Translations under genes and position numbers: made by a program
Shown: in pieces, positions 1-64,000 of the stretch
Position numbering within the stretch: position 1 is the first letter of the stretch
Layout of the letters: each line of letters starts with the position of its first letter
The notes under the pieces: model-generated
The model's input: only the letters and a program-made list of their open reading frames with translations
What the model was told of the DNA's origin: nothing
Database searches by the model: none
Assembly (NCBI GenBank): GCA_964342815.1
Contig: CAYFHS010000015.1
Location: forward strand, 247-64,246
DNA length: 64,000 nucleotides
Direction of reading: 5' to 3'
DNA from: an uncultured archaeon
GTDB lineage: Archaea; Thermoplasmatota; Penumbrarchaeia; JASLWR01

Positions 1-1415
1 ACCCACCACAACTTGCTGCCATCCGGCTGAGTCACTCCGTCGTTAGGAGTGTTTGGGGTTTCCAGCTCTGCGGACCATCCCGGTAGTGGCTCTGTGATGG
101 TCAGCTCGACAGTATCAGCTTCTTGGTAAGGTTTGGATAGAGGATTCTCCACGAAACCCAGCTCGGATCCAACGGAAATATTGTAGGTTACCGTATGTTC
201 GGGCTCAACCAATTTCACCATTGGTTCCTCCTCTCCTGTCACCGGATCTTTTTGCGGAGAAAGGGCCACCTCATTGGGGCGGCTTATACCTAGGTTGAGG
301 CAGGCGATAGCCATTGCAGTTCCCCATACGATCCCATAATCACCATTCCAACTGCCGTCCTGGTTCTGGCTGTCGAGGAGTGCTGTTTGAATTTCTTCAT
401 TCCAGTTTTTCCATTCATCGCCACCGACGAGATACATTGCAATGGTTGCATGATAGGTGAAGTAGAAACTGGAAACACGGTAACGGGGGCCCCAGTTCAA
501 CACTGATCTTAACGCACCCTGAGCTTCTGGTGTCTCGCCTGCACCCAACAGGTACATGCAATAAAGGCCAACAGCGGTGTTCGCGTCTCGGGTGGACCGA
601 CTGCTGTAACCGAATCCACTGCCGCTGGAAACGCTTTTCAGCCATTTTATGCAATATTCGAAGGCATCATCAGGCACGTCATAGATACCGGAGGACTCTG
701 CAAGCACGATGGCGTGAATGTTCCAGCCCGATAGAGAAGTATCCGAACCGCGATAATCCGGGGTGTACCTCCACCCTCCCTCCGAGCGGGGTCCGTTCAT
801 GGTATTTGGTCTGCGCGGTGTGTTCTGTGCCCGTACGATTAGGGCCACGGATTCATTGATATAGGGTAGGAGTGATATGTCCTGAGTATGGAAATAGTAA
901 TCGATAAGAGCAGAGGTTGCCGAACCCTGAGAATACATTTTCCCATGTGAATACCCGTTTGGTGCGAACCGGTCATTCCATAAAGCACCCCCGTAATAGT
1001 CCCTTTGCTGTCCAGCAGGATAATCCGCGGGATCATGCCAAACGTATCTCAGAAAACGCACGCCTCCTTCGATAGCGTCCTGCCACCGAGGGCCCGTTGC
1101 ATTGTAATCGACAAAGGCTCGGAGGCAGCTCCCTACCATGTTGGTGTTCTTCCCGTACCAACCGGATTGGTACCAGGCACCATCGGGAAGTTTCGTGTCA
1201 TTCAGGTATACAAGCCCTCTTTCTATGGCTTCCTTTACGTCTTCAAGGTCATATTTCCCTCTGCTGGACTTCTTCGCCAACTCTTCATCTCGAATTATGA
1301 GAGAATCACTGTTCGCCTCGAAGACGCCTTTGCCGGACAAAAGCGTGGAACACATTAACAATATTATCGTCCCTACAATCATGAATTTTTTTAACTGTCT
1401 TCCATTATCAATCAT
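1..1415 (-). CDS. Secreted prenyltransferase / squalene-cyclase-repeat (alpha-alpha toroid) protein; C-terminus outside window
   Basis: Absent from the ORF track because it has no stop inside the window. My hand translation of the reverse strand from the ATG at 1415 (alternative ATG at 1382) stays open to position 1. It begins MIDNGRQLKKFMIVGTIILLMCSTLLSG (signal/anchor). It then carries repeated Gly-Trp motifs (LPDGAWY, SEGGWRY, QNQDGSWNG) typical of prenyltransferase/SQHop-cyclase repeats. The short plus-strand ORFs here look spurious. Confidence 0.6.
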   Translation of the reverse strand, partial: MIDNGRQLKKFMIVGTIILLMCSTLLSGKGVFEANSDSLIIRDEELAKKSSRGKYDLEDVKEAIERGLVYLNDTKLPDGAWYQSGWYGKNTNMVGSCLRAFVDYNATGPRWQDAIEGGVRFLRYVWHDPADYPAGQQRDYYGGALWNDRFAPNGYSHGKMYSQGSATSALIDYYFHTQDISLLPYINESVALIVRAQNTPRRPNTMNGPRSEGGWRYTPDYRGSDTSLSGWNIHAIVLAESSGIYDVPDDAFEYCIKWLKSVSSGSGFGYSSRSTRDANTAVGLYCMYLLGAGETPEAQGALRSVLNWGPRYRVSSFYFTYHATIAMYLVGGDEWKNWNEEIQTALLDSQNQDGSWNGDYGIVWGTAMAIACLNLGISRPNEVALSPQKDPVTGEEEPMVKLVEPEHTVTYNISVGSELGFVENPLSKPYQEADTVELTITEPLPGWSAELETPNTPNDGVTQPDGSKLWW

Positions 1416-1604
1416 TGGTAACACCCGGATTTTTCTCTACTGAAATATTGTTCATCATGATATTATCTTATTTATATAAATAAATATTGATACACTCCTT
1501 TAATTCGAACTCACAATATTAAGTGAATATTTATTCGGCATGCACGGAGTTTCCCCGGTGGATTGAGCGATTCAGATTATCTCTAGGTGATTCATATAGT
1601 TAAA

Positions 1605-1615
1605 TTTTTAAATAA
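1605..1615 (+). promoter_or_regulatory. Candidate TATA box for the KaiC-like operon (leaderless-type spacing)
   Basis: TTTTTAAATAA is centred about 26 nt upstream of the ATG at 1636, and no Shine-Dalgarno lies between them. Confidence 0.35.
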
Positions 1616-1635
1616 GCACCTTAATCAACTGCCCT

Positions 1636-2376
1636 ATGCCCGCCAGAGAAAGATGTGTAACAGGTATCGAGGGATTGGATGCGGCTTTGAACGGCGGGTT
1701 TCCGGCAGGAAACGTGGTTCTACTGTCTGGAGCCTGTGGCACGGGGAAGACCACGCTTGGGATCGAGTATCTAACTTACGGGGCTGCAAGAGGTGAGAAC
1801 GGGGTATATTTCTCCGTCACAGAACCATATGAAAAGCTGCTTGAGAACATGCGGGCATTCAGTTTCTTCTCTGAAAATCTGATCGAGGAGAACAAATTAT
1901 TCATAATAGACGTATCTCTACTATACAACCGGCTGGGACTATTGAGCCAGGACCGCACCATCCAGGATATCGATACTCTTCTCTGGGCGTTGATCGATAC
2001 TGTAAGGGCGCTGCATATAAAGAGAGCGGTAATAGATTCAATTACGGCAATATGTTCCAGGCTCGCCCAGCCCAGTAAAATAAGAGAACTGGTTTTCAAT
2101 CTATCCAGAATGTTCACCCATTTCGGAGTTACCACACTGCTGATATCCGAATTGTCCGGGAGCTCCGGACGTTATTCCACCTATGAAGTGGAAGAAGCAG
2201 TATCAGATGGGATCATAATACAGGAGGATATTGAGAGAATGGGTAACATGATGAGGACCATTCAGATAGTAAAGATGCGGGGAACCGCCCATTCCAGGGC
2301 AAAATATGTTATGGACCTTTCAACGGAGGGGGCATTAATGGTCCCGCTATTGAAATGGGGACTATCAGGTGAGTAG
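1636..2376 (+). CDS. KaiC/RecA-superfamily ATPase, single domain, Walker A intact
   Basis: The N-terminus ERCVTGIEGLDAALNGGFPAGNVVLLSGACGTGKTTLGIEYL has the KaiC-like G-x-x-G-x-GKT P-loop. KRAVIDSITA is a Walker B-like hydrophobic strand plus Asp. The stop abuts the next ATG (TAG at 2374-2376, ATG at 2377). Confidence 0.8.
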   Translation: MPARERCVTGIEGLDAALNGGFPAGNVVLLSGACGTGKTTLGIEYLTYGAARGENGVYFSVTEPYEKLLENMRAFSFFSENLIEENKLFIIDVSLLYNRLGLLSQDRTIQDIDTLLWALIDTVRALHIKRAVIDSITAICSRLAQPSKIRELVFNLSRMFTHFGVTTLLISELSGSSGRYSTYEVEEAVSDGIIIQEDIERMGNMMRTIQIVKMRGTAHSRAKYVMDLSTEGALMVPLLKWGLSGE

Positions 2377-2952
2377 ATGAGCGAATTCGAGAATAAACTC
2401 ATTGACCAATTCAACATGATGCCTGATTATTCGATCACTTCACTCTTTGTCGATACCGATCAATATTTTCCTGCAATAACCAATACTCTGTTCCATTCAA
2501 CGGAACAGAGGGAAATGGGCGGCGCCTACGTTACCATAACAAGACCGGCAAGAGCTATAATGAACAAACTGCTCGCACAGAAAATACGAATAGCCGACAC
2601 CTATTTCATCGACTGTATATCCTATATGGTGGGGGGTCATTCCATGGCCTCCAAACAGGTTGTGAACCTTGAGAGCCCCACAATGCTGGAAACCGTTCTT
2701 CTGAAAGTAGACTGGGCATTCCGCCAGATTGCAGCACCCCAGAAATTCCTGTTCCTCGATTCGGTCAATGCGTTGGGGATATATAATCGGGACAAAATAC
2801 TGAAAGAATTTCTTCATGTATTCATTAATCGATTGCGGGCTAGAGATATCTTTTCGATTATGCTGATCGTCGGAAGGGGTTTACCAAGAGACCTGGAAGA
2901 GATGCTCCAGATGACCTGTGACGAGACGGTGGACCTCCGTAAGAAGCTCTGA
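2377..2952 (+). CDS. Degenerate KaiC/GvpD-family domain protein without a P-loop
   Basis: 191 aa. The pattern GAYVTITRPARAIMNKLLAQKIRIADTYFIDCISYM resembles P-loop-less KaiC/GvpD-like modules, and no GxxGxGK[ST] is present. It sits between two KaiC-like genes. Assignment is by pattern only. Confidence 0.45.
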   Translation: MSEFENKLIDQFNMMPDYSITSLFVDTDQYFPAITNTLFHSTEQREMGGAYVTITRPARAIMNKLLAQKIRIADTYFIDCISYMVGGHSMASKQVVNLESPTMLETVLLKVDWAFRQIAAPQKFLFLDSVNALGIYNRDKILKEFLHVFINRLRARDIFSIMLIVGRGLPRDLEEMLQMTCDETVDLRKKL

Positions 2953-2966
2953 GCTAAGGTGAGAGA

Positions 2967-3731
2967 ATGGCAAGTTTAAGTATCGGTATCCCAAAGGTTG
3001 ATCGCATCCTCATCGATGGGGGAGTTCCCGCAGGTTTCACGGTCCTAGTAAAGGGTGCACCAGGAGCGGGAATGGATCTGTTCGCAAAACAGTTCACATC
3101 CGGCGCGGAAACCCTTGAGAACGTAATGTATTTTTCCACGGACGAGCGTTTGGAGGACGTTATCCGCATCATCAGGCAGTATGGGTGGCCTACCAATCTG
3201 GACATTATCGACATTGCATCATCTTATTTCGACCGTGTGCTGGCAAGAGAGTTGGAAATATCGAAACTGAAGAGGGACGGTCTCACGGTATCGGACCTTT
3301 TGAAATTGATCGATGCCTCTCGCTCGGAAGAAAGAGAGGAAACGAACTTTCTTCGAGATATGAGCTACACTATTTCGGACCTGTCGCCTCCTTTTCGCGT
3401 TGTGGTAGATTCGATAGACTTTTTTCTCGAGAACTATCCCCCCGAAAAGGTCATCTCCTCAATGAGAACAATCAAGGCTCACACCTATTACAACAAGGGG
3501 CTGACACTCGTTACGCTAACAGCCAACATGCACGACAGGAAGATCGAGAACGCTCTCGATGCCATAGCCGACATAGTCATTGAGATGAACATAATAACGG
3601 TGGGTACCGAATACGAGACACGCCTTATTATAAGGAAGGTTCGGAACTATCCCGGAAAGGCAGCTATAATGACCTATTCCATCACCCCGGAAAAGGGCAT
3701 AACTCCGGAAGTCATCTCAAGGGTCGCATGA
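2967..3731 (+). CDS. KaiC-like protein with inactivated Walker A
   Basis: GIPKVDRILIDGGVPAGFTVLVKGAPGAGMDLFAKQF aligns to the KaiC N-terminus. The P-loop reads GAPGAGMD, with Lys-Thr replaced by Met-Asp. The C-terminal ETRLIIRKVRN resembles the KaiC-family R-finger strand. Confidence 0.65.
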   Translation: MASLSIGIPKVDRILIDGGVPAGFTVLVKGAPGAGMDLFAKQFTSGAETLENVMYFSTDERLEDVIRIIRQYGWPTNLDIIDIASSYFDRVLARELEISKLKRDGLTVSDLLKLIDASRSEEREETNFLRDMSYTISDLSPPFRVVVDSIDFFLENYPPEKVISSMRTIKAHTYYNKGLTLVTLTANMHDRKIENALDAIADIVIEMNIITVGTEYETRLIIRKVRNYPGKAAIMTYSITPEKGITPEVISRVA

Positions 3732-3981
3732 TTATTATTCGTATTTGCAGCTCAATTTGGGTTTATTGTTCCCCATGATCGAAATTGCAATATGAATTTG
3801 CTTAGTTATAGTCTCGATCCCCACATCGTGCTATTTCTTTATCTGATACCCTTGTAAAACCATATGCATGGGCTGAGCAAGTTATAGGGATGCCAGGGCA
3901 GAGCAGATGTGATTTGTACAGGGAAAACCTCGCAATTAAAAGCTCATCGCTAAAACCTAAAGGAAAAATAAAACTAATTTA

Positions 3982-6762
3982 TTACTCGATCTTAGTGCCG
4001 CATTTACCACAGAAAAGAAAACCCTCGGGAATAGCCGTTTCGCAGTTTGGACAGTTCATCTCGAAGCGGTAACCACACTCCCCGCAGAATTTACTGCTCG
4101 TGGGACTTGGGTGGGAGCAGGCAGGACAGTCTTTAAGTGACTCTGCATTCTTTTCCATATCCGCCATTTTCTCCTCCATCTCCCTGATGGCAATGTAGAA
4201 CTCGGAGATCTGGTGCTCCTTTTTGGAGAGTTCTTCATTCTTCATTATGATCTCATCCTGAAGGTGTGCAATTCTTTCCTTCAGACTGTCCACCAAGGGT
4301 TCTTCCTTTGTCTTTACTCTGATTCCATCGTTCGACCCACTATCTTGTTCCAGTTCGTCCAGTTCGTCCCTCAGCTGGTCCAGGTGCTCCAATGATTTCT
4401 TCAGATTACCGCTGTAAAGAACTATCAAGGCATCCTGGTATGTACCCTGGACTCTGGTAGTGTTATATCCCTTCTGTTCCAGAGCCTCAATACGTGAAAG
4501 AGATTCCCTGAACTCCTCCATGATTCCCTCATGCTGGTCCTTTAACTGGATTATCTTCTCGTTTGCTTCTTTCACCAAAGATTCAACAAAAGCGATATCG
4601 GAATCGAGATGCACCCAGCAGTCATCGATCATGTCCTCAAGGTCAATTGTGTTCATCCCAGCGTTTTTCAAATCCTTTATCTCATCTGAAACCTGCTTTA
4701 TAAGCTGTCGGACATTCCCGTATCTCGGTGAGGATCTCTGGATCATTCTCTCAAGATCCGCTCTGAGCTTTTCGATGATTGCGATGCTCTCTGCGAACAT
4801 ATCGTTCTCGAAAGCTTTTACTCCCTTCGCCATTATCAGCTCGCACTCGGAAATATCAATACCCTTGGAACCCGCATTCGTAAGTTTCACGGTGATACTA
4901 CTTAGGAGATCCAGAGCCTTTTTTTTCTCCCCGCGTTTTAGGAACAACGCTGCTTCCTTTTCACCAAGCTTGATGAAATCAGCGGCTTTTTGATATTCCC
5001 CGTTATTAAAAACGACCCTAGCCTCTTTTGCCACTTCCTCAAGAGAGTTTACATTCATACCCTCGGCGTGGAGGGATGTGATTCTTCTCTCAAAGTGTTC
5101 CAGCATCTCCATAACTTCTCTCATCAAATTGTCTCTTTTCAATATCTCGGCATCCGATATTCGTTGGACAACTTTTTCCTTTTTAACGGGGGGCGGGACT
5201 GCCTCGCGTTTGGGTACGATGCGGTCCCTAGGGACTGGAACCGGATCAACCGGTTTTGGTTGATCAGGTTGGGGAGGCGGAAAACTTGCGGGACTTACTT
5301 TGGGTGGAGGAACTTCCTTTCTAGGAGGAGGTGTTTCTTCCTGGTTCATGATCTCCAATCGCTCAATAACCTGATGAAAAGAGTTTACCGCCCTATAAAA
5401 ATCACCCATTTTGTATATGCCCTTTGCGCGGGCCAGCATATCCTTGACAGACGTGAGGTCCTTCTCGGCAACCTCGGCTCTTGCCATGTTGATAGTAACC
5501 TTCGACAATAATTCCTTAATACTCACGTTCTGCTGGACATCGATCTGTTTTATAACAGACATAAGGTAAGCTGATGCCTTCTCGTAATCGCCTTTCTTGT
5601 ATTCACCTAATGCCGAACGGTATCTCTCCACCGGTTTGGAGACATCAATGCGATGATTGTGGGCTTCCTTTATTTTTTGCGACATCTGGTCGAACAGTAA
5701 TGGATACAATCCAACGTTTTCCACCAGATGGATGGTATTCCCGGCCACAATGGCCATGGTGGCTCCAACTTTGCTCATGGCAAGTTCGGTTATCTCATCG
5801 TTTCCTTCGAATTTGTACAAAAGCTCCTGGTTCCTCGAGAGGAAATAAGCATTCTTGTTCACGGAACCCACGGCAATATGTTGACCGGATTCATTTATCT
5901 GTGAGGCGGTAACGCCTTTAGTCACCAGTTTCTTGGCCGTTGCCTTAACGCTTCCCGTTTTGTATTGCCAGATAAGATTACCCATGACATTATAGCTCGA
6001 GAGGATTCCATCTCTCCCTCCAATGAGAATATAATCCTTAGATCGTGAAACCTCTATTGTGTCAGCAAGGTTCTTTCCCGTATGTTTCCAAAGGAGATCA
6101 CGTCTGTTGTTGAGACAATAAATGGAGGTCATGGCACCAACGACGATAATCTCACCAAGTCCGGATATGGTCACTGACTGGATGTTCCACTGCGTCTTGT
6201 AGTTCCAGACCAACTCCGGTCTACGGTCAAAGAGCATTATTGTGGCTTCGGATGTCGCTATAAAATATTTATCATCGTCGGTTTTGCATAGTTTTGACAC
6301 TTTGGCAACGGTTCGATGCTGCTTTACGATATTCCCGACATTATCATAGAAAATAACCTTATGGCCGGTGCATCCGGCCCCTATAAGGTCACCGGAATTT
6401 GTCATGATCAGGGAGGTTACCTTCGTACCTATCTTGTTTTCCCATACCAGTTCGCCCTTTGCATTCAACAGTAGAACATGTTTATCAGTCCCCACTGCAA
6501 TATTGCTACCAGATTCATTCATAGCAATACAGGTTACCGCGGAAAGACAGTTGTAATCCCATAAAAGTTCCTTTTCCTTATCGAAATAATAGAGATAATG
6601 ATCCTTACCACCCATCGCGATTCTATGACCCAAAGATGAGATTGCCACGCAGGTAATGGGCTTATTTGTGTTGTACTTCCACAGTACCTGGTGCCGTTTG
6701 GCTTTTTCCTGGTCGTCATCAGGGTAATGAACGGGCGGGAGAACCAAGGATTGCGGGGGCAT
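3982..6762 (-). CDS. Cytoplasmic beta-propeller (PQQ/WD-like repeats) - helical repeat - Pro-rich linker - coiled coil - C-terminal double zinc ribbon protein
   Basis: 926 aa with no signal peptide. The N-terminal half has about 8 repeats with L(L/V)W(D/E/N/K)Y/H motifs (LLWDYNC, LVWENKI, LVWNYKT, LLWKHTG, LIWQYKT, LLYKFEG). The middle has 5 helical units of type GDYEKASAYL / GDFYRAVNSF / GEYQKAADFI, plus PPPRKEVPPPKVSPASFPPPQP. The C-terminus reads CPACSHPSPTSSKFCGECGYRFEMNCPNCETAIPEGFLFCGKCG. Confidence 0.6.
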   Translation of the reverse strand: MPPQSLVLPPVHYPDDDQEKAKRHQVLWKYNTNKPITCVAISSLGHRIAMGGKDHYLYYFDKEKELLWDYNCLSAVTCIAMNESGSNIAVGTDKHVLLLNAKGELVWENKIGTKVTSLIMTNSGDLIGAGCTGHKVIFYDNVGNIVKQHRTVAKVSKLCKTDDDKYFIATSEATIMLFDRRPELVWNYKTQWNIQSVTISGLGEIIVVGAMTSIYCLNNRRDLLWKHTGKNLADTIEVSRSKDYILIGGRDGILSSYNVMGNLIWQYKTGSVKATAKKLVTKGVTASQINESGQHIAVGSVNKNAYFLSRNQELLYKFEGNDEITELAMSKVGATMAIVAGNTIHLVENVGLYPLLFDQMSQKIKEAHNHRIDVSKPVERYRSALGEYKKGDYEKASAYLMSVIKQIDVQQNVSIKELLSKVTINMARAEVAEKDLTSVKDMLARAKGIYKMGDFYRAVNSFHQVIERLEIMNQEETPPPRKEVPPPKVSPASFPPPQPDQPKPVDPVPVPRDRIVPKREAVPPPVKKEKVVQRISDAEILKRDNLMREVMEMLEHFERRITSLHAEGMNVNSLEEVAKEARVVFNNGEYQKAADFIKLGEKEAALFLKRGEKKKALDLLSSITVKLTNAGSKGIDISECELIMAKGVKAFENDMFAESIAIIEKLRADLERMIQRSSPRYGNVRQLIKQVSDEIKDLKNAGMNTIDLEDMIDDCWVHLDSDIAFVESLVKEANEKIIQLKDQHEGIMEEFRESLSRIEALEQKGYNTTRVQGTYQDALIVLYSGNLKKSLEHLDQLRDELDELEQDSGSNDGIRVKTKEEPLVDSLKERIAHLQDEIIMKNEELSKKEHQISEFYIAIREMEEKMADMEKNAESLKDCPACSHPSPTSSKFCGECGYRFEMNCPNCETAIPEGFLFCGKCGTKIE

Positions 6763-7014
6763 GTTATTACTTCCTCAGGATTGAATCGTCGAAAAAGTAT
6801 CCTCTCATTATATTTATGATTATATGAGTATTTTCATTCATCTGTCATAATTGAATATTTTATGCCTTGTCAAAGGGAGTTCCGAGAATCACCATTAATC
6901 ATTCTTGGAGCGGGAGATATTGATTAACTTAACAGCAAAACATAAATAAAACAACAAGATTTCAACGTGGAAATCAGCGAGAACGGAATATTATCCATTA
7001 TTGTTGATTATAAT

Positions 7015-7124
7015 GCCGAGGTAGCTCAGCCAGGTAAGGCGCGGGCCTGGAGATGACCAGAATCCGTCTCACTTGAGAGCCCGTGGTGCTTGTCACCTCG
7101 AGGGTTCGAATCCCTCCCTCGGCG
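7015..7124 (+). tRNA. tRNA-Ser (anticodon GGA at 7049-7051) with a 25-nt intron (7053-7077) at canonical position 37/38
   Basis: Acceptor stem GCCGAGG (7015-7021) pairs with CCTCGGC (7117-7123), and the discriminator is G7124. The D arm has GG in its loop. Anticodon stem CGGGC (7042-7046) pairs with GCCCG (7079-7083). A long variable arm GGTG-CTTGT-CACC (7085-7097) marks a class II tRNA. T arm is GAGGG-TTCGAAT-CCCTC (7100-7116). A T-run follows at 7128-7133. The bulge-helix-bulge has two AGA bulges (7051-7053 and 7076-7078) flanking a 4-bp helix with one U-U mismatch. CCA is not encoded. Confidence 0.9.
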
Positions 7125-7145
7125 CTTCGTTTTTGGGTGATCGGT

Positions 7146-8435
7146 TTGAAATTGAGATTTACATTTACAACCCTCGCAGTTATATTCTCGATAATAGGAA
7201 TCGCTTTATTACAGATTCTAGCTATGATGGCGAAGCCGGGTACCGTAAGTCTGGACCTGATCGAGTACCATGAAGGAGAAACTGTGGTGGTCCATGGCGT
7301 TGTCTGCCAATATTATTATACGGAAAGAGGAGAAACGGTAATCAAGCTGGCGGGAAACAGCGTAATAGTTCCTGTCGTGGTTGAAACGGGCCGACTCGAT
7401 CCGTCACCTGGCGACCAGCTTGAAGTTACGGGGAAAATCGTTAGGATAAATAACGGATTCGAACTCCAGGTCGCTCGAGCCTCTCTTGTAAAAAAGACTG
7501 GAACAGTATTGGGAAATGCGATAGCACTTGAATCTATGAACATTTGGGAAGGGGAATATATACAGACAAGGGGGGTAGTTTCGGATATGGAGGTAAAGGA
7601 TTTTTTCATTAAAGCCAAGGTGTTCGATCCGTTAAGCAGGTACGAGCTTGATTGGTACATTTATGAGATCGACGAACGAATAACCATTGGAGCCGAGGTG
7701 AACTTCACAGCATTTATAGACGGTTCCAGAGATGTGGTATCGCTTCAAACATACATGATTGAGGCAATTTCATTGGAAGGGCTGTGGGAATCGAAAGAAT
7801 TGGGTATCAGGAGAGCATTCGAATCTCTATCGAGCAACCGAAGGGAATTCATGTTTTTTCCGGTCAATATCACTGGTTATGTGCTATACCAACCCAATCC
7901 TATTTTTCCAAGTATAACTATTTCAGACAGGGTGGAATCCGGTGGAAGAACTTTGCGGGTAGGTTTCAATGATGATACAAATCTATCCGGGATCGATCGC
8001 AGGGACCTAGTAAAAGTAAGAGGAAGGCTAACGGAGGACGAGAAGACCATGGGCCTTGTTATGGATTCTTTTTATATTCGGCATATCGAGAAAGCTTCAC
8101 CGGAGAATATAACCTTAGAACAGATCAAGGAATCGCCTTATCTTTATCGAGACGCCAAAACGGGCCTGAAAGATTATGTAGGAAGGATGTCGGACAGAAA
8201 AGATATACACGGAGATCGCAATATAACACTTAGCGGGTATTTCTTCATGAATGAAAGCCGATATCCAGTATTACCTCTAGCTGTTAACGAGCATGAAGCT
8301 GGCATCTTGGGTCAATTGGATTCGATTTTTACCACGACGCAGGATGAATTCATACTGATTGGCATGTGGGGGAAATTGAGATACATTTCAGAGATAAATG
8401 CATATGTTTACGTGGTCTCTGAACTGACGATTTAA
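7146..8435 (+). CDS. Membrane-anchored protein with about four tandem OB-fold-like modules
   Basis: The track ORF starts at 7083 inside the tRNA, so I trimmed it to the in-frame TTG at 7146 (GTG at 7137 is also possible). That gives (M)KLRFTFTTLAVIFSIIGIALLQILAMM as an N-terminal TM segment. Repeated beta-barrel-like segments of tRNA_anti/OB type follow, e.g. GETVVVHGVVCQYY...GDQLEVTGKIVRINNGFELQV. No functional homolog recognised. Confidence 0.5.
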   Translation: MKLRFTFTTLAVIFSIIGIALLQILAMMAKPGTVSLDLIEYHEGETVVVHGVVCQYYYTERGETVIKLAGNSVIVPVVVETGRLDPSPGDQLEVTGKIVRINNGFELQVARASLVKKTGTVLGNAIALESMNIWEGEYIQTRGVVSDMEVKDFFIKAKVFDPLSRYELDWYIYEIDERITIGAEVNFTAFIDGSRDVVSLQTYMIEAISLEGLWESKELGIRRAFESLSSNRREFMFFPVNITGYVLYQPNPIFPSITISDRVESGGRTLRVGFNDDTNLSGIDRRDLVKVRGRLTEDEKTMGLVMDSFYIRHIEKASPENITLEQIKESPYLYRDAKTGLKDYVGRMSDRKDIHGDRNITLSGYFFMNESRYPVLPLAVNEHEAGILGQLDSIFTTTQDEFILIGMWGKLRYISEINAYVYVVSELTI

Positions 8436-8483
8436 GGGATTCAATAGAAGCGGCCCATTACCGGTTCCTTTTATAGAATTTCA

Positions 8484-9077
8484 TTATTCATTTTTTTTGC
8501 GACCACGCTTTTCCCGAATCTCAAGAATGAATGACCATACCATTAATCCTAGGAAACAAAGACCAGCGAAACCAATACCGAGAAATGTCGCAAATCCTAC
8601 TTTTTCCTTGTAATTCTCCACGGTAACGATCATTTCACCGTAGGATTTATGCCCCTGGCGGTCAGTTACAGTGAGATTTACTTTGTAATATCCGATCTCT
8701 TTAAAAATGAATTCAGGTCTTGGTCCGTAAAGGTGGATCTCCTCTCCTGAATAATCGAAGGTCCAAGAGTAGTTCACGATCTCGTTTTTGTTGCTTGAAC
8801 CCGATGAATTGAACTGCATAGGTTCGTTTATTTGTACTGTTAGGTCCTTTCCTGCATCAGCTACGATAGAAATATTCGTCCCTGAACCATTATCCATGAC
8901 GGGTGCCTCTGATCTTGATCGAAAAACAAACCATGAAGCCTTATTTTCAGCTAGGTTTTCTGGTAAAGGTGACCCTGATGGCTCACCAGACTTGACAAGT
9001 GGTGACTTGTCAAGAAAGGCAATGACCAATATTATCAGAGCCATTACCCAGAAATGAATAAAAAAATTATTTCGCAA
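8484..9077 (-). CDS. Bitopic membrane protein with one PKD domain
   Basis: N-terminal TM segment FFIHFWVMALIILVIAFL. PKD-like core NYSWTFDYSGEEIHLYGPRPEFIFKEIGYYKVNLTVTDRQGHKSYGEMIVTV. C-terminal TM segment plus a basic tail REKRGRKKNE. Confidence 0.6.
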   Translation of the reverse strand: MRNNFFIHFWVMALIILVIAFLDKSPLVKSGEPSGSPLPENLAENKASWFVFRSRSEAPVMDNGSGTNISIVADAGKDLTVQINEPMQFNSSGSSNKNEIVNYSWTFDYSGEEIHLYGPRPEFIFKEIGYYKVNLTVTDRQGHKSYGEMIVTVENYKEKVGFATFLGIGFAGLCFLGLMVWSFILEIREKRGRKKNE

Positions 9078-9080
9078 CTT

Positions 9081-9656
9081 TCATCCCCCTCCCTTCATAC
9101 ACATCTCGAGATAGGATTCCCTAATCCATTCTTTCTCCGCAAGTCCCGTGATAAGAGATTTCATTTCATCCACAGTTTCGTCCACGAGCTTAAATTCACT
9201 TATTACTTTCTCGATTTCCATGAAATTCCCCAAACCTTCTACACGGTCAAGACAGATTACGAATCCCTCGTATGAAATCTCTCTACGGGTCTTTATTACC
9301 TTTCCACTCTCACGAAAACCCAGCGAACGAAAGAGTTCCATCAAAGAATCCCCTTGATTCATATCCAAATCGATATTGATCTCACGCCTTGTTTTTGAAT
9401 CGAGGTGTATCTTAGGTCCCTTGTATGTTAGGAGAAGGCGGCCCAAGTCTCTATCAATCAATTCACCTGTAGGTCGAATTTTTCTCAGGCGCAGTGCCTC
9501 GTCCGTCTCCCTGAAATCATCAGCGGGTGAATTGAAATAATGGTCTTCTTCAATAGTCTCTTCCAGTAATACAGCACCACGATCATAGAGAAAAGATAAT
9601 ATTTTGGAGATTTCAGAACCATCAAGCTTCGTCTTGATCTCTACTTCGAGATTCAT
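9081..9656 (-). CDS. CYTH-domain protein (class IV adenylyl cyclase / triphosphatase family)
   Basis: MNLEVEIKTKL carries the ExExK signature at the N-terminus. I moved the start to the ATG at 9656; the track ORF begins 21 codons upstream at 9719. 4 nt separate it from the downstream PKD gene. Confidence 0.75.
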   Translation of the reverse strand: MNLEVEIKTKLDGSEISKILSFLYDRGAVLLEETIEEDHYFNSPADDFRETDEALRLRKIRPTGELIDRDLGRLLLTYKGPKIHLDSKTRREINIDLDMNQGDSLMELFRSLGFRESGKVIKTRREISYEGFVICLDRVEGLGNFMEIEKVISEFKLVDETVDEMKSLITGLAEKEWIRESYLEMCMKGGG

Positions 9657-9802
9657 GAATTGGATAATAACGTTGTTCAATATGTTTTTTCCCCAGAGAT
9701 AATTCCATAATGATAACATCTAATGCTTTTAAAATTGATGTAAAATAATTAATAGCGACTATACATTATCATAAACAACGGGTAATTACGAAAAGGGAAA
9801 CA

Positions 9803-11203
9803 ATGCTATCCATATCCTATGAAGAAATGACGATGCATCTATATCAATGGGCAGTTGGAGGGAAGATGCATCCCTTGGTCTGTGAGGTCCACCTATCGGA
9901 ACAATCCCAAAGTGAAGGTTTTTTCTCACTATTAAAAAACCGGAGAGAGGAAAACGGTAGCCCAATATTCCTGACAGAGGAAGAGTTAAGGGATATTATT
10001 ATACAAATGAGAGATATTGGTGTCCGTGATTTCCGGTTCGTGGTAGATGTTACAAATCATTATAATAAAGAATTATTGTTCAGTCTATTAGCCAATGTTA
10101 AAGGCAAAGGAGTAGCAAAATCCATTATTTCCAACGGTATGGAACTATCCGGAAATGATATTAAAAATATGTTGGACGCCAATGTGAACCTATTCGAATT
10201 CTCAATTGCCGGACCTGACGAAAATACACATTATGCGAATCGAGAAAAAAATGGCTCTTGGGAAAACAATACAACCGCACTTCACATAATAAAAAAGTTT
10301 ATTGAAAATCAACCCGGATACTCTCCGAGGATCTGCGTAAATGTATTATTGACAAAGGCCAACTGGAACAAACTTTCCAATACCATACGGTTCGCGCATA
10401 GGTCTGGAGCCGACAGCTTCCAGATCCGTCTTCCGAATCCTTCCATTGAGATGAATAAAGAGTTGAACATCTCATCCAGCCAAGCACGCGATCTTCTACT
10501 GATAAAGGATGACCTTGTGAACCTATGCAATATTTATCATATGGATCATAATTTAGACACTTTCCTTCAAGATCGAGTGCTTTTTCCCGTACGGTTGGTA
10601 AAAGAGAAAAAAAAGGATAGCGAAAAAGACCTTACACCCGGATTACCCGACTTTCTCGTGAGATACAAGAAAAGGTTTCCGAAGATGGAGGACTCATTTC
10701 TCCGTTTTGCAACTCTTAGTGATTACGAACCGTGGTATTTCATGGAAGTGAGGGGCGAGGGCATATTAGTTCCAAGAGGAAATAAATATGTCGCCCAAGG
10801 TAACTCCAAGCACTCGATAGAGGAAATATGGTTCGGTAACGAATATAACCAGTGGAGAAGCAGGGCGTTAGCAGTGGGGATGGATCGAACCGCCGTAAAG
10901 CATTCCTTGGTTGGTCCCGGCGGAGTTAAGACAATCCAGAGAGGATTGTTAAAACGATGGAAAGAGGCTTATCTTGCTCAACCCCAGACATCCGCGGGTC
11001 GGGGAAATCTCTTGACCGAATACAGAAATAAAGAAGCAAAGGTCAAGTTGAAGATGCTTGATCGCGACATCCTACTGCTTGAGAAAAATATCAAAGATAT
11101 CAAAAGGCGAATGGATCTCTATTCCAAGGACAAAGAACGTATCATAAAACTCCGCCAGTCACTTTTATTTCGATGGTACCAATCCATCAGACGAATGTTG
11201 TAG
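9803..11203 (+). CDS. Radical-SAM/SPASM-fold homolog lacking all cluster cysteines, with a C-terminal coiled coil
   Basis: KSIISNGMELSGNDIKNMLDANVNLFEFSIAGPDENTHYANREKNGSWENNTTALHIIKKF...ICVNVLLTKANWNKLSNTIRFAHRSGADSFQI follows the TNG...SlDG...RG..g.f...N pattern of the radical-SAM TIM barrel. IEEIWFGNEYNQWRSRAL resembles the SPASM-region motif. Where CxxxCxxC is expected the sequence reads LVCEVHLSEQSQSEGFF. There is no GGE motif and no SPASM cysteines. Confidence 0.5.
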   Translation: MLSISYEEMTMHLYQWAVGGKMHPLVCEVHLSEQSQSEGFFSLLKNRREENGSPIFLTEEELRDIIIQMRDIGVRDFRFVVDVTNHYNKELLFSLLANVKGKGVAKSIISNGMELSGNDIKNMLDANVNLFEFSIAGPDENTHYANREKNGSWENNTTALHIIKKFIENQPGYSPRICVNVLLTKANWNKLSNTIRFAHRSGADSFQIRLPNPSIEMNKELNISSSQARDLLLIKDDLVNLCNIYHMDHNLDTFLQDRVLFPVRLVKEKKKDSEKDLTPGLPDFLVRYKKRFPKMEDSFLRFATLSDYEPWYFMEVRGEGILVPRGNKYVAQGNSKHSIEEIWFGNEYNQWRSRALAVGMDRTAVKHSLVGPGGVKTIQRGLLKRWKEAYLAQPQTSAGRGNLLTEYRNKEAKVKLKMLDRDILLLEKNIKDIKRRMDLYSKDKERIIKLRQSLLFRWYQSIRRML

Positions 11204-11223
11204 AATATTGTCAATGGTGGAAA

Positions 11224-11660
11224 GCTCGACAAAAAGTCGAGGCCTTTCGAGTAACGGTTTGCCGAGGTCCGAGCAATTTCCCCCGGAAATTGACGGATGA
11301 GCGGGGCATTTCAATGCCCTGCACCTGCCAAAGCCTTGGCAGGAGTAACGCCTCGACAAATACAGGCGTATCTCAGATACGCCAGGACCCGAAAGGGATA
11401 GATGTGTCCCGGACACATCGAGGTTTACAGCTTGGCAATGTTTGCGGAATCGGGGCCTGTAGGTTTCCGAAGGAAATCGAAGGCTCAGGTGCATTTAATG
11501 CACCGGAATCTGACCGGACACTTGCGGGCACCTGTAGGAACCTGAAGGGTTCTGAAGGTGCAGTTGCATCTCGATGCAACGGAGTAAAACGGGCAGGTCA
11601 GATGTGCCGTCAGGTACATCGAGATGTAATGGGAGCCCGTAGGGCCGATTCCGCTGAATC
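11224..11660 (+). ncRNA. Candidate large structured RNA, class unknown
   Basis: There is no credible CDS; the two overlapping ORFs are Arg/Cys/Gly-rich with no protein-like pattern. My hand count for 11221-11640 is 226 G+C of 420 (54%), against 23 of 60 (38%) in the coding line 11041-11100. At least 11 perfect or near-perfect local hairpins and two long-range helices are present (coordinates are in the finding). Every non-Watson-Crick position in the proposed helices is G-U on the plus strand, which would be A-C on the minus strand, so I call the plus strand. Confidence 0.5.
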
Positions 11661-11680
11661 ATAAATTAAGGGTTGATTCT

Positions 11681-12409
11681 GTGGATATGGATGAGCTGCA
11701 AAGAAGGATACGGGCCGTGAATCGGAAATATCAAAGGCCGTATATATTCATAAACTCTGCATCATCTCTGGATGGGAAGATCGCTCTCAGAGACGGGAAA
11801 CAATTGAAAATATCCACTATCGAAGATCTCAGGAGGGTGCATAGACTTCGTAACGAGATGGACGCTATTCTAGTAGGTATCAACACAGTAATTTTGGACG
11901 ATCCCCGTCTCCAGGTAAAAGCGGAATTCTTTTCCGGCTCTATCAATAATCCGGTACGTATTGTGGTGGATTCAAGAGGAAGAATCCCCCCTACGAGCAG
12001 AATTTTATCGGGAACAACTGATACGATAATCGCCGTATTAAAGGGAAATGAAAGAAATTTGGGCCGACTGTATGACAGAGAACAAGGTATTATTGTAATC
12101 AAGGGAGTAGAGGCTAACGAAGAAGGGAAGGTGGATCTTCCCACTCTATTTCGAGAGCTTTTTTCAGAGAATATCAACTCGATCCTCGTAGAAGGCGGTT
12201 CAACTATAATATCATCGCTTCTCAGAAGGGATTATTTCGACACATACAGTATATTTTTCCGGAATTTAGTCGTAGGTGGAAGACAAGCACCGACTTTGGT
12301 GGGAGGTCACAGTGCGGTGGTCCCTGAAGACCTGATCCGTTTTGACGATCCCGAAATCGTAATCATGGATGGTGGAATGCTTTTAACCTATCATTCTCAA
12401 ATAATTTAG
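11681..12409 (+). CDS. RibD C-terminal-domain reductase (2,5-diamino-6-ribosylamino-pyrimidinone 5'-phosphate reductase type, riboflavin pathway)
   Basis: RPYIFINSASSLDGKIAL...LRRVHRLRNEMDAILVGINTVILDDPRL...NPVRIVVDSRGRIP...ILVEGGSTIISSLL matches the RibD_C / archaeal pyrimidine reductase pattern. The start is GTG at 11681 or ATG at 11687. Confidence 0.75.
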   Translation: MDMDELQRRIRAVNRKYQRPYIFINSASSLDGKIALRDGKQLKISTIEDLRRVHRLRNEMDAILVGINTVILDDPRLQVKAEFFSGSINNPVRIVVDSRGRIPPTSRILSGTTDTIIAVLKGNERNLGRLYDREQGIIVIKGVEANEEGKVDLPTLFRELFSENINSILVEGGSTIISSLLRRDYFDTYSIFFRNLVVGGRQAPTLVGGHSAVVPEDLIRFDDPEIVIMDGGMLLTYHSQII

Positions 12410-12437
12410 CTTTATTCGGATTTTGGTTGTGTTTCAA

Positions 12438-12911
12438 ATGGATGAAATGAGCCTGAGATTCGTATGTGATCGGATGTTGGGTAGTCTCTGCAAATGGCTG
12501 CGGTTTCTTGGATTTGATACGATATATCCTGCAGACGTAAATGATAAAAGAATCGACGAGCTGATACATAAGGATTCTCGGATTCTACTTACAAGGGACA
12601 GGTCTTTTGCAAATAAAGCCCGCTCCCGCACCCTTTTGATCAGATCCCTCCATAGGGACGAGCAGCTAAAGGAAGTAGACAGGGAATTTAACATCATCGG
12701 CCTTTCTCTTGAAGGAAAATTATTACTGAGTCGGTGTTCGGTATGCAATCACTCATTGAATATAATTAATAAGGACGAGATAGAGGGGCTGGTACCTCGA
12801 GGTGTTTATGAATGTCAGGATTCATACTGGTCATGTCCAGAATGTGAAAAATATTACTGGCCAGGGACACATTATATGGAAATTCTTAATAAAATAGAAA
12901 CATTGAAATAA
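12438..12911 (+). CDS. Mut7-C RNase domain (PIN-like plus C-terminal zinc ribbon) protein
   Basis: LRFVCDRMLGSLCKWLRFLGFDTIY...ILLTRDRSF, followed by CSVCNHSL...YWSCPECEKYYWPGTHY, is the classic Mut7-C/DUF82 layout. I placed the start at the ATG at 12438. Confidence 0.7.
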   Translation: MDEMSLRFVCDRMLGSLCKWLRFLGFDTIYPADVNDKRIDELIHKDSRILLTRDRSFANKARSRTLLIRSLHRDEQLKEVDREFNIIGLSLEGKLLLSRCSVCNHSLNIINKDEIEGLVPRGVYECQDSYWSCPECEKYYWPGTHYMEILNKIETLK

Positions 12912-13031
12912 ATCCATGTTATTTATCGGCAGGAAACATGTGACCTTTTGGTATTCCCACCTGTTACAAACATTAAATAATATTGCGTAATTGAAAAATC
13001 AACTATTATTAAACCATGGATGTGATTATCT

Positions 13032-14156
13032 TTGCCAGTGGATTATTATAAGTTATTGGAAATTGACCATGATGCGTCTCAGGCGGATGTAAAGAAAGCA
13101 TACCGGCGTCTGGCTAGGAAATACCACCCCGATGCCAACAAGGATGACCCCACGGCGGCGGACAAGTTCCGGAAGATCAAAGAGGCTTTTGACATTCTTT
13201 CCGATCCATTGGAAAGGGATAAATACGACCATTACGGACCAGCATACGGCGGTGGTGGCAGTCCGGAACCCCCTTCCAAATCTTCCTATGCTGCTCCCCC
13301 TCCACCCCCTACCTCCGAGGATGTCTTTTCTCCAGGACCCTATGATGACATACGCCAGGTTCCTCGACAGGGACCTCCACAATCAAGCGGTATGGGTCCC
13401 CAACCGGGTGCCGACCTCAGGTATGACCTGGAGATCACCTTCGAGGAGAGCATTTTCGGTCTCGAAACAGAGATATACGTTCCAATAATGTCAGAATGCA
13501 ACATCTGCCAGGGAACGGGCATACGCCCGGGAGCACCACAGGTACCTTGTCGATATTGCAGTGGAAGAGGGGAGGTTCGCCAGGAATCTTATGGAACCAT
13601 GGGTGGTTTCGTTATATGTGAAAACTGCCAGGGTACCGGTATAAGTCCGGAGAATCTATGTTATAACTGTCAAGGATCAGGAAGGAACCAGTCCCAGAGG
13701 TCTGTTTACGTCAAAGTACCTCCGGGAGTAGAGAACGGGGCTCGTCTGAGGATTCGAGGAATGGGCGAACCAGGATCTAGAGGAGGGCCACCGGGTGATC
13801 TTTACGTCATGATATACGTACTGGAACACGACCGGTTCGAGCGTCATGGTGACGAGATACTCTGTGAGACCACCGTCACCATTCTCCAGGCTGCATTGGG
13901 TGCGGAGATCGAGGTCCCTACAATCGACGGGAAGGCAAAGATGAAGATCCCTCCAGGGACACAGACTGGAACTATATTCCGTCTCAGAGGAAAAGGTGTT
14001 CCCAACATTCATACCGGGCAAAGAGGCGACCAACACGTAAAAGTGACAGTGGTGACCCCTAGCAAGCTCAGCAGGAACGGGAAGGAACTTCTTTGGAAAT
14101 TTGGTAAAGAGATCGGAGAAGACATGAGTTCTATATTGTGGAGAAAGAAGCGGTAA
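13032..14156 (+). CDS. dnaJ: Chaperone DnaJ (Hsp40), type I
   Basis: J domain DYYKLLEIDHDASQADVKKAYRRLARKYHPDANKDD. A Gly/Pro-rich linker follows. There are four CxxCxGxG repeats (CNICQGTG, CRYCSGRG, CENCQGTG, CYNCQGSG) and a C-terminal substrate-binding domain. The start is TTG at 13032 or GTG at 13038. No dnaK or grpE in the window. Confidence 0.9.
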   Translation: MPVDYYKLLEIDHDASQADVKKAYRRLARKYHPDANKDDPTAADKFRKIKEAFDILSDPLERDKYDHYGPAYGGGGSPEPPSKSSYAAPPPPPTSEDVFSPGPYDDIRQVPRQGPPQSSGMGPQPGADLRYDLEITFEESIFGLETEIYVPIMSECNICQGTGIRPGAPQVPCRYCSGRGEVRQESYGTMGGFVICENCQGTGISPENLCYNCQGSGRNQSQRSVYVKVPPGVENGARLRIRGMGEPGSRGGPPGDLYVMIYVLEHDRFERHGDEILCETTVTILQAALGAEIEVPTIDGKAKMKIPPGTQTGTIFRLRGKGVPNIHTGQRGDQHVKVTVVTPSKLSRNGKELLWKFGKEIGEDMSSILWRKKR

Positions 14157-14244
14157 CGGTCCGATTTTACATTAGCCGCAGACGGCTGCCTCAATGATTC
14201 CGTTTCTAAGCACCGTTTGTAAATTATTTTAGAGGTTGTTATTC

Positions 14245-15891
14245 ATGTCAAGAGAGATTTCAGCCCCTACCGGAAATAAGCTAACGTGCAAGAGCTGGCA
14301 GACCGAGGCTCCAATGAGAATGCTTATGAACAATCTCGATCCGGATGTTGCCCGAGATCCCCAGAATCTCATCGTGTACGGCGGCACTGGTAAAGCCGCA
14401 AGGAGCTGGGAATCATACGATGCCATAATCCGCTCACTGCGTGCTCTTGAAGGTAATGAGACACTGCTTGTCCAGAGTGGAAAACCCGTGGGAGTTTTCA
14501 AGACCAATCAATGGGCCCCAAGGGTTCTTATTGCCAACTCACTTTTGGTTCCCAAGTGGGCCACAATGAGTTATTTCAACGAGCTGGAGGACAAAGGCCT
14601 CATCATGTACGGTCAGATGACCGCGGGTTCGTGGATTTATATCGGTACCCAGGGTATTCTCCAAGGTACGTATGAAACCTTTGGTTCCTTGGCTAGGAGG
14701 CATTATTCAGGGGACCTGAAAGGGAAAATCGTGGCAACGGCGGGTCTCGGGGAAATGGGGGGAGCTCAGCCTTTAGCAGTGTCTCTGAACGGTGGTGTTT
14801 GTATTGCCGTGGAGGCAGACCCGGAGATGATCGACAGAAGACTTAGAACAAAATACCTGGATCAGCGCGTGGATGATCTAGATACTGCTCTGAAACTGGC
14901 CATGGAGTATAAGGAGAAAGGAGAGGGAAAATCCATTGGATTATTGGGAAATGCCGCGGAGGTATTTCCCGAACTTGTAAAAAAGAATTTTATCCCGGAT
15001 GTGCTAACTGATCAAACTTCGGCCCATGATCCGCTGAACGGATATATCCCAGCAGGTTATACTGTGCGGAAAGCAGCGGAACTACGCCAGGATAAACCTG
15101 AAAGATACCTATCATTGGCCATGGATTCAATATCTACCCATATACGAGCCATCCTTCAGCTAAAAGAAAGGGGAGCAATCGCCTTCGACTACGGAAACAA
15201 TATAAGGCAAATGGCCTATGATGGAGGTGTGAAGGATGCCTTTTCCTACCCCGGTTTTGTACCCGCCTATGTGCGACCCCTGTTCTGTGAAGGCAAGGGT
15301 CCATTCAGATGGGTGGCGCTCTCCGGTGATCCTGAAGATATATACCGTACGGATGAAGTAATTTTAAAACTATTCCCCGAGGATCTACATCTAAGAAGAT
15401 GGATCAAATTGGCTCACAGTTCCTTTGATTTCCAGGGATTACCAGCAAGGATATGCTGGCTTGGATATGGTGAGAGAGCCCGGGCCGGATTGGCATTCAA
15501 TGAGATGGTCCGGAACGGTACCGTATCTGCACCTATAGTGATCGGCAGAGACCATCTAGATTGCGGCTCGGTGGCTAGTCCAAACCGGGAGACCGAGGGA
15601 ATGCTGGACGGCAGTGATGCTATTGCGGACTGGCCGGTTCTCAATGCTATGTTGAACGTGGCCAGTGGTGCAACGTGGGTAAGCCTGCATCACGGCGGAG
15701 GTGTTGGTATTGGGTATTCCATACATGCTGGACAGGTGATCGTGGCAGACGGGACCGAACTAGCCGGGGAAAAATTGCTCCGGGTACTGACGAACGATCC
15801 GGGTACGGGTATAATGAGGCATGCGGATGCAGGTTATGTCACTGCCCGGGAAAACGCCATAAAACAGAATATAAAAATACCTATGTTATGA
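14245..15891 (+). CDS. hutU: Urocanate hydratase
   Basis: About 550 aa with [30 protein letters not shown]...[13 protein letters not shown]...[24 protein letters not shown]...MGGAQPLA..., a full-length urocanase pattern. The ATG at 14245 is preceded by AGAGG. Confidence 0.92.
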
Positions 15892-16060
15892 TGAACATAT
15901 TCAGATTGCTGATTTGTTCACACTCTGATACGGGCGACATTCCCCTAGATTATTTATTTTTACGATAGAAAGAACCGAAAAACGTTAAATTCCAAAACAA
16001 CTACAAGTTTTAGATATCATCAACTCTAAAATACTGGCAAAGAGGATAAGGTGATCGTAC

Positions 16061-16570
16061 ATGCCCAAGCTTCCCATGGATATATTGAAAAGAAGGGTTT
16101 CGCAGGAATTGGCCCTTGCCAAGAGAAAACTGAACCACATAATCGCTATCGAAGGCGGCGAGATCGAAGATTTCCCGGTCTCGCTTATGGTTACTTTAAT
16201 AAGCACCCCTGGCCCCGTCTGGAGGAAAGACCTGCTTTCTCACAAGAACACACATCAGTTCAGGGTCACAATAACCGATAGTTACCCATATGAAAAACCA
16301 ATCGTTAAATGGGAAAGCGAGATATTTCACCCTAACGTTAAAATGCCGAAGGATGGAGGTGACGTATGCACCCGATTGCTAAGCGGATGGGGTTTTCAGT
16401 CAAATTTGCTTTCTTTTATAAAAGGTATCGAATCTCTTCTCACAAATCCGAACCCGAAATCACCATGGGGAACTGACTCCTGTACCACCGCAGCCCAGTA
16501 TTTCAATACACATGAATATGAAACCCCAAGTGTGGGAGAGCAGGACAAAGGACCGCGAATAGTCCGGTAA
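16061..16570 (+). CDS. Ubiquitin-conjugating enzyme (UBC/E2)-fold protein with an HPN-Cys active-site motif
   Basis: FRVTITDSYPYEKPIVKWESEIFHPNVKMPKDGGDVCTRLLSGWGFQSNLLSFIKGIESLLTNPNPKSP lines up with the E2 core (YPxxPP...hHPNh....G.hCl.hL...W.P......hl..I..LL..PNP..P). The N-terminal helix is ILKRRVSQEL. AAGGTGAT lies upstream of the ATG. Confidence 0.75.
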   Translation: MPKLPMDILKRRVSQELALAKRKLNHIIAIEGGEIEDFPVSLMVTLISTPGPVWRKDLLSHKNTHQFRVTITDSYPYEKPIVKWESEIFHPNVKMPKDGGDVCTRLLSGWGFQSNLLSFIKGIESLLTNPNPKSPWGTDSCTTAAQYFNTHEYETPSVGEQDKGPRIVR

Positions 16571-16693
16571 CAATGTATTTAGGAGTAGATAGGAACAAAA
16601 ACAAAATATATGAAGAACCTATTTTTCCATCAGACTTTAAAGACGCTACGACGGAAAAGTTCTAAATGACAAAACAATATTGAGGTGAATAAA

Positions 16694-16837
16694 ATGCAAG
16701 GACGATGCATGAAGTGTAAGAAAATGGTAGATATCAAGGACGGAAAAGAGGTCGTTACGAAGAACAACACAAAGATGATGAAAGGCAAATGCCCCGGGTG
16801 TGGAACCACTGTTTGCAGGATACTGGGCAGAGCATAG
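16694..16837 (+). CDS. Small zinc-ribbon protein (47 aa), below the ORF-track size cutoff
   Basis: My hand translation is MQGRCMKCKKMVDIKDGKEVVTKNNTKMMKGKCPGCGTTVCRILGRA. It has two CxxC pairs about 25 aa apart. A strong GAGGTGA lies 6 nt upstream of the ATG. The overlapping minus-strand track ORFs have no protein-like features. Confidence 0.55.
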   Translation: MQGRCMKCKKMVDIKDGKEVVTKNNTKMMKGKCPGCGTTVCRILGRA

Positions 16838-17064
16838 ATATTTTTTATTAAAATTATTGAGGGCTTCCCCAAGGGGACTTCCTACTTTGAAAGGATGAAT
16901 ACTCAATTAATGGGATTCATCTTTTTTTTCTTTTTTCCTTTTGCAGAAAAATATTTATAAAATATTTTCGATGTATTGATTATCACTTTATAACAATTAC
17001 AAGATAATAATTATATAAAACAAAAACGTTAGATTATATCATATATGAGGGAGTAGGGATAAAA

Positions 17065-17373
17065 ATGATTAAACATGGAAGAGTAATCCTTGGTTTCACG
17101 ATATCTGGTTTTATTCTTATGGCGTTTACCCTCATGGTGTTAAATCAGGGAACGACGGAAACCACTAACGTAGTATCTGCAGAAATTTCCAACCCAATTA
17201 TTGACCAGGAGAAGCTATCTTCCAAGAAATGCAATATATATGAAGAATGCGACAACGGCTGCAAGATAGAATCCCAAGATTATGAGAAAGAATGCTGCAT
17301 CATTTACAACTATTGCCACGGCAACTGCGAGGAGATTGGCGATTGTACGGGTAATTGTGACTATGAGCCATAA
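17065..17373 (+). CDS. Small membrane-anchored/secreted cysteine-rich protein
   Basis: N-terminal TM or signal segment VILGFTISGFILMAFTLMVL. The tail carries 11 Cys in about 50 aa (KKCNIYEECDNGCKIESQDYEKECCIIYNYCHGNCEEIGDCTGNCDYEP). GGGAGTAGGGA lies upstream. Confidence 0.4.
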   Translation: MIKHGRVILGFTISGFILMAFTLMVLNQGTTETTNVVSAEISNPIIDQEKLSSKKCNIYEECDNGCKIESQDYEKECCIIYNYCHGNCEEIGDCTGNCDYEP

Positions 17374-17730
17374 TGTCGGATAGCTAGAAATAATTTTATG
17401 AAGACCATGGAAGATTAGGTAATAAAGGTCCCCAAACGTATTCAACTCTTAACGATCTGCAGTCCGAAGATTATTTTACCTGATTCCAGGGATATCCAGA
17501 CAATACATATTTTTTGGGAATAAATTTACCTTTGAGGAACTCCAAGGAATTCTCGGTTTGAATATATGAAAAAGGAAAAAATAAAGAAATGTTCAATGCT
17601 ACGAAGCCAATTAAATGATAGAAGATATTTTATATAACACAGTTATATAATAAGCTCGATTCAACCGATAAGAATAAATTCCGTCATTATTATTAACTCT
17701 TGATTAAGAAAAAAACCCTAAATCGAGATT

Positions 17731-20160
17731 ATGGTGAGTGAATTGATTGAAATGACGATATCTAAACATAGAAAAGTGATCATAAGCATTTTCGTTGCAA
17801 TCCTGATAGTCGGGGGAACATTTTTCCTGTTGTTTCGAAATACTTCGCCAGAGCTAGAAACTATTTCAATAAAGAATGTGTTGGGTTTGACTTCCAGGAG
17901 GAGAGCCACCGAAGAAGTTATAATTATAAGTGACGAAAATCCTTTCCACAGCATTATCTCATCACCTGCAGCTTGCTGGTACGATATAACTCCTGGTTCA
18001 ACGGAACCATATGGACTGAGACCGCTCTTGATAGGTGTGGACAGTAAAATAGATAATTCACAGGAAAGATTTCTTTCATATTATGGATCGGATTCATTAT
18101 TGCTGTTGGGGGATGTTGACGAGGAAGGTACCAAGTTCACAGGCAGCGCCTCGAAAATCTCTCTGGAGATTTTGAAGCACGAATATGAAAGTACTGCCGG
18201 AGTTCTAATAGTCCCCGAAACCGAGATAGGATACGAACTGGGGATCGCAGCCGCACCTCTGGCCAGTTATCTTAACATCCCAATTATTGTAGTGGATGAT
18301 TCAACAAAATACGATTCTCTTAATAAAGAACTGGAAAAGGTCGATGTGGAATACTGTATCACGGTGGGACCTAACGCAAAATCCATTGCCGAAAAAACAG
18401 GCTTCAAAGCGATATTGCTGGAAGACAGCTACGCCATTGCTGAAAACGTTCTCACCGTCATCAAAGATAGATTCGGCAAGATCGACTATATCACAATGAC
18501 GAACCCTTCGGACGTTATACCGCCGTATGTGGTAGATTCGAACACCGAAACCTTCGAAGCAGATGTGGAAAACGTGAAGATAACCACTGGCAGAACGGAA
18601 ACGGACATAATCGGTGAATCCACTGAAACATACGATATAGAGGTACCTTCAGGCATTAATCTTATTCGGATATATGTGAACTTCACCAGTGTCAGCTCCA
18701 CTATACTAGATCCCCTTAAGGAAGAGATCGATATCGAACCACTTATTTTCGCCTCACTGTACGATGATTCGGGTAAAATTGCTGCATATGGTCCCAGTTT
18801 CAGCCTTGATGTGGGTAAAACATATCTTGAAACGTTGACTGTTGAAGCTCCAGGCACATATCAACTGAAAGTGAGTGTTTACTATGGGACGGCGGGATTC
18901 GATACTTATGCCGGGACGCAGGTGGGTCTGTCAAAAATCGAGGGAAAATACCAGGTCACAGTAGAAACAAATACTCTTTCAAAACCACACAACCCCATAT
19001 TTGAAAAAACATCAATGATCACACCATATCTTACTGCCGCGCATGGCGGGATTTTGCTGGCCGACTCGGAATTCGAATTGACCGATGAGACCTACGCCGA
19101 TAAGGCTCAAGGACATTCGACGGGGCCATGGTATGATGTTGAATTGAACGAAGTTGCCAACGAAAAAGTGGATAAAAATGTCCGCAAACTAAATAATTTA
19201 ATGGAATTACTGCAAAGCTTCGACCTTTACGAAGGTTATATGAACGGCTCCTCCTGGCTTGCAATTGTGGGTGGTGCGAATATGATCCCCATGTATTATG
19301 AGCCTAAAGAAGCCGCATGGGTCGAGGACCCTGTATACGGTGTCGGATGGGCCACGGACGTGAAATACAGCCTTAACGTAACACTATCGACGGCAAGACC
19401 CTTGGGAAGGAACATCGGTGATATATCAACATTGATCGGGAGGACACTTTTTTATGAGGAATACGCCAAGGGCCACTCAAAAAAGATCCAGGCCGAATAT
19501 GGAAATTCTGAAACATGGCTCGATCATTTCCATTTCCTTGCCGGAGAAGGCGGGGGACGTACCGGATGGTTCTTCTGGCAGAGGACCTTTGCACCCGAAG
19601 TCGAGCAGCACGGATTCAGATCAGAAGTATATGTTCAGAATTACGAGAACGACAGGCAGACCATGGAAATGGGCGGGGCCTACGAGCGGGCGAATTATTT
19701 CGATCTGATGCTGCACGGCAACTGGTACTGGTACGTTCCAGAACTGAACGGATTCGATCGCTACAGTACAGGGGTAAAGGTCAGCGATCTGATGACGAAT
19801 GATGAGGAATGGGAACTGGGTCCTTCAGTCTTGAATTCAGGAGTTTGCATTATGGGTAGGATAGACGGTGTTGCACCAACCCAGTCAATAACAACCGTTT
19901 TCATACACTCGGGAATAAATGCCTTTTACAGTTCAACCAGATCCACGGGTTCGGAAGCGAAAGCCGGAACCATCGAAACGAGTCTGCTGTATGACGATAT
20001 CAGCGTTGGAGAAGCGCTAAGATTGGATAAGAACACGAATGTTGAACCTGCGGCATTCTTCGTTCGGAATCTATACGCCGATCCGGCTTTCAATCCATAC
20101 GAGCCGGAGAATGGATTTTCTGACCAGGGGCGCCCTATATTACAGACAAATGGTGATTAG
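17731..20160 (+). CDS. Membrane-anchored putative cysteine peptidase (gingipain C25 / clostripain-like caspase fold)
   Basis: N-terminal TM segment VIISIFVAILIVGGTFFLLF. A candidate His-Cys dyad is spaced as in C25-type enzymes: DLMLHGNWYW ... GPSVLNSGVCIMGRIDG. Pattern-level call only. Confidence 0.45.
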   Translation: MVSELIEMTISKHRKVIISIFVAILIVGGTFFLLFRNTSPELETISIKNVLGLTSRRRATEEVIIISDENPFHSIISSPAACWYDITPGSTEPYGLRPLLIGVDSKIDNSQERFLSYYGSDSLLLLGDVDEEGTKFTGSASKISLEILKHEYESTAGVLIVPETEIGYELGIAAAPLASYLNIPIIVVDDSTKYDSLNKELEKVDVEYCITVGPNAKSIAEKTGFKAILLEDSYAIAENVLTVIKDRFGKIDYITMTNPSDVIPPYVVDSNTETFEADVENVKITTGRTETDIIGESTETYDIEVPSGINLIRIYVNFTSVSSTILDPLKEEIDIEPLIFASLYDDSGKIAAYGPSFSLDVGKTYLETLTVEAPGTYQLKVSVYYGTAGFDTYAGTQVGLSKIEGKYQVTVETNTLSKPHNPIFEKTSMITPYLTAAHGGILLADSEFELTDETYADKAQGHSTGPWYDVELNEVANEKVDKNVRKLNNLMELLQSFDLYEGYMNGSSWLAIVGGANMIPMYYEPKEAAWVEDPVYGVGWATDVKYSLNVTLSTARPLGRNIGDISTLIGRTLFYEEYAKGHSKKIQAEYGNSETWLDHFHFLAGEGGGRTGWFFWQRTFAPEVEQHGFRSEVYVQNYENDRQTMEMGGAYERANYFDLMLHGNWYWYVPELNGFDRYSTGVKVSDLMTNDEEWELGPSVLNSGVCIMGRIDGVAPTQSITTVFIHSGINAFYSSTRSTGSEAKAGTIETSLLYDDISVGEALRLDKNTNVEPAAFFVRNLYADPAFNPYEPENGFSDQGRPILQTNGD

Positions 20161-20202
20161 AGGAGGTTTTGCAGGAATCGCTGCCCGGTCTACTAAAAAC
20201 CA

Positions 20203-23200
20203 ATGGGTGAGAAGATGAAAAGAATCAGAAAGTACGGTATTATCAGTTTATTAGTCATAATATTGCTTTTAGGAAATCATATCATGGGTATCGGAAAGAA
20301 CCTCGACATCAATGTAGTGGGTTCATCCGATTCAAATCATAACTCGAACTCGAGGGGGCCGGGAGCTGGAAATGCCAATTGGACATTGATTTCGGATTTC
20401 ACAATGGGTATGTATACGGGAATTGATGTAGGATTGGACAGCAAGCCTGAATTCGGAGATCTGGATAACGATGTCGACATGGACCTTATCGTTGGTCAAA
20501 GTGACGGGACATTGAATTATTTTCAAAACACCGGGAGTGCAAATCAGGCGGCATGGGCAGCTTCCGTTAAGCTGCAATCCGGCGGAAACAATATTAACCT
20601 TGGAGGTCCATGCGTCCCTGAATTGGTTGATCTGGACGATGATGGCGACCTCGATTTGGTAATTGGGGAGGGTTGGGGTGAGATGTCATTCTATAACAAC
20701 ACCGGCAACGTTAACAACCCAATATGGACCTATTGGGGAAAATTGAACCAGTCAAAAGTGGCTATCGATAAAGGTGGTTTTTGTGCCCCCTCTCTTGCGG
20801 ACCTGGATGGTGACGGGGATTTCGATTTAACAATAGGGGATTGGTTGGGCAGTTTGTTCTATTTTGAGAATACCGGTTCAGCGACCTATCCCACTTGGAA
20901 AGAAAATAATACTATGTACAACAATATCAATTTATTACCTAATAGTGTTTATGTCGTACCGGAGTTGGGTGACCTGGATGATGACGGTGATTTTGATCTC
21001 CTCGTCGGAGAAGATCATGGCTTGATGTTCTATTTCGAAAACATCGGGGACCCTTCCGAACCAAATTGGAGTAAAGAGGCAGAGATGTTTACGGATGTAA
21101 ATGTAACCACCTGGGCTGCACCGGCCCTTGCCGATCTCGACAATGACGGTGATCTGGACCTGACACTGGGAGAGAAAAACGGCACATTGGCTCTATACGA
21201 TAATGATATGATTTTTATTGATAGAATCCGTTTATTTTTCAGAATGGAGAACGGAGACGGTCCAAAGAAGAAAACCTGTTACGCAAAATACAAACCATAC
21301 AGCTTCAAGGTCACTGCCAGGAGTAGTTTCGGTCTGGGAGATATTAAGAGCGTAAAAATGATCCTGGACAATGAAGGTGAGCGCTTGGAGTACTTATGGA
21401 CCAACGCGTCCCAGAATTTCACCGAGGTCCGCGACCCAAACGATTATGCAGAGATCGTTAGTACCTCTATGAACGGAACCAACGATTCGGTCAGAATGTG
21501 GACCTTCAGATTCAAGATAATTTTCAATTGGACCTACCCTGATGAAAACAATCACACGGTTCGAATATTTTGTGACGGATACAGTCCGCTGAGTGCATGG
21601 TATAATCGGTCCAATGCATACCGGGTAGAGAACGACCTCGTATTAAGGGGTGATCTGGCTGTTGAGGGCGAAAAACAGGGGAACCTTTCATCGGGAGATC
21701 GGGTCAGAAAAGGCGAGAACATCACGTGGAGCGGAGTAAAGGTGGTATATGAAAACACCACAAACATTTATCCTCTTGATTCGGAGTTCAATGTCACCAT
21801 AAGCGACGATGATGGGGATAAATGGATCAATTCCTCAAGCTCTGGAAAGAACATTTCAATTCGTACCACTGCCGACCTGGATTCTGATAACACTGATACC
21901 CACAGGATCAATATTACGGACGTTCCCCCTGCGTGTGTAAATAATAGTATGAAATTTACATTGAAAGTAGATTGCGACAATGTAACGTTTTCCGATCCTT
22001 CACCGGATGAGGATGCTTGGCAGACCTCTCTCGATCCGGAGTGCAGTATCAGAGTAATGGATGTGGGAGGTTCGGAGGTTAACGCTTCTTCCATCGATTA
22101 CAGTTTTTCAACAGACGAAGGAAACACCTGGTCCGATTGGACGAACGCCGGGGAAACCGTAGATAATTCGAGCATTGAGAGTTCGGGAACACCAACGTTT
22201 TTGGAGGGGAGGGGGAATCTGATCAAATGGCGTGCAATGGATACAGTGGGGAACGAATATAATCAATCGGGTAATAATAAAATCATAATAGACATAAGCA
22301 ACGTTACATTCGAGGATCCCTCACCAAATGCCACAGTTGTATTAAATGAAACAAATATTGAGGTTGGAATCACGGTACTGGACGAACTTAGCGGGGTGGA
22401 CGCCGCCAGTATTGAATATATGATATCCACCGACAACAGGAGCACCTGGAGTGCCTGGATAGCCGCACCCGGAACGAACGACAGTACAATAATAAATGTT
22501 ACCGTCTCCCGTATATTCGTTAACGGCACCGGCAATTACATAAAGTGGCGAGCCTCGGACGTGGCGGGAAACGGTCCATGGGAATCAGACGAATATCAGA
22601 TAAAAATAGATACCAGTATTCCGGAAATCCCGAATACAGCCCCTGAAGTCTCACTGGTGTCACCGGGTGATAACGACATCATCGCATCGGAAAAACCAGT
22701 TTTAAGCTGGAATTGTACCGATCCCGATGTCGACGTAATATACTATAATGTATATCTTGGAACCAATGAATCAAAAGTGTTGGGAAAAGCCCCCAGTGTG
22801 TTGGTATCTAATTCACAGCAGAATACGAACTTTTTTCCCGCTGCTCCGTTATCGGACGATACTACCTATTATTGGACGGTTATACCCAATGATGGTACCG
22901 TTGACGGGCTCTGTATTTCCGGAGTTTGGACTTTCAGAATTGTCCTCCCGGAGGTAATACCCGCCATTACGCTGCAAAAACCCTTGGATCATGATGTAAT
23001 CAATGAAGAAAACGTGAAACTGGAATGGAATGTCACTTATAACGGTACCGATGTTATTACCTATGACGTTTATCTCGATAAGGTGGTAAATCCGTCAATC
23101 CTTATTTCCGAAAACCTATCATCGAACAGCCTTTCAGTTGAAGATCTGGACGACGACACTACCTATTACTGGAAAGTGGCGGTGAATGTGGGAGATGAAA

Positions 23201-24504
23201 AAACAGCAGTAGTATCTGAAATTCACAGTTTTAAAATAGATCTCAGCTTCGTGCCGATTTACGGGGTCAACCTCACCCTCGAAAAGAATGAAATATCCAT
23301 GGAACAGGGTGAAACTGTCAACCTCAGTATAACCGTTGCCAACCTGGGAAATACCATTGATGAATTTATTTTGTCGCTGGTACCGGGTCCCCTTGGTGAG
23401 GACGTTATCCTGGAGAATGAGGGTGATCTAATACTGATAGGGGCAAATAAATCCTTCCTGGGTAAAATAACTTTGAGGGTGGGAACTCATCAGGCTGCCG
23501 GTGATTATACAGTAAAGATATCCGTAAAATCCAGTGGAGATATATCCGGGAATACGATGGTTGAAAGAACATTGGTGGTAAAAGTAATAAATACAAGCGG
23601 GGATGACGACACAGATGACGATGTCGATGATGATACTGACGACGATATCGAGGATGATACGGACGATGACACCGAGATTGACGACACTGATGGAAGGGAC
23701 ACGACCGGTGAAAAGAGCTTTCTGGAGGGATCGTTCTTCATAATATTGATGGTGGGATTATTCATTCTGATCGTGGTGATCGTACTGATGATAATAATGC
23801 GAAGAAAAAAGAAAGATATATCGGATGATGAAACTACCGAACTGCAAAAAACCGAAACTCCCCATGAAGAATTGCCCGTGATGGTCGTTAAAGAGCCAAT
23901 TACTGAAGACACCCATAGAGAGCTCGGGGGAATAGAGGAGGAAACGAATCAAATCCCCGGCGGTGTCGTCGCGGAATATCCGATCGACGAATCAACCGCC
24001 CCTGAGTGCACAAAATGCGGGCGCAGGTCCGATTATTACGAGGAATATGACTGTTACTGGTGCGAAAACTGCCAGGAATATGTGGATGAAAACGTAACCA
24101 CCGGGGATGAAATTGAATTTGAAGATACCTTGGTAAAAGAGGAGAACATCACTACCGAAGAGGAGCCAAGCACCGATAAAGTAATAGATGAAAGCGAGTT
24201 ATTGGACACTGACGCCGATAAATCCGAACCGGGGGGAAATAGTGCTGGAAATGAAATGAATGATGAAAAAAAGAATATGGAAGCCGATGTCGATGCATCC
24301 GAAACCGAAACTAAGGAAAAAAGTTCTGAAAATGAAGTCAATGATGAAACGGAAATAATAGAAATCGATAACGAGGCATCAGCAGCCGAGATGAATGAAA
24401 AAAGTTCCGAAAATGAAATGGATGATATAACAGAAGTTAATGAAGCCGAAGATGGTACGGATGAAGCTTGCATTACCGGTGAGAGTGCATCGGAAGAAGA
24501 ATAA
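20203..24504 (+). CDS. Type-I membrane surface protein: FG-GAP/VCBS beta-propeller, Ig/FN3-like domains, TM segment, cytoplasmic zinc ribbon and acidic tail
   Basis: Signal-like N-terminus. At least 5 FG-GAP/VCBS repeats (DLDNDVDMDLIVGQSDGTLNYFQNTG, DLDDDGDLDLVIGEGWGEMSFYNNTG, DLDGDGDFDLTIGDWLGSLFYFENTG, and others). Repeated beta-sandwich modules follow. An Asp-rich stretch precedes the TM segment FFIILMVGLFILIVVIVLMIIM and RRKKKD. The tail has CTKCGRRSDYYEEYDCYWCENCQEY and Glu/Asn-rich repeats. Confidence 0.75.
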   Translation: MGEKMKRIRKYGIISLLVIILLLGNHIMGIGKNLDINVVGSSDSNHNSNSRGPGAGNANWTLISDFTMGMYTGIDVGLDSKPEFGDLDNDVDMDLIVGQSDGTLNYFQNTGSANQAAWAASVKLQSGGNNINLGGPCVPELVDLDDDGDLDLVIGEGWGEMSFYNNTGNVNNPIWTYWGKLNQSKVAIDKGGFCAPSLADLDGDGDFDLTIGDWLGSLFYFENTGSATYPTWKENNTMYNNINLLPNSVYVVPELGDLDDDGDFDLLVGEDHGLMFYFENIGDPSEPNWSKEAEMFTDVNVTTWAAPALADLDNDGDLDLTLGEKNGTLALYDNDMIFIDRIRLFFRMENGDGPKKKTCYAKYKPYSFKVTARSSFGLGDIKSVKMILDNEGERLEYLWTNASQNFTEVRDPNDYAEIVSTSMNGTNDSVRMWTFRFKIIFNWTYPDENNHTVRIFCDGYSPLSAWYNRSNAYRVENDLVLRGDLAVEGEKQGNLSSGDRVRKGENITWSGVKVVYENTTNIYPLDSEFNVTISDDDGDKWINSSSSGKNISIRTTADLDSDNTDTHRINITDVPPACVNNSMKFTLKVDCDNVTFSDPSPDEDAWQTSLDPECSIRVMDVGGSEVNASSIDYSFSTDEGNTWSDWTNAGETVDNSSIESSGTPTFLEGRGNLIKWRAMDTVGNEYNQSGNNKIIIDISNVTFEDPSPNATVVLNETNIEVGITVLDELSGVDAASIEYMISTDNRSTWSAWIAAPGTNDSTIINVTVSRIFVNGTGNYIKWRASDVAGNGPWESDEYQIKIDTSIPEIPNTAPEVSLVSPGDNDIIASEKPVLSWNCTDPDVDVIYYNVYLGTNESKVLGKAPSVLVSNSQQNTNFFPAAPLSDDTTYYWTVIPNDGTVDGLCISGVWTFRIVLPEVIPAITLQKPLDHDVINEENVKLEWNVTYNGTDVITYDVYLDKVVNPSILISENLSSNSLSVEDLDDDTTYYWKVAVNVGDEKTAVVSEIHSFKIDLSFVPIYGVNLTLEKNEISMEQGETVNLSITVANLGNTIDEFILSLVPGPLGEDVILENEGDLILIGANKSFLGKITLRVGTHQAAGDYTVKISVKSSGDISGNTMVERTLVVKVINTSGDDDTDDDVDDDTDDDIEDDTDDDTEIDDTDGRDTTGEKSFLEGSFFIILMVGLFILIVVIVLMIIMRRKKKDISDDETTELQKTETPHEELPVMVVKEPITEDTHRELGGIEEETNQIPGGVVAEYPIDESTAPECTKCGRRSDYYEEYDCYWCENCQEYVDENVTTGDEIEFEDTLVKEENITTEEEPSTDKVIDESELLDTDADKSEPGGNSAGNEMNDEKKNMEADVDASETETKEKSSENEVNDETEIIEIDNEASAAEMNEKSSENEMDDITEVNEAEDGTDEACITGESASEEE
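23602..23692 (+). repeat. Imperfect GAY-rich tandem codon repeat encoding an Asp/Thr acidic stalk
   Basis: gatgacgacacagatgacgatgtcgatgatgatactgacgacgatatcgaggatgatacggacgatgacacc... encodes DDDTDDDVDDDTDDDIEDDTDDDTEIDDTD, immediately before the TM segment. Confidence 0.6.
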
Positions 24505-24534
24505 ATGTTCCCAAATATATTTAATTAGCAATGG

Positions 24535-26214
24535 ATGGAATTATCTATGAGTGAAAAAAATGATAATACTGGAAATAGATTAATTTGCATGACAATAGCT
24601 TTTCTCTTTATCTTTATGAGCACCGCAGGAGTCTTTTCCTCCGGTGAAAACGGGGGATCAATAGAGCTGGCCACCGGATCGAACGATCCCGTAGAAAAGA
24701 TAAATTTCACATATTATCATACATTCGAAGAGACAACCGAATATCTTGAGAACGTCGCTTCGAGCCGGCCCGACATAGCGGTTCTATATTCACTGGGAAA
24801 GACTTACGAGGGGAGAGACGTGTGGGCATTGAAGATATCCGACAATCCTTCCCAGTACGAGGCGGACGAAGCAGAGATTCTTTATATCGGGATGCATCAT
24901 GCCAGAGAGTGGATAACTAAGGAGATACCGTTGTATTTTATTCAATATATCCTTGAGAATTACGGGACCGATCCACAGACCACATATGTTGTGAACCACC
25001 GCCAGTTATGGATAATCCCAATATTGAACCCGGACGGTTTTGTTTTTGACGGGAACGGGGATTACTCGAATCGTGGAAATTGGCGCAAGAATCGCGAGCC
25101 GAACTGGGATGGATCCTACGGTACCGATCTTAACCGGAATTACGGCTGGCACTGGGGCGAGGTGGGTTATCAGGGATATGTTAATCCACGTAAAGAGGAC
25201 TACATAGGCCCGTATGATACTAAGGATGATGACGGTGATTTCCGCTTGAACGAAGATCCTATGGATGGTGTAGACAACGATGGAGACGGTAAGATCGATG
25301 AGGATACGCGGGGTGGTTTCTCCACTGCCGAAACCCGCATCATACGTGATCTCGCCGCGGACCATGTTTTTAAAATATCAATGGCATATCACAGCTATGC
25401 AGAAACGATATACTGGGGATACATGTACACGAGACAGCTTCCTCCCGACGAACAGCTTTACAAGCATATTGCGCGGGGAATTAACCGATACAACGGTTAC
25501 GAGTACCGAAATTACACCGAGGAGGACCGGAACAGGAAAGGACCTCTCGTGGACGGCGACCTGAACGATTATCTCTACGGAAAGCATGACATACTTTCAT
25601 TCTGTATAGAAGTGGGAAGTGACGCTACCGGAGGGTTCTATCCACCGGAAGATATGATTATTCCGATGTGCGAGCTGAACCTCTTGCAGAACCTCTATGT
25701 TGCCGAGATAGCGGACAATCCCTGGGAAAAACATTTCAGCATAGAACATACCCCTGTGAAGAATATAACAAACAACAACGAACCCATAGAGATTCATGCG
25801 ACAGTAAAAAGTTCCCAGGGGCTCGAATTGAGCGTGGGAAGCCCGAAATTGTATTATTCTATCGACACTGGAGAATATAACGAGATAGATATGGAACCCT
25901 GCGGTATGCCGAATGGATACAAGGCCAATATACCAATCCAAGGTTCAGGAACACGTATCTCGTACTATATTGTTTGTGAGGATTCAAGGGGTCATATCAC
26001 TCAACTGCCGAAATATGCACCATTTCAGTCCTTCGATTTCACCATCAGCGGGAGCGTGGATACCATGGATACTGTGTTGATTTTAATCTACATACTAGGT
26101 ATACTGGTGTTCCTGATATTATTCCTGTTTTCATCCAGATACCTCATTCGTAATTTGAGAAGGACTGGAAAAAAGAAATCCTCATCGAATGAGAATGAAA
26201 GAGAAAAAGATTGA
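24535..26214 (+). CDS. M14-family zinc carboxypeptidase, membrane-anchored at the C-terminus
   Basis: GMHHAREWITKE is the HxxE zinc motif. NPDGF and TDLNRNY are also present. An Asp-rich Ca-binding-like insert reads DDDGDFRLNEDPMDGVDNDGDGKIDED. C-terminal TM segment VLILIYILGILVFLILFLF plus a basic tail. Confidence 0.85.
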   Translation: MELSMSEKNDNTGNRLICMTIAFLFIFMSTAGVFSSGENGGSIELATGSNDPVEKINFTYYHTFEETTEYLENVASSRPDIAVLYSLGKTYEGRDVWALKISDNPSQYEADEAEILYIGMHHAREWITKEIPLYFIQYILENYGTDPQTTYVVNHRQLWIIPILNPDGFVFDGNGDYSNRGNWRKNREPNWDGSYGTDLNRNYGWHWGEVGYQGYVNPRKEDYIGPYDTKDDDGDFRLNEDPMDGVDNDGDGKIDEDTRGGFSTAETRIIRDLAADHVFKISMAYHSYAETIYWGYMYTRQLPPDEQLYKHIARGINRYNGYEYRNYTEEDRNRKGPLVDGDLNDYLYGKHDILSFCIEVGSDATGGFYPPEDMIIPMCELNLLQNLYVAEIADNPWEKHFSIEHTPVKNITNNNEPIEIHATVKSSQGLELSVGSPKLYYSIDTGEYNEIDMEPCGMPNGYKANIPIQGSGTRISYYIVCEDSRGHITQLPKYAPFQSFDFTISGSVDTMDTVLILIYILGILVFLILFLFSSRYLIRNLRRTGKKKSSSNENEREKD

Positions 26215-26291
26215 TTAGAATATATCTATATTGCATCTGTCTTTAACTGAATTGAGTGTTTTAGGAATTAATTGGCGAGGACCGTGAAAAA

Positions 26292-26834
26292 ATGAACCGA
26301 GCTCGGCTAATGATAATCGGTATATTCATTACCGTTATCCTTCTAGTATCCACGGCAGTGGGGTACAATGTGATCATCAGTGATGAAAGCGATAACCAGG
26401 AAAAATCCGGAGAGGATGATGGAAATAGCACAGCATGTGAACATATGGGCGCAGAAGGGGTCTCCATTAAATGCAATGAGGGGAACTCCGGTACTATACA
26501 AATACCATTCATAGGCTTACAATTTCTGGAAACGGACGAGAAGCATCACTGGGATATGGAAGACGGTATTAAAAAAGTGGTGGCAAGGTTGGAATGGACC
26601 GATACTTCCTGGCAATTTGAATTTTCAATAGGTACCGGTGAATGCCCGGACAGCGGCCAGGCAAAGGAGTCCGGTTCGGGGAACAACGGCACCATAATTC
26701 TAAACTACGGTGATGAGGAAGGATTGGCAGAAGGACAATGGTTTGCGCATATACGAAGCCTGGACAAGGAAAGCCATCGGGGAGAGGAATGTAAATATTC
26801 TTTAACTATCACCGTTTTCGAGTGTGCCATGTAA
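26292..26834 (+). CDS. Hypothetical exported/anchored protein
   Basis: N-terminal TM segment LMIIGIFITVILLVSTAV, then an acidic linker and a beta-rich domain. No recognisable family. Confidence 0.4.
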   Translation: MNRARLMIIGIFITVILLVSTAVGYNVIISDESDNQEKSGEDDGNSTACEHMGAEGVSIKCNEGNSGTIQIPFIGLQFLETDEKHHWDMEDGIKKVVARLEWTDTSWQFEFSIGTGECPDSGQAKESGSGNNGTIILNYGDEEGLAEGQWFAHIRSLDKESHRGEECKYSLTITVFECAM

Positions 26835-26859
26835 ACCTTGAAATAATGGATGCCTTGAA

Positions 26860-27450
26860 ATGTCACTAAACCTGATCCCGTTCATTATATGGACCGTTGT
26901 CCTTTCGATATTCATGCTTGGATTTCTTTTCCAGAAGAAAGGGACCGATTGGAGGTCTCTGGGCGTGGTGGAAGGATTTCTGGTTGCTTTATTTCTCGAA
27001 ATGTTCGGCATTCCCCTTTCAATATACATACTGTCCAGCATATTCGGTATGTCCGATTTCTCGGGAACTGGAAACCTTAGAGTAGATTACCTTGGAAAAG
27101 GCCCCGTCCAGCTGTTCTTTATGATACCTTTGTTCTTTTTCGCCGTAGTGGGACTTCTGCTGATCTGCTTGGGCTGGTACAAGATCTACCATGCAAGGGA
27201 CTCGTTGGTAACTGACGGGATTTACGCTTATACGAGGCACCCGCAGTATCTTGGCCTTATGATGGTTACCCTATCCCTGCTGTTCTGGTGGCCAACTATA
27301 ATTACAATAATAATGTGGCCGGTCCTCTCGGTAATGTATTATATTTTAGGGAAAAGAGAGGAAAAGGTAATGATAAAGGAATTTGGAAAGGAATATTTGG
27401 AGTACAGAAATCGAGTAAATGCGCTTCTTCCGATTCCAAAGAGGAATTAG
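26860..27450 (+). CDS. Isoprenylcysteine carboxyl / phospholipid methyltransferase-family membrane protein
   Basis: Multi-pass membrane protein with LVTDGIYAYTRHPQYLGLMM...EEKVMIKEFGKEYLEYRNRV, the ICMT/PEMT C-terminal signature. Confidence 0.65.
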   Translation: MSLNLIPFIIWTVVLSIFMLGFLFQKKGTDWRSLGVVEGFLVALFLEMFGIPLSIYILSSIFGMSDFSGTGNLRVDYLGKGPVQLFFMIPLFFFAVVGLLLICLGWYKIYHARDSLVTDGIYAYTRHPQYLGLMMVTLSLLFWWPTIITIIMWPVLSVMYYILGKREEKVMIKEFGKEYLEYRNRVNALLPIPKRN

Positions 27451-27494
27451 GAAATCAGAGAAGGTGGAAGCTTGTACGCTAGGTTTTTCATTAA

Positions 27495-27959
27495 TCAAGT
27501 ATAGGTTGTCGGTATTTCATTTACTTTTAACTGTTTGAGTAATGCGATCCCACATTTATTTGATGGAGTCAGATAGATTTTACCTTCTTTGGTTTCTAAT
27601 GTAATAAGGGGTATCTTTTTAAAACGCTGTAAAAAACGATTTTTTATCAAATATATCGATGCATTTTCGACATCAGAATAATATATTGTTGTTTTCTTCC
27701 TAGTAATTATTGGCATCTTTTCGATTAATTCGATTCTGTCGGTATAAATTGTAATGCTTTGTTTTGGAAAACTATCTAATAAAAATAAGGTTGACATGAT
27801 CAATAACAGAATCCCTAATAATATTTTGTTGGACTCTATAAATAATAACCATGAAAAACCAATCATATAAAATAACGATATTAACGCGCGTATCCATGCC
27901 ATATCTTTAAAAAATCCTGGTTTGTATAACTCCTTTTCGGTATTCCCTACTTTTTCCAT
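27495..27959 (-). CDS. Hypothetical two-TM membrane protein (possible bacterial-PH-like C-terminal domain)
   Basis: Two hydrophobic helices (WIRALISLFYMIGFSWLLFI and ILLGILLLIMSTLFLL) followed by a beta-rich soluble domain. No family recognised. Confidence 0.4.
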   Translation of the reverse strand: MEKVGNTEKELYKPGFFKDMAWIRALISLFYMIGFSWLLFIESNKILLGILLLIMSTLFLLDSFPKQSITIYTDRIELIEKMPIITRKKTTIYYSDVENASIYLIKNRFLQRFKKIPLITLETKEGKIYLTPSNKCGIALLKQLKVNEIPTTYT

Positions 27960-28421
27960 ATACCTGTGTCCTCCAAATAATTATAACACCATGATATCAG
28001 GGCTATGGTTGATTAAAATAAATATATATTTTTACTTCAATTTGTTCGAGAAAAATATTATTTTTTTCTACCTGAATGATCGAATAATACTCGAACTGTA
28101 TTCACTCATGACCGGTTTTATTCACCTATCCCCAACTAATGACAAATGTCCCCCGTCTCTACCGAAAATTGTCCGACAACTAATTGATAAAAGTCTAGTG
28201 AAAGCATACCGAAGTCTAAGGCTAATACCGGCATTTGTTCGGGATAATTACCAATTAATGTCTACTTTTTCTTTCGACAAATGTTAGCTAAGCATGTTGA
28301 CAAATGTTTAATCGCATCAATTATCAAACCCCCCAAATCCGATTTTACTTTCACAAGCAATAATCTAAAGCCAGTACCGAAATAATCTTACTTTCACTCA
28401 CCCCCGTCTCTCCCATTTTCC

Positions 28422-28429
28422 TTTATATA
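28422..28429 (+). promoter_or_regulatory. Candidate TATA box upstream of the 28505 gene
   Basis: TTTATATA. An inverted copy of the repeated GACAAATGT motif lies 8 nt downstream, over the expected transcription start. Confidence 0.35.
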
Positions 28430-28504
28430 GTCACTGAACATTTGTCCTTCAGTTATGAGATCACCGTTGCTCATGACCTGAACGAAAATAACGGGTTTGA
28501 TATA

Positions 28505-28927
28505 ATGAACAAACGAAAGAAAGAACAGAAACAAAAGAAATATCTAAGGCAGGGAAAGGTCATCGAAAGAAAAATACAAGAAAAAATTTCCAGAAATGAA
28601 GCAAAATTACTACTTCACGTCTTGGTCTATCATTTCGACGGTTTTGCACGCCAGCAACAACTAATAAATTCTCACATGGCCACGAGATTCCACTGGGGTA
28701 ATAAAAGAACAGCCCGAGTTCTTAATACATTGGCGCAATTAGGTGTTATCGACCGCTGGAAATCGGAATCCGACAACTGGACCCTTTTCTTTCTTGTCAA
28801 GGGTTTCCTCGAAGAGTGTAGAAATAAAATCATACGGGCTGGTTTTGCCATAAAGGAAAGAATGGCGCATTGTTTTTCAGCAATCTTCTCGATAAAACTT
28901 GGAGTGAAAAATCGGACCGGAACCTGA
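28505..28927 (+). CDS. Hypothetical basic protein, possible winged-helix DNA binder
   Basis: It starts MNKRKKEQKQKKYLRQGK (the track ORF starts at TTG 28442). RTARVLNTLAQLGVIDRWKSE looks like a wHTH recognition helix plus wing. The gene follows a 480-bp AT-rich repeat-bearing region. Confidence 0.35.
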   Translation: MNKRKKEQKQKKYLRQGKVIERKIQEKISRNEAKLLLHVLVYHFDGFARQQQLINSHMATRFHWGNKRTARVLNTLAQLGVIDRWKSESDNWTLFFLVKGFLEECRNKIIRAGFAIKERMAHCFSAIFSIKLGVKNRTGT

Positions 28928-28945
28928 TTATGTCTGCAATCCATC

Positions 28946-30058
28946 TCATTTTCCAGGGAAAATATGCTTTGTTCTCAGACAGATCTTGACCAGCATGAGC
29001 ATCACCGGTACCTCGATCAATACACCCACTACGGTTGCCAGGGCAGCTCCCGAAGCAAGGCCGAACAGCATTGTGGCAGTAGCAATGGCCACTTCAAAAT
29101 GATTGGAGGCTCCGATCATGGCTGCCGGAGCGGCGTCCTCGTACGTAAGTTTCAGGAATCGGGCTGCCACGAAATATCCCAGTACAAATATGAAAACAGT
29201 TTGAATGAAGAGCGGAATTCCGATCCATAGGATAGTCAATGGATTTTCGATGATTATTTCACCCTTGAACGAAAACAGTAATACAAGTGTGACCAGAAGG
29301 GCGATTATACTTACGGGACTCAGATATTGAAGAAATCTTTCCTTGAACCATTTTTCTCCCTTGTATCCGATTATCAATTTTCTGGAAAAATAACCGGCGG
29401 CCAGGGGAAGCGCAACGTAGATGGCAACTGACAACAGTATGGTTTCCCAGGGGATGGGCATTGAATTTATATCAAGTAGAAAACCGCCCAGGAATGCATA
29501 TAATAACAGCATCATCAAGGAGTTTATGGCAACCATCACCAGCGTAAGCGCGTCATTCCCTTTGGCAAGGTAACCCCATACGAGAACCATTGCAGTGCAG
29601 GGTGCGATCCCGAGAAGAATTGCTCCTGAAACGTAGCTTCGCCAGAGTTCCACCTCCTCTCCGCTCTTCAATGTCTCGGTACCTGTGAGGAATCCTTTGA
29701 AAAGTACACCAAGAAAAAGGAAAGCTATGAGATACATGGTAAACGGTTTAATGGCCCAGTTAATAATAAGAGTCATGAGAACAGGTTTTGGAGTCTTTGC
29801 AGCCTTCACAACCCTCCCGAAATCGATCTTTACCATGATCGGATACATCATAAAGAAAAGACAGATCGCAATGGGTATCGAAACCTGATAGAGAGAAAGG
29901 GAATCCAATCCTTCGGCCATTCCCGGAGCCAAACGTCCCAGGAGGATACCTCCCCCTATACAGAACAGAACCCATATGGTGAGAAAGCGCTCGAAGAAAC
30001 CAAGTTTGTTTCCTGTAGGTTCACCATTTTCGGTATTGGCCCTCTCACCCGCACTCAT
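28946..30058 (-). CDS. acr3: Arsenite efflux permease, ACR3 family
   Basis: About 10 TM segments with [17 protein letters not shown]...YPIMVKIDF...[10 protein letters not shown]...[12 protein letters not shown]...[11 protein letters not shown], the ACR3/BART pattern. It overlaps arsR by 14 nt. Confidence 0.9.
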
Positions 30059-30371
30059 CGCATTTCTCCTCGTCGTTTATCCGCTTGGATAATTCATTTA
30101 TTGTGTTCAAAATATCAATTATCCCTTTATCGATAATTCTGTAGATGCTTTTCTTCCCTTCGCGCCGACTGCTAACCAGTCCACAATTTCTCAGAGCTTT
30201 AAGATGAAAAGAAACCAGGGTCTGTTCCAGATTTAATTTCTCAATTATCTCATTGACACACATTTCACGGGTACTGAGACACCAAATGATCTGTCTCCTG
30301 TTGTTATCCACTATACATTTCAGAAATCGCTCTTCATTCATATCAAGCACCACACATATGGACGAGGACAC
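30045..30371 (-). CDS. arsR: ArsR/SmtB-family transcriptional regulator
   Basis: [57 protein letters not shown] is an ArsR wHTH. It lies in an operon with acr3. Confidence 0.8.
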
Positions 30372-30529
30372 ATATGAATGATTGCTTATATGTATGTGTC
30401 GGTATCTTGATTTAATCCTAGAATTATATCAAGAGCGCAATTATTTCAGAAAGATGAATCTGTCATAAACCCTATAAAGTAAAAAAACACCTGTTGGCAT
30501 GTAATATGAAAAAAGAAGGTGGTGTGACA

Positions 30530-33280
30530 ATGAAGGCTTTCAGGTCTTCTATAGGCATTCTATTTCTAGCGATGATACTGGTGAGTTCCCCCTATCTTAT
30601 ACCCATTTCTGAACAGGATTTCACCGGAGCAACATACAAAAAAGGAATGATGAGATCCACAACGGTCCCTAAAGACACCAGGGATGATATCTACTCGCCA
30701 TTGACAAATCTCAGCTCGGGCGACAGCCAGGCGGAGATTAGTTTTCCCATGACCGGTGGGATCGATTCGAACAATTCCATCACACTTCCGCCTCGAATTA
30801 CAATTAACGAAGCCCGGTTCAATCTTACTAGCAAACCCCTGGAAAATGTGACCATATCACATGTACATGATTACACGGACACCATAAACAACTCAGCCTG
30901 GAAAGGAGCTTTTACCGGAACTTCCCCGGCATCCCCCCCTGCCGATTACATGGATGTCCCCTACGATGGTGTGGACTACAATAACGTGATATTTAGCGAC
31001 GATCTGTATGTGGAATGTATCCTGAGAGACGGAAAAAGCCCCTACCAGCTTTTCGAATTCACTGTAAATGAGACCAGCATCAAGGAGATCTACCTATTTT
31101 TCGAGGGACTGGGATACTACCGCGTGGGTATGGCTAATTACCATTACAACGTCACATTGTTCATATTCAATGAAAGTTTCAACCAGTGGGACAACATCGC
31201 GCAAAAGAACGAACGTCAGCCACCTGCAGGAGACTTTACCATGTCGCATATCATAAGTACCAATCACACCGATTATATAGATGATCAAAATAAATTATAT
31301 TTGATGGCTGTCGGCCCTTACGACCCATCTCCCGATACCCGGGATGAATGGTTGAGATGCGACCGGGCTTTTATAAATGTGAAAACCCTTGAGACGATCC
31401 ATCCTTCCAATATTACCCTGGACGTTGGTAACGATGGGAAATTCGAATGGGTAAAAAATAATATCTTCACGGGGGAAGTCACGATCTCTGATGATGAAGG
31501 ACTTGCCGTGTCACTCCAGCAAATAATCGACAATGGAAGTGAAATAAATGATATTGTTATACCCATTATGATAGGAAGTGGCAGCGGTGGATCGATAATT
31601 ATAGATACCCTTTTCATTTCATTTGAGAAAAAACCATTCAATCCCACCCCCATCTTAAGTAGACTGATACCATCCGATTTCCTGGAGTTCGCGGAGGATA
31701 GTGACGAAGGAGATAATTTGCTGGATCTTTCCGATTTTTTTAAAGATGACGATCAAGGTAATCTTAGCTATGAGATCATTCTCAACCACAAAGAGATAAA
31801 TGCATCCATAGACCCTGATGGAGTCCATATGGATTTCAGCTCAATTAAAGATTATTATGGGAGAAAATCCTTTCAGGTAAAGGCGTTGGATCTTGGACTG
31901 GACGGCATCAGAGATACAGAAGACGACCTTTCTAATATATCAAATATTTTCAATGTAACAGTTTATCCCACTAACGATGCACCTGTTTTGAGGAAATTGA
32001 ACAGTACCATTGTCCTTCCTGAACAAATTCAGGAGGGTTTTCGTCTGGATGTTTGGGAAGATTTACCTGCAAACTTTGTTTTTGATTGTTTCGATGTTGA
32101 TGGTGATATACTTTCCTATTCGATAATGGATCAGATTTCGTCACCCGGTAAGATCGATATGATAACCGATACTCAAAACAGGTCGATTGTTGAAATAACG
32201 ATTCATGCAACCAATGAAAATATAGGGTGGTTCAACACCAGTATAATTATATCGGACGATAATGGATCGGGCCCGTTATTCCTCAAAATAAATCTCTCAA
32301 TATTTATCCATAATACTAACGATGGTCCGGGGATCATTATGGTTGGAGAAAATATCCCTGATAATAATTTTCTGAAGTTGGATGTACCCGAAAGGAATTG
32401 GCTGAATTTCACCATTGAGGCAAGCGATCCAGACCCGGATGACCGCTTGAGCTTTTCCTGTAATCGAACCGATGGATTGGGGAATGACGACTTAGCTGGT
32501 ATGGAATTGATTCAGGATCCCGATACCATGATTGGACGCTTCAGCTTTCAAGCTGAAATAGCCCCCGGCAACTATCTGGTAAATATTTCAGTTTCTGATT
32601 TGGCTGGAGCATATGATTGGGTGAATATGAAAATAACCGTATTGGACGTCAATGAAAACCCTGTTGTCGGGATACTGGACGTACATGGGGGTGAACAAAA
32701 TCTCAGCGTTGTAATAGTCGCTAAAGGTTTCACGGACCCCGATGGAGACCCCCTAATGTACGACTGGGATCTGGGTGATGATATGGGCGAATATCTTGGA
32801 TTGGAATTGATACAAGTAAATCATACCTATAAGATATCCGGAAACTATACGGTGAAACTCGGATTAATAGACGGCAGGGGCGGATCATTGGAAGTAAATA
32901 TTACAATACAAGTCACAGCTCCTCCCGATGATATCGACGATAATGGAAACGAAATTGAGGACGATGATACATCTGGTCCTGACGACAATAATAGCAAGGA
33001 TTCGGGTGGTGTGGAGAAAAGTATTCTGGAATCCAACCTGATATGGATAGTAGGTGGGACATTACTGCTGCTCTTGGTAGTGGGGATTATCTTCATTGTA
33101 TTGGGGAGGAATAGAAAAAAGGAGGAGAATGATGATACGGAACCGTCAATCCAAAGCGACGAAACTTCTCCCCCATCCAATGAGATTTCCGGTGATGATT
33201 CATTTCAGGACGAAACTGAAAAGCCTGAAGTTATGATTAAATCCGAAAATCTTGAGTCAACGGATGAATCCGACAGCTGA
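30530..33280 (+). CDS. Type-I membrane surface protein with cadherin-like and PKD domains and an acidic cytoplasmic tail
   Basis: I placed the start at the ATG at 30530 (AAGGTGGTG upstream; signal MKAFRSSIGILFLAMILVSS). The track ORF starts at TTG 30494. TNDAPVL, NTNDGPG and VNENPVV mark cadherin-like domain borders. The PKD motif is DPDGDPLMYDWDLGDD...YTVKLGLIDGRGG. TM segment LIWIVGGTLLLLLVVGIIFIVLG plus RNRKKEEND and an acidic tail. Confidence 0.65.
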   Translation: MKAFRSSIGILFLAMILVSSPYLIPISEQDFTGATYKKGMMRSTTVPKDTRDDIYSPLTNLSSGDSQAEISFPMTGGIDSNNSITLPPRITINEARFNLTSKPLENVTISHVHDYTDTINNSAWKGAFTGTSPASPPADYMDVPYDGVDYNNVIFSDDLYVECILRDGKSPYQLFEFTVNETSIKEIYLFFEGLGYYRVGMANYHYNVTLFIFNESFNQWDNIAQKNERQPPAGDFTMSHIISTNHTDYIDDQNKLYLMAVGPYDPSPDTRDEWLRCDRAFINVKTLETIHPSNITLDVGNDGKFEWVKNNIFTGEVTISDDEGLAVSLQQIIDNGSEINDIVIPIMIGSGSGGSIIIDTLFISFEKKPFNPTPILSRLIPSDFLEFAEDSDEGDNLLDLSDFFKDDDQGNLSYEIILNHKEINASIDPDGVHMDFSSIKDYYGRKSFQVKALDLGLDGIRDTEDDLSNISNIFNVTVYPTNDAPVLRKLNSTIVLPEQIQEGFRLDVWEDLPANFVFDCFDVDGDILSYSIMDQISSPGKIDMITDTQNRSIVEITIHATNENIGWFNTSIIISDDNGSGPLFLKINLSIFIHNTNDGPGIIMVGENIPDNNFLKLDVPERNWLNFTIEASDPDPDDRLSFSCNRTDGLGNDDLAGMELIQDPDTMIGRFSFQAEIAPGNYLVNISVSDLAGAYDWVNMKITVLDVNENPVVGILDVHGGEQNLSVVIVAKGFTDPDGDPLMYDWDLGDDMGEYLGLELIQVNHTYKISGNYTVKLGLIDGRGGSLEVNITIQVTAPPDDIDDNGNEIEDDDTSGPDDNNSKDSGGVEKSILESNLIWIVGGTLLLLLVVGIIFIVLGRNRKKEENDDTEPSIQSDETSPPSNEISGDDSFQDETEKPEVMIKSENLESTDESDS

Positions 33281-33299
33281 TCGATGGTCGAGGTCGAAA

Positions 33300-34241
33300 A
33301 TGAAAAAACAGCACAGTCAGATCGGTGAAGTCAAATCGGCCATGGAATCTGATAAGCGAGCCAAGGAAGCCTATTCCGTTACAATTATTGGGATGGTTCT
33401 TAATATCATCCTGACGATACTTAAAATTATCATCGGTTTGATGGGGAAAAGCAGTGCACTAGTGGCCGACGGTTTTCATTCACTTTCCGATCTAGGCTCG
33501 GATATAGCGGTTTTACTGGGTTTTAGAGCAGCAAAAAAGCCCAGGGACGATTGTCACAATTACGGTCACGGCAAGTTCGAAACCCTCACTACCATTGTAA
33601 TCGGTCTCATGCTCCTCGGAGCCGCGGCAGGAATTATTTTATCCGCTTTGGGTAATATATTGAATGCCATGGAAGGACAGACCCTTCCAAAGCCAGGCTG
33701 GATCACTCTTGGAGTTGTAGCAATTTCCATTCTAACGAAGGAATGGATGTACCGGTATACTGTCTCGGTAGGCAAAAGGATAAACAGCAAACTGCTTATT
33801 GCAAATGCTTGGCATCATAGATCCGATTCTCTTTCCTCAATAGGGGCACTAATAGGAATTGGAGGCGCGATAATACTTGATGGAAGGTGGCGGATTCTCG
33901 ATCCCCTGGCCGCATTGATAGTTGGTCTTTTCATTGTAAAGATCGCAATAGGTCTGATAAAAGAAAGTATGGAGGAACTTCTGGAAAAATCTCTCGATGA
34001 TAAGACCGTGGATAATATAATCAAGATCGTAAAGGGAACAGAAGGGGTTGACGATCAACATAAACTGAAAACCCGCAGGGTAGGGCACTGCATTGCCATA
34101 GACGTCCATGTGATTGTGAATGCAAACCTTACTGTAGCGCAAAGTCACGATATCGCAACAAATGTCGAAAAAAATCTTAAAAAGAAATTCGGGAAGGAAA
34201 CGATCATTTCGATCCATATCGAACCTTCTCGAAGTGAGTAA
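33300..34241 (+). CDS. Cation diffusion facilitator (CDF) family metal efflux transporter
   Basis: SALVADGFHSLSDL...AWHHRSDSLSSIGALIG, 6 TM segments, and a C-terminal cytoplasmic domain (HKLKTRRVGHCIAIDVHV). The start is set at the ATG at 33300, downstream of the previous stop. Confidence 0.85.
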   Translation: MKKQHSQIGEVKSAMESDKRAKEAYSVTIIGMVLNIILTILKIIIGLMGKSSALVADGFHSLSDLGSDIAVLLGFRAAKKPRDDCHNYGHGKFETLTTIVIGLMLLGAAAGIILSALGNILNAMEGQTLPKPGWITLGVVAISILTKEWMYRYTVSVGKRINSKLLIANAWHHRSDSLSSIGALIGIGGAIILDGRWRILDPLAALIVGLFIVKIAIGLIKESMEELLEKSLDDKTVDNIIKIVKGTEGVDDQHKLKTRRVGHCIAIDVHVIVNANLTVAQSHDIATNVEKNLKKKFGKETIISIHIEPSRSE

Positions 34242-34342
34242 CAGGGTCCGGAGTTTCAAATCATGGGAATAAAGATAAATTAGATAGTAGCTCTCCAGGT
34301 CAAGCTCCAGGTGAAAAAAACACAGAAAGGAGATAGAAAATT

Positions 34343-34549
34343 ATGCCAGTAATAATATATGAAGGTCCAAAGATAAATAAGAGTCAAAGTGAAACACTTG
34401 TCAAAGGATTCACGGAAGTAGCACACAATGCCATGCCTGAGATTCCCAAAGAGGCTTTTTACGTTTTCATACGGGAGTATCCGGAGGATAAAGTTGGAGT
34501 TGGTGGATTATTGCTTCCCGATTTCCTGGCCAAAATGCGAGGTGAATGA
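34343..34549 (+). CDS. 4-oxalocrotonate tautomerase-family protein
   Basis: 68 aa starting MPVIIYEGPK (catalytic Pro-1 after Met removal), of beta-alpha-beta size. AAAGGAGA lies upstream. Confidence 0.7.
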   Translation: MPVIIYEGPKINKSQSETLVKGFTEVAHNAMPEIPKEAFYVFIREYPEDKVGVGGLLLPDFLAKMRGE

Positions 34550-34593
34550 GAATTTTTATATGGAATTTTTAAAGAGTGATCAGAGAACAGAAT

Positions 34594-36837
34594 TTATAAT
34601 ATTTTATTACCGGCTATGACGTTCTGACCTGCGGAAATCCCCCCATCGCCGTTTGGCAATCGGTTATGCAAGAGAAGTTGCAGGTTTGGATATTTTTTCA
34701 TTTCTCCCTGAATCATCCTTATAATTGGCTCGTTGTACGACACACCCCCGGTGACGCCAATATACTTTATTCCCTGGCAGGATGCATGTTCGCATGCCAC
34801 CCTCGTCATCTCCCCTACCATTGTGTAAACAAGAGAATGAGCAATGTCGCATTTCTTGATGAAATCCATTTCTTTCGGCGGCCCGTGCGAAAAGATCTGT
34901 TCGAACAGGGGAAGGGTCTCTATCACCGAACATTCCCCTCCTCTCGTAGTTTTCTCGAAATTATATTTATGCCGTCCCATGGCGAGGTACTTCTCTAGTT
35001 TCATTGCGGGCTCGCCGTCATATGTGCGGTAATGGCAGATATCGAGATATGCCGAAAGCGCATCGAGCACACGACCTGTGCTGCTTGTCAGAATGCTTTT
35101 ATTAAGCAATTTTTTAAAAATATCCATTTCGGTATCGGAATAATTGGGAAAGTCGAGGTCGCTTTCGGTAAGTTCCGAAATGGCGAAAACAAGCCTCCTT
35201 ACATCTCGTATTGCCTTTTCACCGCCCAGTAAAGGAATATTCTCGAGCTGCCCGATCCTTTTGTAATCCTCAAAGGAGGAGTCAATAATCTCGCCGCCCC
35301 ATACATTACCGTCCGGGCCGTAACCGCTGCCGTCAAGAGCCAGCGCCACCATTCTCCCGTCGATCCCGTTGTCCAGAGCCAGGGATGCAGCGTGAGCCCA
35401 GTGGTGTTGTACATCCAAAATCTCGCAGTCGAATTTCTTTCGGTATTCCTCCGCCTCGGCCCTGGTTGCGTATCGCGGGTGAAGGTCCCTTGCAACGCAA
35501 TCCAGCTCCTCGATACCCAGAAGACCGCACATGTGGTCAGTGGCTTCCTCGAGGAAAAGAAGCGTATCGTAATTTTTTGTATTACCTATATACTGCGAGA
35601 GAAATATCTTACGTCGTTTCGATAAGGCCGTCACCACGTTCTCCTCGGCTCCCAAGGAGAGGATGGTACTTGGATAGTCAACATCAATGGGTTCCGGCAC
35701 AAAGCTCCTGGATTTTCTAAGATAAAAGAGATTCTCATCAATAGTACGAATTACACTGTCATCCACCCTTTGCACTATATCCCGGTCATGCAACAAATAA
35801 CAATCGAGCCCCAGATCAAAGGAACTTTTGTTCTCGATGCATATCGGCTCGCCAGGGAGATTTGCGGAAGTGGCAACTATCCCGTCTCCGGAAAAATAAC
35901 GAAAAAGAAGAAGGTGGGCAGGTGAATAGGGCAGCATCACCCCCACTGTATCCAATCCCGGGGAGATCATTTCCATTATCTCCGATTCTACGTTTCTTTT
36001 TTTAAGTAGTACGATGGGTCTTTTGTGGGACGTCAATAATCCTTCGTCGGCGGGTGTGAGTCTCGTGTAGCTCCGTACCGCATCCATATCCCTCATCATC
36101 ACCGCGAATGCCTTTTCAGGCCTGCGGTACAATTCCCTCATCCTCGGGATAGACGCAAAATTACCACATATATGCATCCCTCCCCAGCTCTTCATCACCC
36201 CCACTTTTCCCTCATCCATATATTCTGCAAATTCCTCAAAACATCTTTCCTGGTTGGTTTCCGCAACATTTCCATCAGCATCATAGAGAATAAACTTAGG
36301 ACCGCATTCTGGACAGGCCGTGGTCTGGGCATGGAAACGTCGGTTCCCGGGATCTATATATTCATCCTGACAGTTCAAGCACATATCAAACCCGACCATA
36401 GAGGTCTTCGGCCGGTCGTAGGGGACATCCCTGATAAGTGAATACCTGGCGCCACAGTCGGTACAGTTAATGAATGGGTATAGGTATCTTCGGTCCGACT
36501 CAGAAAAAAGTTCACTAGTACAGTTGTAACAGAGAGCTGAATCCGCCGGGATCACGGATGATCTTTCACCTGTCCTCGACATAAGGATTGTGAATTTTTT
36601 GTAATCATCCATATCCACATCGTCGCTGGTCTCAGTTGTTATATTTTCGATCTTTGCGAGAGGAGGCAAATCAAGTTTCAATCGTTCGATAAATTTCTTA
36701 TGGTCACCATCCAGAACCACTTCTACATTGGATCCGTTATTCCGAACGTATCCGGAAAAGCCCATAGCAGTGGCGATATTGTAGACGCAGGGCCTGAAAC
36801 CCACGCCCTGAACGACTCCGGTCACTCGGATCCGCAT
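34594..36837 (-). CDS. hypF: [NiFe]-hydrogenase maturation carbamoyltransferase HypF
   Basis: Acylphosphatase N-terminus MRIRVTGVVQGVGFRPCVYNIA. Two zinc-finger pairs (CYNCTSEL...CTDCGARYS and CLNCQDEY...CPECGPKF). YrdC-like and Kae1-like domains follow. Confidence 0.92.
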   Translation of the reverse strand: MRIRVTGVVQGVGFRPCVYNIATAMGFSGYVRNNGSNVEVVLDGDHKKFIERLKLDLPPLAKIENITTETSDDVDMDDYKKFTILMSRTGERSSVIPADSALCYNCTSELFSESDRRYLYPFINCTDCGARYSLIRDVPYDRPKTSMVGFDMCLNCQDEYIDPGNRRFHAQTTACPECGPKFILYDADGNVAETNQERCFEEFAEYMDEGKVGVMKSWGGMHICGNFASIPRMRELYRRPEKAFAVMMRDMDAVRSYTRLTPADEGLLTSHKRPIVLLKKRNVESEIMEMISPGLDTVGVMLPYSPAHLLLFRYFSGDGIVATSANLPGEPICIENKSSFDLGLDCYLLHDRDIVQRVDDSVIRTIDENLFYLRKSRSFVPEPIDVDYPSTILSLGAEENVVTALSKRRKIFLSQYIGNTKNYDTLLFLEEATDHMCGLLGIEELDCVARDLHPRYATRAEAEEYRKKFDCEILDVQHHWAHAASLALDNGIDGRMVALALDGSGYGPDGNVWGGEIIDSSFEDYKRIGQLENIPLLGGEKAIRDVRRLVFAISELTESDLDFPNYSDTEMDIFKKLLNKSILTSSTGRVLDALSAYLDICHYRTYDGEPAMKLEKYLAMGRHKYNFEKTTRGGECSVIETLPLFEQIFSHGPPKEMDFIKKCDIAHSLVYTMVGEMTRVACEHASCQGIKYIGVTGGVSYNEPIIRMIQGEMKKYPNLQLLLHNRLPNGDGGISAGQNVIAGNKIL

Positions 36838-36860
36838 GGTGATTACCTACCAAGATGATT

Positions 36861-37529
36861 TCAGTTTCCGCCGCCGGTCAAACCCATTGCCTCCATCAGC
36901 TCTTCGATGCCGTCCCCGTGTCTGGCATCTGTTAGAATCACAGGTAAACCGGGATCCACTGCCTTGATGTCCGATAATAGTCCTTGTGGGTCCACTTCCA
37001 TGACTCCTGCAAGGTCGATCTTGTTGATTACAGCCAGATCAAGACACTGAAAGATCATTGGGTGCTTTCGTACCATGTCATCCCCTTCAGTGACAGAAAT
37101 GACCATGACCCTCATTGTTGTTCCTAATGGAAAGTCAGCAGGACACACGATATTACCCACGTTCTCTATGAAGAGAGTTTCTAGATTATTAAGGTCCATG
37201 TCATGTAGTGCGTGCTCCACCATATGGGCGTCAAGATGACATTCCTTACCGGTGTTCAGGTTGACCACGGGGAGGCCGTGAGCCCGGTACCGCCGGTAAT
37301 CATCATCCCCTGCCACGTCCCCCGCTATCACGCCGATCTTCATCTTATCGGCTAGTTTATCAGATATAGCCTCTATCAACTTCGTTTTTCCGGAACCCAC
37401 GGGGCCAAGAAAATCATAACTCTTGATATTATGTCGATCCAGATGTGCCAGATTTCCTGTGGCGATCCTTTCATTTTCCGAAAAAATATTGTTGCACAGG
37501 TCTATGGTGATTTCATGCATTACAACCAA
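36861..37529 (-). CDS. hypB: Hydrogenase nickel-incorporation GTPase HypB
   Basis: FLGPVGSGKTKLIEA is the P-loop. ENVGNIVCPADF and INKIDLA are G3/G4-like motifs. Confidence 0.9.
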   Translation of the reverse strand: MVVMHEITIDLCNNIFSENERIATGNLAHLDRHNIKSYDFLGPVGSGKTKLIEAISDKLADKMKIGVIAGDVAGDDDYRRYRAHGLPVVNLNTGKECHLDAHMVEHALHDMDLNNLETLFIENVGNIVCPADFPLGTTMRVMVISVTEGDDMVRKHPMIFQCLDLAVINKIDLAGVMEVDPQGLLSDIKAVDPGLPVILTDARHGDGIEELMEAMGLTGGGN

Positions 37530-37554
37530 CCTCTTCGTGAATCACTTTCCGCCC

Positions 37555-38631
37555 CTAGCAGATCCTCGGTATGGGATCGCCAATTGGAGCTTCCACCATT
37601 CTCTTTCCCCCGATTACGGTTTTCATAACAACCCCCCGTACGCTCCTAGTGGCAGTACCAATGATCATTGCATCCTTTCCCTCGGGTCTCCTTTTTATAG
37701 CCTCCAGAACCTCCTGAGCCAATCCGGGGACTACTCCCATGACCACCTTGCCCTCGTTACCTATCTCAAGAGGGTCAAGGCCAAGCATTTCGCAGGCACT
37801 TTGCACCCCGCTCATTATAGGAACCGCTTCCTCATGGATGAGAATACCCAGCTTGGATTTTTCCGCCATCTCGTTCAGGGTGTTTGCAAGCCCACCTCTC
37901 GTGGGATCTTTCATTCCAACGACACCTCCCACCTTAAGCGAATCCTCTATCAATTTATTAAGGGGAGCCACGTCGCTGATTATCTCCGAGCTGAATTGAT
38001 AACCTTCCCTGAAGGACAGAAGCGCTATGCCGTGATCTCCCATGGTTCCAGTAACAATTATCGAATCTCCTTCCGACAGGTTGGAATCCTGCAACCAGTT
38101 ACCTTTGAAATCCCTGTGCTCCCTCACAGTATCAAAATTGCCGTCAAGCCATTCAGACCTTCGACCGATTCCGCTGGTGTTGATGACCATCTTGTCAATA
38201 GCGCCATTCTCCACCACTTTCGTGTCCCCGGTTATTATCGGTACCTGGGCAAGCTCGCATGTTCGGGCAATACTCTCAACTATCCGTTCTAACTCCGATA
38301 TGGAATAACCGTTCTCAATGACCATCGCAAGTGACAGGGCGAGGGGGTCCGCACCCATAACAGCCACGTCGTTCACGGTACCTGCTACTGACAGGCTGCC
38401 GATATCGCCTCCAGGAAAGAAGAGGGGTTTAACAGTATGTGAATCAGTGGTAAAAACAATCCCGTCAATGACAGCCCCGTCGTCCATTGCCCCCAGCGGA
38501 ACCTCTATCTTCGAGCTTTTCATTTCATCACACAATGGCTCCAGGTGATTGAGGAATCTTGAAGATATCAATTCCTGCATCACACGACCGCCTGCTCCGT
38601 GGGAGAGCATTATTCGTTCGTCATCTACCAT
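37555..38631 (-). CDS. hypE: Hydrogenase maturation protein HypE
   Basis: I(M)LSHGAGG near the N-terminus, a PurM-like fold, and a C-terminal PRIC motif (...GDPIPRIC). Confidence 0.92.
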   Translation of the reverse strand: MVDDERIMLSHGAGGRVMQELISSRFLNHLEPLCDEMKSSKIEVPLGAMDDGAVIDGIVFTTDSHTVKPLFFPGGDIGSLSVAGTVNDVAVMGADPLALSLAMVIENGYSISELERIVESIARTCELAQVPIITGDTKVVENGAIDKMVINTSGIGRRSEWLDGNFDTVREHRDFKGNWLQDSNLSEGDSIIVTGTMGDHGIALLSFREGYQFSSEIISDVAPLNKLIEDSLKVGGVVGMKDPTRGGLANTLNEMAEKSKLGILIHEEAVPIMSGVQSACEMLGLDPLEIGNEGKVVMGVVPGLAQEVLEAIKRRPEGKDAMIIGTATRSVRGVVMKTVIGGKRMVEAPIGDPIPRIC

Positions 38632-38635
38632 GTTT

Positions 38636-39724
38636 TCACCCGTAGCGACCGTATTTCAACATGATGTTGCACGACCCTTCGGAGGTAACCATGCATGGAC
38701 CAACAGGATTCTGCGGTGTACACACCTTTCCGAAAAGCGGGCATTCGTGGGAATGGATCAATCCTCTCAACACCTCCCCGCATCTGCAACCCTTGGGCTC
38801 TGTGAATTCCCTCCCCCTGAGTTCGAGTAGATCATCCTCAAACCTGACCCTTGCATCGTGCATTTCGTATTTCTTTCTGATACGCGAACCGCTAGCAGGT
38901 ATTACTCCGAAACCTCGCCAACTAACATCGCAGACCTCAAAAACCGTTTCCATTAGTTTGATGGCTTTAAGATTCCCATGAGACCTGACAGCTCTTCCAT
39001 AACCGTTTATCAATTTTCCCTCGCCCCTATTCACCTGAAGCGCCAGCTGGTATACTGCCATCATCAGGTCTAGGGGTTCGAAGCCGGTGATGACCTGGGG
39101 AACTCCGTATTCCGTTGAAAGGAACTCATATGGTGTTGAGCCGATAATGGTGGAAACATGTCCTGGTTCGATCAATCCGTCAAGTTTCAACTCACCCATC
39201 TCAACGATACCCTTCAGGGCAGGGGGGACCAATCGATGTGTGCACAATATCGAGAAATTCGAAGGTAAACCCTCTTTTCCGGATAGCACTGCAGCGGTGG
39301 ATGGTGCTGTGGTCTCGAATCCAATGGCCATGAAAACGACCTCGTGTCCGGGATTATCCCGTGCGATCACCACTGCATCGTCGATACTGTAGACCATTCT
39401 TACGTCCGCACCCCGGGATTGCATGTCAAAGAGTGTGAACTTTTCCCCGGGCACCCTCATCATATCGCCGAAGACAGTTATGGTCTTGCCCTTCTGGGCC
39501 AGGAGCATAACCTCCTCGATCTCTTCCGGAGGTGTAACGCAGACGGGACAACCGGGACCCTGACGGATATCCACACCAAGATCCAGGATCAATGAATCGA
39601 TTCCGTACCTGATGAAGGTATCCTGGTGCCCTCCACAAACATGCATAAGAGTTATATCGAGGTCCATTTCCTTCAATTTTGTTACGATCCGGTCGGCAAT
39701 TTCCTTGTCACGATACTTGAACAT
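38636..39724 (-). CDS. hypD: Hydrogenase maturation protein HypD
   Basis: MFKYRDKEIADRI...MHVCGGHQDT...GPGCPVCVTP...FETTAP... are HypD signatures. I moved the start to the ATG at 39724, overlapping the hypA stop by 17 nt. Confidence 0.92.
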   Translation of the reverse strand: MFKYRDKEIADRIVTKLKEMDLDITLMHVCGGHQDTFIRYGIDSLILDLGVDIRQGPGCPVCVTPPEEIEEVMLLAQKGKTITVFGDMMRVPGEKFTLFDMQSRGADVRMVYSIDDAVVIARDNPGHEVVFMAIGFETTAPSTAAVLSGKEGLPSNFSILCTHRLVPPALKGIVEMGELKLDGLIEPGHVSTIIGSTPYEFLSTEYGVPQVITGFEPLDLMMAVYQLALQVNRGEGKLINGYGRAVRSHGNLKAIKLMETVFEVCDVSWRGFGVIPASGSRIRKKYEMHDARVRFEDDLLELRGREFTEPKGCRCGEVLRGLIHSHECPLFGKVCTPQNPVGPCMVTSEGSCNIMLKYGRYG

Positions 39725-40157
39725 CGGGTACCTCCATTGTAATATTACGAATAATACATTCCTTGCCGGTGGTGATATTGGGTACGGCATTGCATACCGG
39801 ACATGAAATTAAGGGAAATATCTGATGAAAATCAGGTGTTTCCGAGTATTTTAGATCACCCTCATACCCGCAAACACATTGGATTGCGGCTTTTTTTTTC
39901 TTGACAATCAATTCTGCATTTTTCAGTATAGAAGAGCTTGCTGACGAGCCACAATTTCGATTAGGGTTCATAAGACTCGGATTTTCAAGCAAGACACCAT
40001 TTTTCAACACGTCAAAGGCGAATCCTAATTGTTCCTCTCCCAAAAATGTTAGTTCGCCTATTTCAAGAAATATTTTTGTTACCTCAGTCGCCCCATTCTT
40101 CTCTGCTTCAGCGATAACTGACCCCAGAATCTGGTTCATAACTGAGAGTTCATGCAC
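39708..40157 (-). CDS. hypA: Hydrogenase nickel-insertion protein HypA (with an internal insertion)
   Basis: MHELSVMNQILGSVIAEAEKNGA carries the MHE Ni-binding N-terminus. The zinc site is QCVCGYEG ... CPVCN; the first pair is CxC rather than the usual CxxC. An insert of about 35 aa (NPSLMNPNRNCGSSASSSILKN...) is present. Confidence 0.8.
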   Translation of the reverse strand: MHELSVMNQILGSVIAEAEKNGATEVTKIFLEIGELTFLGEEQLGFAFDVLKNGVLLENPSLMNPNRNCGSSASSSILKNAELIVKKKKAAIQCVCGYEGDLKYSETPDFHQIFPLISCPVCNAVPNITTGKECIIRNITMEVPDVQVS

Positions 40158-40180
40158 CTTTGATCCCTACCTCGCTTCTT

Positions 40181-40426
40181 TCATTCAATTTCACCGTGCT
40201 TTGATGCATCATCTTCCACAGAAAGAAGTTCGTCCCACAGTCGAAGCGTCACTTCTGCTTCTTTCCTGTCCATAACCTGGATCGCATAACCAGCATGAAC
40301 CAGAACGTATTGACCTACATCAACTTCGACCAAAGTAATGTTCACTGCCTTGATCAACCCACCGTAATCCACCTCTGCCCTATTTCCTGTTTTCTCCAAT
40401 ACTTTACCGGGGATCGCTAAACACAT
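40181..40426 (-). CDS. hypC: Hydrogenase assembly chaperone HypC
   Basis: MCLAIPGKVLE has the essential Cys-2. The start is placed at the ATG at 40426, not the upstream GTG at 40432. Confidence 0.85.
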   Translation of the reverse strand: MCLAIPGKVLEKTGNRAEVDYGGLIKAVNITLVEVDVGQYVLVHAGYAIQVMDRKEAEVTLRLWDELLSVEDDASKHGEIE

Positions 40427-40786
40427 GACCACTCTTAAAACTCTCTACCTATTTTAAGGTTATAACGAAATTGCCGACTATTGAAATCCTTCCAAGTAAA
40501 AAATAAGTTCGAATATTCCATTAATTCAGTTTTGCACAATCGATTGTTATTTTTCGGTATAAAGTCTGAATCCATACTGTCCGAAAATACACAATCGTTA
40601 AAACTAACCTCATTTCATCCAACAAATTATTTAAATTACGACATAAATGTTCAGCTTGTATATTGTTAAAGTAATCCAGGTTTATAATTGAATTTCCACT
40701 GCGTTGCTTACGGAGTACCGGTCACTTGAAATAAGCCGTGTGTTTGGTAAGTATATCAAAAAAATCCGTCGTAATGGAGGGGTAGA

Positions 40787-42814
40787 ATGTCAATTGATGA
40801 GAATTCCGAAAGCGAAGAGCCGAAAGTGGGTGTTTACGTTTGTGAGTGCGGCATCAATATCAGTGCCGTTGTAGACGTTCAGGATGTATCGAAATACAAC
40901 GAAACTCTTCAAAATGTCGTTACGAGCAAAGTTTACAAATACATGTGTTCCGACCCAGGACAGAACATGATCAAAAAGGATATCGAGGAATTGGGGCTTA
41001 ACAGGGTAGTGGTGGCATCTTGTTCACCCCGTATGCATGAACCGACTTTCAGGAACGCAGTGGCTGACGGCGGATTGAATCCATATCTCTTTGAAATGAC
41101 AAACATTCGCGAACATTGCTCCTGGGTACATAAAGATTCCCCGGAGGAAGCCACTGAAAAGGCAAAAGATCTCATCAGAATGGCAGTGGCAAAAGCAAGA
41201 TTGCTCGAGCCTTTGGAGAAATCCGAAGTACCGGTGGAACCAACAGCTGTTGTGATAGGTGCGGGTATAGCTGGGATACAGGCCGCCTTGAGCATAGCCG
41301 ATAACGGCTTCAAGGTATATCTCGTTGAAAGAACGCCCTCGGTGGGTGGACGGATGTCTCAACTGGATAAAACCTTCCCCACTCTGGATTGCTCAGCATG
41401 TATACTAACACCGCGCATGGTGGACGTGGCAAGACACCCGAACATTGAGTTGCTTACCTATTCCGAAGTCACGGAGGTAAGTGGTTACATAGGAAATTTT
41501 TCCGTGAAGATCACCAAAAAACCAAGGTATATCGATATTGAAAAATGTGTAGGCTGCGGACTATGTGCATCCGCCTGTCGTCTTACCGGAAGAATTCCGA
41601 ATGAATTCAACCTTGGGATGGATAAACGAGCCGTTCCATATATTCCTTTCCCTCAGGCCGTACCTTTGAAGTTCACCATTGATGGATCCCGTTGTCTCAT
41701 GGTTACCCGTGGAAAATGTGGAGATCATCCATTGTGTGCTGAAGCATGTGATGCCGATGCCATCGATTTCGAGCAAAAACCGGAAGAAATCGAACTCAAG
41801 GTAGGTACTATAGTAATCGCCTCGGGATTCGATATGTACGATCCCTCCCATAAGCCGGAGTACGGGTACGGAAAGTACAAAAACGTCATTACGGGTTTGG
41901 AGTTCGAAAGGCTGGTATCCTCCTCCGGACCAACCGGAGGTCACATTGAGATCGAGGGGGTCGAACCAAAAAACGTCGTCCTCATCCAGTGTGTCGGTTC
42001 CCGGGAAAGGGAAGAAGGCGGTAATTCTTATTGCTCGAGAGTTTGCTGCATGTATACCGCAAAACACGGACACCTTATCCACGAGAAAATACCTGATGCC
42101 AATATTACAATCTTATATACTGACGTTAGAGCTTTCGGAAAGGGATTCGAAGAATTCTACAACCGTGTGAAAGGCGAAGGAGTGAATTATGTAAAGAGAG
42201 AACTTGAGGAGCCCATCGAAGTAGTTGCCAAAAATCCCGAGGGGGATGATAATCTCCTGATGATAAAAAGTGGTGATGCACCCCCTCTGGAGGCTGACAT
42301 GGTGGTTCTTGCAACCGCCATCGTCCCAAGGGAGGATGCGAAGAAGAAGATCGGCCAGGTATTGAAGATATCTACCGGGGCAGACGGGTTCTTTCTGGAG
42401 GCCCATCCCAAATTACGCCCCATCGATACGATCACCAGCGGTATATTTTTAGCCGGATGCGGTCAAGGTCCGAAAGATATTCCCGATACTGTCGCCCAGG
42501 CCTCTGGCGCGGCTAAACGAGCGGCAATACCTCTTGCCCAGGGACGAGTCGAACTCGAACCTTTGAAATCGTTTCTGGTGGATAAAAACTGCGACGGATG
42601 CGCATACTGTATCGATCCCTGTCCGTACAATGCGCTCACGCTCATCGAATACATGAAAAAGGGAGATATGAAAAAAACCGTACAGGTGACCGAAGCTCTA
42701 TGCCAGGGTTGCGGGGTATGCCAGGCCACCTGTCCCAAGCAGGGTATAGTTGTTAAGGGCTTCAAATTGGCCCAGTTGAATGCCATGGTCGATGCGGCTC
42801 TGGAGGTGGCATAA
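40787..42814 (+). CDS. hdrA: Heterodisulfide reductase subunit A-like flavoprotein, full length
   Basis: VGVYVCECGINIS..., FAD fingerprint VVIGAGIAGIQAAL, CSACILTPRM, inserted ferredoxin CVGCGLCASAC, LIQCVGSRE...YCSRVCCMYTAKH, and a C-terminal 2x[4Fe-4S] domain (CDGCAYCIDPCP, CQGCGVCQATCP). Confidence 0.9.
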   Translation: MSIDENSESEEPKVGVYVCECGINISAVVDVQDVSKYNETLQNVVTSKVYKYMCSDPGQNMIKKDIEELGLNRVVVASCSPRMHEPTFRNAVADGGLNPYLFEMTNIREHCSWVHKDSPEEATEKAKDLIRMAVAKARLLEPLEKSEVPVEPTAVVIGAGIAGIQAALSIADNGFKVYLVERTPSVGGRMSQLDKTFPTLDCSACILTPRMVDVARHPNIELLTYSEVTEVSGYIGNFSVKITKKPRYIDIEKCVGCGLCASACRLTGRIPNEFNLGMDKRAVPYIPFPQAVPLKFTIDGSRCLMVTRGKCGDHPLCAEACDADAIDFEQKPEEIELKVGTIVIASGFDMYDPSHKPEYGYGKYKNVITGLEFERLVSSSGPTGGHIEIEGVEPKNVVLIQCVGSREREEGGNSYCSRVCCMYTAKHGHLIHEKIPDANITILYTDVRAFGKGFEEFYNRVKGEGVNYVKRELEEPIEVVAKNPEGDDNLLMIKSGDAPPLEADMVVLATAIVPREDAKKKIGQVLKISTGADGFFLEAHPKLRPIDTITSGIFLAGCGQGPKDIPDTVAQASGAAKRAAIPLAQGRVELEPLKSFLVDKNCDGCAYCIDPCPYNALTLIEYMKKGDMKKTVQVTEALCQGCGVCQATCPKQGIVVKGFKLAQLNAMVDAALEVA

Positions 42815-44071
42815 ATGAAGATAGGCGTTTATGTCTGTGAATGCGGCATCAATATTGCTGCAACCGTTGACGTGGAAAAGGTTGTCGAATACGTCAAAGA
42901 TATACCAAAAGTCGCAGTTACAAGATATTACAAATATATGTGCTCGGACCCCGGCCAGACCCTTATAAAGAAAGATATTGAGGAGCTTGGCCTTGACCGT
43001 GTTGTTGTTGCATCTTGCTCTCCAAGGATGCATGAGCTCACCTTCAGGACCGTTTGCAAGGAAGCGGGTCTGAATCCATTCTGTTTCGAGATGGCAAATA
43101 TACGTGAGCAGTGTTCCTGGGTTCACAAGGACAAAGAGAGAGGTACTGAAAAGGCGATTTCACTGGTAATGTCTGCAGTGGCACGGGCCGCCCTACTGGA
43201 GCCTTTGCAGATGAAAAAAGTTGGAGTAGTACCGAATGCAATGGTCATTGGCGCAGGTATCGCAGGAATACAGGCGGCATTGGACATAGCTGATACCGGA
43301 TACAAGACCTACCTCGTGGAGCGGACCGCAAGCGTTGGCGGCAGGATGTCTCAACTGGATAAAACATTCCCCACGCTGGACTGTTCAGCATGTATATTGA
43401 CCCCGAAGATGGTGGATGTTGCGAGGCACCCGAATATAGAGTTGTTAACTTATTCCGAAGTGGAGAACATTGACGGTTACGTGGGTAATTTCAAGGTCCG
43501 GGTGAGAAAGAGAGCCCGCTCAGTAGACGAGTCTAAATGTACCGGTTGCGGAGTTTGTACGGAGAACTGCCCCATATCGCTCCAAATCCAATTACAGGAT
43601 AAACCCGATGAAGCTCCAGTTGTGAGAGATCGGGAATATATTGAGGAACTGATTGAGAAGAACTCCTATCACGAGGGACCACTTGTACAGATCATGTTGG
43701 AAGTAAACGATAAATACCGATATCTACCTAGAGATGTTCTTGAATATCTATCGTATAAACTTGAGATACCCATGACCACGATTTATCGTGTGGCAACTTT
43801 CTACAAGTCCTTCAGTCTGGAAAAAAGAGGGAAATTTCACATAAAGATATGTCTGGGTACTGCGTGTCATGTAAGAGGGGCGAGGAACATACTCGATAGG
43901 GTAAAGAGTTCCATATCCGGTGCTGAGGAAGGTTTGTTTTCCATCGAGACAGTCAACTGTCTTGGTGCTTGTGCTCTGGGTCCAATTATGGTGATAAATG
44001 ATGAGGTTCACGGTAACGTGACAGTAGATAATGTAGATAAAATAATTTCTAACCTGGGGGTGAATGAATGA
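42815..44071 (+). CDS. Fusion protein: N-terminal half of an HdrA paralog plus a NuoE/HoxE-type thioredoxin-like [2Fe-2S] domain
   Basis: Residues 1 to about 250 are roughly two-thirds identical by eye to the N-terminal half of the upstream hdrA (IGVYVCECGINIA..., MVIGAGIAGIQAAL, CSACILTPKM, CTGCGVCTENCP). The protein then switches to LPRDVLEYLSYKLEIPMTTIYRVATFYKSF...ICLGTACHVRGA...VNCLGACALGPIMVIN, the NuoE pattern. ATG 42815 directly follows the hdrA stop. Confidence 0.8.
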   Translation: MKIGVYVCECGINIAATVDVEKVVEYVKDIPKVAVTRYYKYMCSDPGQTLIKKDIEELGLDRVVVASCSPRMHELTFRTVCKEAGLNPFCFEMANIREQCSWVHKDKERGTEKAISLVMSAVARAALLEPLQMKKVGVVPNAMVIGAGIAGIQAALDIADTGYKTYLVERTASVGGRMSQLDKTFPTLDCSACILTPKMVDVARHPNIELLTYSEVENIDGYVGNFKVRVRKRARSVDESKCTGCGVCTENCPISLQIQLQDKPDEAPVVRDREYIEELIEKNSYHEGPLVQIMLEVNDKYRYLPRDVLEYLSYKLEIPMTTIYRVATFYKSFSLEKRGKFHIKICLGTACHVRGARNILDRVKSSISGAEEGLFSIETVNCLGACALGPIMVINDEVHGNVTVDNVDKIISNLGVNE

Positions 44072-45933
44072 ATAAGTTGCAAAACCCCGGAGAATTGGAA
44101 AAGCTGAAAAGGACCATCCAAGATGGTAGAGACCCCAAAAAACCTATAATAACAATATGTGGCGGGACCGGATGCAAAGCCTCCGGATGCGATGATATAA
44201 TTGGCATCTTTAAAAATGAGATCGAGAAACAAAACCTGGGAAATAAGGTGGACATTCGAATTACCGGATGCCATGGATTTTGCGAAAAAGGCCCTCTCGT
44301 TGTCATTCATCCCAAAAAGATATGCTATCCCAGGGTAAAAGGAGAGGATGTTTCGAGAATTATTTCAGAGACGGTAATGAACGATACGGTGATTGATGAA
44401 CTGCTCTATGTCGATCCAATCTCAGGTGAAAAAATAACCTATGAATATGACATACCATTCTACAAAAAGCAGACGAGGACAATTTTCGGAAGTAATGGCC
44501 ATATCGACCCCACCAGTATTGAAGATTATATTGCCATCGGTGGATATTCCGCCCTTTCGAAGACGCTAAGCAATATGACCCCAGGTAGCGTTATCGAGGA
44601 AATAAAGAGTTCAGGGTTGAGAGGAAGGGGAGGTGGAGGATTTTCTACAGGTAGAAAATGGGCGACCGCAGCCAAATTCGATACGGAGAAGAAATACATA
44701 TTATGCAATGCGGACGAGGGAGATCCCGGGGCATACATGGATCGTAGCGTTCTCGAAGGAAACCCCCACAGCGTGATCGAAGGTATGATCATCGGCGCAT
44801 TCGCAGTTGGGTCCAATGACGGTTATATCTATGTCAGAGCCGAATACCCGCTGGCCGTCTCTCATTTCATAAAAGCCCTGGAAACTGCAAGAGAATATGG
44901 GCTCCTGGGCACGAACATATTGGGAAGCGGATTTGATTTTGACATAAGGGTCTATCAGGGTGGTGGCGCCTTCGTTTGCGGAGAATCGTCAGCTCTCATT
45001 CAATCCATCGAAGGAAAGGTGGGCGAACCCAGAGCAAAGCACATCCACGCTACGGAAAAAGGCCTATGGGGATACCCAACCGTATTGAACAACGTCGAAA
45101 CCTGGGCCAACGTTCCACTGATAATCAACAAGGGTGCCGATTGGTATGCTGGTATAGGTACCGATGGGAGTAAAGGAACGAAAATATTTTCTCTCGTCGG
45201 GAAGATAAACAATACCGGTCTGGTGGAAGTCCCCATGGGTATTACCATAAGGGAAATAGTATATGATATCGGCGGGGGAATACCCGAAGGAAAAAAATTC
45301 AAAGCAATTCAAACCGGCGGCCCCTCCGGTGGATGCATTCCCGAATCACTGATCGACATGGCAATCGATTTCGACGAATTAACAAAAGCCGGCTCCATGA
45401 TGGGATCCGGGGGAATGATCGTGATGGATGAAGGGACCTGTATGGTTGATGTCGCCAAATATTTTATCGAATTCAACCTCGATGAGTCCTGCGGCAAATG
45501 CGTGTCTTGCAGGGAAGGCAATGCACGGATATTGGAAATACTTGAAGACATCTGTCAAGGCAATGGCAATGAAAATTCGATACCCATGCTGGAGGAATTT
45601 GCAGATCATGTGAAGGACCTCTCGCTGTGTGGGCTTGGAAAGACTGCTCCAAATCCGGTTCTTACGACACTGCGGTATTTCAAAGACGAATATCTTGCCC
45701 ATATCGAGAAAAAAGAGTGCCCCGCGAAGACCTGCAAGCCACTGATACGCTATGTCATAGACCCGGATGCATGCAAAGGCTGCAGAGCCTGTGCGCGAAA
45801 ATGTCCGGTTGAGGCGATTACCGGTGAAAAGAAAGAACCACATGTTATCGATGGAAATATTTGTACAAAATGCGGCACGTGTATCGAGACATGTAAATTC
45901 AATTCTATAATAATTGAAACGGGGGGGGTATAA
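44068..45933 (+). CDS. NuoF/HydB-type NAD(H)- and FMN-binding iron-sulfur flavoprotein
   Basis: N-terminal thioredoxin-like [2Fe-2S] domain (ITICGGTGCKASGC...ITGCHGFCEKGPLV). SGLRGRGGGGFSTGRKW is the FMN motif. NADEGDPGAYMDR is the NADH site. ESCGKCVSCREG is an N3-type cluster. The C-terminus has 2x[4Fe-4S] (CKGCRACARKCP, CTKCGTCIETC). It overlaps the upstream stop (ATGA). Confidence 0.88.
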   Translation: MNKLQNPGELEKLKRTIQDGRDPKKPIITICGGTGCKASGCDDIIGIFKNEIEKQNLGNKVDIRITGCHGFCEKGPLVVIHPKKICYPRVKGEDVSRIISETVMNDTVIDELLYVDPISGEKITYEYDIPFYKKQTRTIFGSNGHIDPTSIEDYIAIGGYSALSKTLSNMTPGSVIEEIKSSGLRGRGGGGFSTGRKWATAAKFDTEKKYILCNADEGDPGAYMDRSVLEGNPHSVIEGMIIGAFAVGSNDGYIYVRAEYPLAVSHFIKALETAREYGLLGTNILGSGFDFDIRVYQGGGAFVCGESSALIQSIEGKVGEPRAKHIHATEKGLWGYPTVLNNVETWANVPLIINKGADWYAGIGTDGSKGTKIFSLVGKINNTGLVEVPMGITIREIVYDIGGGIPEGKKFKAIQTGGPSGGCIPESLIDMAIDFDELTKAGSMMGSGGMIVMDEGTCMVDVAKYFIEFNLDESCGKCVSCREGNARILEILEDICQGNGNENSIPMLEEFADHVKDLSLCGLGKTAPNPVLTTLRYFKDEYLAHIEKKECPAKTCKPLIRYVIDPDACKGCRACARKCPVEAITGEKKEPHVIDGNICTKCGTCIETCKFNSIIIETGGV

Positions 45934-45934
45934 A

Positions 45935-47707
45935 ATGGTCATGATCGAGATCAACGGGACGAAGTTCGACGCCCCGAAAGGCAAAATGGTTCTCGAAGTT
46001 GCGAAGGAAAATAAAATCGACATTCCAACGCTTTGTTATCATAAAGCTCTTCCACCCTACGGGGCCTGTCAGCTCTGCGTTGTGGAGATTCTGAAGAACG
46101 GATGGTCCAAACTTGCAACATCCTGTACCCTACCGGTGATGGAGGGTTTGAAGGTTGAGACCGATTCCGAGCGTGTTATAAAAAGAAGAAAAATGAATAT
46201 AGAACTTATGCTGGGTCGCTGCCCGGAAGAAGAAGTTCTCCTGAAACTGGCCCAGGAGTATAATGTTGGAAAACCAAGATTCAAGGAAATGGATGACGAT
46301 TGCATCCTATGCGGATTGTGTGTCAGAATGTGCGAGCGGATGGGTATGGAGGCAATTAGCTTTACCGGTCGTGGCAAGGACCGTGATCTGGGAACGCCTT
46401 TCAAGGAAAAATCAGACGTCTGCATGACCTGCGGTGCCTGTTTATACGTCTGCCCCACATCGAGATTTTCAAGTGAGGAAGTCGAAAGTATTAGTGGAAA
46501 CAAACCACTGCCGATTCCTGCGGAATTCAACGCAGGAATGGAACCCCGCCCAGTAATAAGTATTCCTTTTCCCCAGGCGGTACCAAAAATACCTGTTATA
46601 GACAGGGAACGGTGTGTCCATTTTCAGACGGGTAATTGTAAGACATGCGAAACTTTTTGCGAACCGGGAGCCATCGATTACGAGCAGGAAGATGAGATAT
46701 TGGATCTTGATATAGGTTCTATTATCGTCGCTACGGGTTTCGATCTCTTCGATCCATCGATAAAACCTCAGTATGGCTATGGGAAATTCTCGAATGTGCT
46801 CACCGGCCTGGAATTCGAGCGGCTGGTTTCGGCGTCCGGTCCGACTGAAGGCCACGTTGAACTCAATGGTAAAGAACCCAAAAGGGTGGTGTTCATACAG
46901 TGCGTAGGTTCGAGAGACAAGGAGGGCCATGAATACTGTTCACGTGTTTGTTGCATGTACACTGCTAAACACGCTCATCTCGTGGGAGACAAGGTACCCG
47001 GTGCGGAGATAACAATTTTTTATACCGATGTAAGGGCTTTTGGGAAGGGATTCGAAGAGTTCTATGTCAGGGTACAGGAGGAAGGCGTGGATTACAGGAG
47101 AAGAGAATTGGACGATTTTATCGAGGTTGTCCAGAAGGATGATAGTGATAGTTTAGTTGTTAGGGCGGAGGGTCATCCGGATATCGAAGCTGATCTGGTT
47201 GTGTTGGCCACGGCCATCGAGCCGAGAAAGGATGCCGGCAAGATGATGAATATTCTGAACATCACCCAGAGCGGCGACGGTTTCATGCTGGAGGCTCACC
47301 CGAAACTACGACCTGTGGATACCTTCACAGACGGTGTTTTCCTGGCAGGATGCTGCCAGGCACCGCGGGATATACCGGATACGGTGGCACAGGCGAGTGG
47401 GGCCGCCGCAATGGCATGCAGTATTCTTTCGAAGGATAATCTCGAGATCGATCCTCTGACGTCTTATGTGGACGAGGCATTATGTCGGGGCTGCGGTTTC
47501 TGTGTCGAGGTCTGCCCGTACGATGCCCTTTCGCTGGAAGAAGTGAACCGGTTCGGACATCTGGTTGATGTGGCAAAGGTCAACGAGGCGCTTTGCAAGG
47601 GTTGCGGTTCATGTGTAGGCACCTGCTTGTCGGGTGCGATACAGGTTAGAGGATATAATGATAAACAGATACATGCCGCCATCAGCGCACTGGGGGTGAC
47701 CAAATGA
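45935..47707 (+). CDS. Fusion protein: NuoG-N-terminal-type [2Fe-2S]/[4Fe-4S] domain plus the C-terminal half of an HdrA paralog
   Basis: N-terminus MVMIEINGTKFDAPKG...IPTLCYHKALPPYGACQLCVVEI, CILCGLCVRMCE and CMTCGACLYVCP. From ISIPFPQAVPKIPVID onward it is collinear with the second half of hdrA (IVATGFDLFDP, GLEFERLVSASGPT, FIQCVGSRD..YCSRVCCMYTAKH, FLAGCCQAPRDIPDTVAQASGAA, C-terminal CRGCGFCVEVCP/CKGCGSCVGTC). The start is the ATG at 45935 after a G-run; the track ORF starts at TTG 45914. Confidence 0.8.
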   Translation: MVMIEINGTKFDAPKGKMVLEVAKENKIDIPTLCYHKALPPYGACQLCVVEILKNGWSKLATSCTLPVMEGLKVETDSERVIKRRKMNIELMLGRCPEEEVLLKLAQEYNVGKPRFKEMDDDCILCGLCVRMCERMGMEAISFTGRGKDRDLGTPFKEKSDVCMTCGACLYVCPTSRFSSEEVESISGNKPLPIPAEFNAGMEPRPVISIPFPQAVPKIPVIDRERCVHFQTGNCKTCETFCEPGAIDYEQEDEILDLDIGSIIVATGFDLFDPSIKPQYGYGKFSNVLTGLEFERLVSASGPTEGHVELNGKEPKRVVFIQCVGSRDKEGHEYCSRVCCMYTAKHAHLVGDKVPGAEITIFYTDVRAFGKGFEEFYVRVQEEGVDYRRRELDDFIEVVQKDDSDSLVVRAEGHPDIEADLVVLATAIEPRKDAGKMMNILNITQSGDGFMLEAHPKLRPVDTFTDGVFLAGCCQAPRDIPDTVAQASGAAAMACSILSKDNLEIDPLTSYVDEALCRGCGFCVEVCPYDALSLEEVNRFGHLVDVAKVNEALCKGCGSCVGTCLSGAIQVRGYNDKQIHAAISALGVTK

Positions 47708-47724
47708 GCGAGGAAGTACAAGCT

Positions 47725-47765
47725 GAGTTCGAACCAGACATCGTTGCCTTTCTATGTAATTGGTG
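47725..47765 (+). repeat. Direct repeat copy 1 (41 nt, 37/41 identical to 47901-47941)
   Basis: gagttcgaaccagacatcgttgcctttctatgtaattggtg versus gagttcgaaccaaatatcgtagcctttctatgtaactggtg. The offset is 176 nt. Confidence 0.9.
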
Positions 47766-47768
47766 GAG

Positions 47769-47820
47769 TTTTTTTCTTTGTGCAATTTTCTGTGCTGGCT
47801 CCCCCTCGCAAAGAAAAAAA
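47769..47820. repeat. 12-bp perfect inverted repeat within the inserted segment
   Basis: TTTTTTTCTTTG (47769-47780) and CAAAGAAAAAAA (47809-47820), separated by 28 nt. Confidence 0.85.
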
Positions 47821-47894
47821 TTCGGAAATGAAGAAACTCGAGGGAGCCTGCTCGAAAATTGTTACTCACTTCGTTCGCAGAAGGAGGTGGTTAT

Positions 47895-48320
47895 TTGAGT
47901 GAGTTCGAACCAAATATCGTAGCCTTTCTATGTAACTGGTGCTCGTATGCAGGAGCCGATCTTGCAGGTACATCGAGAGCCCAATACCCACCGAACGTTA
48001 AGGTCATACGTGTGATGTGTTCGAGCCGCATCAATCCGTTATTCCTGATAAACACACTTCAGCAAGGGGCTGACGGTGTACTGATCGGCGGCTGCCACCC
48101 TGGTGATTGTCATTATGTCCAGGGCAATTACTTCGCCAGGAGGAAGTTCGGCCTCATAAAGAGTCTTATGGAGCAAGTCGGCGTCGATCCGGCAAGAGTG
48201 AAAATGGCCTGGGTATCCGCCTCGGAGGGATCAAAGTTTGCTGAATTGATCCAGGAGCTTTCGGACGAATTGCGGGAGATTGGTCCCATGGAACAGTTCA
48301 AAAGGAGGGATGAGCTGTGA
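47895..48320 (+). CDS. mvhD: MvhD-type iron-sulfur protein (methyl-viologen-reducing hydrogenase delta subunit family)
   Basis: (M)SEFEPNIVAFLCNWCSYAGADLAGTSRAQYPPNVKVIRVMCSSRINPLFL...GADGVLIGGCHPGDCHY. The likely start is TTG at 47895, 7 nt after AAGGAGGTG. The track ORF starts at 47859. Confidence 0.85.
   Translation: MSEFEPNIVAFLCNWCSYAGADLAGTSRAQYPPNVKVIRVMCSSRINPLFLINTLQQGADGVLIGGCHPGDCHYVQGNYFARRKFGLIKSLMEQVGVDPARVKMAWVSASEGSKFAELIQELSDELREIGPMEQFKRRDEL
47901..47941 (+). repeat. Direct repeat copy 2 (functional mvhD 5' end)
   Basis: See copy 1. This copy continues in frame into the intact MvhD sequence CSYAGADLAGTSR. Confidence 0.9.
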
Positions 48321-49285
48321 TTACGGAAATTCGAGAGGCGGTGAAGGAATATCTGGCCCGTGATGATGTAAAATATGCCATTGGCTACGAAAAGGGAACC
48401 TACGGCTCAAAGGTCGCTCCGTCATTTGCATTTTCTCCGAAGGACGTTGATAAATTCATCTTTTCACCATTGTGCATCAATAACCTGGCCGTCTATCCGC
48501 TCCTAGAAGAAAAATTACCTTTACCAAGGGGACAGACAGCCGAGAAATCAAAGATTGTTGTTGTCCTGAAAGGATGTGACTCAAAGGCCATGCTCCAAAT
48601 AATCAACGAAAAGGGATTGTCCCGTGATGATATCATTATTATCGGAGTGTCCTGCTCCGGAGTCATAGACCCGAAAAAGCTTCAGGCAAAGTTCCCAAAT
48701 TCTCCAATCGACGCTGCCTATAAAGACGGTAAGTTCCTGCTGCTGGTCAATGGGGAAGAACAGCATATTTCAAAAGATGAACTCATCTTTGAGAAGTGCA
48801 AGGTATGTGAAAATCCCAATCCGGTTATCTACGATCTGCTTGTGGGAGAAAAGGTTGAACCAAAGGTCGACGATTTTACCGACGTTACAGCGAGGAAGGA
48901 CGATAAACCGGAGGAAAGATGGAACCACTGGGGACAGGAGTTCGACCGTTGTATCCGATGTTACGCCTGCAGAGGTGTTTGCCCCATGTGCTACTGCAAG
49001 AAGTGTATTGCAGAAGAGTTGAGACCGGCATGGATCGGACGTTCGGTAAATTTGTCAGAAAATACCGCTTGGAACCTGATCAGGGCCTACCACCTTGCAG
49101 GAAGATGCATCGATTGCGGTGAATGCGAGAGGGTTTGTCCCATGGACCTCCCATTACGGGAACTGAACCGAAAGATGGCAAAAGATGTTTTTGAGTTATT
49201 CGATTACAAGGCCGGAATCAACCTGGACGGGAAACCGGTTTTAGCTGTCTACAAACCCGATGACCCGGAGGATTTTATATTGTAG
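48317..49285 (+). CDS. 4Fe-4S dicluster protein (Flx/sulfhydrogenase-associated type) with an uncharacterised N-terminal domain
   Basis: CIRCYACRGVCPMCYC and CIDCGECERVCP are cluster motifs. The N-terminal domain includes VVVLKGCDSKAMLQI. The GTG start overlaps the mvhD stop (GTGA). Confidence 0.6.
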   Translation: MITEIREAVKEYLARDDVKYAIGYEKGTYGSKVAPSFAFSPKDVDKFIFSPLCINNLAVYPLLEEKLPLPRGQTAEKSKIVVVLKGCDSKAMLQIINEKGLSRDDIIIIGVSCSGVIDPKKLQAKFPNSPIDAAYKDGKFLLLVNGEEQHISKDELIFEKCKVCENPNPVIYDLLVGEKVEPKVDDFTDVTARKDDKPEERWNHWGQEFDRCIRCYACRGVCPMCYCKKCIAEELRPAWIGRSVNLSENTAWNLIRAYHLAGRCIDCGECERVCPMDLPLRELNRKMAKDVFELFDYKAGINLDGKPVLAVYKPDDPEDFIL

Positions 49286-49293
49286 GTGATAGC

Positions 49294-50304
49294 ATGATAT
49301 TGCCAAAGAACAAACTGAACCATTGGCTGGCCGCCCTGAAGAAACATGATCTGTTCACCCCTACCCGGAACGGTGACGTTGTTCTTTTCAGTCCCTTTTC
49401 CGGAGAAAAAGATGTCATTCTGGAGGGGAGGCCAACCTTGGGCCCCAAGGGTATATTGTTTCCCCAGACCGAAACCCTTTTTACATATCGTATCGGAAAA
49501 AATGCAGAAATTGTGGATGCTGCAGACAAGCGAACGAAGAGGATCATATTCGGCATCCGTCCCTGTGATGCCAGGGCGTTCTCGGTTCTGGATAATCTGT
49601 TCAAGGATGAATACCAGGACACTTATTACCTAAATGCGAGAGAAGCCACGACCCTGGTTGGTCTGACCTGTTCCCAGCCGAATACAAACTGTTTCTGTAC
49701 CTCCCTGTCCGGCAGCCCAGGTGAAAGAGACGACGTAGACATTCTGCTCACCGACCTCGGTGACGGATATTACGTTGATATCGTAACCGAAAAGGGACAA
49801 ATTTTGGTGGACGAGAACTATCAGCTCTTCTCGGAGGTCTCCGACAGTGACGAAAGCAGGAAAGAGGCAATAATAGCGGATGCGGAAAAAAGCATTTCAA
49901 GAATGATCGATTCCACCGACCTGCCCAACAAATTAGGGAAGATTTTCGAGAGTGACTATTGGAATAAGACCGCTATGAAATGTATCGGCTGCGGGACCTG
50001 CACATACCTCTGCCCAACCTGCTATTGTTTCGATATACAGGATGAGATTCAGGGTATAAAGGGTAAGAGAGCGCGAATGTGGGATTCATGCATGTACCCC
50101 GAATATACCATACACACGTCCGGCCACAATCCCAGGCCTGCCAGGATGAATAGAATTCGGAACAGGGTATATCACAAGTTCAAGTACTACCATGATAATT
50201 TTGACGTCCATCTCTGCATAGGATGCGGCAGATGCGTGGACAAATGTCCCGTGAACATAGATATAATCGACATAATAACCCATGTGAAGGAGGGAGCACA
50301 ATGA
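49294..50304 (+). CDS. AsrA / sulfhydrogenase-beta (HydB) / FlxB-C-like iron-sulfur protein
   Basis: CIGCGTCTYLCPTCYCFDIQDE...MWDSCMYPEYT...CIGCGRCVDKCPVNIDI is the characteristic AsrA/HydB-beta pattern. Confidence 0.7.
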   Translation: MILPKNKLNHWLAALKKHDLFTPTRNGDVVLFSPFSGEKDVILEGRPTLGPKGILFPQTETLFTYRIGKNAEIVDAADKRTKRIIFGIRPCDARAFSVLDNLFKDEYQDTYYLNAREATTLVGLTCSQPNTNCFCTSLSGSPGERDDVDILLTDLGDGYYVDIVTEKGQILVDENYQLFSEVSDSDESRKEAIIADAEKSISRMIDSTDLPNKLGKIFESDYWNKTAMKCIGCGTCTYLCPTCYCFDIQDEIQGIKGKRARMWDSCMYPEYTIHTSGHNPRPARMNRIRNRVYHKFKYYHDNFDVHLCIGCGRCVDKCPVNIDIIDIITHVKEGAQ

Positions 50305-51227
50305 GCAATCCCTATGTACCCCGTCTTGCCAAAGTTGTTGAGATACGCAAGGAAGTGGGGGGTCCAAGGCCGATTAAGACCTTCAAGATGGAATTCAATG
50401 ACCCGAATATAAGAAATTCTTTCGAGTTCAAACAGGGTCAGACCGCCATGCTGAGCGTTCTCGGTGTCGGGGAGAGTATGTTTGCCATATCGTCTCCCTC
50501 TACTCGAAAAGGATACATCGAGTGCAGCGTGATGAACGCAGGGGGGAAAAACACAACAGCCCTTCACCAACTGGAAGTGGGTGATACGGTTGCTATCCGC
50601 GGCCCTTACGGCAATCATTTTCCATTGGATGATTGGAAGGGAAAGAACCTGATATTCATCGGAGGAGGGATTGGGCAGGCGCCTTTGAGATCAGTCTATA
50701 TGACTGCTTTGGATCGAAGGGATGAGTTTGGGGATATCCTCATCATTTACGGGGCGCGGACCTCCGACGACCTGGCTTTCAAATACGAACTTGATGAACT
50801 GGAGAAACGGGAGGATGTTGACCTCAGATTATGTCTCGACTGGAAATTCGGCCCGGGGGGAAAGATACAGGAAGAGGCGGAAGCAGGATGGAAGGTTATC
50901 AACACCGAGGAACCTGCTTGTACACTGGATGAGGATTCATTATGTTCAAAGTTCACCTGTTTCGTGCCAGAATTGGTGCTGGTGATGGCCCCCCGTTCAG
51001 AAAACACCATTGCCTTGACCTGCGGGCCGCCCATAATGATCAAGTTCGTGGTTCAGAATTTATCGAAACTGGGATTCCACCCGCAGCAGATATATACCAC
51101 AATGGAGATGAGAATGAAATGCGGGATTGGTAAATGTGGTCGATGTAATATCGGAAATCTTTATGTATGCAAGGACGGCCCCGTTTTCACCAATGAAGAA
51201 TTGAAAAATGTACAAGGGGAGAGGTGA
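50301..51227 (+). CDS. AsrB / sulfhydrogenase-gamma / FlxA-like FAD-NAD(P)-binding [2Fe-2S] oxidoreductase (PyrK fold)
   Basis: MSNPYVPRLAKVVEI..., a ferredoxin-reductase-like barrel (GQTAMLSVLGVGESMFAISS), NAD motif LIFIGGGIGQAPLRS, and a C-terminal MKCGIGKCGRCNIG cluster. The ATG overlaps the upstream stop (ATGA at 50301-50304). Confidence 0.8.
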   Translation: MSNPYVPRLAKVVEIRKEVGGPRPIKTFKMEFNDPNIRNSFEFKQGQTAMLSVLGVGESMFAISSPSTRKGYIECSVMNAGGKNTTALHQLEVGDTVAIRGPYGNHFPLDDWKGKNLIFIGGGIGQAPLRSVYMTALDRRDEFGDILIIYGARTSDDLAFKYELDELEKREDVDLRLCLDWKFGPGGKIQEEAEAGWKVINTEEPACTLDEDSLCSKFTCFVPELVLVMAPRSENTIALTCGPPIMIKFVVQNLSKLGFHPQQIYTTMEMRMKCGIGKCGRCNIGNLYVCKDGPVFTNEELKNVQGER

Positions 51228-51232
51228 TATAG

Positions 51233-51646
51233 ATGGATGAATACGAGCCAAAGATCATAGCTTTCTGCTGTAACTGGTGCAGTTATGCCGGAGCGGACCT
51301 CGCCGGAACGTCGAGAACGCAATATCCGCCAAATGTCAGGATCATACGGGTAATGTGCTCGGGTATGGTACACCCTAATCTCGTTATTGAAGCCCTAACA
51401 AAGGGAGCGGATGGTGTGCTCATATGCGGATGTCATATTGGGGACTGCCACTATATCGAAGGGAACCACAGAACCGAGAAAAGGGCGGAGGCTATTGAGC
51501 TGATGCTGGAGGATTTTGGTCTTGAATACGAGAGATTCAGGCTGGAATGGGTATCGGCCAGCGAGGGAGCAAAATTTGCCCGAGTCGTAGGTGAAATGGT
51601 GGAGGATCTGAAAATGGTCGGACCCAGTCCTTACGCACCGATGTAA
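51233..51646 (+). CDS. mvhD: Second MvhD-type iron-sulfur protein (FlxD-like)
   Basis: MDEYEPKIIAFCCNWCSYAGADLAGTSRTQYPPNVRIIRVMCSGMVHPNLV...GADGVLICGCHIGDCHY. Confidence 0.85.
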   Translation: MDEYEPKIIAFCCNWCSYAGADLAGTSRTQYPPNVRIIRVMCSGMVHPNLVIEALTKGADGVLICGCHIGDCHYIEGNHRTEKRAEAIELMLEDFGLEYERFRLEWVSASEGAKFARVVGEMVEDLKMVGPSPYAPM

Positions 51647-51670
51647 TTACATTTCATATGAACTACCATT

Positions 51671-52180
51671 GTGAGCCTTATGGAAAACACGGACGTCCCG
51701 GATTATTTTAGCAGACCCATCCTGGTATTCGGCTGCGGGAATGATCTACTGGGTGATGACGGATTCGGCCCGGCAGTGATGGATTATTACCACAAAAAAC
51801 ATGAGATCCCGGATTTCGCTTGCGTTATGAACGTGGGAACCAGCATACGGAAGATCCTGTTCGACATCGTGATAGGTGAATCCAAACCTGACAAGATAGT
51901 GGTGATCGATGCTTTGGATGTCGGAAAAAAGGCCGGAGAGGTTTTCGAGCTGCCGTTGGATGATATTCCAGAAATCAAGATAGATGATTTTTCGATGCAT
52001 CAGGTACCTACCTCGAACCTCCTAAAGGAACTGAGAGATTACTGCAGTGTGGAGATAGTGATACTCGCTTGCCAGATAGAGAACATTCCCGAAATGGTCC
52101 AACCGGGTCTTTCGGTCAGTGTAAGCAAAGCGATCCCTGTAATGTGTGAGATGATCCATAAAATAATATACGCAGAGTAA
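51671..52180 (+). CDS. [NiFe]-hydrogenase maturation endopeptidase (HycI/FrhD/HoxW family)
   Basis: ILVFGCGNDLLGDDGFGPAV...VVIDALDVGKKAGEV...FSMHQ are conserved Asp/His metal-ligand motifs of the large-subunit C-terminal protease. The start is GTG at 51671 or ATG at 51680. Confidence 0.8.
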   Translation: MSLMENTDVPDYFSRPILVFGCGNDLLGDDGFGPAVMDYYHKKHEIPDFACVMNVGTSIRKILFDIVIGESKPDKIVVIDALDVGKKAGEVFELPLDDIPEIKIDDFSMHQVPTSNLLKELRDYCSVEIVILACQIENIPEMVQPGLSVSVSKAIPVMCEMIHKIIYAE

Positions 52181-52204
52181 CTATTTAAATTAAAATTTTC
52201 AAAA

Positions 52205-52423
52205 ATGGAGGAATCCATCATGGAAAACGATATAGACAGCTATAAGATCATAGAAGGTAAGAAATTCATGTGGGATGGTCTCGTATACGAAGAGGAAAAC
52301 AAGGCACAAGAGACTGAGAACGGATACAAGGAAAAGAATTTCGAGACAATGGTTTTGGAAGAAGAGGGAAAATTTCTGATCTATACCAGGCGGGAAGTAA
52401 CCGAGATAGTACTGGATGATTAG
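52205..52423 (+). CDS. Small acidic hypothetical protein
   Basis: A 72-aa ORF with AAAATGGAGGAA around the start. No family recognised. Confidence 0.3.
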   Translation: MEESIMENDIDSYKIIEGKKFMWDGLVYEEENKAQETENGYKEKNFETMVLEEEGKFLIYTRREVTEIVLDD

Positions 52424-52580
52424 AACTGTTTTCAATAATTTTGGTGACAGGTATAGTCGGATAACTGGGTGAATTACCGTTTCAGCCACCGGCATCATTC
52501 TTGCCGACTCTGTACCACCGCTGATACCAATGGTATTTCGGTATCTAAAAATCTAAATACAGCAAAATCAGTTCAGATAT

Positions 52581-53231
52581 TCAATAACTCGGACAGCGGA
52601 TTGGATCGTCAGGGTTCTTTCCCCGCAAATGGGCCCTGACGTGAGCTTTCCATTCCTCTTTTGAAGATAAACACTGCTGCCTTTTTATTTTGGATATGGA
52701 AGTACCAAGCACACCCGGTAGAACTCCGATGCTCGACGCCACGAATTTCTGTGCAGTTTCCACATCTTCAGCCACAAAGGAAAACAATATACTGTCAGTG
52801 AATAAATGGAAAGTATATGCAAGATAAACTGGGATAACATCAGAGGTTTCGGGAAAATTCGATATTGTATTGTATATGTTTTCGAATTCTCTTGGGTATG
52901 CCTTTATTGTGACTGTAAACCTCGTTTGTTCCCTTAACAGGCTTTCTTTGATATAGAAAAACTTCATATTGGTGGGACTGAACATCCAAATGGCATCCAC
53001 TCCTTTGATCTTGGCGATCCTCTTTGCGACAAAATCTCCCAGGACATCGGGGTCCTCTGCTTTTATAAAGAGACTTGTATCTTCATGTTTTGCACGTTTA
53101 GTAATATACACGAGTTTTGCTTTTCCCTCAAACTCTTTTTCCAATTCTTCTTGATTTTCCAATATGTAGTTCCAAAGCACATCGCTTCCTCGGCCAGTCT
53201 TTACACGTACGATTGCTATCATATATATCAA
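52581..53231 (-). CDS. Hypothetical protein, possibly two ACT/RAM-like alpha-beta domains
   Basis: MIAIVRVKTGRGSD... and TVTIKAYPREFENIYNTIS... each look like a beta-alpha-beta-beta-alpha-beta unit. Weak pattern-level call. Confidence 0.35.
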   Translation of the reverse strand: MIYMIAIVRVKTGRGSDVLWNYILENQEELEKEFEGKAKLVYITKRAKHEDTSLFIKAEDPDVLGDFVAKRIAKIKGVDAIWMFSPTNMKFFYIKESLLREQTRFTVTIKAYPREFENIYNTISNFPETSDVIPVYLAYTFHLFTDSILFSFVAEDVETAQKFVASSIGVLPGVLGTSISKIKRQQCLSSKEEWKAHVRAHLRGKNPDDPIRCPSY

Positions 53232-53477
53232 CCTCTTTAGCTTTTAAATGGGTAATTTGTTCCTGAATGATTCAATCCTTCCGTAAATATTATTATTATT
53301 ATTACAGGGGAATGCTGGGAACCATAAACTAAGGGATTCCCCCATGTCTTTCGCCGGACTTGACTTCCGTCCATCGGAAAACGTTGAGGGATTTAGATTT
53401 GTTATGGTTCTCCAGCATTGCATTGGATTTCAAGGATGTTAATCCTATTTTCTTCAAGAATTGAGATTTGCTTGATT

Positions 53478-54923
53478 TCAGTTCTTGAAGCTATCCAATA
53501 GATTTCCTTCATGGTCGACGATATCCACTTTCACGGCGATGGTGCCGTCGAGATTGTGTGTCGCACAACTCAGGCAGGGATCATAGGCTCTGATGGCCAT
53601 TTCCACCATATTCAGGATACCCTCATCATAATGGCCATCCTTTATCAACGTGGTGGCAGCCTGTTTTACGGACATGTTGATGGGTGCGTTGTTATGTGTC
53701 GTTCCCACTATAATGTTCACATTCGTCAACAAACCATTTTCATCAGTTGTGTAATCGTGGATCAGTGTTCCCCTTGGAGCCTCTACACAGCCAACACCCC
53801 TTGCGGCACGCGGAGTCACCTTAACACGGGTTTCCCTACCGGTGATCTCCGGGTCATGAAGCAGTTCCAATGCGTGTTCAGCGTGATAAACCAACTCGAT
53901 GAGTCTTGCCCAATGATACAGCAAAGTTGCCTGGACAGGACGTCCAAATGCGGCTCTGAATTCCTCGAATTCGGTCTGCGCCAATGGAGTTGCCATTTTA
54001 TCAGCTACATTTATTCGTGCCAGTGTATTCGTTCGATAAATTCCTTTCGGTGCCGCCAGGTCCATATCGAATCCTTCGCCCCAGGACTTTGCATAAGGGA
54101 ATTTCATGTAACTCCAAGGCAGTACCTTCTCACCTATGTGATCGAGATACTGGTCGTATGCAAAATCAGTATAGGTACCGTCGGGCTTCATCAATCGCAG
54201 ATTCCCATCATAGCAATTGAGTGAGCCGTCCCCGGTAACTGTTCCAAGGAAACCTGTGTTTATCACACCCACGGTTTTCACGGCATCCAGATAAGCTGGG
54301 AAAATATTTTTCTTGGCAAAATCGATGGTGAACTTGGCAAATTCCAGTATCTCTTCCGCCAAGGGTATCAGTTTCTGTCGCTCCGATTCCATGAGTGGTT
54401 TGCTGAATCCACCCGGAACGGCCGTGACCGGGTGAATGGACTTTCCGCTCAATATATGTAGCATCTGTGCGCCAAGATGTCGGTTACGGATCACCTTTTT
54501 GGCAATATCGGGATGTTTCTGTGCGATACCTATCACGTTCCTGACGGAATAATCCGCATCGGGGCCCATGACAAAGTCAGCTCCCGCGAGGAAATAGAAA
54601 TGAAGTATGTGTTCTTCGGTATAGGCGACGCTGTTGCAGAGATCCCTCAATTTTTTCCCGGTTGGTGTGGGGGTTACTCCATACACAGCATCATTGGCCT
54701 TTGCCGATGCCAGATGATGTGACCACGGGCAAACTCCGCAAATGCTCGTTACTATGCGCGGCATTTCTTCCACGGGCCGACCGAGGCAGAACTTCTCGAA
54801 TCCTCTCAGTTCCACAGTTTGGAATCTCGTGTCTGCAACATTCCCTTCATCGTTCAATTCGATCACAACTTTCCCATGACCTTCAAGTCTTGATACTGGA
54901 GCTATCGTTAATGTCTTTCCCAT
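53478..54923 (-). CDS. mvhA: F420-non-reducing (Mvh-type, group 3c-like) [NiFe] hydrogenase large subunit
   Basis: The start is reset to the ATG at 54923 (AGGAGGTGAATGAT upstream), giving MGKTLTIAPVSRLEGHGKV. RICGVCPWSHH is the N-terminal CxxC Ni-Fe ligand pair. DPCLSCATH is the C-terminal pair. A cleavable extension of about 25 aa follows. Confidence 0.9.
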   Translation of the reverse strand: MGKTLTIAPVSRLEGHGKVVIELNDEGNVADTRFQTVELRGFEKFCLGRPVEEMPRIVTSICGVCPWSHHLASAKANDAVYGVTPTPTGKKLRDLCNSVAYTEEHILHFYFLAGADFVMGPDADYSVRNVIGIAQKHPDIAKKVIRNRHLGAQMLHILSGKSIHPVTAVPGGFSKPLMESERQKLIPLAEEILEFAKFTIDFAKKNIFPAYLDAVKTVGVINTGFLGTVTGDGSLNCYDGNLRLMKPDGTYTDFAYDQYLDHIGEKVLPWSYMKFPYAKSWGEGFDMDLAAPKGIYRTNTLARINVADKMATPLAQTEFEEFRAAFGRPVQATLLYHWARLIELVYHAEHALELLHDPEITGRETRVKVTPRAARGVGCVEAPRGTLIHDYTTDENGLLTNVNIIVGTTHNNAPINMSVKQAATTLIKDGHYDEGILNMVEMAIRAYDPCLSCATHNLDGTIAVKVDIVDHEGNLLDSFKN

Positions 54924-54928
54924 ATCAT

Positions 54929-55882
54929 TCACCTCCTTACGCGTCTCACTGGTAACGGCCTGAGCCTGTTCTGTCCACCGATATACCTGTTCAAAAGGGC
55001 TCTTCGGTCCTCGATCTGTTTCGCATCCAGACCTATGCTGGATAGTGCGCCTAACATGTCTACCAGTGGATTCGCTCCCTTGCGGACCGGTCCGAAGCAA
55101 CCCCTGCACGGCATATAGCCTTGTACGCATCGCGGTACATTCGTTCCACCGCTGTCTTCAGTTGCACAACCTGAACGGGTCACCGGGCCCAGACACAGGA
55201 ATCCCTGTTCCATGAGGCACCTTGTGTTCTCCCAGGGCTCACCCTGGGCGAAGGCTATATCTTCCAGTGGACGTTTAAGTGCGACGTCCGCTTTCTTATC
55301 ACGTTTAACCGGGCAGGTGTCGCACACGCTCTTTTCCTCCATCTCGAAAGGTTTCCCTTCGAGAAGGCTTGTGAGAGCATCAACGATCAATCCCGGTCTT
55401 GTGGGACAACCCGGGATATATACATCCACCGGTACGACCTCATCCAAAGCATAAACCCGATCCAATAATGGAGGCAGATTTTCCGTAGGTGTCTCCCCAG
55501 GGTCCGTGGAATCGGTATTTCGATATACCTTCTCATATAATCCCTCAAGCGTTGTCATATTCGCCAACGCAGGAATCCCGCCAAAACAGGCACAGGATCC
55601 CAGGGAAATGAGCGTTCCGCATTTCTCTCTCATCGCTTCGGCAACGTGTTTCTCTTTTTCGTTTCGTATCCCACCGGAGATTATACCCACATCGGCTTCG
55701 GGTATCTCAATTACGTTTGGATCGCCTTCCCCAGTTTGACCATGATACTTGTGATCCATTAGGACCGGGATATGGACAAATTCTAGAGCCGGAAGCAGGT
55801 CCAAAAGTGGTTCTCCAATGTCGAGTATGGAAACTTCACATCCACCACAGATGTTAAGCCACTCTTCTGCTACTTTTACCAT
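54929..55882 (-). CDS. mvhG: Mvh-type [NiFe] hydrogenase small subunit
   Basis: MVKVAEEWLNICGGCEVSILD..., GSCACFGGIPA, GCPTRP, and distal cluster cysteines. Confidence 0.9.
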   Translation of the reverse strand: MVKVAEEWLNICGGCEVSILDIGEPLLDLLPALEFVHIPVLMDHKYHGQTGEGDPNVIEIPEADVGIISGGIRNEKEKHVAEAMREKCGTLISLGSCACFGGIPALANMTTLEGLYEKVYRNTDSTDPGETPTENLPPLLDRVYALDEVVPVDVYIPGCPTRPGLIVDALTSLLEGKPFEMEEKSVCDTCPVKRDKKADVALKRPLEDIAFAQGEPWENTRCLMEQGFLCLGPVTRSGCATEDSGGTNVPRCVQGYMPCRGCFGPVRKGANPLVDMLGALSSIGLDAKQIEDRRALLNRYIGGQNRLRPLPVRRVRR

Positions 55883-56165
55883 TTTTTTCCCTCCTAGGAT
55901 GTTTATTTAGTATTTATGGACAACTACCTTAATAATAATTATCCTTTCTACCAAACATTGGATGATTATTTGTATTTTATTCACCCAATGGGCTTTTAAT
56001 CAATTCGGACTAAATAATCTGTTTGTATATTAAATTTAACCAGTAAACGCTTTTGCATATGAAAATTGCATAGCCATACACTGAGTTGTGCATTCTTAAT
56101 CAATAGGAAAATTTAAATATCGATTCTTTTATATACAACAGCGATCCTACTTAATAGTATCCCGA

Positions 56166-56176
56166 TTTATATAAAA
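56166..56176 (+). promoter_or_regulatory. Candidate TATA box, leaderless spacing to ATG 56197
   Basis: TTTATATAAAA is centred about 27 nt upstream of the ATG, with no Shine-Dalgarno. Confidence 0.4.
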
Positions 56177-56196
56177 TGTAACACTAGGTGGCTCCG

Positions 56197-56838
56197 ATGA
56201 AATGTATCGTATGCAAGGATGAAATGATATACAAAGACCTTAAGAATGTCGAGATAGATGTATGTCCCGGTTGCGGAGGGACATGGTTGGACGGGGGGGA
56301 GTTGAAAGAATTAACCGGTTTCGACATTGGTGCCGGTCGATTGCTCTCATGCTACAAATGCGAGGTGGTTATGCAGACGAAGATGGTTCGCGGAGTTGAG
56401 ATCGACATTTGTCCCGACTGTTCCTCCATTTGGCTGGACGGCGGTGAACTCAAGCAGTTAGCGGATCTTGACTACGAAGCCGGCAGAGTAATAATATGCC
56501 CGAAATGCAACGTACATCTGCAAACGAAGGTGCACAGGGGAGTCGAGATCGACATTTGTCCGGATTGCACGGGAGTCTACCTGGACAGGGGTGAACTGGA
56601 ACGATTGACGGCCCTCGAGAGTCAAAAGGGAGTAAAGACGGGTATCAGTCAGTTCCTGCACGATGCTCACGATATGCGTATAAAAGTGGCTGTTAGAACG
56701 TTCAATGAGGGAAGGCATGATAGAGGTAGGGCAGCGGATCTTGCAGGTCTTTCACTTGAAGAATTTGATAAAATCATTGAAAAACACAAATATTCAAACA
56801 TTCTTGAAAAACATCATTCAAAGCTCCGCCGTCCATAG
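56197..56838 (+). CDS. Triple zinc-ribbon (zf-TFIIB-like, C4) repeat protein with a C-terminal small HTH-like (UPF0175-like) domain
   Basis: Three 49-aa repeats of CxxC-x17-CPxC-x3-W/YLDxGEL (first Cys at residues 3, 52 and 101, counted from the ATG at 56197). The tail RAADLAGLSLEEFDKIIEKH is HTH-like. Confidence 0.6.
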   Translation: MKCIVCKDEMIYKDLKNVEIDVCPGCGGTWLDGGELKELTGFDIGAGRLLSCYKCEVVMQTKMVRGVEIDICPDCSSIWLDGGELKQLADLDYEAGRVIICPKCNVHLQTKVHRGVEIDICPDCTGVYLDRGELERLTALESQKGVKTGISQFLHDAHDMRIKVAVRTFNEGRHDRGRAADLAGLSLEEFDKIIEKHKYSNILEKHHSKLRRP

Positions 56839-56888
56839 GGACGAAATAGATCGCGAATACCGATACCAAAAAGGAAAGGTGAAAGAAA

Positions 56889-57494
56889 ATGGAATGGACC
56901 GATAAATTTATGAAATGGTTGAAAGAAGGAAAAGAGGATGGCGAGAAGTTGCTGGACATGCCCTGGGACATCAGCGTCAAGGAAGGCTCTAAAGAGAATG
57001 TGATCACAGCGACACACCCCAAAATTCCGCTTCCTTTGAAAATATACGTTTCCAAATATTTTGCCAACCTGTACATGGATCCCGGAGTCCCCACGGATAC
57101 CATGTCCGTAGAGGAGCGGATGCGGGCTTACAAAAAATTACTGTACATGAACGCGGACCTCAATCTCATGAAGACAAGCCTGGTGGGTGTCGAACAGAGA
57201 GTTGTACTAATGGTGGACCTGGATCTGGTATGTCTGAACAAAAGCGAGTTCAATGATGCGCTGGCTGCGCTTTCTCTTGGGGTTCGCAGGGTTATCGACG
57301 CTTTCGATCTAGAGGAAGAATTGTCGGTACAAATGTTCGACCGGGCGGTTGAAATGGTGTGTGAAAAGATAAAATCCAAGGAATCGAAAGAGGATATCGT
57401 GGATTTCCTGGTGGACCGGGTCGGTATGAACGAGGAATACACAGATGAATTCATGAAAAACGTCATGGACGCCATGAAGGAATACAATAATTAA
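56889..57494 (+). CDS. Hypothetical cytoplasmic protein
   Basis: A 201-aa ORF with GAAAGGTGAAAGA upstream. No family recognised; there is a faint resemblance to YbjN/chaperone-like folds. Confidence 0.35.
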   Translation: MEWTDKFMKWLKEGKEDGEKLLDMPWDISVKEGSKENVITATHPKIPLPLKIYVSKYFANLYMDPGVPTDTMSVEERMRAYKKLLYMNADLNLMKTSLVGVEQRVVLMVDLDLVCLNKSEFNDALAALSLGVRRVIDAFDLEEELSVQMFDRAVEMVCEKIKSKESKEDIVDFLVDRVGMNEEYTDEFMKNVMDAMKEYNN

Positions 57495-57568
57495 ATATTC
57501 CCAAACCCTCGGTTACCACTAAATGTCTGCTTGCTGAATTAGGCACTTTGAATAAATTAATTCTGAAT

Positions 57569-58621
57569 TCATCCAACCTCGACTTTTTTAATTCTCGTTA
57601 TGGATAGTATAATGAATATTATCGGCAGGCAGAGGCAGATCAACAGCGAGACAAGCTGCGATACGAAATTATTCGGCGGGAGGGTGGTCAACTGGAATCC
57701 CTGGTCCATATCTATGGTATCCATGAAGGCTGCGGGATCGAAGGTCCCGGCGGTAAAACCGAATATCAGCTGGAAGTTGGGCGTGAGATCAACTGAAAAG
57801 GCATTGAGGAGCATTACATAGACGTTCCCCAGCAGGTATCCAATATCAATATAGTACAGATAATAATCCTGGTAGTATTTTGCCCCCAACAGACGGAAGA
57901 AAACGAAACCCAGGTAGAAAATCATCACCAAAAACGCCATTATAACAATGGTAAGCGCCGTCTTCCGGATCACCGTGGACAGGACCAGCGAGATGGAACC
58001 GAAAAACACCATCACCACAAAGGAATATATAACAAGGGGTGGCAGGAACGCCAGCATGGAGCTAAAAACCGATAGATGGCATCCGGAAAAATATACAAGC
58101 AGATAGCTGCTCAGAACAAACGCCAATATCTCGACCACAGCGAAGAGGATGAAGAACGCCAGGAATTTCCCCACGATCACCTCCCATCTTCTCACCGGTT
58201 TGGTTATCAGTTGAAGCATGGTCCCTTCGGTCAGCTCGGAGCTTACCATGGATGAGACCATTCCCGCACTCATGAATATCAGCGGGATACCCGCGATCCA
58301 GAGGAAAGACAGCGTGAACATATAATCCGTAAGCTTTACAAGCTGCATTTCACGGGGATAGCTCGAAATGCTATTGGGAACCAACATGGCTGCAATAACC
58401 GGAACGACACAAAGAATAATTAGATATATAACTATTCGTCGAAGGGTGAACATGTCCTTCAATGCCTGTCCCGTTATAAGCGGAAATTTGAAGCGGAGAG
58501 GGCGTATTCCCTTCCTAGTTTCTCTGGAGAAAAGACTTAACTTCCTCTTATCGTCACGGGTGATATTTTTAACGGGAGCGGATCCTTCTTGAGGGATAGT
58601 ATCATTATCCATTGAAACCAC
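57569..58621 (-). CDS. ABC-2-type transporter permease
   Basis: About 6-7 TM segments in the ABC-2 layout (first TM, large loop, then clustered TMs). It overlaps the upstream ATPase gene by 17 nt. Confidence 0.65.
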   Translation of the reverse strand: MVSMDNDTIPQEGSAPVKNITRDDKRKLSLFSRETRKGIRPLRFKFPLITGQALKDMFTLRRIVIYLIILCVVPVIAAMLVPNSISSYPREMQLVKLTDYMFTLSFLWIAGIPLIFMSAGMVSSMVSSELTEGTMLQLITKPVRRWEVIVGKFLAFFILFAVVEILAFVLSSYLLVYFSGCHLSVFSSMLAFLPPLVIYSFVVMVFFGSISLVLSTVIRKTALTIVIMAFLVMIFYLGFVFFRLLGAKYYQDYYLYYIDIGYLLGNVYVMLLNAFSVDLTPNFQLIFGFTAGTFDPAAFMDTIDMDQGFQLTTLPPNNFVSQLVSLLICLCLPIIFIILSITRIKKVEVG

Positions 58622-59639
58622 CTCCTACGGCAGGGCCGCCACCACCAAGGGGTACGTGTGATGCAACAGATCTTGCGACCCCGGTCTTGCTCTCGGCAAC
58701 AACCCTCAGGAATATATCCTCCAACGTGACTTCTTCCTTGGCGAACATATGAAGGCGGGAATCCATCTCGCGTATCAGGTCTGGCAGATCGTCCTTCAGC
58801 GTTTCCGGATCTTCACAGATAAGATGCAGCCGCTCCTTTTCATCGAACCACATCTTCGATATGTAATCGGTTTTTTTAAAGTCATCATAATAATTATCAT
58901 TATGATCCGTATCCAGTATGAAATGGTCTCCGGCATACAGGTTCTTCAACGAATTTATATTATCTGAGAGGATAATGCGACCGGCATTGATTATGGTGAC
59001 CTCGTCAGCAAGTTTCTCGATCTCGGATAAAATGTGGCTGGAGACGAGAACGGTCAGTTCCTTTTCGTCGGCCAGACTACGGACCTGGTTGATGATGTTC
59101 GCCCTGCCCAATGGATCGAGGTTTGCAGTGGGTTCGTCCAGAATCAACAGTTCGGGTTCGTGAACCAGGGCTTGTGCAAGACCCGCTTTCTGCTTCATCC
59201 CGGCAGAGAAGGCGTTGACATCCCGCTCCATTGCAGCCTCCAGTTCCAACCATTCTATGAGTTCCATGGCATTGTTCTTAGCCCTAGTTCGACTCAAACC
59301 CCCAAGTCTTCCAAGGTACACCAGATATTTGTAAAATGAGTAATGGTAGAACTTAGGGTGCTCCGGGAGATAACCGATATAGGATTTGGCTTTCAATGAT
59401 CCCGCCCGCTTCCCCTTGATATAGGCTTTACCTGAAGTGATGGAAATAGCACCAACCAGCATCTTTATCGCAGTGCTTTTTCCTGCGCCGTTAGGTCCCA
59501 GAAAACCATGTATTCCACCGGTCACCTCGAGATCGATTCCATTCACGGCCTTCACTGCTTTCGGTCCGATTCCGAAACGTTTGGTCAGGTTTTTCGTTTC
59601 GATGACGTAATCAGTCAAGCCAATCACCACCTTCGTCAT
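58605..59639 (-). CDS. ABC transporter ATP-binding protein
   Basis: GFLGPNGAGKST is Walker A, FSAGMKQKAGLAQAL is the signature, LLILDEPTANLD is Walker B, and SSH is the H-loop. The start is ATG at 59639 or TTG at 59618, overlapping or abutting the stop of the giant upstream gene at 59611. Confidence 0.88.
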   Translation of the reverse strand: MTKVVIGLTDYVIETKNLTKRFGIGPKAVKAVNGIDLEVTGGIHGFLGPNGAGKSTAIKMLVGAISITSGKAYIKGKRAGSLKAKSYIGYLPEHPKFYHYSFYKYLVYLGRLGGLSRTRAKNNAMELIEWLELEAAMERDVNAFSAGMKQKAGLAQALVHEPELLILDEPTANLDPLGRANIINQVRSLADEKELTVLVSSHILSEIEKLADEVTIINAGRIILSDNINSLKNLYAGDHFILDTDHNDNYYDDFKKTDYISKMWFDEKERLHLICEDPETLKDDLPDLIREMDSRLHMFAKEEVTLEDIFLRVVAESKTGVARSVASHVPLGGGGPAVGGGFNG

Positions 59640-62600
59640 GGGAATATCCGTCTTCACTTGACAAGTCACTACTTGTCCAGTGTGGTGAGTCAGCCGGGTC
59701 ACCTACATCGGGCCAATCCTCATCTCGATAGGGGCCCGACGACCATTCATCCCCTTCATCCTCCTCAGAATGGAAATCTTCTGGGGGTGGCAAGTATTCA
59801 ACTCCTCCGCCATCCGGGTAAGGCAACTCAGGGGTTTGGGCATCCTGCCAACCCTCACTCGGCCCATCACTCTGTCCTACGTAGTCCACCTCATCGGTCA
59901 GAAACATGGATGTGATCCTGATATCGCTCTTTTCTCGAGTCCACACGCGGTTGATGTTCTTTTTCGCCGAAGTGATGAATTCTTCCTGTTCGGATTCTTC
60001 CTTTTCCTTTAAAACCTCTTTTTGTTTTCCCATTCGTTTCTCCCTTCTTGCTCGGGTGACCATGGGAAGGGCGATACTGAGAATAAACAGCAACAATAAT
60101 ATTCCGATTATTACGTAATTTATCACCGTGGGTAGAGTGGATTCAGGGACATCGATAACAACCGTATCCGAAATGGTACCTCCGAAATCGTCGGTAAGCC
60201 TCACCTCTATGACATGCTCGCCTCCTGTCATTGTCAATTCGGCGGTACCATCATCAAAGTAACCCCAGCTTTTCCTATCCACGAATAGTTCGCATCTAAC
60301 CGAATCTTTATCCCATGACACACTAACCACATCTCCGCCCACAGAGCCCGGTGACGGGCTGAGAATATTCAACCCGAAGGTGGAATCCAGTCTGAATACG
60401 AGATCGGAAGTAGACAGCATAAGATCAGCCCTGCTGTCCCCGTTCACGTCGCTTGTGGAAAGGATATTGGCTTCCGGTAGAGGAATGGTCCGATAAGAAG
60501 TATATCCTTCCGTCTCGATCATTTTAAGTTCGGTTATTCTCTTAACCTCCGTCTCCACCTGATACAACAGCACCAGATCCTTTTTTCCGTCACCGCTGAA
60601 ATCATCGACCTCGGTTATGAAAGAGACCGGAGGTGGATTCGAATCCTCTTCGATCTTAACGGGGGATTTCTGGTATTTGTATCTATTCGACGGTTTTCCA
60701 CTGGCTCCATCCAGTATCAAAATTTCCGAAACAGACGCCACTGCAATATCGCCGATGCCATCGCCTGTCGAGTCATCGATAAAGGTCATAGGGACCGAAC
60801 TATCGTATTCGGTCTGTACTCTTCCGAAAATACCTTTGTATTCCCACAAGTTCCGGTTGTCCTTACCGCTGATAGCCTTTACCGCCGGACCCTCTTCCCA
60901 TTCTTCCGACCATTTATCAAATACTATCACGTCGGAATAGCCGTCATCATTGTAATCATCACCGTATATGGAGCTTAGTCCCTCGGTCAATTTTGTGGCA
61001 AAGTTAAAGCGTTCCATATCCTTAAGAGCATTGTATTTATCATCTTGGGAGGGATCAAGGTTCAACGGCATTCCGGAGGAGGTATCCAGGATTATTATCC
61101 CGTTGGAGTTAGGGCCCCAGTACTGCAAACCCAACTCGTCGACGCCGTCGCCGTTCACGTCACCCAAAACGGTTATACGGGAGGGATCAAAATTATCGAT
61201 ATAAGGGAAAAAATCGCTTATTCGTGGTAATTCACCCTTTTTTTCCGGATCATTGGAAGAGTTATCCAGAGTAACTAAAAAAATATCGGGGAAGATCCAT
61301 ATGGGCTTTACTAGGGCCTCCCCCGTCTTCTTGATAAGACCGCAGTATATTCGATCCCAACTAGCGCTCAGAACGTGATAGCTCCCGTTACTCTGCTGCA
61401 TCACTCTATAAAAATTATTTTCCTGGGAAAGAAATTCCACCTTGGTGGTGTCAGACGTCTTACCCCCAATACCACTGCCTCCTGGGACAAATAGACCCTG
61501 CACGATAGAATTGTTATCCGGCCTCATAATGGTTATGAGAGGTTCGCCTCCCGCAACCTTGATAATTACGTTATCTCTTGATATCTTTTCAGCTGATGTG
61601 AAACATTCGAGGGTGATATTATGAATTCCCGGGGATAGCTTCTTCCCCAGCCACTCTCCTTCAGTGAGGTTCCCGTCTATACTCGATATCCAACGTGCGT
61701 TCTGTTGGATCGATCCGGGATTATATGCGTTCATATGTACTTCATCATCCGGAGAATAGATATTTTTCACGAGGTTCATCTTATCGCGTATGAAGGCAAG
61801 CGGGAAAGCACCTTCTTTAATCCTCACCGACACCTTTTTTGTAGCTGTCAAACCCTTGCTGTTATCCACAGTTACATTTATATCATGGAAACCTTTGGAA
61901 AGCTTAGCCGAGATATCCCTACCCGTTCCAATTATATCGTCCAGAGATGATCGCCACGTAATATTGAGCTTCTCATTGGACGCAAATCCATTATTATTGG
62001 TATTTATCTCCACGCCCATCTCCATTCCCTCGCCATCTCTCCCCGTGAGGATCCCGGCATATGGTCGGTTGATGGAGATGTCCACGGTACGCCTGTAAAT
62101 GTTCAAAGGAAACGTCCTTCTCCCGGTCACCAGAAAATTGTTCTTCGCTTCCACCGTAACCGAATGTAGACCGGGAGTGGAGAAATAATGTGATGCCGGG
62201 TTAGAATAGACAATCAGGGGATTATAGGGTCCGGAAAAGTTAAAAGAAATGTTTTCGAAGGTGCCCTGAAGACCGGTATTGGCGCTAGCCATTGATGAAG
62301 ACATGTCGAAAATGATATTATGTCCTGCCGGGAAACTTAAACCGTCACGATAGAAGTTCTCCGTTTCGTCACGAGCGTTAAGTTTTATCAAAGGTTCCTC
62401 GTCTGCGTAAACCATCAAAATACGTTTTGCTGCTACCGAGACCATGCCGTTACGTTTAAGGGAGCAAGTTATTATATGTCGACCGGGATTGAGAGACTCT
62501 ATCATATGGTTACCCGTGCCCAGAAACCCGTCTATATCCGAAGCATATTCTACTGAAAAAAGGGTTTGCGGTATGTTATAATAATTAATCTCTGCGCTGA

Positions 62601-64000
62601 TGTTTATTTGATCGCTGGAAAGCGCTGATAAATCCTCCTGATCATTGGGACGCGAGATTTCATTAATATTCAGATTTCGGATCATAGGATCCCCTCCCGC
62701 ATACACCTTGACATTCCTTTCTATGAACGATGTATTTCCGCCGGTGTCCCTTATCGTTAGCCGTACAATGAAAATACCCTCGTGGTCGTATGTATGATTT
62801 GCTTTGGCGCTAAATGATACGTTGCCGTCCCCAAAGTCCCAGGTGTAATTATCAATAGCAGCCGGACCGCCGGGATAACTACCGGATGAATCGAAGTTCA
62901 TATTGGTGGAGGTCGTTGTAATGGATAGATCGGAATAAGGAAAGACTGGGACGGGATATCCCGGTGGTACAACTTGGAGCTGTATCGATCTATTATCATA
63001 TGTACCGTTGGTGTCGTTCCGTACTGAAAGATTTACCCTGAAGGCCCCTGCCCTGGAATAGATATGGGAAAGACCGTGTTCATGGGAGATATTCCCGTCC
63101 CCGAGATCCCAAGTGACGTTATCGACATTTACGTCACCTTTAGGCTGGTAGCTGAAGTCGACGTTTCCTCCGACCTTGGAATCGTTCGCGGGACTTGTGA
63201 TCACGGCGAATGGTGCATCGCTGCCTCTTACCACAATGTAACGCGCAGCTGTGTGTAGCTGGCCGAACTCTTCCATTATCCCTTCCAGTACGTATTCCCC
63301 GGTTACAAGACCAATGTCGGCTTCTCTACCGCTGGCTGCAGTTACTCCGTTCACTTCCCATCGGATCGTCAGATCATCAATATCCACACTCCTGCCCTGG
63401 AGATCAACGTTCATGGAAACATGGAAAGGTACTCCGTCACGAAGGTCCGGCTCACTGTTATCCTTTCCCGTGAATTCGATCCGGGGAATGAGGTCCGGCT
63501 CACTGTTGACATTGATCTGCACCGTATCCCGAGAAATGTATCCAGAACTTGCGATACCTGCGAGAGTGATTGTGTGCGTACCTTCACTGAGATAGGTATT
63601 GATCGAAGAGGAATAATTCTCAAGTATTCCATCTATATTGCTTTTCCAGATATACCTATCCGAGGAAAAATTGCTTGTTTCAGCCCATAAGGAGATCGGT
63701 TCCAGATCATCGAATGATTTTCCCTCGGTACCGGCGATCTTCACTTCCGGCATTCTCCCGTTGAAAGATGTTATTTTTCGAGTGTACACCGAACTCAGGC
63801 CAATTTCGTTGGTGACGTTCAGGGAAATAATATGTTCTCCGCTGTTATTGAAATGATAAGTAATGGAGCTTTCGTTACCGGCATAAACTCCATCCACAGT
63901 CCATCTGTAATTTATTATCGTATGTTCCATGGGATGTTCGGCTGCGGCCTGCGATGGACCTGCATCAAAATGTACCATTGCATGATTTTCAAAGTGGTAT
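59611..64000 (-). CDS. Giant type-I surface protein with multiple PKD/Ig-like domains, an FG-GAP-type propeller, a TM segment and an acidic tail; N-terminus outside window
   Basis: The frame stays open upstream of the annotated Met to the window edge (...YHFENHAMVHFDAGPS sits inside a PKD motif). Repeated PKD signatures include NYTWDFGDGNVS...HTYDHEGIFIVRLTIRDTGGN. FG-GAP-like Ca loops include DVNGDGVDELG, DDYNDDGYSDVIVF, DDSTGDGIGDIAVAS, DDFSGDGKKDLVLL and DVNGDSRADLMLS. TM segment VINYVIIGILLLLFILSIALPMV plus RARREKR and a Asp/Glu/Trp-rich tail. Confidence 0.75.
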   Translation of the reverse strand, partial: YHFENHAMVHFDAGPSQAAAEHPMEHTIINYRWTVDGVYAGNESSITYHFNNSGEHIISLNVTNEIGLSSVYTRKITSFNGRMPEVKIAGTEGKSFDDLEPISLWAETSNFSSDRYIWKSNIDGILENYSSSINTYLSEGTHTITLAGIASSGYISRDTVQINVNSEPDLIPRIEFTGKDNSEPDLRDGVPFHVSMNVDLQGRSVDIDDLTIRWEVNGVTAASGREADIGLVTGEYVLEGIMEEFGQLHTAARYIVVRGSDAPFAVITSPANDSKVGGNVDFSYQPKGDVNVDNVTWDLGDGNISHEHGLSHIYSRAGAFRVNLSVRNDTNGTYDNRSIQLQVVPPGYPVPVFPYSDLSITTTSTNMNFDSSGSYPGGPAAIDNYTWDFGDGNVSFSAKANHTYDHEGIFIVRLTIRDTGGNTSFIERNVKVYAGGDPMIRNLNINEISRPNDQEDLSALSSDQINISAEINYYNIPQTLFSVEYASDIDGFLGTGNHMIESLNPGRHIITCSLKRNGMVSVAAKRILMVYADEEPLIKLNARDETENFYRDGLSFPAGHNIIFDMSSSMASANTGLQGTFENISFNFSGPYNPLIVYSNPASHYFSTPGLHSVTVEAKNNFLVTGRRTFPLNIYRRTVDISINRPYAGILTGRDGEGMEMGVEINTNNNGFASNEKLNITWRSSLDDIIGTGRDISAKLSKGFHDINVTVDNSKGLTATKKVSVRIKEGAFPLAFIRDKMNLVKNIYSPDDEVHMNAYNPGSIQQNARWISSIDGNLTEGEWLGKKLSPGIHNITLECFTSAEKISRDNVIIKVAGGEPLITIMRPDNNSIVQGLFVPGGSGIGGKTSDTTKVEFLSQENNFYRVMQQSNGSYHVLSASWDRIYCGLIKKTGEALVKPIWIFPDIFLVTLDNSSNDPEKKGELPRISDFFPYIDNFDPSRITVLGDVNGDGVDELGLQYWGPNSNGIIILDTSSGMPLNLDPSQDDKYNALKDMERFNFATKLTEGLSSIYGDDYNDDGYSDVIVFDKWSEEWEEGPAVKAISGKDNRNLWEYKGIFGRVQTEYDSSVPMTFIDDSTGDGIGDIAVASVSEILILDGASGKPSNRYKYQKSPVKIEEDSNPPPVSFITEVDDFSGDGKKDLVLLYQVETEVKRITELKMIETEGYTSYRTIPLPEANILSTSDVNGDSRADLMLSTSDLVFRLDSTFGLNILSPSPGSVGGDVVSVSWDKDSVRCELFVDRKSWGYFDDGTAELTMTGGEHVIEVRLTDDFGGTISDTVVIDVPESTLPTVINYVIIGILLLLFILSIALPMVTRARREKRMGKQKEVLKEKEESEQEEFITSAKKNINRVWTREKSDIRITSMFLTDEVDYVGQSDGPSEGWQDAQTPELPYPDGGGVEYLPPPEDFHSEEDEGDEWSSGPYRDEDWPDVGDPADSPHWTSSDLSSEDGYSHDEGGDWLD

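Follow-up and report, generated by a model that had tools for sequence, protein, structure and literature searches.

A modular hairpin-rich segment in a Thermoplasmatota genome as a probable non-autonomous mobile element

The REP/REPIN, BOX, ERIC and Correia repeats of bacteria are short intergenic multi-copy sequences with stable hairpins, frequently transcribed together with the neighboring genes. BOX elements are modular, ERIC copies take internal insertions at fixed points, and the REP/REPIN–RAYT systems combine palindromes of 20–40 nt and a conserved 5′ GTAG-like tetranucleotide with a flanking RAYT gene. The guide RNAs of TnpB sit at the extreme right end of their transposons. The haloarchaea harbor palindrome-associated transposable elements (PATEs), which derive from transposons of the IS200/IS605 type (IS1341/tnpB) (PMC3119063).

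A first-pass annotation of the window (the whole 64,000-nt stretch of DNA analyzed here) had proposed that positions 11224–11680, between a radical-SAM-like gene and a riboflavin-pathway reductase gene, are a candidate large structured RNA of unknown class. We consider it likely that positions 11205–11659 are a young and intact copy, of unusual size, of a non-autonomous mobile DNA element that has many copies in marine Thermoplasmatota. We could not find a description of this repeat family in the literature searches run and regard it as previously undescribed. It resembles the bacterial repeats in being short, intergenic, multi-copy and hairpin-forming, but has its own sequence, ends and target, an archaeal host, nested growth to about 500 nt and a conserved GUA/GA internal-loop module.

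Composition, fold and coding capacity of the segment

The segment 11224–11680 has a G+C content of 53.2%, above both flanking genes (41.5% and 43.2%) and the whole window (45.3%); the first-pass annotation had noticed the rise over a stretch of neighboring coding sequence. Its plus strand folds with a minimum free energy (MFE) of −217.2 kcal/mol as against −154.1 ± 6.7 for dinucleotide shuffles (z = −9.37; 0 of 100 shuffles as good) and is thus structured far beyond chance; the minus strand of the same segment reaches just −179.8 kcal/mol. The longest T-run on the plus strand is 3. The earlier view of a strongly structured, non-coding segment is borne out by this fold and by an open frame that is not conserved in other long copies, and all 14 of the underlying sequence claims (seven local hairpins, two long-range helices, two module copies, CCCGTAGGG, and GAGTAACG at both 11249 and 11343) are exact to the nucleotide. 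The Rfam comparison that had been suggested alongside the folding gave zero matches for the whole window at gathering score, and at E ≤ 10 the element, two relatives' regions and two medium-sized copies returned noise alone, with at most 20.5 bits against thresholds of 36–91; the families covered include RNase P, SRP, 5S rRNA, riboswitches, group I/II introns and HEARO/omega RNAs. Short words recalling RNase P, SRP RNA and 5S rRNA (GGAAAG...ACAGCUUGGC, CAGGUCAG/UGUAAU and GGAGUG..GAGCC) were rejected, being without Rfam support in large or medium-sized copies. A K-turn reading of the GUA/GA module was also discarded, as the 3-nt bulge is followed by GG or Watson–Crick stem nucleotides with no tandem G.A.

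An open reading frame of 163 codons (11173–11664, plus strand) spans the whole region, and gene callers take 116 aa of it (so called in L001). The annotation had not mentioned this frame, yet its verdict that there is no believable coding sequence stands, the frame not being conserved: the other long copies (≥146 nt) have stops in every frame, with the sole exception of one frame of a 161-nt copy, whereas copies of 92–111 nt are too short for the stop-codon test to inform. No ORF is carried inside the long copies, and the concatenated six-frame translation of the element has no match among 5.8 billion proteins. The 116-aa "protein" is a spurious gene call produced by the element.

Although the segment delimited originally is real, its natural boundaries are 11205/11207–11659, the element proper being 11207–11659 if the first AT is counted as host DNA. 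Its parts are as follows.

11201–11206, plus strand: left flank, the TAG stop of the radical-SAM-like gene (11201–11203) followed by AAT; the AT at 11205–11206 is the target dinucleotide, already in empty sites
11205–11659, plus strand: whole element, a family-pattern match of 455 nt, supported by pattern and covariance-model matches and by its being an insertion relative to L004, L006, L045 and L046
11205–11214, plus strand: 5′ strand of helix H1, ATATTGTCAA, paired with 11432–11441 and kept in all copies
11224–11241, plus strand: inner hairpin of H1, GCTCGAC-AAAAA-GTCGAG, candidate left subterminal palindrome, found in the minimal copies of 92–95 nt
11242–11431, plus strand: expansion nested within H1, a series of hairpin modules that each fold on themselves; the whole stretch is missing from minimal copies
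11432–11441, plus strand: 3′ strand of H1, TTGGCAATGT, paired with 11205–11214 and carrying a family-wide U.G wobble (21 of 24 copies)
11440–11443, plus strand: linker GTTT on the 5′ side of the P1 foot, paired with the 3′-terminal GAAT in a "guide"-like manner
11444–11453, plus strand: 5′ strand of helix P1, GCGGAATCGG, paired with 11645–11654
11454–11485, plus strand: GUA/GA internal-loop hairpin, copy 1, with the architecture of 11 other instances; an identical 36-nt stretch occurs in L119
11488–11504, plus strand: hairpin B, GGTGCAT-TTA-ATGCACC; medium-sized copies have an equivalent hairpin of other sequence with the pairing kept
11528–11561, plus strand: GUA/GA internal-loop hairpin, copy 2; the L006 homologue has compensatory stem changes and an unchanged loop
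11563–11580, plus strand: hairpin D, GTTGCAT-CTCG-ATGCAAC; L006 has a hairpin of unrelated sequence, GCAAAGCC-TCA-GGGTTTGC, at the equivalent place
11580–11593, plus strand: mostly unpaired strand CGGAGTAAAACGGG (family consensus CGGAGTGNAACGGG), kept in L006 and medium-sized copies and unpaired in the RNAalifold consensus
11636–11644, plus strand: small terminal hairpin CCC-GTA-GGG inside P1; minimal copies have CCCGRAGGG or CCCAAAGGG
11645–11654, plus strand: 3′ strand of P1, CCGATTCCGC, paired with 11444–11453
11655–11659, plus strand: 3′-terminal pentanucleotide TGAAT (subfamily 1), matching the family target consensus WGNAT
11660–11683, plus strand: right flank, with the retained RBS-like AAGGGTTGAT (11668–11677) and, at 11681, the GTG with which the RibD_C reductase gene begins, from alignment with relatives
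11173–11664, plus strand: artefactual 163-codon ORF, open frame not conserved in other long copies

A two-hairpin chassis with nested modules

All copies have in common a chassis of two hairpins, namely H1 (ATATTGTCAA...TTGACAATGT) at the 5′ end and P1 (GCGGAATCG...CGATTCCGC), which is followed by TGAAT or TTCAT. Minimal copies are these two hairpins alone, with the 3′ domain cut to a 35-nt hairpin, and the five-fold length range of the family (92–494 nt) arises because self-folding hairpin modules nest inside both. Across 24 copies the chassis is 93.5% paired, with double changes at 13 of 36 pairs, and none of 500 shuffles reaches either value. Helix H1 is 95% paired in these copies; its inner hairpin, with a foot about 17–18 nt from the left end, shows double changes between copies (CG<->UA and CG<->AU), and P1 shows them at 8 of 13 pairs. 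In the MFE fold of the window copy, 11236–11243 pairs with 11350–11357 instead of forming the inner hairpin of H1.

By blastn the window element is a mosaic of modules common to copies in other genomes: those at 11357–11431 occur in L079, L088, L109, L141 and L087, element positions 68–152 are without match, and the two occurrences of GAGTAACG bracket a window-specific insert of about 86 nt (11257–11342). The GUA/GA internal-loop hairpin, singled out from the start as a duplicated module, indeed recurs, with 12 instances in 10 sequences. Pairing in the internal modules is held by compensatory changes, and the GUA/GA loop and the unpaired GGAGUGNAAC strand are kept. A side observation concerns L001, which has a G at 11587 within this mostly unpaired conserved strand.

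In the RNAalifold consensus of the P1 domain, 14 of 34 pairs covary alongside conserved unpaired nucleotides, and P1 is lengthened through pairs between the linker and the 3′ end. The pair (−2,+3) is G-C in 11 copies, T-A in 10 and G.T in one, while (−1,+2) is C-G in seven, T.G in two, and T-A and A-T in one each. The plus strand is the more stable in 22 of 25 copies; with one conserved U.G left out, the chassis has 17 G.U against 15 A.C and hence no strand asymmetry.

Dispersal, insertion sites and possible mode of movement

The exact 20-nt left-end pattern is found at no fewer than 15 loci in the Thermoplasmatota MAG ETNP2_MAG_1 and at a minimum of 13 sites, in 12 loci, of the archaeal MAG SRP077602_co2_347, both counts being lower bounds; a covariance model adds copies beyond the pattern matches. 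In relatives of the window genome, homologous copies occupy different intergenic sites and differ in orientation. All copies are intergenic and adjoin unrelated genes; their variable flanks lack a conserved promoter, and neither orientation relative to the neighboring genes is favored (11 same-strand versus 12 opposite upstream, 15 versus 9 downstream). Over its first 38 nt the window copy has about 95% identity to that of L066, with flanking proteins just about 44–50% identical. Pairing no longer holds in the old orthologous copies of L004, L045 and L046. The remaining matches to the left-end pattern in the genome collection, non-archaeal and mostly bacterial, we take to be chance; when four of the non-archaeal and all 10 viral-contig matches were re-scanned with the covariance model, none was confirmed. 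A blastn search of the element against phages and plasmids gave no match. Among viral contigs the module pattern CCTGTAGG..GAAGG..CCTGTAGG has 38 matches without real similarity, mostly collagen-like coding repeats. In the metagenome collection, which does not cover the relatives' contigs, CCTGTAGG..GAAGG..GGAGTANAAC has 18 matches, none homologous to the element; most of them (about 11) represent homologues of a single conserved coding sequence, and the remainder look fortuitous.

At the window locus the element begins 2 nt past the stop of the radical-SAM-like gene and ends 21 nt before the RibD_C gene, whereas in four close relatives (L004, L006, L045, L046) the same gene pair is separated by just 25–47 nt and lacks the element. 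The empty sites read TTGTAGAAT|TCTTAA in L004 and TTGTAGAAT|CTCAAA in L006, and the relatives' right flank reads AAGGGATGAT/AAAGGATGAT followed by GTGGA(T/C)ATGGATGAG. For the window locus the deduced empty-site junction is TAGAAT|CATAAATT. Three filled/empty comparisons show precise insertion after an existing AT. Across 36 copies the target preceding the element has AT in all 36, G at −4 in 21 (58%), T, A, C and G at −5 in 20, 12, 4 and 0 copies, and a degenerate −3. The consensus is thus W-G-N-A-T, with AT, or GAAT in the window's case, present beforehand in the empty site. AT on both sides fits a 2-bp duplication, insertion of an AT-ending element 3′ of AT, or insertion within A|T. The 3′-terminal pentanucleotide, tallied in 26 copies, is TTCAT in 13, TGAAT in nine and another sequence in four (TAAAT, TTCAA, TTTAT, TACAT). 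Two copies in L066 meet in a tandem junction, GCTGAAT|ATTGTC, as the element's own TGAAT end fits WGNAT. An RE–LE circle junction of the element would read CCGCTGAAT|ATTGTCAATGG.

The family thus has dispersed copies with shared ends, filled/empty polymorphism and no coding capacity, as interspersed mobile elements generally do, and the absence from close relatives, the dispersed copies of varied size and the decay of old orthologues together amount to the behavior of a selfish mobile repeat. Neither a unique stand-alone RNA gene nor a leader or 3′ UTR tied to this gene pair is supported, with dispersed copies of very different size beside unrelated genes in either orientation and four relatives that have the gene pair without the segment; this bears out the first-pass annotation in part. 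The conservation it had expected in relatives is found as compensatory changes in copies elsewhere, but the orthologous gap of the four close relatives lacks the segment altogether.

As to how such elements move, we infer that they might be mobilized in trans by a single-strand-DNA transposase of the HUH/Y1 class, in the IS200/IS605-type "peel and paste" manner. Such a transposase would recognize the subterminal hairpins and would locate its cleavage sites by pairing with the adjacent "guide" nucleotides. From the comparisons below, this mechanism, with the family as an archaeal analogue of PATEs, could apply, though we would rate its chances slightly below even. Like the haloarchaeal PATEs (PMC3119063), the family is too short to encode a transposase, has no terminal inverted repeats but carries a palindrome near each end (on the left H1 and its inner hairpin, on the right P1 and the small hairpin), shows no clear target duplication, follows a short conserved targeting oligonucleotide that is 5′ of and external to the element (WGNAT here), and comprises many copies per archaeal genome, heterogeneous and with nested or targeted insertions among them. 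It departs from PATEs in that no IS605-type transposon with matching ends was found for it, its two palindromes differ from each other, its length varies via modules nested in the two chassis hairpins and not via a core between the ends, and its hosts are Thermoplasmatota.

The comparison with IS608 (PMC3201880) is similarly mixed: shared are asymmetric ends with a subterminal hairpin at each, a left cleavage/target motif outside the element, about 17–18 nt ahead of the inner hairpin foot as against 19 nt in IS608, right-terminal nucleotides that pair in guide/cleavage-site fashion, and here covary, with the 4 nt on the 5′ side of the right hairpin foot, insertion 3′ of a short motif with no gain or loss at the available resolution, and an RE–LE junction, here as a tandem. 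Unlike in IS608, the right cleavage site of the family lies just 1–5 nt from the hairpin foot (10 in IS608) and the pairing there simply prolongs the helix in antiparallel fashion; on the left, AAAG (4 nt 5′ of the inner hairpin) has no obvious pairing to WGNAT, so that no left guide/target pairing is evident, and an extra outer helix, H1, closes this end. The two subterminal hairpins are also dissimilar, the left GCTCGAC-AAAAA-GTCGAG being unlike the right GCGGAATCG...CGATTCCGC or CCCGRAGGG. No TnpA was identified for the family. In the window no transposase was detected among the ten ORFs of 322–418 aa scanned against Pfam (of about 30 ORFs ≥180 aa), and an all-against-all ORF comparison of 27 MAG loci gave no multi-copy protein near the copies. 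Likewise, neither the 64-kb window nor the 8-kb loci around copies hold a tnpA/tnpB-carrying element with matching ends, no TnpB/IscB-like gene lies in the window or near any copy, and no RAYT-type or Y1 gene was seen near copies, the sequence and architecture of REP/REPIN–RAYT not being matched either.

Competing readings and implications

A mobile repeat need not be moved as single-stranded DNA. A 2-bp AT target duplication by a DDE enzyme or site-specific recombinase fits the junctions equally well, and under this reading a classical miniature element would be moved in trans, by cut-and-paste or by a recombinase, its hairpins being incidental or serving as dsDNA protein-binding sites. AT on either side of every copy, the precise insertion in three filled/empty pairs and the missing excess of chassis G.U over A.C without the conserved U.G all agree with it; nevertheless, we think it unlikely, given that the ends lack the terminal inverted repeats of a classical MITE (the reverse complement of 3′ CGATTCCGCTGA bears no relation to 5′ ATTGTCAATGG, nor are 5′ ATTGTCAATGG and 3′ CGATTCCGCTGAAT inverted repeats of one another), that the target preference extends beyond AT to W-G-N-A-T, and that the 3′ end covaries with the internal linker, implying a folded single strand. 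The 3′ domain, a four-way junction on P1, might alternatively be a transposon-borne omega- or guide-like RNA that uses the 3′ flank as guide together with an RNA-guided nuclease or recombinase, making the element both mobile DNA and an RNA gene. Its position at the extreme right end, the 14 of 34 covarying pairs with conserved unpaired nucleotides alongside, and the resemblance of WGNAT to a short TAM argue for this proposal, which we nonetheless judge improbable in view of the lack of a TnpB/IscB-like gene near any copy or in the window, the shrinkage of the domain to a 35-nt hairpin in minimal copies and the empty Rfam search. An IS110/bridge-RNA-like model was discarded, there being no extended target sequence common to the flanks. 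More speculatively, and in our view doubtfully, the family might go beyond passive selfish DNA. Its conserved right-hand four-way junction (P1, the unpaired GGAGUGNAAC strand and the loop-E-like GUA/GA hairpin) might then serve as a functional RNA encoded by the transposon, or else as a "ribozyme-like" synaptic scaffold of folded ssDNA, together with an archaeal nuclease or recombinase. The element would grow as new hairpins enter its own loops by templated insertion; if true, archaea would have a structure-guided mobile element of a new kind.

The proposal of the first-pass annotation, a stand-alone large structured ncRNA gene of cellular function, here with several paralogous copies, draws on the very stable, strand-specific fold, the covariation in chassis and internal modules, the GUA/GA loop and unpaired strand kept across the family, a G+C content above the genome average, plus-strand T-runs of at most 3 and one minus-oriented copy (L045) with a TATA-like TTTAAATA about 27 nt upstream. 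The conserved internal modules do count against the mobile-DNA reading because a pure "ends only" transposon model does not require them. Against a cellular RNA gene stand the close relatives without the element at this site, dozens of copies of 92–494 nt with the same ends and five-fold different content, variable flanks with neither a conserved promoter nor an orientation bias, decayed old orthologous copies and minimal copies of just two hairpins, which leave it a very small probability. That the segment regulates the downstream riboflavin-pathway reductase gene as a riboswitch or leader, or encodes a protein in its 163-codon ORF, we regard as next to impossible: the element does lie directly upstream of the RibD_C gene and the frame 11173–11664 is uninterrupted, but relatives have the gene pair without the segment, other copies adjoin unrelated genes, neither an FMN nor any other riboswitch matches, the frame is not conserved in other long copies and the six-frame protein search is empty. 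An FMN riboswitch or rib-gene leader in particular is ruled out by the relatives' empty gap.

With the mobile-repeat reading preferred, a GC-rich, well-folding, covarying 455-nt segment that mimics a new large ribozyme-class RNA is removed as a false lead, and scans of archaeal MAGs for novel structured RNAs should check copy number and empty sites first. The chassis, target motif and covariance model can be used to annotate repeats of the family. If single-strand transposition holds, the covariation between end and linker would supply natural variants on which guide-based choice of cleavage sites could be examined in an archaeal system. The element is probably co-transcribed with its neighbors, in the form of a compact and closed structure free of T-runs, with the downstream RBS left intact. 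For the poorly known marine Thermoplasmatota, the family now documented is one that yields spurious gene calls and breaks assemblies; three independent assemblies break at one shared point inside a copy.

The insertion and its gene neighbourhood

The hairpin-dense segment separates two genes, downstream of which lie Mut7-C, then DnaJ and urocanase genes:

9803-11203 (+): radical-SAM-like gene, upstream flank of the element
11205-11659 (+): element, 455 nt
11681-12409: RibD_C reductase gene, downstream flank of the element

The closest relatives share this gene order, with RibD ~76% and the radical-SAM-like protein 72-76% identical, and in the relatives' loci L004, L006, L045 and L046 the gap between these two genes is just 25-47 nt. 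On alignment with them the extra DNA falls between TTGTAGAAT and the ribosome-binding-like AAGGG(T/A)TGAT, and L001, from another assembly of the same species, carries the insert with one substitution. Judged by these alignments, the window segment is an insertion. It begins 2 nt past the upstream stop codon and ends 21 nt before the downstream start, is co-oriented with both flanking genes and leaves the ribosome-binding-like sequence intact; its + strand has no T-run above 3. We infer that the element is probably transcribed together with both genes, as a closed structure within one bicistronic RNA.

For the radical-SAM-like protein, just 10 homologues exist among 5.8 billion proteins, its Pfam match is borderline (31 bits vs a cutoff of 29.5), and a CxxxCxxC motif was not seen in its N-terminal part. 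Its gene always occurs in the block CYTH/radical-SAM-like/RibD_C/Mut7-C/DnaJ/urocanase.

The hairpins, long-range helices, duplicated module and short repeats described in the first-pass annotation all stand exactly where it placed them, and the G+C enrichment it noted holds as well, at 53% vs 41.5% and 43.2% in two flanking genes (45.3% in the whole window). The + strand of the segment folds to -217.2 kcal/mol and the - strand to -179.8, as compared to -154.1 +/- 6.7 for shuffled sequences (z = -9.4; 0/100 as good), and an Rfam scan of the segment returned no match at the gathering score or at E<=10. The same annotation saw no believable CDS, overlooking a 163-codon ORF (11173-11664) that spans the entire segment and of which gene callers annotated 116 aa. 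However, its open frame is not kept elsewhere: other long copies (at least 146 nt) carry stops in every frame, the sole exception being one frame of a 161-nt copy, and the window ORF is thus an accident. The 116-aa public 'protein' (L001 2598-2948, = window 11314-11664) lies entirely within the repeat; elements of this family seed spurious ORFs in protein databases.

A dispersed family with a common chassis

The left-end pattern ATATTGTCAATGGTNNAAAG, scanned against GTDB with one genome per species, recovered 15 loci in Thermoplasmatota archaeon ETNP2_MAG_1 and 13 sites in 12 loci of the archaeal MAG SRP077602_co2_347. The remaining matches lie in non-archaeal, mostly bacterial, records and were taken as chance; a covariance model built on the minimal form, run on four of them and on all ten matches of the pattern in viral contigs, confirmed none. 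The model finds extra copies devoid of the exact left-end word, namely in the Mut7-C/DnaJ gap of L046 and L004, between UQ_con and DUF5679 in the locus L071, and as second copies in the loci L116 and L118. The 64-kb window itself yields a single copy. Full copies extend from 92 to 494 nt, and full-text literature searches turned up no account of repeats like these from Thermoplasmatota.

The minimal element, of 92-95 nt, consists of two hairpins, H1 and P1; in larger copies the most frequent content of P1 is a four-way junction in which 14/34 pairs covary:

H1: ATATTGTCAA...TTGACAATGT, enclosing GCTCGAC-AAAAA-GTCGAG
P1: GCGGAATCG-small hairpin-CGATTCCGC, then TGAAT or TTCAT
P1 junction: GUA/GA internal-loop hairpin; UCAG; variable hairpin; unpaired CGGAGUGNAAC strand; small CCCGNAGGG hairpin

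This chassis is 93.5% paired across 24 copies, with both sides changed in 13/36 pairs; 0/500 shuffles reach the observed values, and slid controls are 29-44% paired. Larger copies retain it and add self-folding hairpins 3' of the inner H1 hairpin, in the H1-P1 interval and within P1. The GUA/GA hairpin, the duplicated module of the first-pass annotation, recurs with varying stems, 12 instances being spread over 10 sequences, its loop being GTA/GA in 10 instances and GTA/TA and GGA/GA in one each. In the window copy, which is a mosaic, the ends and several modules are 75-100% identical to copies in both MAGs; nothing matches element positions 68-152 (window 11272-11356). Here, GAGTAACG occurs twice and brackets an insert inside a hairpin that is uninterrupted in other copies (CCTTTCGAG-TAACGC-CTCGAAAGG). 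In the loci L088 (6763-6900) and L097 (963-1100) another right-hand hairpin (GTTTCGACCGTAGGGAGAAA(T/G)GTT) replaces P1, which suggests that the family has a second right-end type.

Upstream of its radical-SAM-like gene, L006 carries the 3' half of a homologous element. Relative to the window copy, two stems have changed with pairing kept (GGAACCT/GGGTTCT to GGAAACC/GGTTTCC, and GTTGCAT/ATGCAAC to GCAAAGCC/GGGTTTGC), while GTA/GA and CGGAGTA.AAC are common to both. The L045 copy has the opposite orientation and retains a single hairpin in place of the window copy's 230-nt left domain. In L066, a contig whose flanking proteins are just ~44-50% identical to those of the window, two tandem units meet at ...GATTCCGCTGAAT|ATTGTCAATGG..., a junction equivalent to the right end of the window copy followed directly by its left end, and over its first 38 nt the second unit matches the window copy at ~95% identity. 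This 8.7-kb contig of a relative has four family left-end motifs (64, 2527, 2760 and 8686, +), two of them in head-to-tail tandem. A relative's locus, L065, has a 975-nt hairpin-dense gap (9026-10000) between its CYTH and radical-SAM-like genes, with near-identical hairpin pairs (e.g., GTTAAGACGG...CCGTCTTAAC twice), GA-loop hairpins and a 3' end resembling the element's right end; it has no Rfam match and could be a related repeat or a compound one.

Three independent assemblies of the organism in L006 end at the same base within the element. Ends of independent assemblies coincide within copies at position 1 in L071/L072/L073 and at position 1 in L002/L003. Repeats, or SNPs inside them (e.g., A/G at window 11587), fragment assemblies.

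Ends, mobilisation and selection

The 5' and 3' ends of the element bear no inverted-repeat relation. Three filled/empty comparisons (the radical-SAM/RibD, Mut7-C/DnaJ and UQ_con/DUF5679 gaps) show precise insertion beside a pre-existing AT. Across 36 copies the 5' flank has the consensus W-G-N-A-T over a flat background (position -5, T20/A12/C4/G0; position -4, G in 21/36; AT in 36/36), and the subfamily 1 3' end, TGAAT, fits this consensus, which accounts for how the L066 tandem is joined. Nucleotides at the 3' terminus form covarying pairs with the 4 nt directly 5' of the P1 foot: pair (-2,+3) is T-A in 10 copies, G-C in 11 and G.T in 1, and pair (-1,+2) is C-G in 7, T.G in 2, and T-A and A-T in 1 each. 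Consequently, both termini come to lie where the two chassis helices meet.

These data establish the family as a non-autonomous mobile repeat. No transposase was found among ten scanned window ORFs of 322-418 aa (from ~30 of at least 180 aa), no multi-copy protein near family copies and no ORF in the long copies. We propose that mobilisation by IS200/IS605-type single-strand transposition would fit best: as in those elements (PMC3201880), the ends are asymmetric and have subterminal hairpins, the short target motif is external to the left end and 17-18 nt away from the foot of the inner hairpin, nucleotides of the right end pair to a 'guide' on the 5' side of the hairpin foot, inverted repeats are lacking, and right and left ends abut. 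Alternatively, another enzyme may have produced a 2-bp AT duplication. Under the single-strand reading the family appears, by matching features, most like the haloarchaeal PATEs (PMC3119063). However, its two hairpins are unlike each other, left-end guide pairing is not evident and no autonomous partner was found; for these reasons, and given the possible AT duplication, we do not file it as PATE but describe it as structured interspersed mobile repeats, PATE/REPIN-like.

All copies are intergenic and unbiased in orientation relative to neighbours, and the old orthologous copies in L004, L045 and L046, whose site is empty in the window and L071, have diverged and lost H1 pairing; these patterns are evidence for a selfish element. 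The + strand is the more stable in 22/25 copies, and the MFE folds hold 99 vs 55 G.U pairs, which is evidence for selection on a single strand; however, chassis counts of G.U (17) and A.C (15) are balanced after excluding a conserved U.G. An ends-only transposon would need neither the conserved four-way junction nor compensatory changes in internal modules, and both allow for a role as RNA or as folded ssDNA. The observation behind the earlier structured-RNA proposal is borne out, and its interpretation is supported in part only.

Other features of the window

Rfam calls a tRNA at 7015-7124 (+; 42.6 bits) with two insertions, of 28 nt past the anticodon stem and of 14 nt ahead of the T arm; across the window, ARAGORN detects no tRNA. 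The call is probably an archaeal tRNA with an intron. Hydrogenase-maturation genes (HypE-like AIR synthase-related, HypD) adjoin a cluster of Fe-S/flavin oxidoreductase subunits (37558-39790, -, and 42815-51224, +), a region that is ordinary chromosomal context.

Follow-up and report, generated by a model that had tools for sequence, protein, structure and literature searches.

A solitary E2 gene of a Thermoplasmatota archaeon predicted to serve a ubiquitin-like conjugation system scattered over its genome

Operons that unite genes for ubiquitin, an E1-like and an E2-like enzyme, a small RING protein and an Rpn11-like JAMM protease have been described in Caldiarchaeum subterraneum (Aigarchaeota) and in Asgard archaea (PMC3082918, PMC5654768, PMC6043591). 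Fuchs et al. 2018 mention in passing a further group, 'JAMM-3', that occurs in operons with homologues of ubiquitin, E1 and E2 and without an E3 (PMC6043591). The bacterial Bil, Bub and type II CBASS (Cap2/Cap3) systems follow the same logic of E1, E2, ubiquitin-like protein (Ubl) and JAMM. In Haloferax, SAMP conjugation proceeds without an E2. To our knowledge, archaeal ubiquitylation of the eukaryotic type has been tested biochemically in Caldiarchaeum only, and discussion of it has centered chiefly on Asgard archaea. Our search of the literature found no biochemistry on members of the Thermoplasmatota (E1)-Ubl-E2-JAMM group and no relevant account of Thermoplasmatota, Methanomassiliicoccales or DUF5679; the nearest was at most the passing mention of an E3-less operon (PMC6043591).

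Here, we analyzed an E2-like gene from a genome of this phylum, a MAG that is 89% complete with 3% contamination. The window, by which we mean the whole 64,000-nucleotide stretch analyzed, had been the subject of an earlier note that described the gene as an orphan E2-fold protein with an intact HPN...Cys motif, lying between hutU and a 47-aa zinc-ribbon gene. The gene, which we call E2-A, and its surroundings are as follows.

13032-14156, + strand: full-length DnaJ paralogue (J domain, CXXCXGXG zinc finger and C-terminal domain; Pfam on orthologous loci)
14236-15891, + strand: hutU, urocanase (Pfam urocanase domains of the orthologue in L008)
16008-16060, + strand: putative promoter and leader belonging to E2-A (sequence reading and conservation)
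16061-16570, + strand: E2-A, a UBC-fold ubiquitin-conjugating enzyme of 169 aa, solitary paralogue (Pfam, PDB alignment, model and Foldseek)
16571-16693, + strand: spacer between E2-A and the zinc-ribbon gene (comparison of the E2-A locus with L029 and L015)
16694-16837, + strand: C4 zinc-ribbon protein of 47 aa, DUF5679 (Pfam DUF5679, 2.7e-11)

The open reading frame of E2-A starts with ATG, preceded by GGTGAT at a distance of 5 nt. Its product matched Pfam UQ_con (PF00179) at 8.7e-15 with 55 bits (cut-off 27), a result repeated in a whole-genome scan, and the UEV profile weakly, at 0.085 with 13 bits. A phmmer search of the PDB returned UBE2A/Rad6 at 1.3e-10. In the resulting alignment the HPN of E2-A (residues 90-92) falls on HPN, Cys103 (in DVCTRLL) on the catalytic Cys (in GSICLDIL), W110 on the conserved Trp and NPNPKSP (129-135) on EPNPNSP. 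Full-length alignment with UBE2D2 pairs Y77 with F62, C103 with C85, W110 with W93 and F112 with P95, and in an alignment of 36 sequences of the E2 family H90, P91, N92, C103, W110, P130, N131 and P132 are invariant. Single-sequence AlphaFold2 gave an unusable model (pLDDT 44.9); we used instead a model built with the 36-sequence family alignment as input (pLDDT 87.6, pTM 0.81). This model has a helix at 6-23, strands between 27 and 84 and helices at 116-128 and 139-150; the last canonical UBC helix is absent or disordered, and confidence is low beyond residue 150. Foldseek comparison of the model with the PDB, a check that the earlier note had proposed, placed eukaryotic E2s on top: the top 50 were all E2s (TM 0.53-0.74), and the best matches were UBE2E1, Ubc9, UbcH5 and Ubc12 (TM 0.6-0.7 over 143-164 columns). 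Collectively, these sequence and model comparisons confirm that E2-A is a genuine eukaryote-type E2 with an intact HPN...Cys site, as had been claimed. The same note had held that a non-E2 fold or a misaligned Cys would speak against its claim; the fold is that of an E2, and Cys103 aligns with the E2 active site. A non-catalytic UEV or RWD variant was rejected on the grounds that Cys103 is present and invariant and that the UEV profile scores 13 bits.

Comparison with eukaryotic class I E2s (UBE2A/Rad6, UBE2D and UBE2E1) revealed that the entire UBC core aligns with E2-A. Shared features include the N-terminal helix, the loop-4 aromatic residue (Y77 compared with F62), HPN, Cys, Trp and PNPxSP, as well as a Ser at the position of Rad6 S120 and UbcH5 D117. 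By contrast, E2-A has a 3-residue insertion between HPN and Cys and its loop 7 reads W-x-F where eukaryotic E2s have W-S-P-A. A second Cys, C141, and an N-terminal MPKLP are conserved in the archaeal E2 family only and not in eukaryotic E2s.

The earlier note had seen no E1, Ubl or JAMM gene near E2-A. This absence extends over the entire 87.8-kb contig (C15), on which the E2 was the only match of the family-specific HMMs. However, the genome-wide search for E1, beta-grasp and JAMM genes that the note had called for recovered all of them on other contigs: one E1, one Ubl, two JAMMs and a second E2.

C48, 9695-10210: E2-B, the second E2, 53% identical to E2-A and directly followed by a 324-aa JAMM
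C6, 2529-2771: Ubl of 80 aa ending in DPEGGC, followed by a 292-aa JAMM
C22, 10460-11284: compact E1 of 274 aa, a bare ThiF domain (Pfam, residues 32-269 of 274)

Because the E1, the Ubl, the JAMMs and E2-B sit on other contigs of the same genome, E2-A is not an orphan, and that label has to be dropped. Of the two possibilities that had been put forward, that the partners are encoded elsewhere or that the E2 fold is used differently, the former is supported and we found nothing in support of the latter. The Ubl matched Pfam ubiquitin (0.0025) and YukD weakly and, in the PDB, the UBL domains of Rad23 and ubiquilin at 2e-3; an HMM made from operon Ubls matched it at 2e-38. Two species with E2 genes at dS ~1 from each other have 100% identical Ubls. 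The best PDB matches of the E1 were UBA1, SAE2, UBA7 and UBA3 at ~1e-28, with ThiF at 1e-18. Its 274 aa are too few to include a UFD or a separate catalytic Cys domain, and a conserved FSCTG cysteine is its sole thioester candidate. The two JAMM copies are Rpn11-like, carry HSHPG...S..D and match Pfam JAB at 4e-13 and 3e-10; PDB searches returned Rpn11 at 5e-15 and the Rpn11-like protein of Caldiarchaeum at 3e-12. The copy beside E2-B is membrane-anchored. By these matches the predicted partners of E2-A are of eukaryotic type.

We then compared E2 loci across related Thermoplasmatota. Family HMM scans of 80 fetched loci and the two copies of the source genome identified 83 E2 genes, placed 41 of them in an E1-Ubl-E2-JAMM context, 21 in Ubl-E2-JAMM and 9 in E2-JAMM, and found 11 solitary. 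The premise that prokaryotic E2s lie in operons therefore extends to this phylum: the E2 is part of an (E1)-Ubl-E2-JAMM operon at 62 of the 80 related loci. This cassette is probably the 'JAMM-3' group of Fuchs et al. 2018. The source genome has the same four protein families, but split into Ubl plus JAMM, E1, E2-B plus JAMM, and E2-A. Its family shares this arrangement: the source genome and three relatives all have two E2s, one Ubl and one E1, each on a separate contig, and their ubiquitin-system genes are spread over four contigs with no single operon.

In the tree, E2-A falls among the operon E2s, with which it shares 46-64% identity. E2-A and the E2s of L029, L015 and L016 make up a clade whose members are all solitary (support 100/97); this clade groups with the E2-B/JAMM clade in a branch of support 99/94. 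The tree places E2-A as a paralogue that arose within its family by duplication of an operon E2 and then relocated. The gene has stayed under constraint, with a dN/dS of 0.026 against a 95%-identical orthologue at dS ~1. At only four positions does the solitary clade have a fixed residue that departs from the one shared by at least 70% of other E2s; two of these residues, Ala20 and Lys94, which replace Cys and Met, respectively, are confined to the E2-A clade. So small a number of changes gives no sign that the function of E2-A has been altered.

The surroundings of E2-A are conserved as well. The gene order RibD_C, Mut7-C, DnaJ, (hutU), E2 is preserved in L008 and L011. The urocanase gene reported upstream is indeed there; in two of the three genera it separates DnaJ from the E2, and it is missing from that position in L011. 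The DnaJ paralogue is found upstream of E2-A family-wide and is distinct from the DnaJ of the dnaK operon, the canonical dnaK-dnaJ pair being on contig C2 of the same genome. A functional tie between E2-A and this DnaJ, drawn from family-level synteny only, is speculation.

The readings that follow of promoters and terminators around E2-A come from inspection of the DNA and its conservation only. A T-rich tract (15950-15962) lies after the hutU stop, and the sequence upstream of E2-A shows a TATA-like TTTTAGATAT (16008-16017) followed by GGTGAT as its Shine-Dalgarno element (16050-16055). This promoter/leader block is conserved in L029; L016 has a comparable TA-rich box and a ATACTGGC motif upstream of its E2, where the gene upstream is DnaJ and there is no hutU. 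On the other side of E2-A, the spacer contains a TATA-like AAAATATAT (16603-16611), a T5 tract (16622-16626) that is a possible archaeal terminator, and GAGGTGA (16682-16688); its first ~60 nt are nearly unchanged in the sister species despite dS ~1. E2-A is probably transcribed on its own.

We investigated whether the downstream gene belongs with E2-A. That it is a real gene, as had been claimed, is borne out by the DUF5679 match, by GAGGTGA 5 nt upstream of its ORF and by a dN/dS of 0.007-0.08. The suggestion of an E2 plus zinc-ribbon unit fared less well. In such a dedicated two-gene module the zinc ribbon would be either a substrate of the E2 or a minimal adaptor akin to an E3. The two genes share a strand, are 124 nt apart and are both under strong purifying selection, DUF5679 is single-copy in the source genome, and a very weak similarity to an IBR half-RING (E = 0.099) could be taken to favor an adaptor role. 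Adjacency is held in G000, G077 and G170, but these represent only two of the three genera of the family, and the zinc ribbon lies away from the E2 in G083, of the same family, and in L011, an orthologous locus at 76% identity. Nor did we find a zinc ribbon within the cassette of any operon-type E2 locus. Among 401 genomes of the phylum, 23 have both DUF5679 and an E2, 71 have an E2 only and 86 have DUF5679 only (odds ratio 0.83, p = 0.6). In addition, the T5 tract and TATA-like box in the spacer suggest separate transcripts for the two genes. Because of this phyletic pattern, we rejected DUF5679 as the E2 partner and regard the module as unlikely; the zinc-ribbon gene is probably an incidental neighbor of E2-A, outside the ubiquitin-like system.

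Two further explanations would place E2-A itself elsewhere. It could act outside the ubiquitin-like pathway, either as a non-catalytic UEV-like binder, a role to which the weak UEV match (0.085) might point, or with a ThiS/MoaD-type (SAMP-like) modifier charged by a MoeB-like E1. The gene is unlinked from every pathway gene, and the genome encodes both a MoeB-like E1 (352 aa, C17) and two ThiS/MoaD-type proteins, which could form a SAMP-like system of their own. However, SAMP conjugation requires no E2, and HPN, Cys103, W110 and NPNP are invariant throughout both the solitary clade and the operon E2s. The low dN/dS of E2-A and the mere four clade-fixed positions, two of them specific to the E2-A clade, also argue against a change of role, and we judge this explanation quite improbable. 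The system resembles SAMP/UbaA/HvJAMM1 of Haloferax in being archaeal and in its beta-grasp modifier, ThiF-family E1 and removal by JAMM; it differs in having a true E2 and in that its likely Ubl is of ubiquitin type and not of MoaD/ThiS type. Anti-virus defense of the Bil, Bub or CBASS-Cap2 kind is the other possibility, since these systems likewise unite E1, E2, Ubl and JAMM genes (bioRxiv 10.1101/2023.09.26.559546) and the E1 matched PADLOC 'E1-E2' models weakly through its ThiF domain (1e-12). This explanation was rejected, as the PADLOC models matched neither the E2, nor the Ubl, nor the zinc ribbon. Moreover, unlike those systems, E2-A matches the eukaryote-type UQ_con, with no Prok-E2 family reported in the Pfam scan, and sits in conserved housekeeping synteny (RibD_C, Mut7-C and DnaJ, in three genera) with no sign of mobility. 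The cassette is present in 53 of 162 genera and mostly single-copy, a distribution unlike that of a mobile defense island. A defense role is therefore very improbable indeed.

Candidate ligases are not encoded beside the other genes: in the source genome no RING-like gene adjoins any ubiquitin-system gene, E2-A included. C4HC3 RING-like domains are nevertheless present in at least 20 copies, most of them on the cytoplasmic tails of giant single-pass membrane proteins. Carriers of these fingers include a 140-aa protein on C6 (67565-67984) and giant proteins encoded on C25 and C1. The best match in the whole-genome scan reached 27.9 bits (cut-off 27.3); in direct protein scans zf-RING_2 reached at most 24.6 bits, and Prok-RING_1 too was below the Pfam gathering threshold. 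Across 401 sampled genomes of the phylum, an E2 and a RING-like domain occur together in 84; 10 have just the E2, 29 have just the domain, and the other 278 have neither. Thus, the domain is found in 84 of the 94 E2 genomes, with an odds ratio of 80 that is uncorrected for phylogeny. Nine of the ten genomes with at least two E2s have from 5 to 17+ RING copies, and in four genomes, from two other families, the operon itself includes a giant gene with a RING-like domain, placed immediately before Ubl-E2-JAMM or E2-JAMM. Four families have a RING-like domain and no E2, indicating that the domain need not act solely with an E2. The phylum-wide co-occurrence argues against the label 'E3-less' for the Thermoplasmatota system.

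Viewed against Caldiarchaeum and the Asgard archaea, the source genome has much in common: a UBC E2 that has both HPN and the catalytic Cys, a modifier of ubiquitin fold whose C-terminal GG is followed by a short pro-peptide, an Rpn11-like JAMM, an E1 nearer to eukaryotic E1s than to ThiF, and candidate RING-superfamily domains in the genome. By contrast, the host phylum is Thermoplasmatota, neither TACK nor Asgard, and its 274-aa E1 is without a UFD or separate Cys domain. In place of a soluble operon RING, the candidate E3s are on giant single-pass membrane proteins, or on small TM proteins in small Thermoplasmatota genomes. Finally, the genes in the E2-A family are distributed over four loci, with E2 and JAMM duplicated.

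We conclude that E2-A is a predicted catalytically competent E2, one of two paralogues in a ubiquitin-like conjugation system scattered over the genome, and we put the probability of this reading at roughly 0.8. From the observed genes, layout, phylogeny, co-occurrence and selection we infer a pathway in which the biochemical steps, the pairing of E2-A with RING-like domains and the transcription units are all predictions. In this pathway, the C6 Ubl, with its GGC end, would be trimmed to Gly-Gly by the adjacent Rpn11-like JAMM. The compact E1 on C22 would adenylate the Ubl and then take it as a thioester on the conserved FSCTG cysteine, from which it would be handed to an E2, on Cys103 in E2-A or on the matching Cys in E2-B. 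The Ubl would then be moved onto target lysines, probably with the aid of the C4HC3 RING-like domains, and both JAMMs, including the membrane-anchored one beside E2-B, would undo the mark. E2-A itself would be a duplicate of the operon E2 that was shifted downstream of the extra DnaJ gene. More tentatively, and in our view doubtful as a whole, these parts may make up an expanded network outside TACK and Asgard archaea, with one extremely conserved Ubl, a minimal E1, two specialized E2s, two JAMMs and about twenty receptor-like RING-tailed E3s, in which E2-A, beside the extra DnaJ, would serve a subset of the ligases or chaperone-linked quality control.

For annotation, these findings mean that a solitary E2 in such genomes is no proof of novel use of the fold. 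For the family, they indicate that a ubiquitin-like system can fragment and duplicate its E2 while keeping constraint. RING-like domains follow the E2 across Thermoplasmatota, and their number rises with that of E2 copies. Should they prove to be ligases, the early pairing of E2 with E3 and the history of membrane-anchored RINGs would become testable in a euryarchaeal lineage. If the expanded network is real, the 'E3-less' Thermoplasmatota cassette would have an unlinked RING partner nearly everywhere, and E2/E3 diversification of a supposedly eukaryotic kind would have taken place in prokaryotes.

E2-A is a real E2 under constraint. The earlier note had described a 169-aa E2-fold product with an HPN...Cys motif in the window (C15:247-64246) of G000, a Thermoplasmatota MAG of 4.35 Mb in 116 contigs that is 88.9% complete, and this description was borne out. 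The Pfam model UQ_con matched E2-A at 8.7e-15, with a score twice the gathering threshold; the UEV profile reached only 0.085. The best PDB sequence matches were UBE2A/Rad6 (1.3e-10), and in that alignment HPN falls on HPN, Cys103 on the catalytic cysteine, W110 on the conserved tryptophan and NPNPKSP on EPNPNSP. Full-length alignment with UBE2D2 extended to the N-terminal helix and placed Y77 at F62 and F112 at P95, positions in the two loops through which eukaryotic E2s contact RING domains. Fold prediction was poor from the single sequence and reached a pLDDT of 87.6 with a 36-sequence alignment; the top 50 PDB matches of the model were E2s without exception (TM 0.53-0.74). The E2 family alignment shows no variation at H90, P91, N92, C103, W110, P130, N131 or P132, and dN/dS relative to the sister species is 0.026 at a dS of ~1. 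Among public records the nearest are MAGs of Thermoplasmatota, the E2 of Thermoplasmatota archaeon ETNP2_MAG_1 being 95% identical.

Features of the E2-A neighbourhood and chaperone loci
13032-14156: DnaJ, an extra, full-length, unlinked paralogue, beside E2-A throughout the family
16061-16570, + strand: E2-A ORF, 169 aa, with an ATG start 5 nt after GGTGAT
16694-16837: small ORF, DUF5679 zinc ribbon (Pfam DUF5679 2.7e-11; dN/dS 0.007-0.08)
C2:287390-289527 and C13:99380-99856: chaperone loci of G000 outside the window

The gene order RibD_C, Mut7-C, DnaJ, (hutU), E2 is common to the three genera of the family, one of which is missing hutU. The canonical dnaK-dnaJ pair of G000 lies on C2, and the genome encodes two DnaK genes and about eight further J-domain matches. 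A TA-rich box and the motif ATACTGGC upstream of E2 are kept whether hutU or DnaJ precedes, suggesting that E2-A has its own promoter. The first ~60 nt past the E2-A stop (16571-16630) are almost identical to the sister-species locus, L029, though the flanking genes have reached saturation at synonymous positions (dS ~1); this stretch could be a terminator, promoter or small RNA element.

The adjoining 47-aa zinc-ribbon ORF is a real gene, present as a single copy in G000, but E2 and zinc ribbon do not form a conserved pair. The zinc ribbon directly follows E2 in G000 and two other genomes of the family (G077 and G170), and not in the fourth, G083. Among the 401 sampled genomes of the phylum, 109 carried DUF5679 (both 23, E2 only 71, DUF5679 only 86, neither 221), with no association between the two (odds ratio 0.83, p = 0.6). 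This ratio and the separation in G083 make the zinc ribbon unlikely as an E2 partner and, because it is independent of E2 phylum-wide, it is probably an incidental neighbour unrelated to E2. The sister species also encodes, besides the single-domain gene adjoining its E2, a 792-aa ORF with four tandem DUF5679 repeats (G077:C83:155-802).

Two sets of profiles, Pfam models and HMMs derived from related operons, were run over all contigs of G000. On C15, the operon-derived HMMs detected no ubiquitin-system component besides E2-A, in agreement with the earlier note, which had seen no E1, Ubl (ubiquitin-like modifier) or JAMM (deubiquitinase-type protease) gene nearby. The label of orphan is accurate locally but not genome-wide: an E1, a Ubl, two JAMMs and a second E2, E2-B, lie on other contigs.

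Ubiquitin-system genes of G000 outside C15
C48:9695-10210: E2-B, 53% identical to E2-A, with the 324-aa JAMM directly after
C48:8551-9525: JAMM adjoining E2-B, 324 aa, with a long acidic linker and, at its C-terminus, hydrophobic helices
C6:2529-2771: Ubl, 80 aa, C-terminus DPEGGC, followed by the 292-aa JAMM
C6:2958-3836: JAMM adjoining the Ubl, 292 aa, with an N-terminal extension of ~125 aa
C22:10460-11284: E1, 274 aa, ThiF domain

The acidic linker and hydrophobic helices indicate that the JAMM beside E2-B is probably membrane-anchored. For the JAMM component of the system, the closest match was Rpn11 (5e-15), followed by the Caldiarchaeum Rpn11-like protein (3e-12). The E1 sides with UBA1, SAE2, UBA7 and UBA3, whose active adenylation domains it matches at ~1e-28, compared with 1e-18 to 1e-17 for ThiF/MoeB. 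G000 also encodes a MoeB-like protein of 352 aa, on C17, and two proteins of the ThiS/MoaD type, which together would be the ordinary sulfur-carrier set. A 500-aa protein at C2:108451-109953 has an N-terminal ubiquitin-like domain (operon-Ubl HMM 3e-8; Rad60-SLD 9e-4). Beyond this domain lie zinc ribbons and a long, acidic stretch of low complexity, and the protein does not end in GG; it may serve as a UBL-domain adaptor rather than a modifier.

Scanning one genome per species yielded more than 454 relative loci, of which the best 80 were analysed; all 80 were from Thermoplasmatota or from Thermoplasmata-like MAGs that still carry older names. When these loci and both G000 copies were annotated by HMM, they gave 83 E2 genes, set in E1-Ubl-E2-JAMM (41), Ubl-E2-JAMM (21), E2-JAMM (9) or Ubl-E2 (1) arrangements or standing alone (11). 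Cassette genes share one strand, mostly with gaps ranging from a few bases to some tens of bases, and the cassette Ubl ends in GG or GG plus one residue. Phylum-wide, E2 was present in 94 of 401 genomes and 53 of 162 genera. In a maximum-likelihood tree, E2-A and its 95, 82 and 76% identical orthologues formed a solitary-E2 clade (support 100/97) that groups with the clade of E2-B/JAMM and a small number of further rearranged loci (99/94). This nesting argues that E2-A is a duplicate of the operon E2 specific to its family. In all four family genomes, two E2 genes, a single Ubl gene and a single E1 gene are spread over different contigs and, because this scattered layout recurs in 4/4, the break-up of the cassette dates to the ancestor of the family and is no artefact of assembly. 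Two species whose E2 genes have a dS of ~1 share a 100% identical Ubl, and identity is 87-96% in the other two genera, a constancy reminiscent of ubiquitin with its extreme conservation.

A zf-RING_2 scan gave 26 matches in G000 and weak matches in 4 of 14 control genomes; the zf-RING_2 and Prok-RING_1 matches of these fingers are sub-threshold in Pfam. Their motif, C-x-I-C-x(11-13)-C-x-C-G-x2-[YF]-H-x2-C-x(6-7)-C-P-x-C, follows a C4HC3 cross-brace pattern like that of RING-CH/PHD domains, in which the Ile and Pro presumably occupy the E2-contact positions of canonical RINGs. At least 20 G000 proteins carry such a finger, most of them giant type-I membrane proteins. These giant proteins span 700-2,700 aa with a signal/anchor helix at the start, and most fingers lie 250-450 residues past a single transmembrane helix. 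This topology argues that the finger regions, which carry one to three fingers apiece, are the cytoplasmic tails of surface proteins.

Examples of finger proteins in G000
C25:49044-55016
C1:288667-293913
C2:262891-269019
C7:72502-78543
C24:31030-35142

Several tails share a conserved domain (IVGID..FxISDIFLIYxDGRL...) that by eye resembles roadblock/LC7. Two unusual fusions were seen, one of a CDP-alcohol phosphatidyltransferase with a C-terminal finger (C23:5354-6271) and one of a degenerate finger (His to Asn) with a C-terminal J domain (C1:270515-271579; Pfam DnaJ 4e-15). A second cytoplasmic module, the zinc ribbon C-x2-C-x(11-12)-[YFW]WC-x2-C-x2-Y, gave 26 regex matches in 23 ORFs of G000, most near the C-terminus of large surface proteins. 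It occurs near residue 1270 of a 1,433-aa FG-GAP protein 3.6 kb downstream of E2-A (window 20203-24504), in the C2 Ubl-domain protein, and four times in a 398-aa protein (C2:121376-122569).

In the same phylum sample, the finger profile was positive in 113 of 401 genomes. E2 and finger occurred together in 84, E2 only in 10, finger only in 29 and neither in 278, an odds ratio of 80 that ignores kinship. Most mismatches fall in families whose majority has both, and fingers without E2 occur in four families (f3, f28, f36 and f42); genus g20 shows both in six genomes and neither in two. Nine of the 10 genomes with at least two E2s carry from 5 to at least 17 fingers, scoring being capped at 17 candidates per genome, and single-E2 genomes mostly carry one. 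Two other families include four genomes in which the gene immediately upstream of Ubl-E2-JAMM or E2-JAMM encodes a protein of ~3,100-3,200 aa that ends in a finger. Small genomes of Methanomassiliicoccales-like type instead have the finger in a membrane protein of 172-244 aa, whose gene adjoins those for Pop5 and the proteasome alpha subunit. At L105 (G244:C1:277500-282500), L106 and L107, the single RING-like protein consists of an N-terminal TM helix, a RING and then zinc ribbons, and its gene has a fixed site between a heterodisulfide-reductase-like gene and Pop5-like/proteasome alpha-subunit genes.

Published work (PMC3082918, PMC5654768, PMC6043591) describes the ubiquitin operons of Caldiarchaeum and Asgard archaea, some of it with partial reconstitution. 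Fuchs et al. 2018 mention a 'JAMM-3' group whose operons include homologues of Ub, E1 and E2, with RING proteins added in Caldiarchaeum and Asgard archaea only (PMC6043591), and Grau-Bove et al. noted RING domains in one euryarchaeote of marine group II. Our literature search found no paper describing a Thermoplasmatota system. The co-occurrence of finger and E2 speaks against reading the Thermoplasmatota cassette as lacking an E3. The most likely mechanism of E2-A is a relay in the standard order, from E1 to Cys103 of E2-A to target, every biochemical step of which we infer; the RING-like tails would be probable ligases, and the JAMM proteases would process and remove the Ubl. The system of this family is set apart from the known cassette by its scattered layout, its duplicated E2 and its expanded membrane-anchored RING-like proteins.

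Follow-up and report, generated by a model that had tools for sequence, protein, structure and literature searches.

A split HdrA-like flavoprotein interleaved with a bifurcating-type HydBC/Bfu module: a candidate tandem electron-bifurcation cassette

The stretch of metagenomic DNA analyzed here (64 kb; the window) carries an operon in which a full-length hdrA gene is followed by three tightly packed genes (genes 1 to 3) and then by genes for two MvhD adaptors and three Flx-like proteins, with mvhA and mvhG (53478..55882) divergent from the operon (Table 1). The reading-frame coordinates of the original prediction matched exactly on re-checking. Inspection of the junctions shows that the gene 1 ATG directly follows the hdrA stop codon, that genes 1 and 2 overlap by ATGA, and that 1 nt separates the gene 2 stop from the gene 3 ATG; gene 3 has an alternative TTG start at 45914. 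The flxB stop is overlapped by the flxA ATG, again as ATGA. A small duplication scar lies immediately 3′ of gene 3.

Table 1. Genes and domains of the cassette and of the surrounding operon
Feature	Position	Strand	Assignment
hdrA	40787..42814	+	675 aa, full-length HdrA-like flavoprotein
Gene 1	42815..44071	+	418 aa, HdrA N-half + NuoE/HydC-type [2Fe-2S] domain
Gene 1 residues 1-258	42815..43588	+	HdrA′ N-half; 68% identical to upstream HdrA
Gene 1 residues 276-418	43640..44071	+	NuoE/HydC/BfuC-type thioredoxin-like [2Fe-2S] domain; PF01257
Gene 2	44068..45933	+	621 aa, HydB/BfuB-type NuoF
Gene 3	45935..47707	+	590 aa, minimal BfuA/NuoG-N domain + HdrA C-part
Gene 3 residues 1-177	45935..46465	+	Minimal BfuA/NuoG-N-type domain; Fer2_4 and Fer4 matches
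Gene 3 residues 191-590	46505..47707	+	HdrA′ C-part; 53% identical to upstream HdrA
MvhD adaptor, copy 1	47859..48320	+	PF02662 FlpD, 1.2e-53; true start probably TTG near 47895
FlxC-like	48317..49285	+	Fe-S protein with HdrC-like dicluster domain; Fer4_17, Fer4_8, weak FrhB_FdhB_C match
FlxB-like (AsrA/ShyB-type)	49294..50304	+	Fe-S subunit; PF17179, 1.2e-34
FlxA-like (AsrB/ShyC-type)	50301..51227	+	FAD/NAD(P)H subunit; NAD_binding_1, FAD_binding_6, DHODB_Fe-S_bind
MvhD adaptor, copy 2 (FlxD equivalent)	51233..51646	+	PF02662, 5.5e-54
MvhA	53478-55130 (as ORF)	-	Group 3c-type [NiFe] hydrogenase large subunit; 80% identical to L008 homolog
MvhG	54929-55882	-	Group 3c-type [NiFe] hydrogenase small subunit; VhuG family 4.2e-65, Oxidored_q6

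Gene 1 had been read as the N-terminal half of an HdrA paralog, roughly two-thirds identical to the upstream protein and fused to a NuoE-type [2Fe-2S] domain, and both parts of this reading are borne out. Residues 2-258 align with HdrA 13-270 (E = 3e-126) at the identity given in Table 1, and residues 5-260 of 5odc_A match the same part (E = 1.8e-111). It comprises an N-terminal Fe-S domain, the FAD-binding GxGxxG piece, and the first CxxCxxCxxxCP motif of the inserted ferredoxin domain; the Fe-S domain has both the [4Fe-4S] cysteine ligands and the cross-subunit cysteine of the TLDCSxC motif that mark the HdrA type. Among 116 relatives, C8, C10, C43, C68, C190, C193, C242, C245, C248, and C252 never vary, and C100 is kept in 97%. 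The NuoE-type assignment rests on a match of residues 276-414 to PF01257 (1e-39) and to the HydC chains 7p5h_C (2.5e-38) and 9mqx_C, with the BfuC-type [2Fe-2S] ligands C346, C351, C382, and C386 invariant in the same relatives.

Gene 3 is built, as predicted, from a NuoG-N-type domain followed by the C-terminal half of HdrA. Residues 1-78 match Fer2_4 and are followed by 2x[4Fe-4S]. The N-terminal domain as a whole is collinear with 9mqx_A, the BfuA chain of Wor-Bfu (3.5e-40), on which residues 4-177 of an AF2 model of gene 3 (mean pLDDT 83) superimpose at 1.4 Å over 180 columns. These residues have the N-terminal [2Fe-2S] and [4Fe-4S] chain of a BfuA subunit, that is, [2Fe-2S] plus 2x[4Fe-4S] without the His-ligated cluster, and all 12 cysteines are invariant in 110 relatives. 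Residues 161-585 align with HdrA 254-670 (53% identity, E = 7e-151) and include the second cysteine motif of the inserted ferredoxin domain, the remainder of the TrxR/FAD domain and the [4Fe-4S] belonging to it, and, at the C terminus, 2x[4Fe-4S]. Matches of this part to 8rvv_A and 5odc_A have E-values of 1e-112 to 1e-118, and the best Foldseek matches of the AF2 model are HdrA chains (410-438 columns). C227, C238, C242, C323, C335, C339, C340, and the eight C-terminal cysteines are invariant in the 110 relatives, and C235 is present in 109 of them. The C-terminal cysteines, C517-C527 and C554-C564, form a dicluster domain of the MvhD-docking type, and mvhD adjoins gene 3.

The cut in the split protein, HdrA′, falls within the inserted ferredoxin domain, confirming the predicted position. 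One cysteine motif is found at C242-C252 of gene 1 and the other at C227-C242 of gene 3, with about 900 residues of Bfu parts between them; in HdrA′, the domain with its two [4Fe-4S] clusters is therefore not contained in a single polypeptide. The TrxR-like FAD domain, for which FAD binding is predicted, is likewise complete only in genes 1 and 3 jointly, with GAGIAGIQ in the former and CVGSRD...CSRVCC and the remaining fold in the latter. The original reading placed an NADH site between two HdrA halves; in the protein, however, the module does not separate two flavoprotein halves but interrupts the inserted ferredoxin domain. Against the NCBIfam HdrA/HdrA2 equivalog cut-off of 1100 bits, the split parts reach 383.7 and 436.4 bits, and the upstream full HdrA, which matches the HdrA2/HdrA models over its whole length, reaches 831.9 bits. 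Judged by these scores, the HdrA proteins of the window are HdrA-like and not orthologs of methanogen HdrA.

In a Pfam scan, gene 2 matches Complex1_51K, SLBB, and NADH_4Fe-4S, flanked N-terminally by 2Fe-2S_thioredx and C-terminally by a 2x[4Fe-4S] domain. Its closest solved relative is the NiFe-HydB chain 7t2r_B (5.7e-237, all ligands aligned), in agreement with its original description as a NuoF/HydB-type FMN/NADH subunit. It is predicted to hold the FMN/NADH site and, besides a [4Fe-4S], an N-terminal [2Fe-2S] and an extra His/Cys cluster, with a C-terminal 2x[4Fe-4S] domain on which ferredoxin would dock. According to PMC9304861 (motifs in its Supplementary Figure 10), bifurcating members alone have this additional His/Cys cluster, cluster domains at both termini, and the motifs DEGDPGA[FY]MDR and GAFVCGE; NuoF of the Nqo/Hox/Fdh type has none of them. 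In gene 2, DEGDPGAYMDR stands at 216 and GGGAFVCGESSAL at 298, and the clusters typical of BfuB are there as well: [2Fe-2S] at the N terminus, His/3Cys, and 2x[4Fe-4S] at the C terminus. H545, C458, C551, C556, and the eight C-terminal cysteines are present in 10/10 sequences (the window and nine syntenic relatives); the first cysteine pair of the N-terminal [2Fe-2S], present in gene 2, is not conserved in 8/9 relatives. Between them, gene 2 and the C-terminal domain of gene 1 display all Bfu-specific features of PMC9304861. The NuoE/NuoF/NuoG-N-type (HydABC/Bfu-type) module originally proposed is present, and its motifs, His/Cys ligands, and terminal cluster domains refine it to the specifically bifurcating HydBC/Bfu type rather than the complex-I type, with bifurcating activity as a prediction from these signatures.

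Further downstream, the FlxB-like protein has NCBIfam matches of the ShyB/AsrA type below cut-off, and the FlxA-like protein has one of the hydrogenase gamma type. Searches of the 64 kb window by tblastn with HdrB/HdrC/HdrD-like queries found no HdrB, and the one HdrC-like signal is a weak match inside the FlxC-like gene to HdrC of L092, a related locus (E = 1e-4). No AOR gene was found in or near the operon.

The arrangement is not peculiar to this genome. We examined 12 loci from different phyla in which the triad of genes 1 to 3 is syntenic, in MAGs of Thermoplasmata, Asgard, Spirochaetales, Gemmatimonadota, Dehalococcoidia, and Planctomycetota, and more than 110 clusters (90% identity) of each fused protein exist in archaea and bacteria. 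In line with the original caveat, the genes are already annotated in MAG surveys, under generic names. The cluster-ligand cysteines are at least 97% conserved in the 116 gene 1 and 110 gene 3 relatives, which are 48-100% identical. A full hdrA lies directly 5′ of gene 1 in 6/12 loci, mvhD follows gene 3 in L005, L084, L085, L087, and L091, the FlxC-like gene is syntenic in L005, L084, L087, and L091, and mvhGA comes immediately after the cassette in L085, L087, and L091. The context of hdrA, mvhD, flxCBA, mvhD, and mvhGA is found in the window, L005/L008, L084, L087, and L091. Elsewhere the triad occurs with hdrCB and mvhDGA (L085) or hdrCB and MTHFR (L092); hdrCB is found also in the relative L089. 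In L086 and L088, three acyl-CoA dehydrogenases, an HdrD-like protein, and EtfBA are encoded directly 5′ of the triad, with no MvhD and no obvious mid-potential partner. Rough NJ trees did not recover the split forms as a single clade.

Natural variants suggest that the pieces belong to one functional unit. In P0191 (870 aa, four member sequences), a sequence 64% identical to gene 1 residues 2-266 runs directly into one 52% identical to gene 3 residues 2-583, giving a single-chain form. In the four-gene form of L092, NuoE has a gene of its own, apart from that for the HdrA N-piece, with the order unchanged. P0197, P0200, and P0175 join gene 3 to another, complete HdrA, which supports pairing of HdrA with HdrA′. 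The P0191 gene has hdrCB upstream and no adjoining NuoEF on its 4.6 kb contig, so a BfuA-like insert may sometimes function without a BfuBC core.

On the basis of homology and these natural fusions, we consider it fairly probable that genes 1 to 3 encode a covalently wired HdrA-Bfu tandem module, with two bifurcation modules in series. The three products would form one assembly around an HdrA-type FAD flavoprotein, HdrA′, made of two polypeptides, whose ferredoxin domain would be built in trans from the CxxCxxCxxxCP of gene 1 and the Cx7CxxCxxxC of gene 3. In the solved Hdr and BCRII enzymes, this inserted domain is the low-potential exit (PMC9012536; bioRxiv 10.64898/2026.04.10.717634). Here it would continue covalently into the BfuA-type chain, with its [2Fe-2S] and two [4Fe-4S], and from there into a HydBC/BfuBC core of gene 2 and the NuoE domain of gene 1, with FMN, an NAD(H) site, and the ferredoxin-docking dicluster domain. 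Since the BfuA chain is covalent with the exit domain, the low-potential branch, which serves free ferredoxin in solved Hdr, would lead by a fixed connection to another bifurcating or confurcating site. The upstream full HdrA is probably the partner of HdrA′ in a hetero-dimer, to which the MvhAG [NiFe] hydrogenase and the FlxABC-like NAD(P)H module would be connected through the two MvhD adaptors. The overall chemistry is likely a reversible exchange among the H2, NAD(P)H, NADH, and ferredoxin pools; we infer which way electrons flow as well as the substrates, and any high-potential acceptor is a guess given that the window has no HdrB.

The metagenomic origin of the window and the duplication scar right behind gene 3 invite another explanation, in which a chimeric assembly, or an hdrA pseudogene beside an unrelated nuoEFG-like operon, mimics a fused system. 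We give this next to no credence: the identical gene 1 protein is found on nine contigs from separate assemblies (ENA ERZ27286875, Tara ERZ907987, and Logan ERR868455), gene order is shared by the 12 loci across phyla, ligand cysteines are kept in more than 100 relatives of each fused protein, and start and stop codons overlap. The cassette is neither an assembly artefact nor a product of decay. It is also rather unlikely that NuoEF(G) is merely a non-bifurcating NADH entry in the style of FlxABCD or the complex-I N-module, supplying an HdrA that is otherwise ordinary and leaving bifurcation to the HdrA FAD. NADH-dependent Hdr systems are known, for example FlxABCD-HdrABC and MetFV-HdrABC-MvhD (PMC5861303), isolated BamGHI clusters are 68% reduced by NADH alone, and the first N-terminal cysteine pair varies among gene 2 relatives; however, gene 2 keeps every bifurcating-only feature of PMC9304861, the module enters at the HdrA low-potential exit instead of the usual MvhD/C-terminal input, and Flx already gives the operon an NAD(P)H module distinct from this one.

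A different reading concerns direction. The cassette could run mainly in reverse as a syntroph-type device for hard oxidations. The Bfu core would confurcate NADH and reduced ferredoxin, and the resulting low-potential electron would be joined at the HdrA′ FAD by a high-potential one, derived from thiols, ETF, or the oxidation of acyl-CoA, in a second confurcation that yields H2 or some other mid-potential product. Both Bfu and Hdr modules can work in either direction, BCRII couples a confurcation to a subsequent bifurcation, and the gene neighborhoods of L086 and L088, with their acyl-CoA dehydrogenases, HdrD-like protein, and EtfBA, and of L085, with hdrCB and mvhDGA, would suit such a role. 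Nothing in the sequence sets the direction, though, no fatty-acid oxidation genes adjoin the window operon, and the proposal is a directional variant of the same machine; we regard a mainly reverse function as quite unlikely. Counted against the tandem module itself are L086 and L088, in which obvious mid-potential partners are missing, the P0191 contig with its lack of an adjoining NuoEF, the absence of HdrB from the window, the variable first cysteine pair of the gene 2 relatives, and the failure of the rough NJ trees to unite the split forms.

More tentatively, the cassette may represent an unrecognized and widespread stacking of two bifurcation sites, in which the low-potential branch of the HdrA FAD is wired into a HydBC/Bfu site; this is possible, but we would not call it probable. 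If true, the cassette would act as a redox "voltage converter" in two stages, attachable to modules as varied as [NiFe] hydrogenase, Flx, HdrBC, ETF/acyl-CoA dehydrogenases, and MTHFR, and it could explain very low or tightly balanced ferredoxin potentials in some H2- or NADH-limited anaerobes; its hosts include Asgard archaea, Thermoplasmatota, and Dehalococcoidia. Full-text literature searches found no paper describing a split-HdrA/Bfu architecture, consistent with the original impression that the fusion pattern was not a recognized one.

Known systems share parts of this design. The window has MvhA, MvhG, MvhD (in two copies), FlxABC-like genes, and HdrA-type flavoproteins in common with MvhAGD-HdrABC and FlxABCD-HdrABC, but it differs from both in having no HdrB with CCG domains in its 64 kb, in lacking the HdrB plus HdrC pair, and in encoding, besides the full-length HdrA, one that is split and carries a Bfu module. 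In ANME-1 HdrA9/10/11 (Chadwick et al. 2022, PMC9012536), an NfnB-like insert, likewise a bifurcation-type module linked to pyridine nucleotides, occupies the same HdrA site as the Bfu module here, although that insert is a single NfnB/GltD-like domain of ~430-500 aa within one polypeptide, whereas the cassette has a three-part HydABC-like module on three ORFs; the Asgard locus L091 encodes an HdrA with an NfnB-like insert at the same site, directly 5′ of the split triad. The conserved BfuBC core is that of Type 1 Bfu enzymes (e.g., Nfn-Bfu/StnABC, F420-Bfu; Schut et al. 2022, PMC9304861), in which BfuA is also fused to a catalytic domain and an extra redox domain provides a "third" electron route; the nearest solved Bfu relatives are NiFe-HydABCSL (7t2r) and Wor-Bfu (9mqx). 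Unlike in Type 1 Bfu, the fused domain is half of a second bifurcating flavoprotein whose other half is fused to BfuC, and the Bfu-type table of PMC9304861 has no Hdr-type class. The sole characterized and solved enzyme that combines an HdrA-type FAD with a HydBC/Bfu-type NADH/ferredoxin module in one complex, as the cassette does, is BCRII, the Bam(BC)2DEFGHI of Geobacter metallireducens (bioRxiv 10.64898/2026.04.10.717634; Bam-Bfu in PMC9304861), which likewise has an MvhD-like adaptor and whose HdrA is pseudo-dimeric, BamE being a fused HdrA dimer. There, BamGHI, the HydBC module, passes electrons through the MvhD-like BamF to the C-terminal ferredoxin domain of BamE, and the inserted domain leads to the tungsten subunits; series wiring via the low-potential branch has no experimental precedent, which we count against our proposal. 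In and near the operon there is no tungsten AOR BamB with BamC, the HydBC module is not linked through a BamF, and the partners are MvhAG and Flx; the BfuA chain sits covalently in the inserted ferredoxin domain, HdrA′ is spread over two genes, and NuoE is carried on the N-piece. If the more tentative reading of stacked bifurcation sites is true, the cassette would be a second, topologically different case of hierarchical module coupling besides BCRII.

Four families of flavin-based electron bifurcation are known, and two of them, the HdrA-type and the HydBC/Bfu-type, meet in the three genes that follow the full-length hdrA. This triad (genes 1-3) is an HdrA-Bfu hybrid; it combines two known kinds of module, is conserved and widely distributed, carries generic annotations, and has an HdrA-type flavoprotein (HdrA') split over genes 1 and 3. 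ORF calling returned all four reading frames at the coordinates of the original prediction. There are no spacers between ORFs from hdrA through gene 3: the hdrA stop is immediately followed by the gene 1 ATG, an ATGA overlap joins gene 1 to gene 2, and 1 nt separates the gene 2 stop from the gene 3 ATG. The junctions downstream of mvhD either overlap (GTGA at mvhD/flxC, ATGA at flxB/flxA) or leave gaps of 5-8 nt.

Positions of the operon and of other features in the window
Feature	Position	Strand	Basis or remark
tRNA	7015-7124	+	Rfam, 110 nt, 42.6 bits; missed by ARAGORN
hypF-hypB-hypE-hypD-hypA-hypC	34594-40432	-	complete maturation cluster, divergent, upstream of the operon
hdrA (full)	40787-42814	+	ORF call
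gene 1	42815-44071	+	ORF call
gene 2	44068-45933	+	ORF call
CxxxxC pair of gene 2	44158-44175		residues 31-36
gene 3	45935-47707	+	ORF call
direct repeat, first copy	47704-47765		
restart of intact mvhD	near 47895		
direct repeat, second copy	47900-47941		
hydrogenase maturation protease	51671-52180		last gene of the operon
216-aa ORF	52581-53231	-	between the protease gene and mvhA
mvhA ORF	53478-55130	-	overlaps mvhG

The joint of gene 3 and mvhD carries a direct repeat of 42 nt (90% identical, 176 nt apart). Its first copy shares the reading frame of an ATG overlapping the stop of gene 3 (ATGA) and encodes MSEEVQAEFEPDIVAFLCNW, an MvhD N-terminus, followed by unrelated sequence and a stop, while intact mvhD restarts after a GGAGGTGG site. 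The ATG at the gene 3 stop is the ancestral mvhD start, and the repeat looks like the scar of a partial duplication or recombination. Further downstream, the 216-aa ORF, whose only match is a faint one to an Lrp/AsnC ligand domain (E 1e-3), may encode a small regulator. The N-terminus of the mvhA ORF extends ~55-68 residues beyond the homolog-matched region, and translation probably begins at the internal Met of MGKTLTIAPV. The extra length of the tRNA suggests an intron-containing archaeal tRNA, which fits an archaeal (Thermoplasmata-like) source for the window. Counts from a promoter and terminator scan, of a type ill-suited to an archaeon, equaled those of shuffles.

Gene 1 had been predicted to join the N-terminal half of an HdrA, about two-thirds identical to the upstream copy, to a NuoE-type domain, and this is indeed its composition. 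Over residues 2-258, gene 1 shares 68% identity with the upstream HdrA (E 3e-126) and aligns with residues 5-260 of the solved HdrA 5odc_A (1.8e-111), whereas residues 276-414 form a NuoE-type thioredoxin-like [2Fe-2S] domain (PF01257, 1e-39), the best solved relatives of which are HydC chains of bifurcating hydrogenases (7p5h_C, 2.5e-38). Gene 2, also as predicted, is of the NuoF/HydB type. It encodes a long NuoF with an N-terminal [2Fe-2S] domain, an FMN/NADH domain, SLBB, NADH_4Fe-4S, and a C-terminal dicluster domain, and aligns over its entire length with 7t2r_B, an electron-bifurcating NiFe-HydB (5.7e-237), with every cluster ligand in register. The Bfu family of HydABC-type bifurcating NADH/ferredoxin enzymes is defined by a BfuBC core containing FMN and six clusters, and by motifs in which it differs from NuoF homologs that do not bifurcate (Schut et al., PMC9304861). 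Gene 2 carries DEGDPGAYMDR and GGGAFVCGESSAL, has the His545/Cys458/Cys551/Cys556 set, and keeps the N-terminal [2Fe-2S] ligands and both C-terminal dicluster motifs. By the sequence criteria of PMC9304861, the NADH module is a Bfu member; the table of Bfu types in that paper contains no Hdr-fused class. The CxxxxC pair of the N-terminal Trx-like [2Fe-2S], present as in A. mobile HydB, is replaced in 8 of 9 syntenic gene 2 relatives by a GTCG-type sequence that has a single Cys (or CC), and the N-terminal cluster of NuoF may therefore be ligated differently or lost across much of the family.

At the N-terminus of gene 3, a Fer2_4 [2Fe-2S] domain precedes a 2x[4Fe-4S] unit. This N-terminal part is collinear with the 247-residue BfuA chain of 9mqx (3.5e-40), the solved structure of an electron-bifurcating tungsten aldehyde oxidoreductase, and exactly like that chain it lacks the His-ligated cluster. 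From residue ~190 onwards, gene 3 is the rest of HdrA (53% identity to the upstream HdrA over 432 residues; matches to 5odc_A/8rvv_A with E 1e-112 to 1e-118), in agreement with the proposed NuoG-N-type domain followed by a collinear HdrA C-terminal half. In an AF2 model of gene 3, based on an alignment with 90 relatives (mean pLDDT 83), the top structural matches are HdrA chains (410-438 aligned columns), and the N-terminal part superposes on 9mqx_A with 1.4 A rmsd. A concatenation of genes 1 and 3, in whose alignment MAFFT had put the gene 3 relatives beneath the gene 1 portion, gave a model with a pLDDT below 50 in the gene 3 half and is uninformative about reassembly.

The normal inserted ferredoxin domain of HdrA has two Cys motifs in one chain. 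In the triad, the first motif, CTGCGVCTENCP, forms residues 242-253 of gene 1, at the end of its HdrA part, and the second, CVHFQTGNCKTCETFC, forms residues 227-242 of gene 3, after the BfuA-like domain. The entire HydABC-like module thus lies inside the ferredoxin domain in gene order, and the second hdrA copy is split at its ferredoxin insertion, as had been proposed. According to the summary in PMC9012536, the inserted domain hands low-potential electrons to ferredoxin in the solved Mvh-Hdr complex, and in class II benzoyl-CoA reductase (BCRII; Bam) low-potential electrons leave through it for the tungsten subunits (2026 cryo-EM, bioRxiv 10.64898/2026.04.10.717634).

The triad is real and under selection. 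An assembly chimera or a pseudogene can be rejected because 9 contigs, from separate marine metagenome assemblies, encode the exact gene 1 protein, the ligand cysteines are conserved, and the cassette recurs. In the alignments of relatives, nearly all predicted cluster ligands (15 Cys of gene 1, 32 of gene 3) are invariant, the exceptions being C100 of gene 1 (97%) and C235 of gene 3 (99%). Among 5.8 billion proteins, at least 116 full-length relatives of gene 1 and at least 110 of gene 3 have the same fused architectures, with identities down to ~48-52%. Their source names are both archaeal (Thermoplasmata, Methanobacteriota, Promethearchaeota, Heimdallarchaeaceae, Theionarchaea, Methanofastidiosia, and Syntropharchaeia) and bacterial (Spirochaetales, Gemmatimonadota, Dehalococcoidia, Chloroflexota, and Planctomycetota). 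The taxonomic range of the family is broad and its depth moderate: clustering at 50% identity leaves ~6-8 clusters of the fused gene 1 form. Ordinary HdrA dominated a scan of genome contigs, because the patterns were drawn from the N-half, and the true fused matches were L004-L006 only.

Comparison of gene neighborhoods placed the triad in varied contexts across 12 archaeal and bacterial loci. The order in the window is hdrA, triad, mvhD, flxC-B-A, mvhD, and then mvhG-A. This order is largely kept in Thermoplasmata (L005/L008) and in L087, and is found up to the contig end in Spirochaetales (L084). The Gemmatimonadota locus (L085) reads hdrC-hdrB, triad, mvhD-mvhG-mvhA, and in L086 and L088 the triad follows three acyl-CoA dehydrogenases, an HdrD-like protein, and etfB-etfA. 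An Asgard locus (L091) has flxCBA, an HdrA with a ~430-aa NfnB/GltD-like insert at the same site, the triad, mvhD, mvhGA, and HdrA::MvhD. A full hdrA lies directly 5' of gene 1 in half of the loci (6/12), and where a second HdrA is absent (four loci), hdrCB or an HdrD-like gene takes its place. HdrB was not found in the 64 kb window, where the FlxC-like protein has a weak HdrC-like dicluster domain.

The Asgard locus belongs to the Promethearchaeota MAG JBHLLX010000001. Its HdrA immediately before the triad (2504-5818) carries the insert (Fer4_20 + Pyr_redox_2) directly after the first ferredoxin motif, at the site of the triad split, and the insert resembles ANME-1 HdrA9-11; gene 1 (5843-7093) is uncalled in that record. 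The 8 kb upstream of the triad in L086 and L088 contain, besides the acyl-CoA dehydrogenases and etfB-etfA, the HdrD-like gene for a Fer4+CCG protein and a small ORF (69 or 117 aa) without family match, and neither mvhD nor a hydrogenase was found there.

Natural variants show that the pieces form a unit. One of them, P0191 (a cluster with four members), is a single 870-aa chain in which the gene 1 HdrA part (64% identity) is followed by ~eight residues and a complete gene 3 homolog (52% identity), without NuoE; it is preceded by hdrC-hdrB. In an NJ tree, the C-part of P0191 falls within the ordinary gene 3 sequences (distance 0.13), and the chain therefore looks like a secondary fusion or deletion, with NuoE and NuoF lost in frame, rather than an ancestor. 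Locus L092, in a Dehalococcoidia MAG, shows a four-gene form with hdrC, hdrB, a 273-aa HdrA N-piece, a 150-aa NuoE, NuoF, and gene 3. P0197, P0200, and P0175 are gene 3-like proteins fused to a second complete HdrA, and in L090 the partner protein is cut down to one ferredoxin motif and NuoE. In NJ trees of the HdrA N-halves and C-halves, a crude method with biased sampling, the split forms are not resolved as a single clade (best bipartition Jaccard 0.56 and 0.71) and are intermixed with canonical HdrAs, including neighbor HdrAs. In the Dehalococcoidia contig (DUFC01000032, 4386-18014), a second, short nuoG-E-F set that lacks the Bfu extras and two MTHFR genes come after the four-gene form, a neighborhood that suggests a link to methylene-THF reduction.

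Domain composition, ligands, synteny, and variants are observations; function and direction we infer. Genes 1 and 3 would together make up a single FAD domain and a single ferredoxin domain assembled in trans. The [2Fe-2S] + 2x[4Fe-4S] chain of gene 3 would link this ferredoxin domain to the [4Fe-4S] beside FMN in gene 2, so that the low-potential branch of the HdrA' FAD would be wired to a second flavin/cluster site handling NAD(H) and ferredoxin. HdrA' probably dimerizes with the upstream HdrA, since HdrA is a dimer with a cross-subunit Cys ligand (PMC9012536), BamE is a fused HdrA dimer, and gene 3::HdrA fusions occur. The two MvhD copies would fit two inputs, the MvhAG hydrogenase and the Flx NAD(P)H module. 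Without HdrBC in the window, the high-potential acceptor might, speculatively, be NAD(P)+, reached via an HdrC-like FlxC/FlxB/FlxA chain. In the forward mode, H2 or NAD(P)H would drive NAD+ and ferredoxin reduction in two stages, and in the backward mode, NADH and reduced ferredoxin would help a high-potential donor make H2. The ETF/acyl-CoA dehydrogenase context points to the backward direction in some bacteria.

The original prediction was correct in its finding and essentially right in its interpretation. Because the pieces now go by the names 'NuoE', '(2Fe-2S)-binding protein', or 'HdrA', such loci are probably mistaken in metabolic reconstructions for an NADH dehydrogenase beside an ordinary Hdr. 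The carriers of the cassette include Asgard archaea and marine Thermoplasmata, for which inferences of H2 and syntrophic metabolism routinely draw on Mvh/Hdr/Flx genes. Once recognized, the unit offers cryo-EM and enzymology a concrete, testable target and improves on present markers in genome-based redox models. A search of the full-text literature, exact phrases included and with most subscription papers outside its coverage, found no description of a split or fused HdrA-Bfu architecture. The D. phosphitoxidans genome paper reports nuoEFG-mvhD, nuoGEF-mvhD-hdrA, and hdrA-mvhD-nuoEFG-...-etfAB operons and notes no split HdrA (PMC4046663); these operons may be cultured examples of the cassette.

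The closest characterized machine is BCRII, the one specialized enzyme for which it has been shown, and only recently, how such modules can combine (2026 preprint, bioRxiv 10.64898/2026.04.10.717634). Like the triad, it couples two bifurcation modules of the same two families. However, its HydBC module enters via BamI, the C-terminal ferredoxin domain of BamE, and the MvhD-like BamF, whereas the triad has a covalent link at the HdrA ferredoxin exit. Furthermore, HdrA is unsplit in BCRII and has other partners, and the triad is far more widely distributed. The ANME-1 HdrA-NfnB insertions share the insertion site with the triad but contain a different module (PMC9012536), and Type 1 Bfu enzymes follow the same logic, with BfuA fused to another redox domain (PMC9304861).
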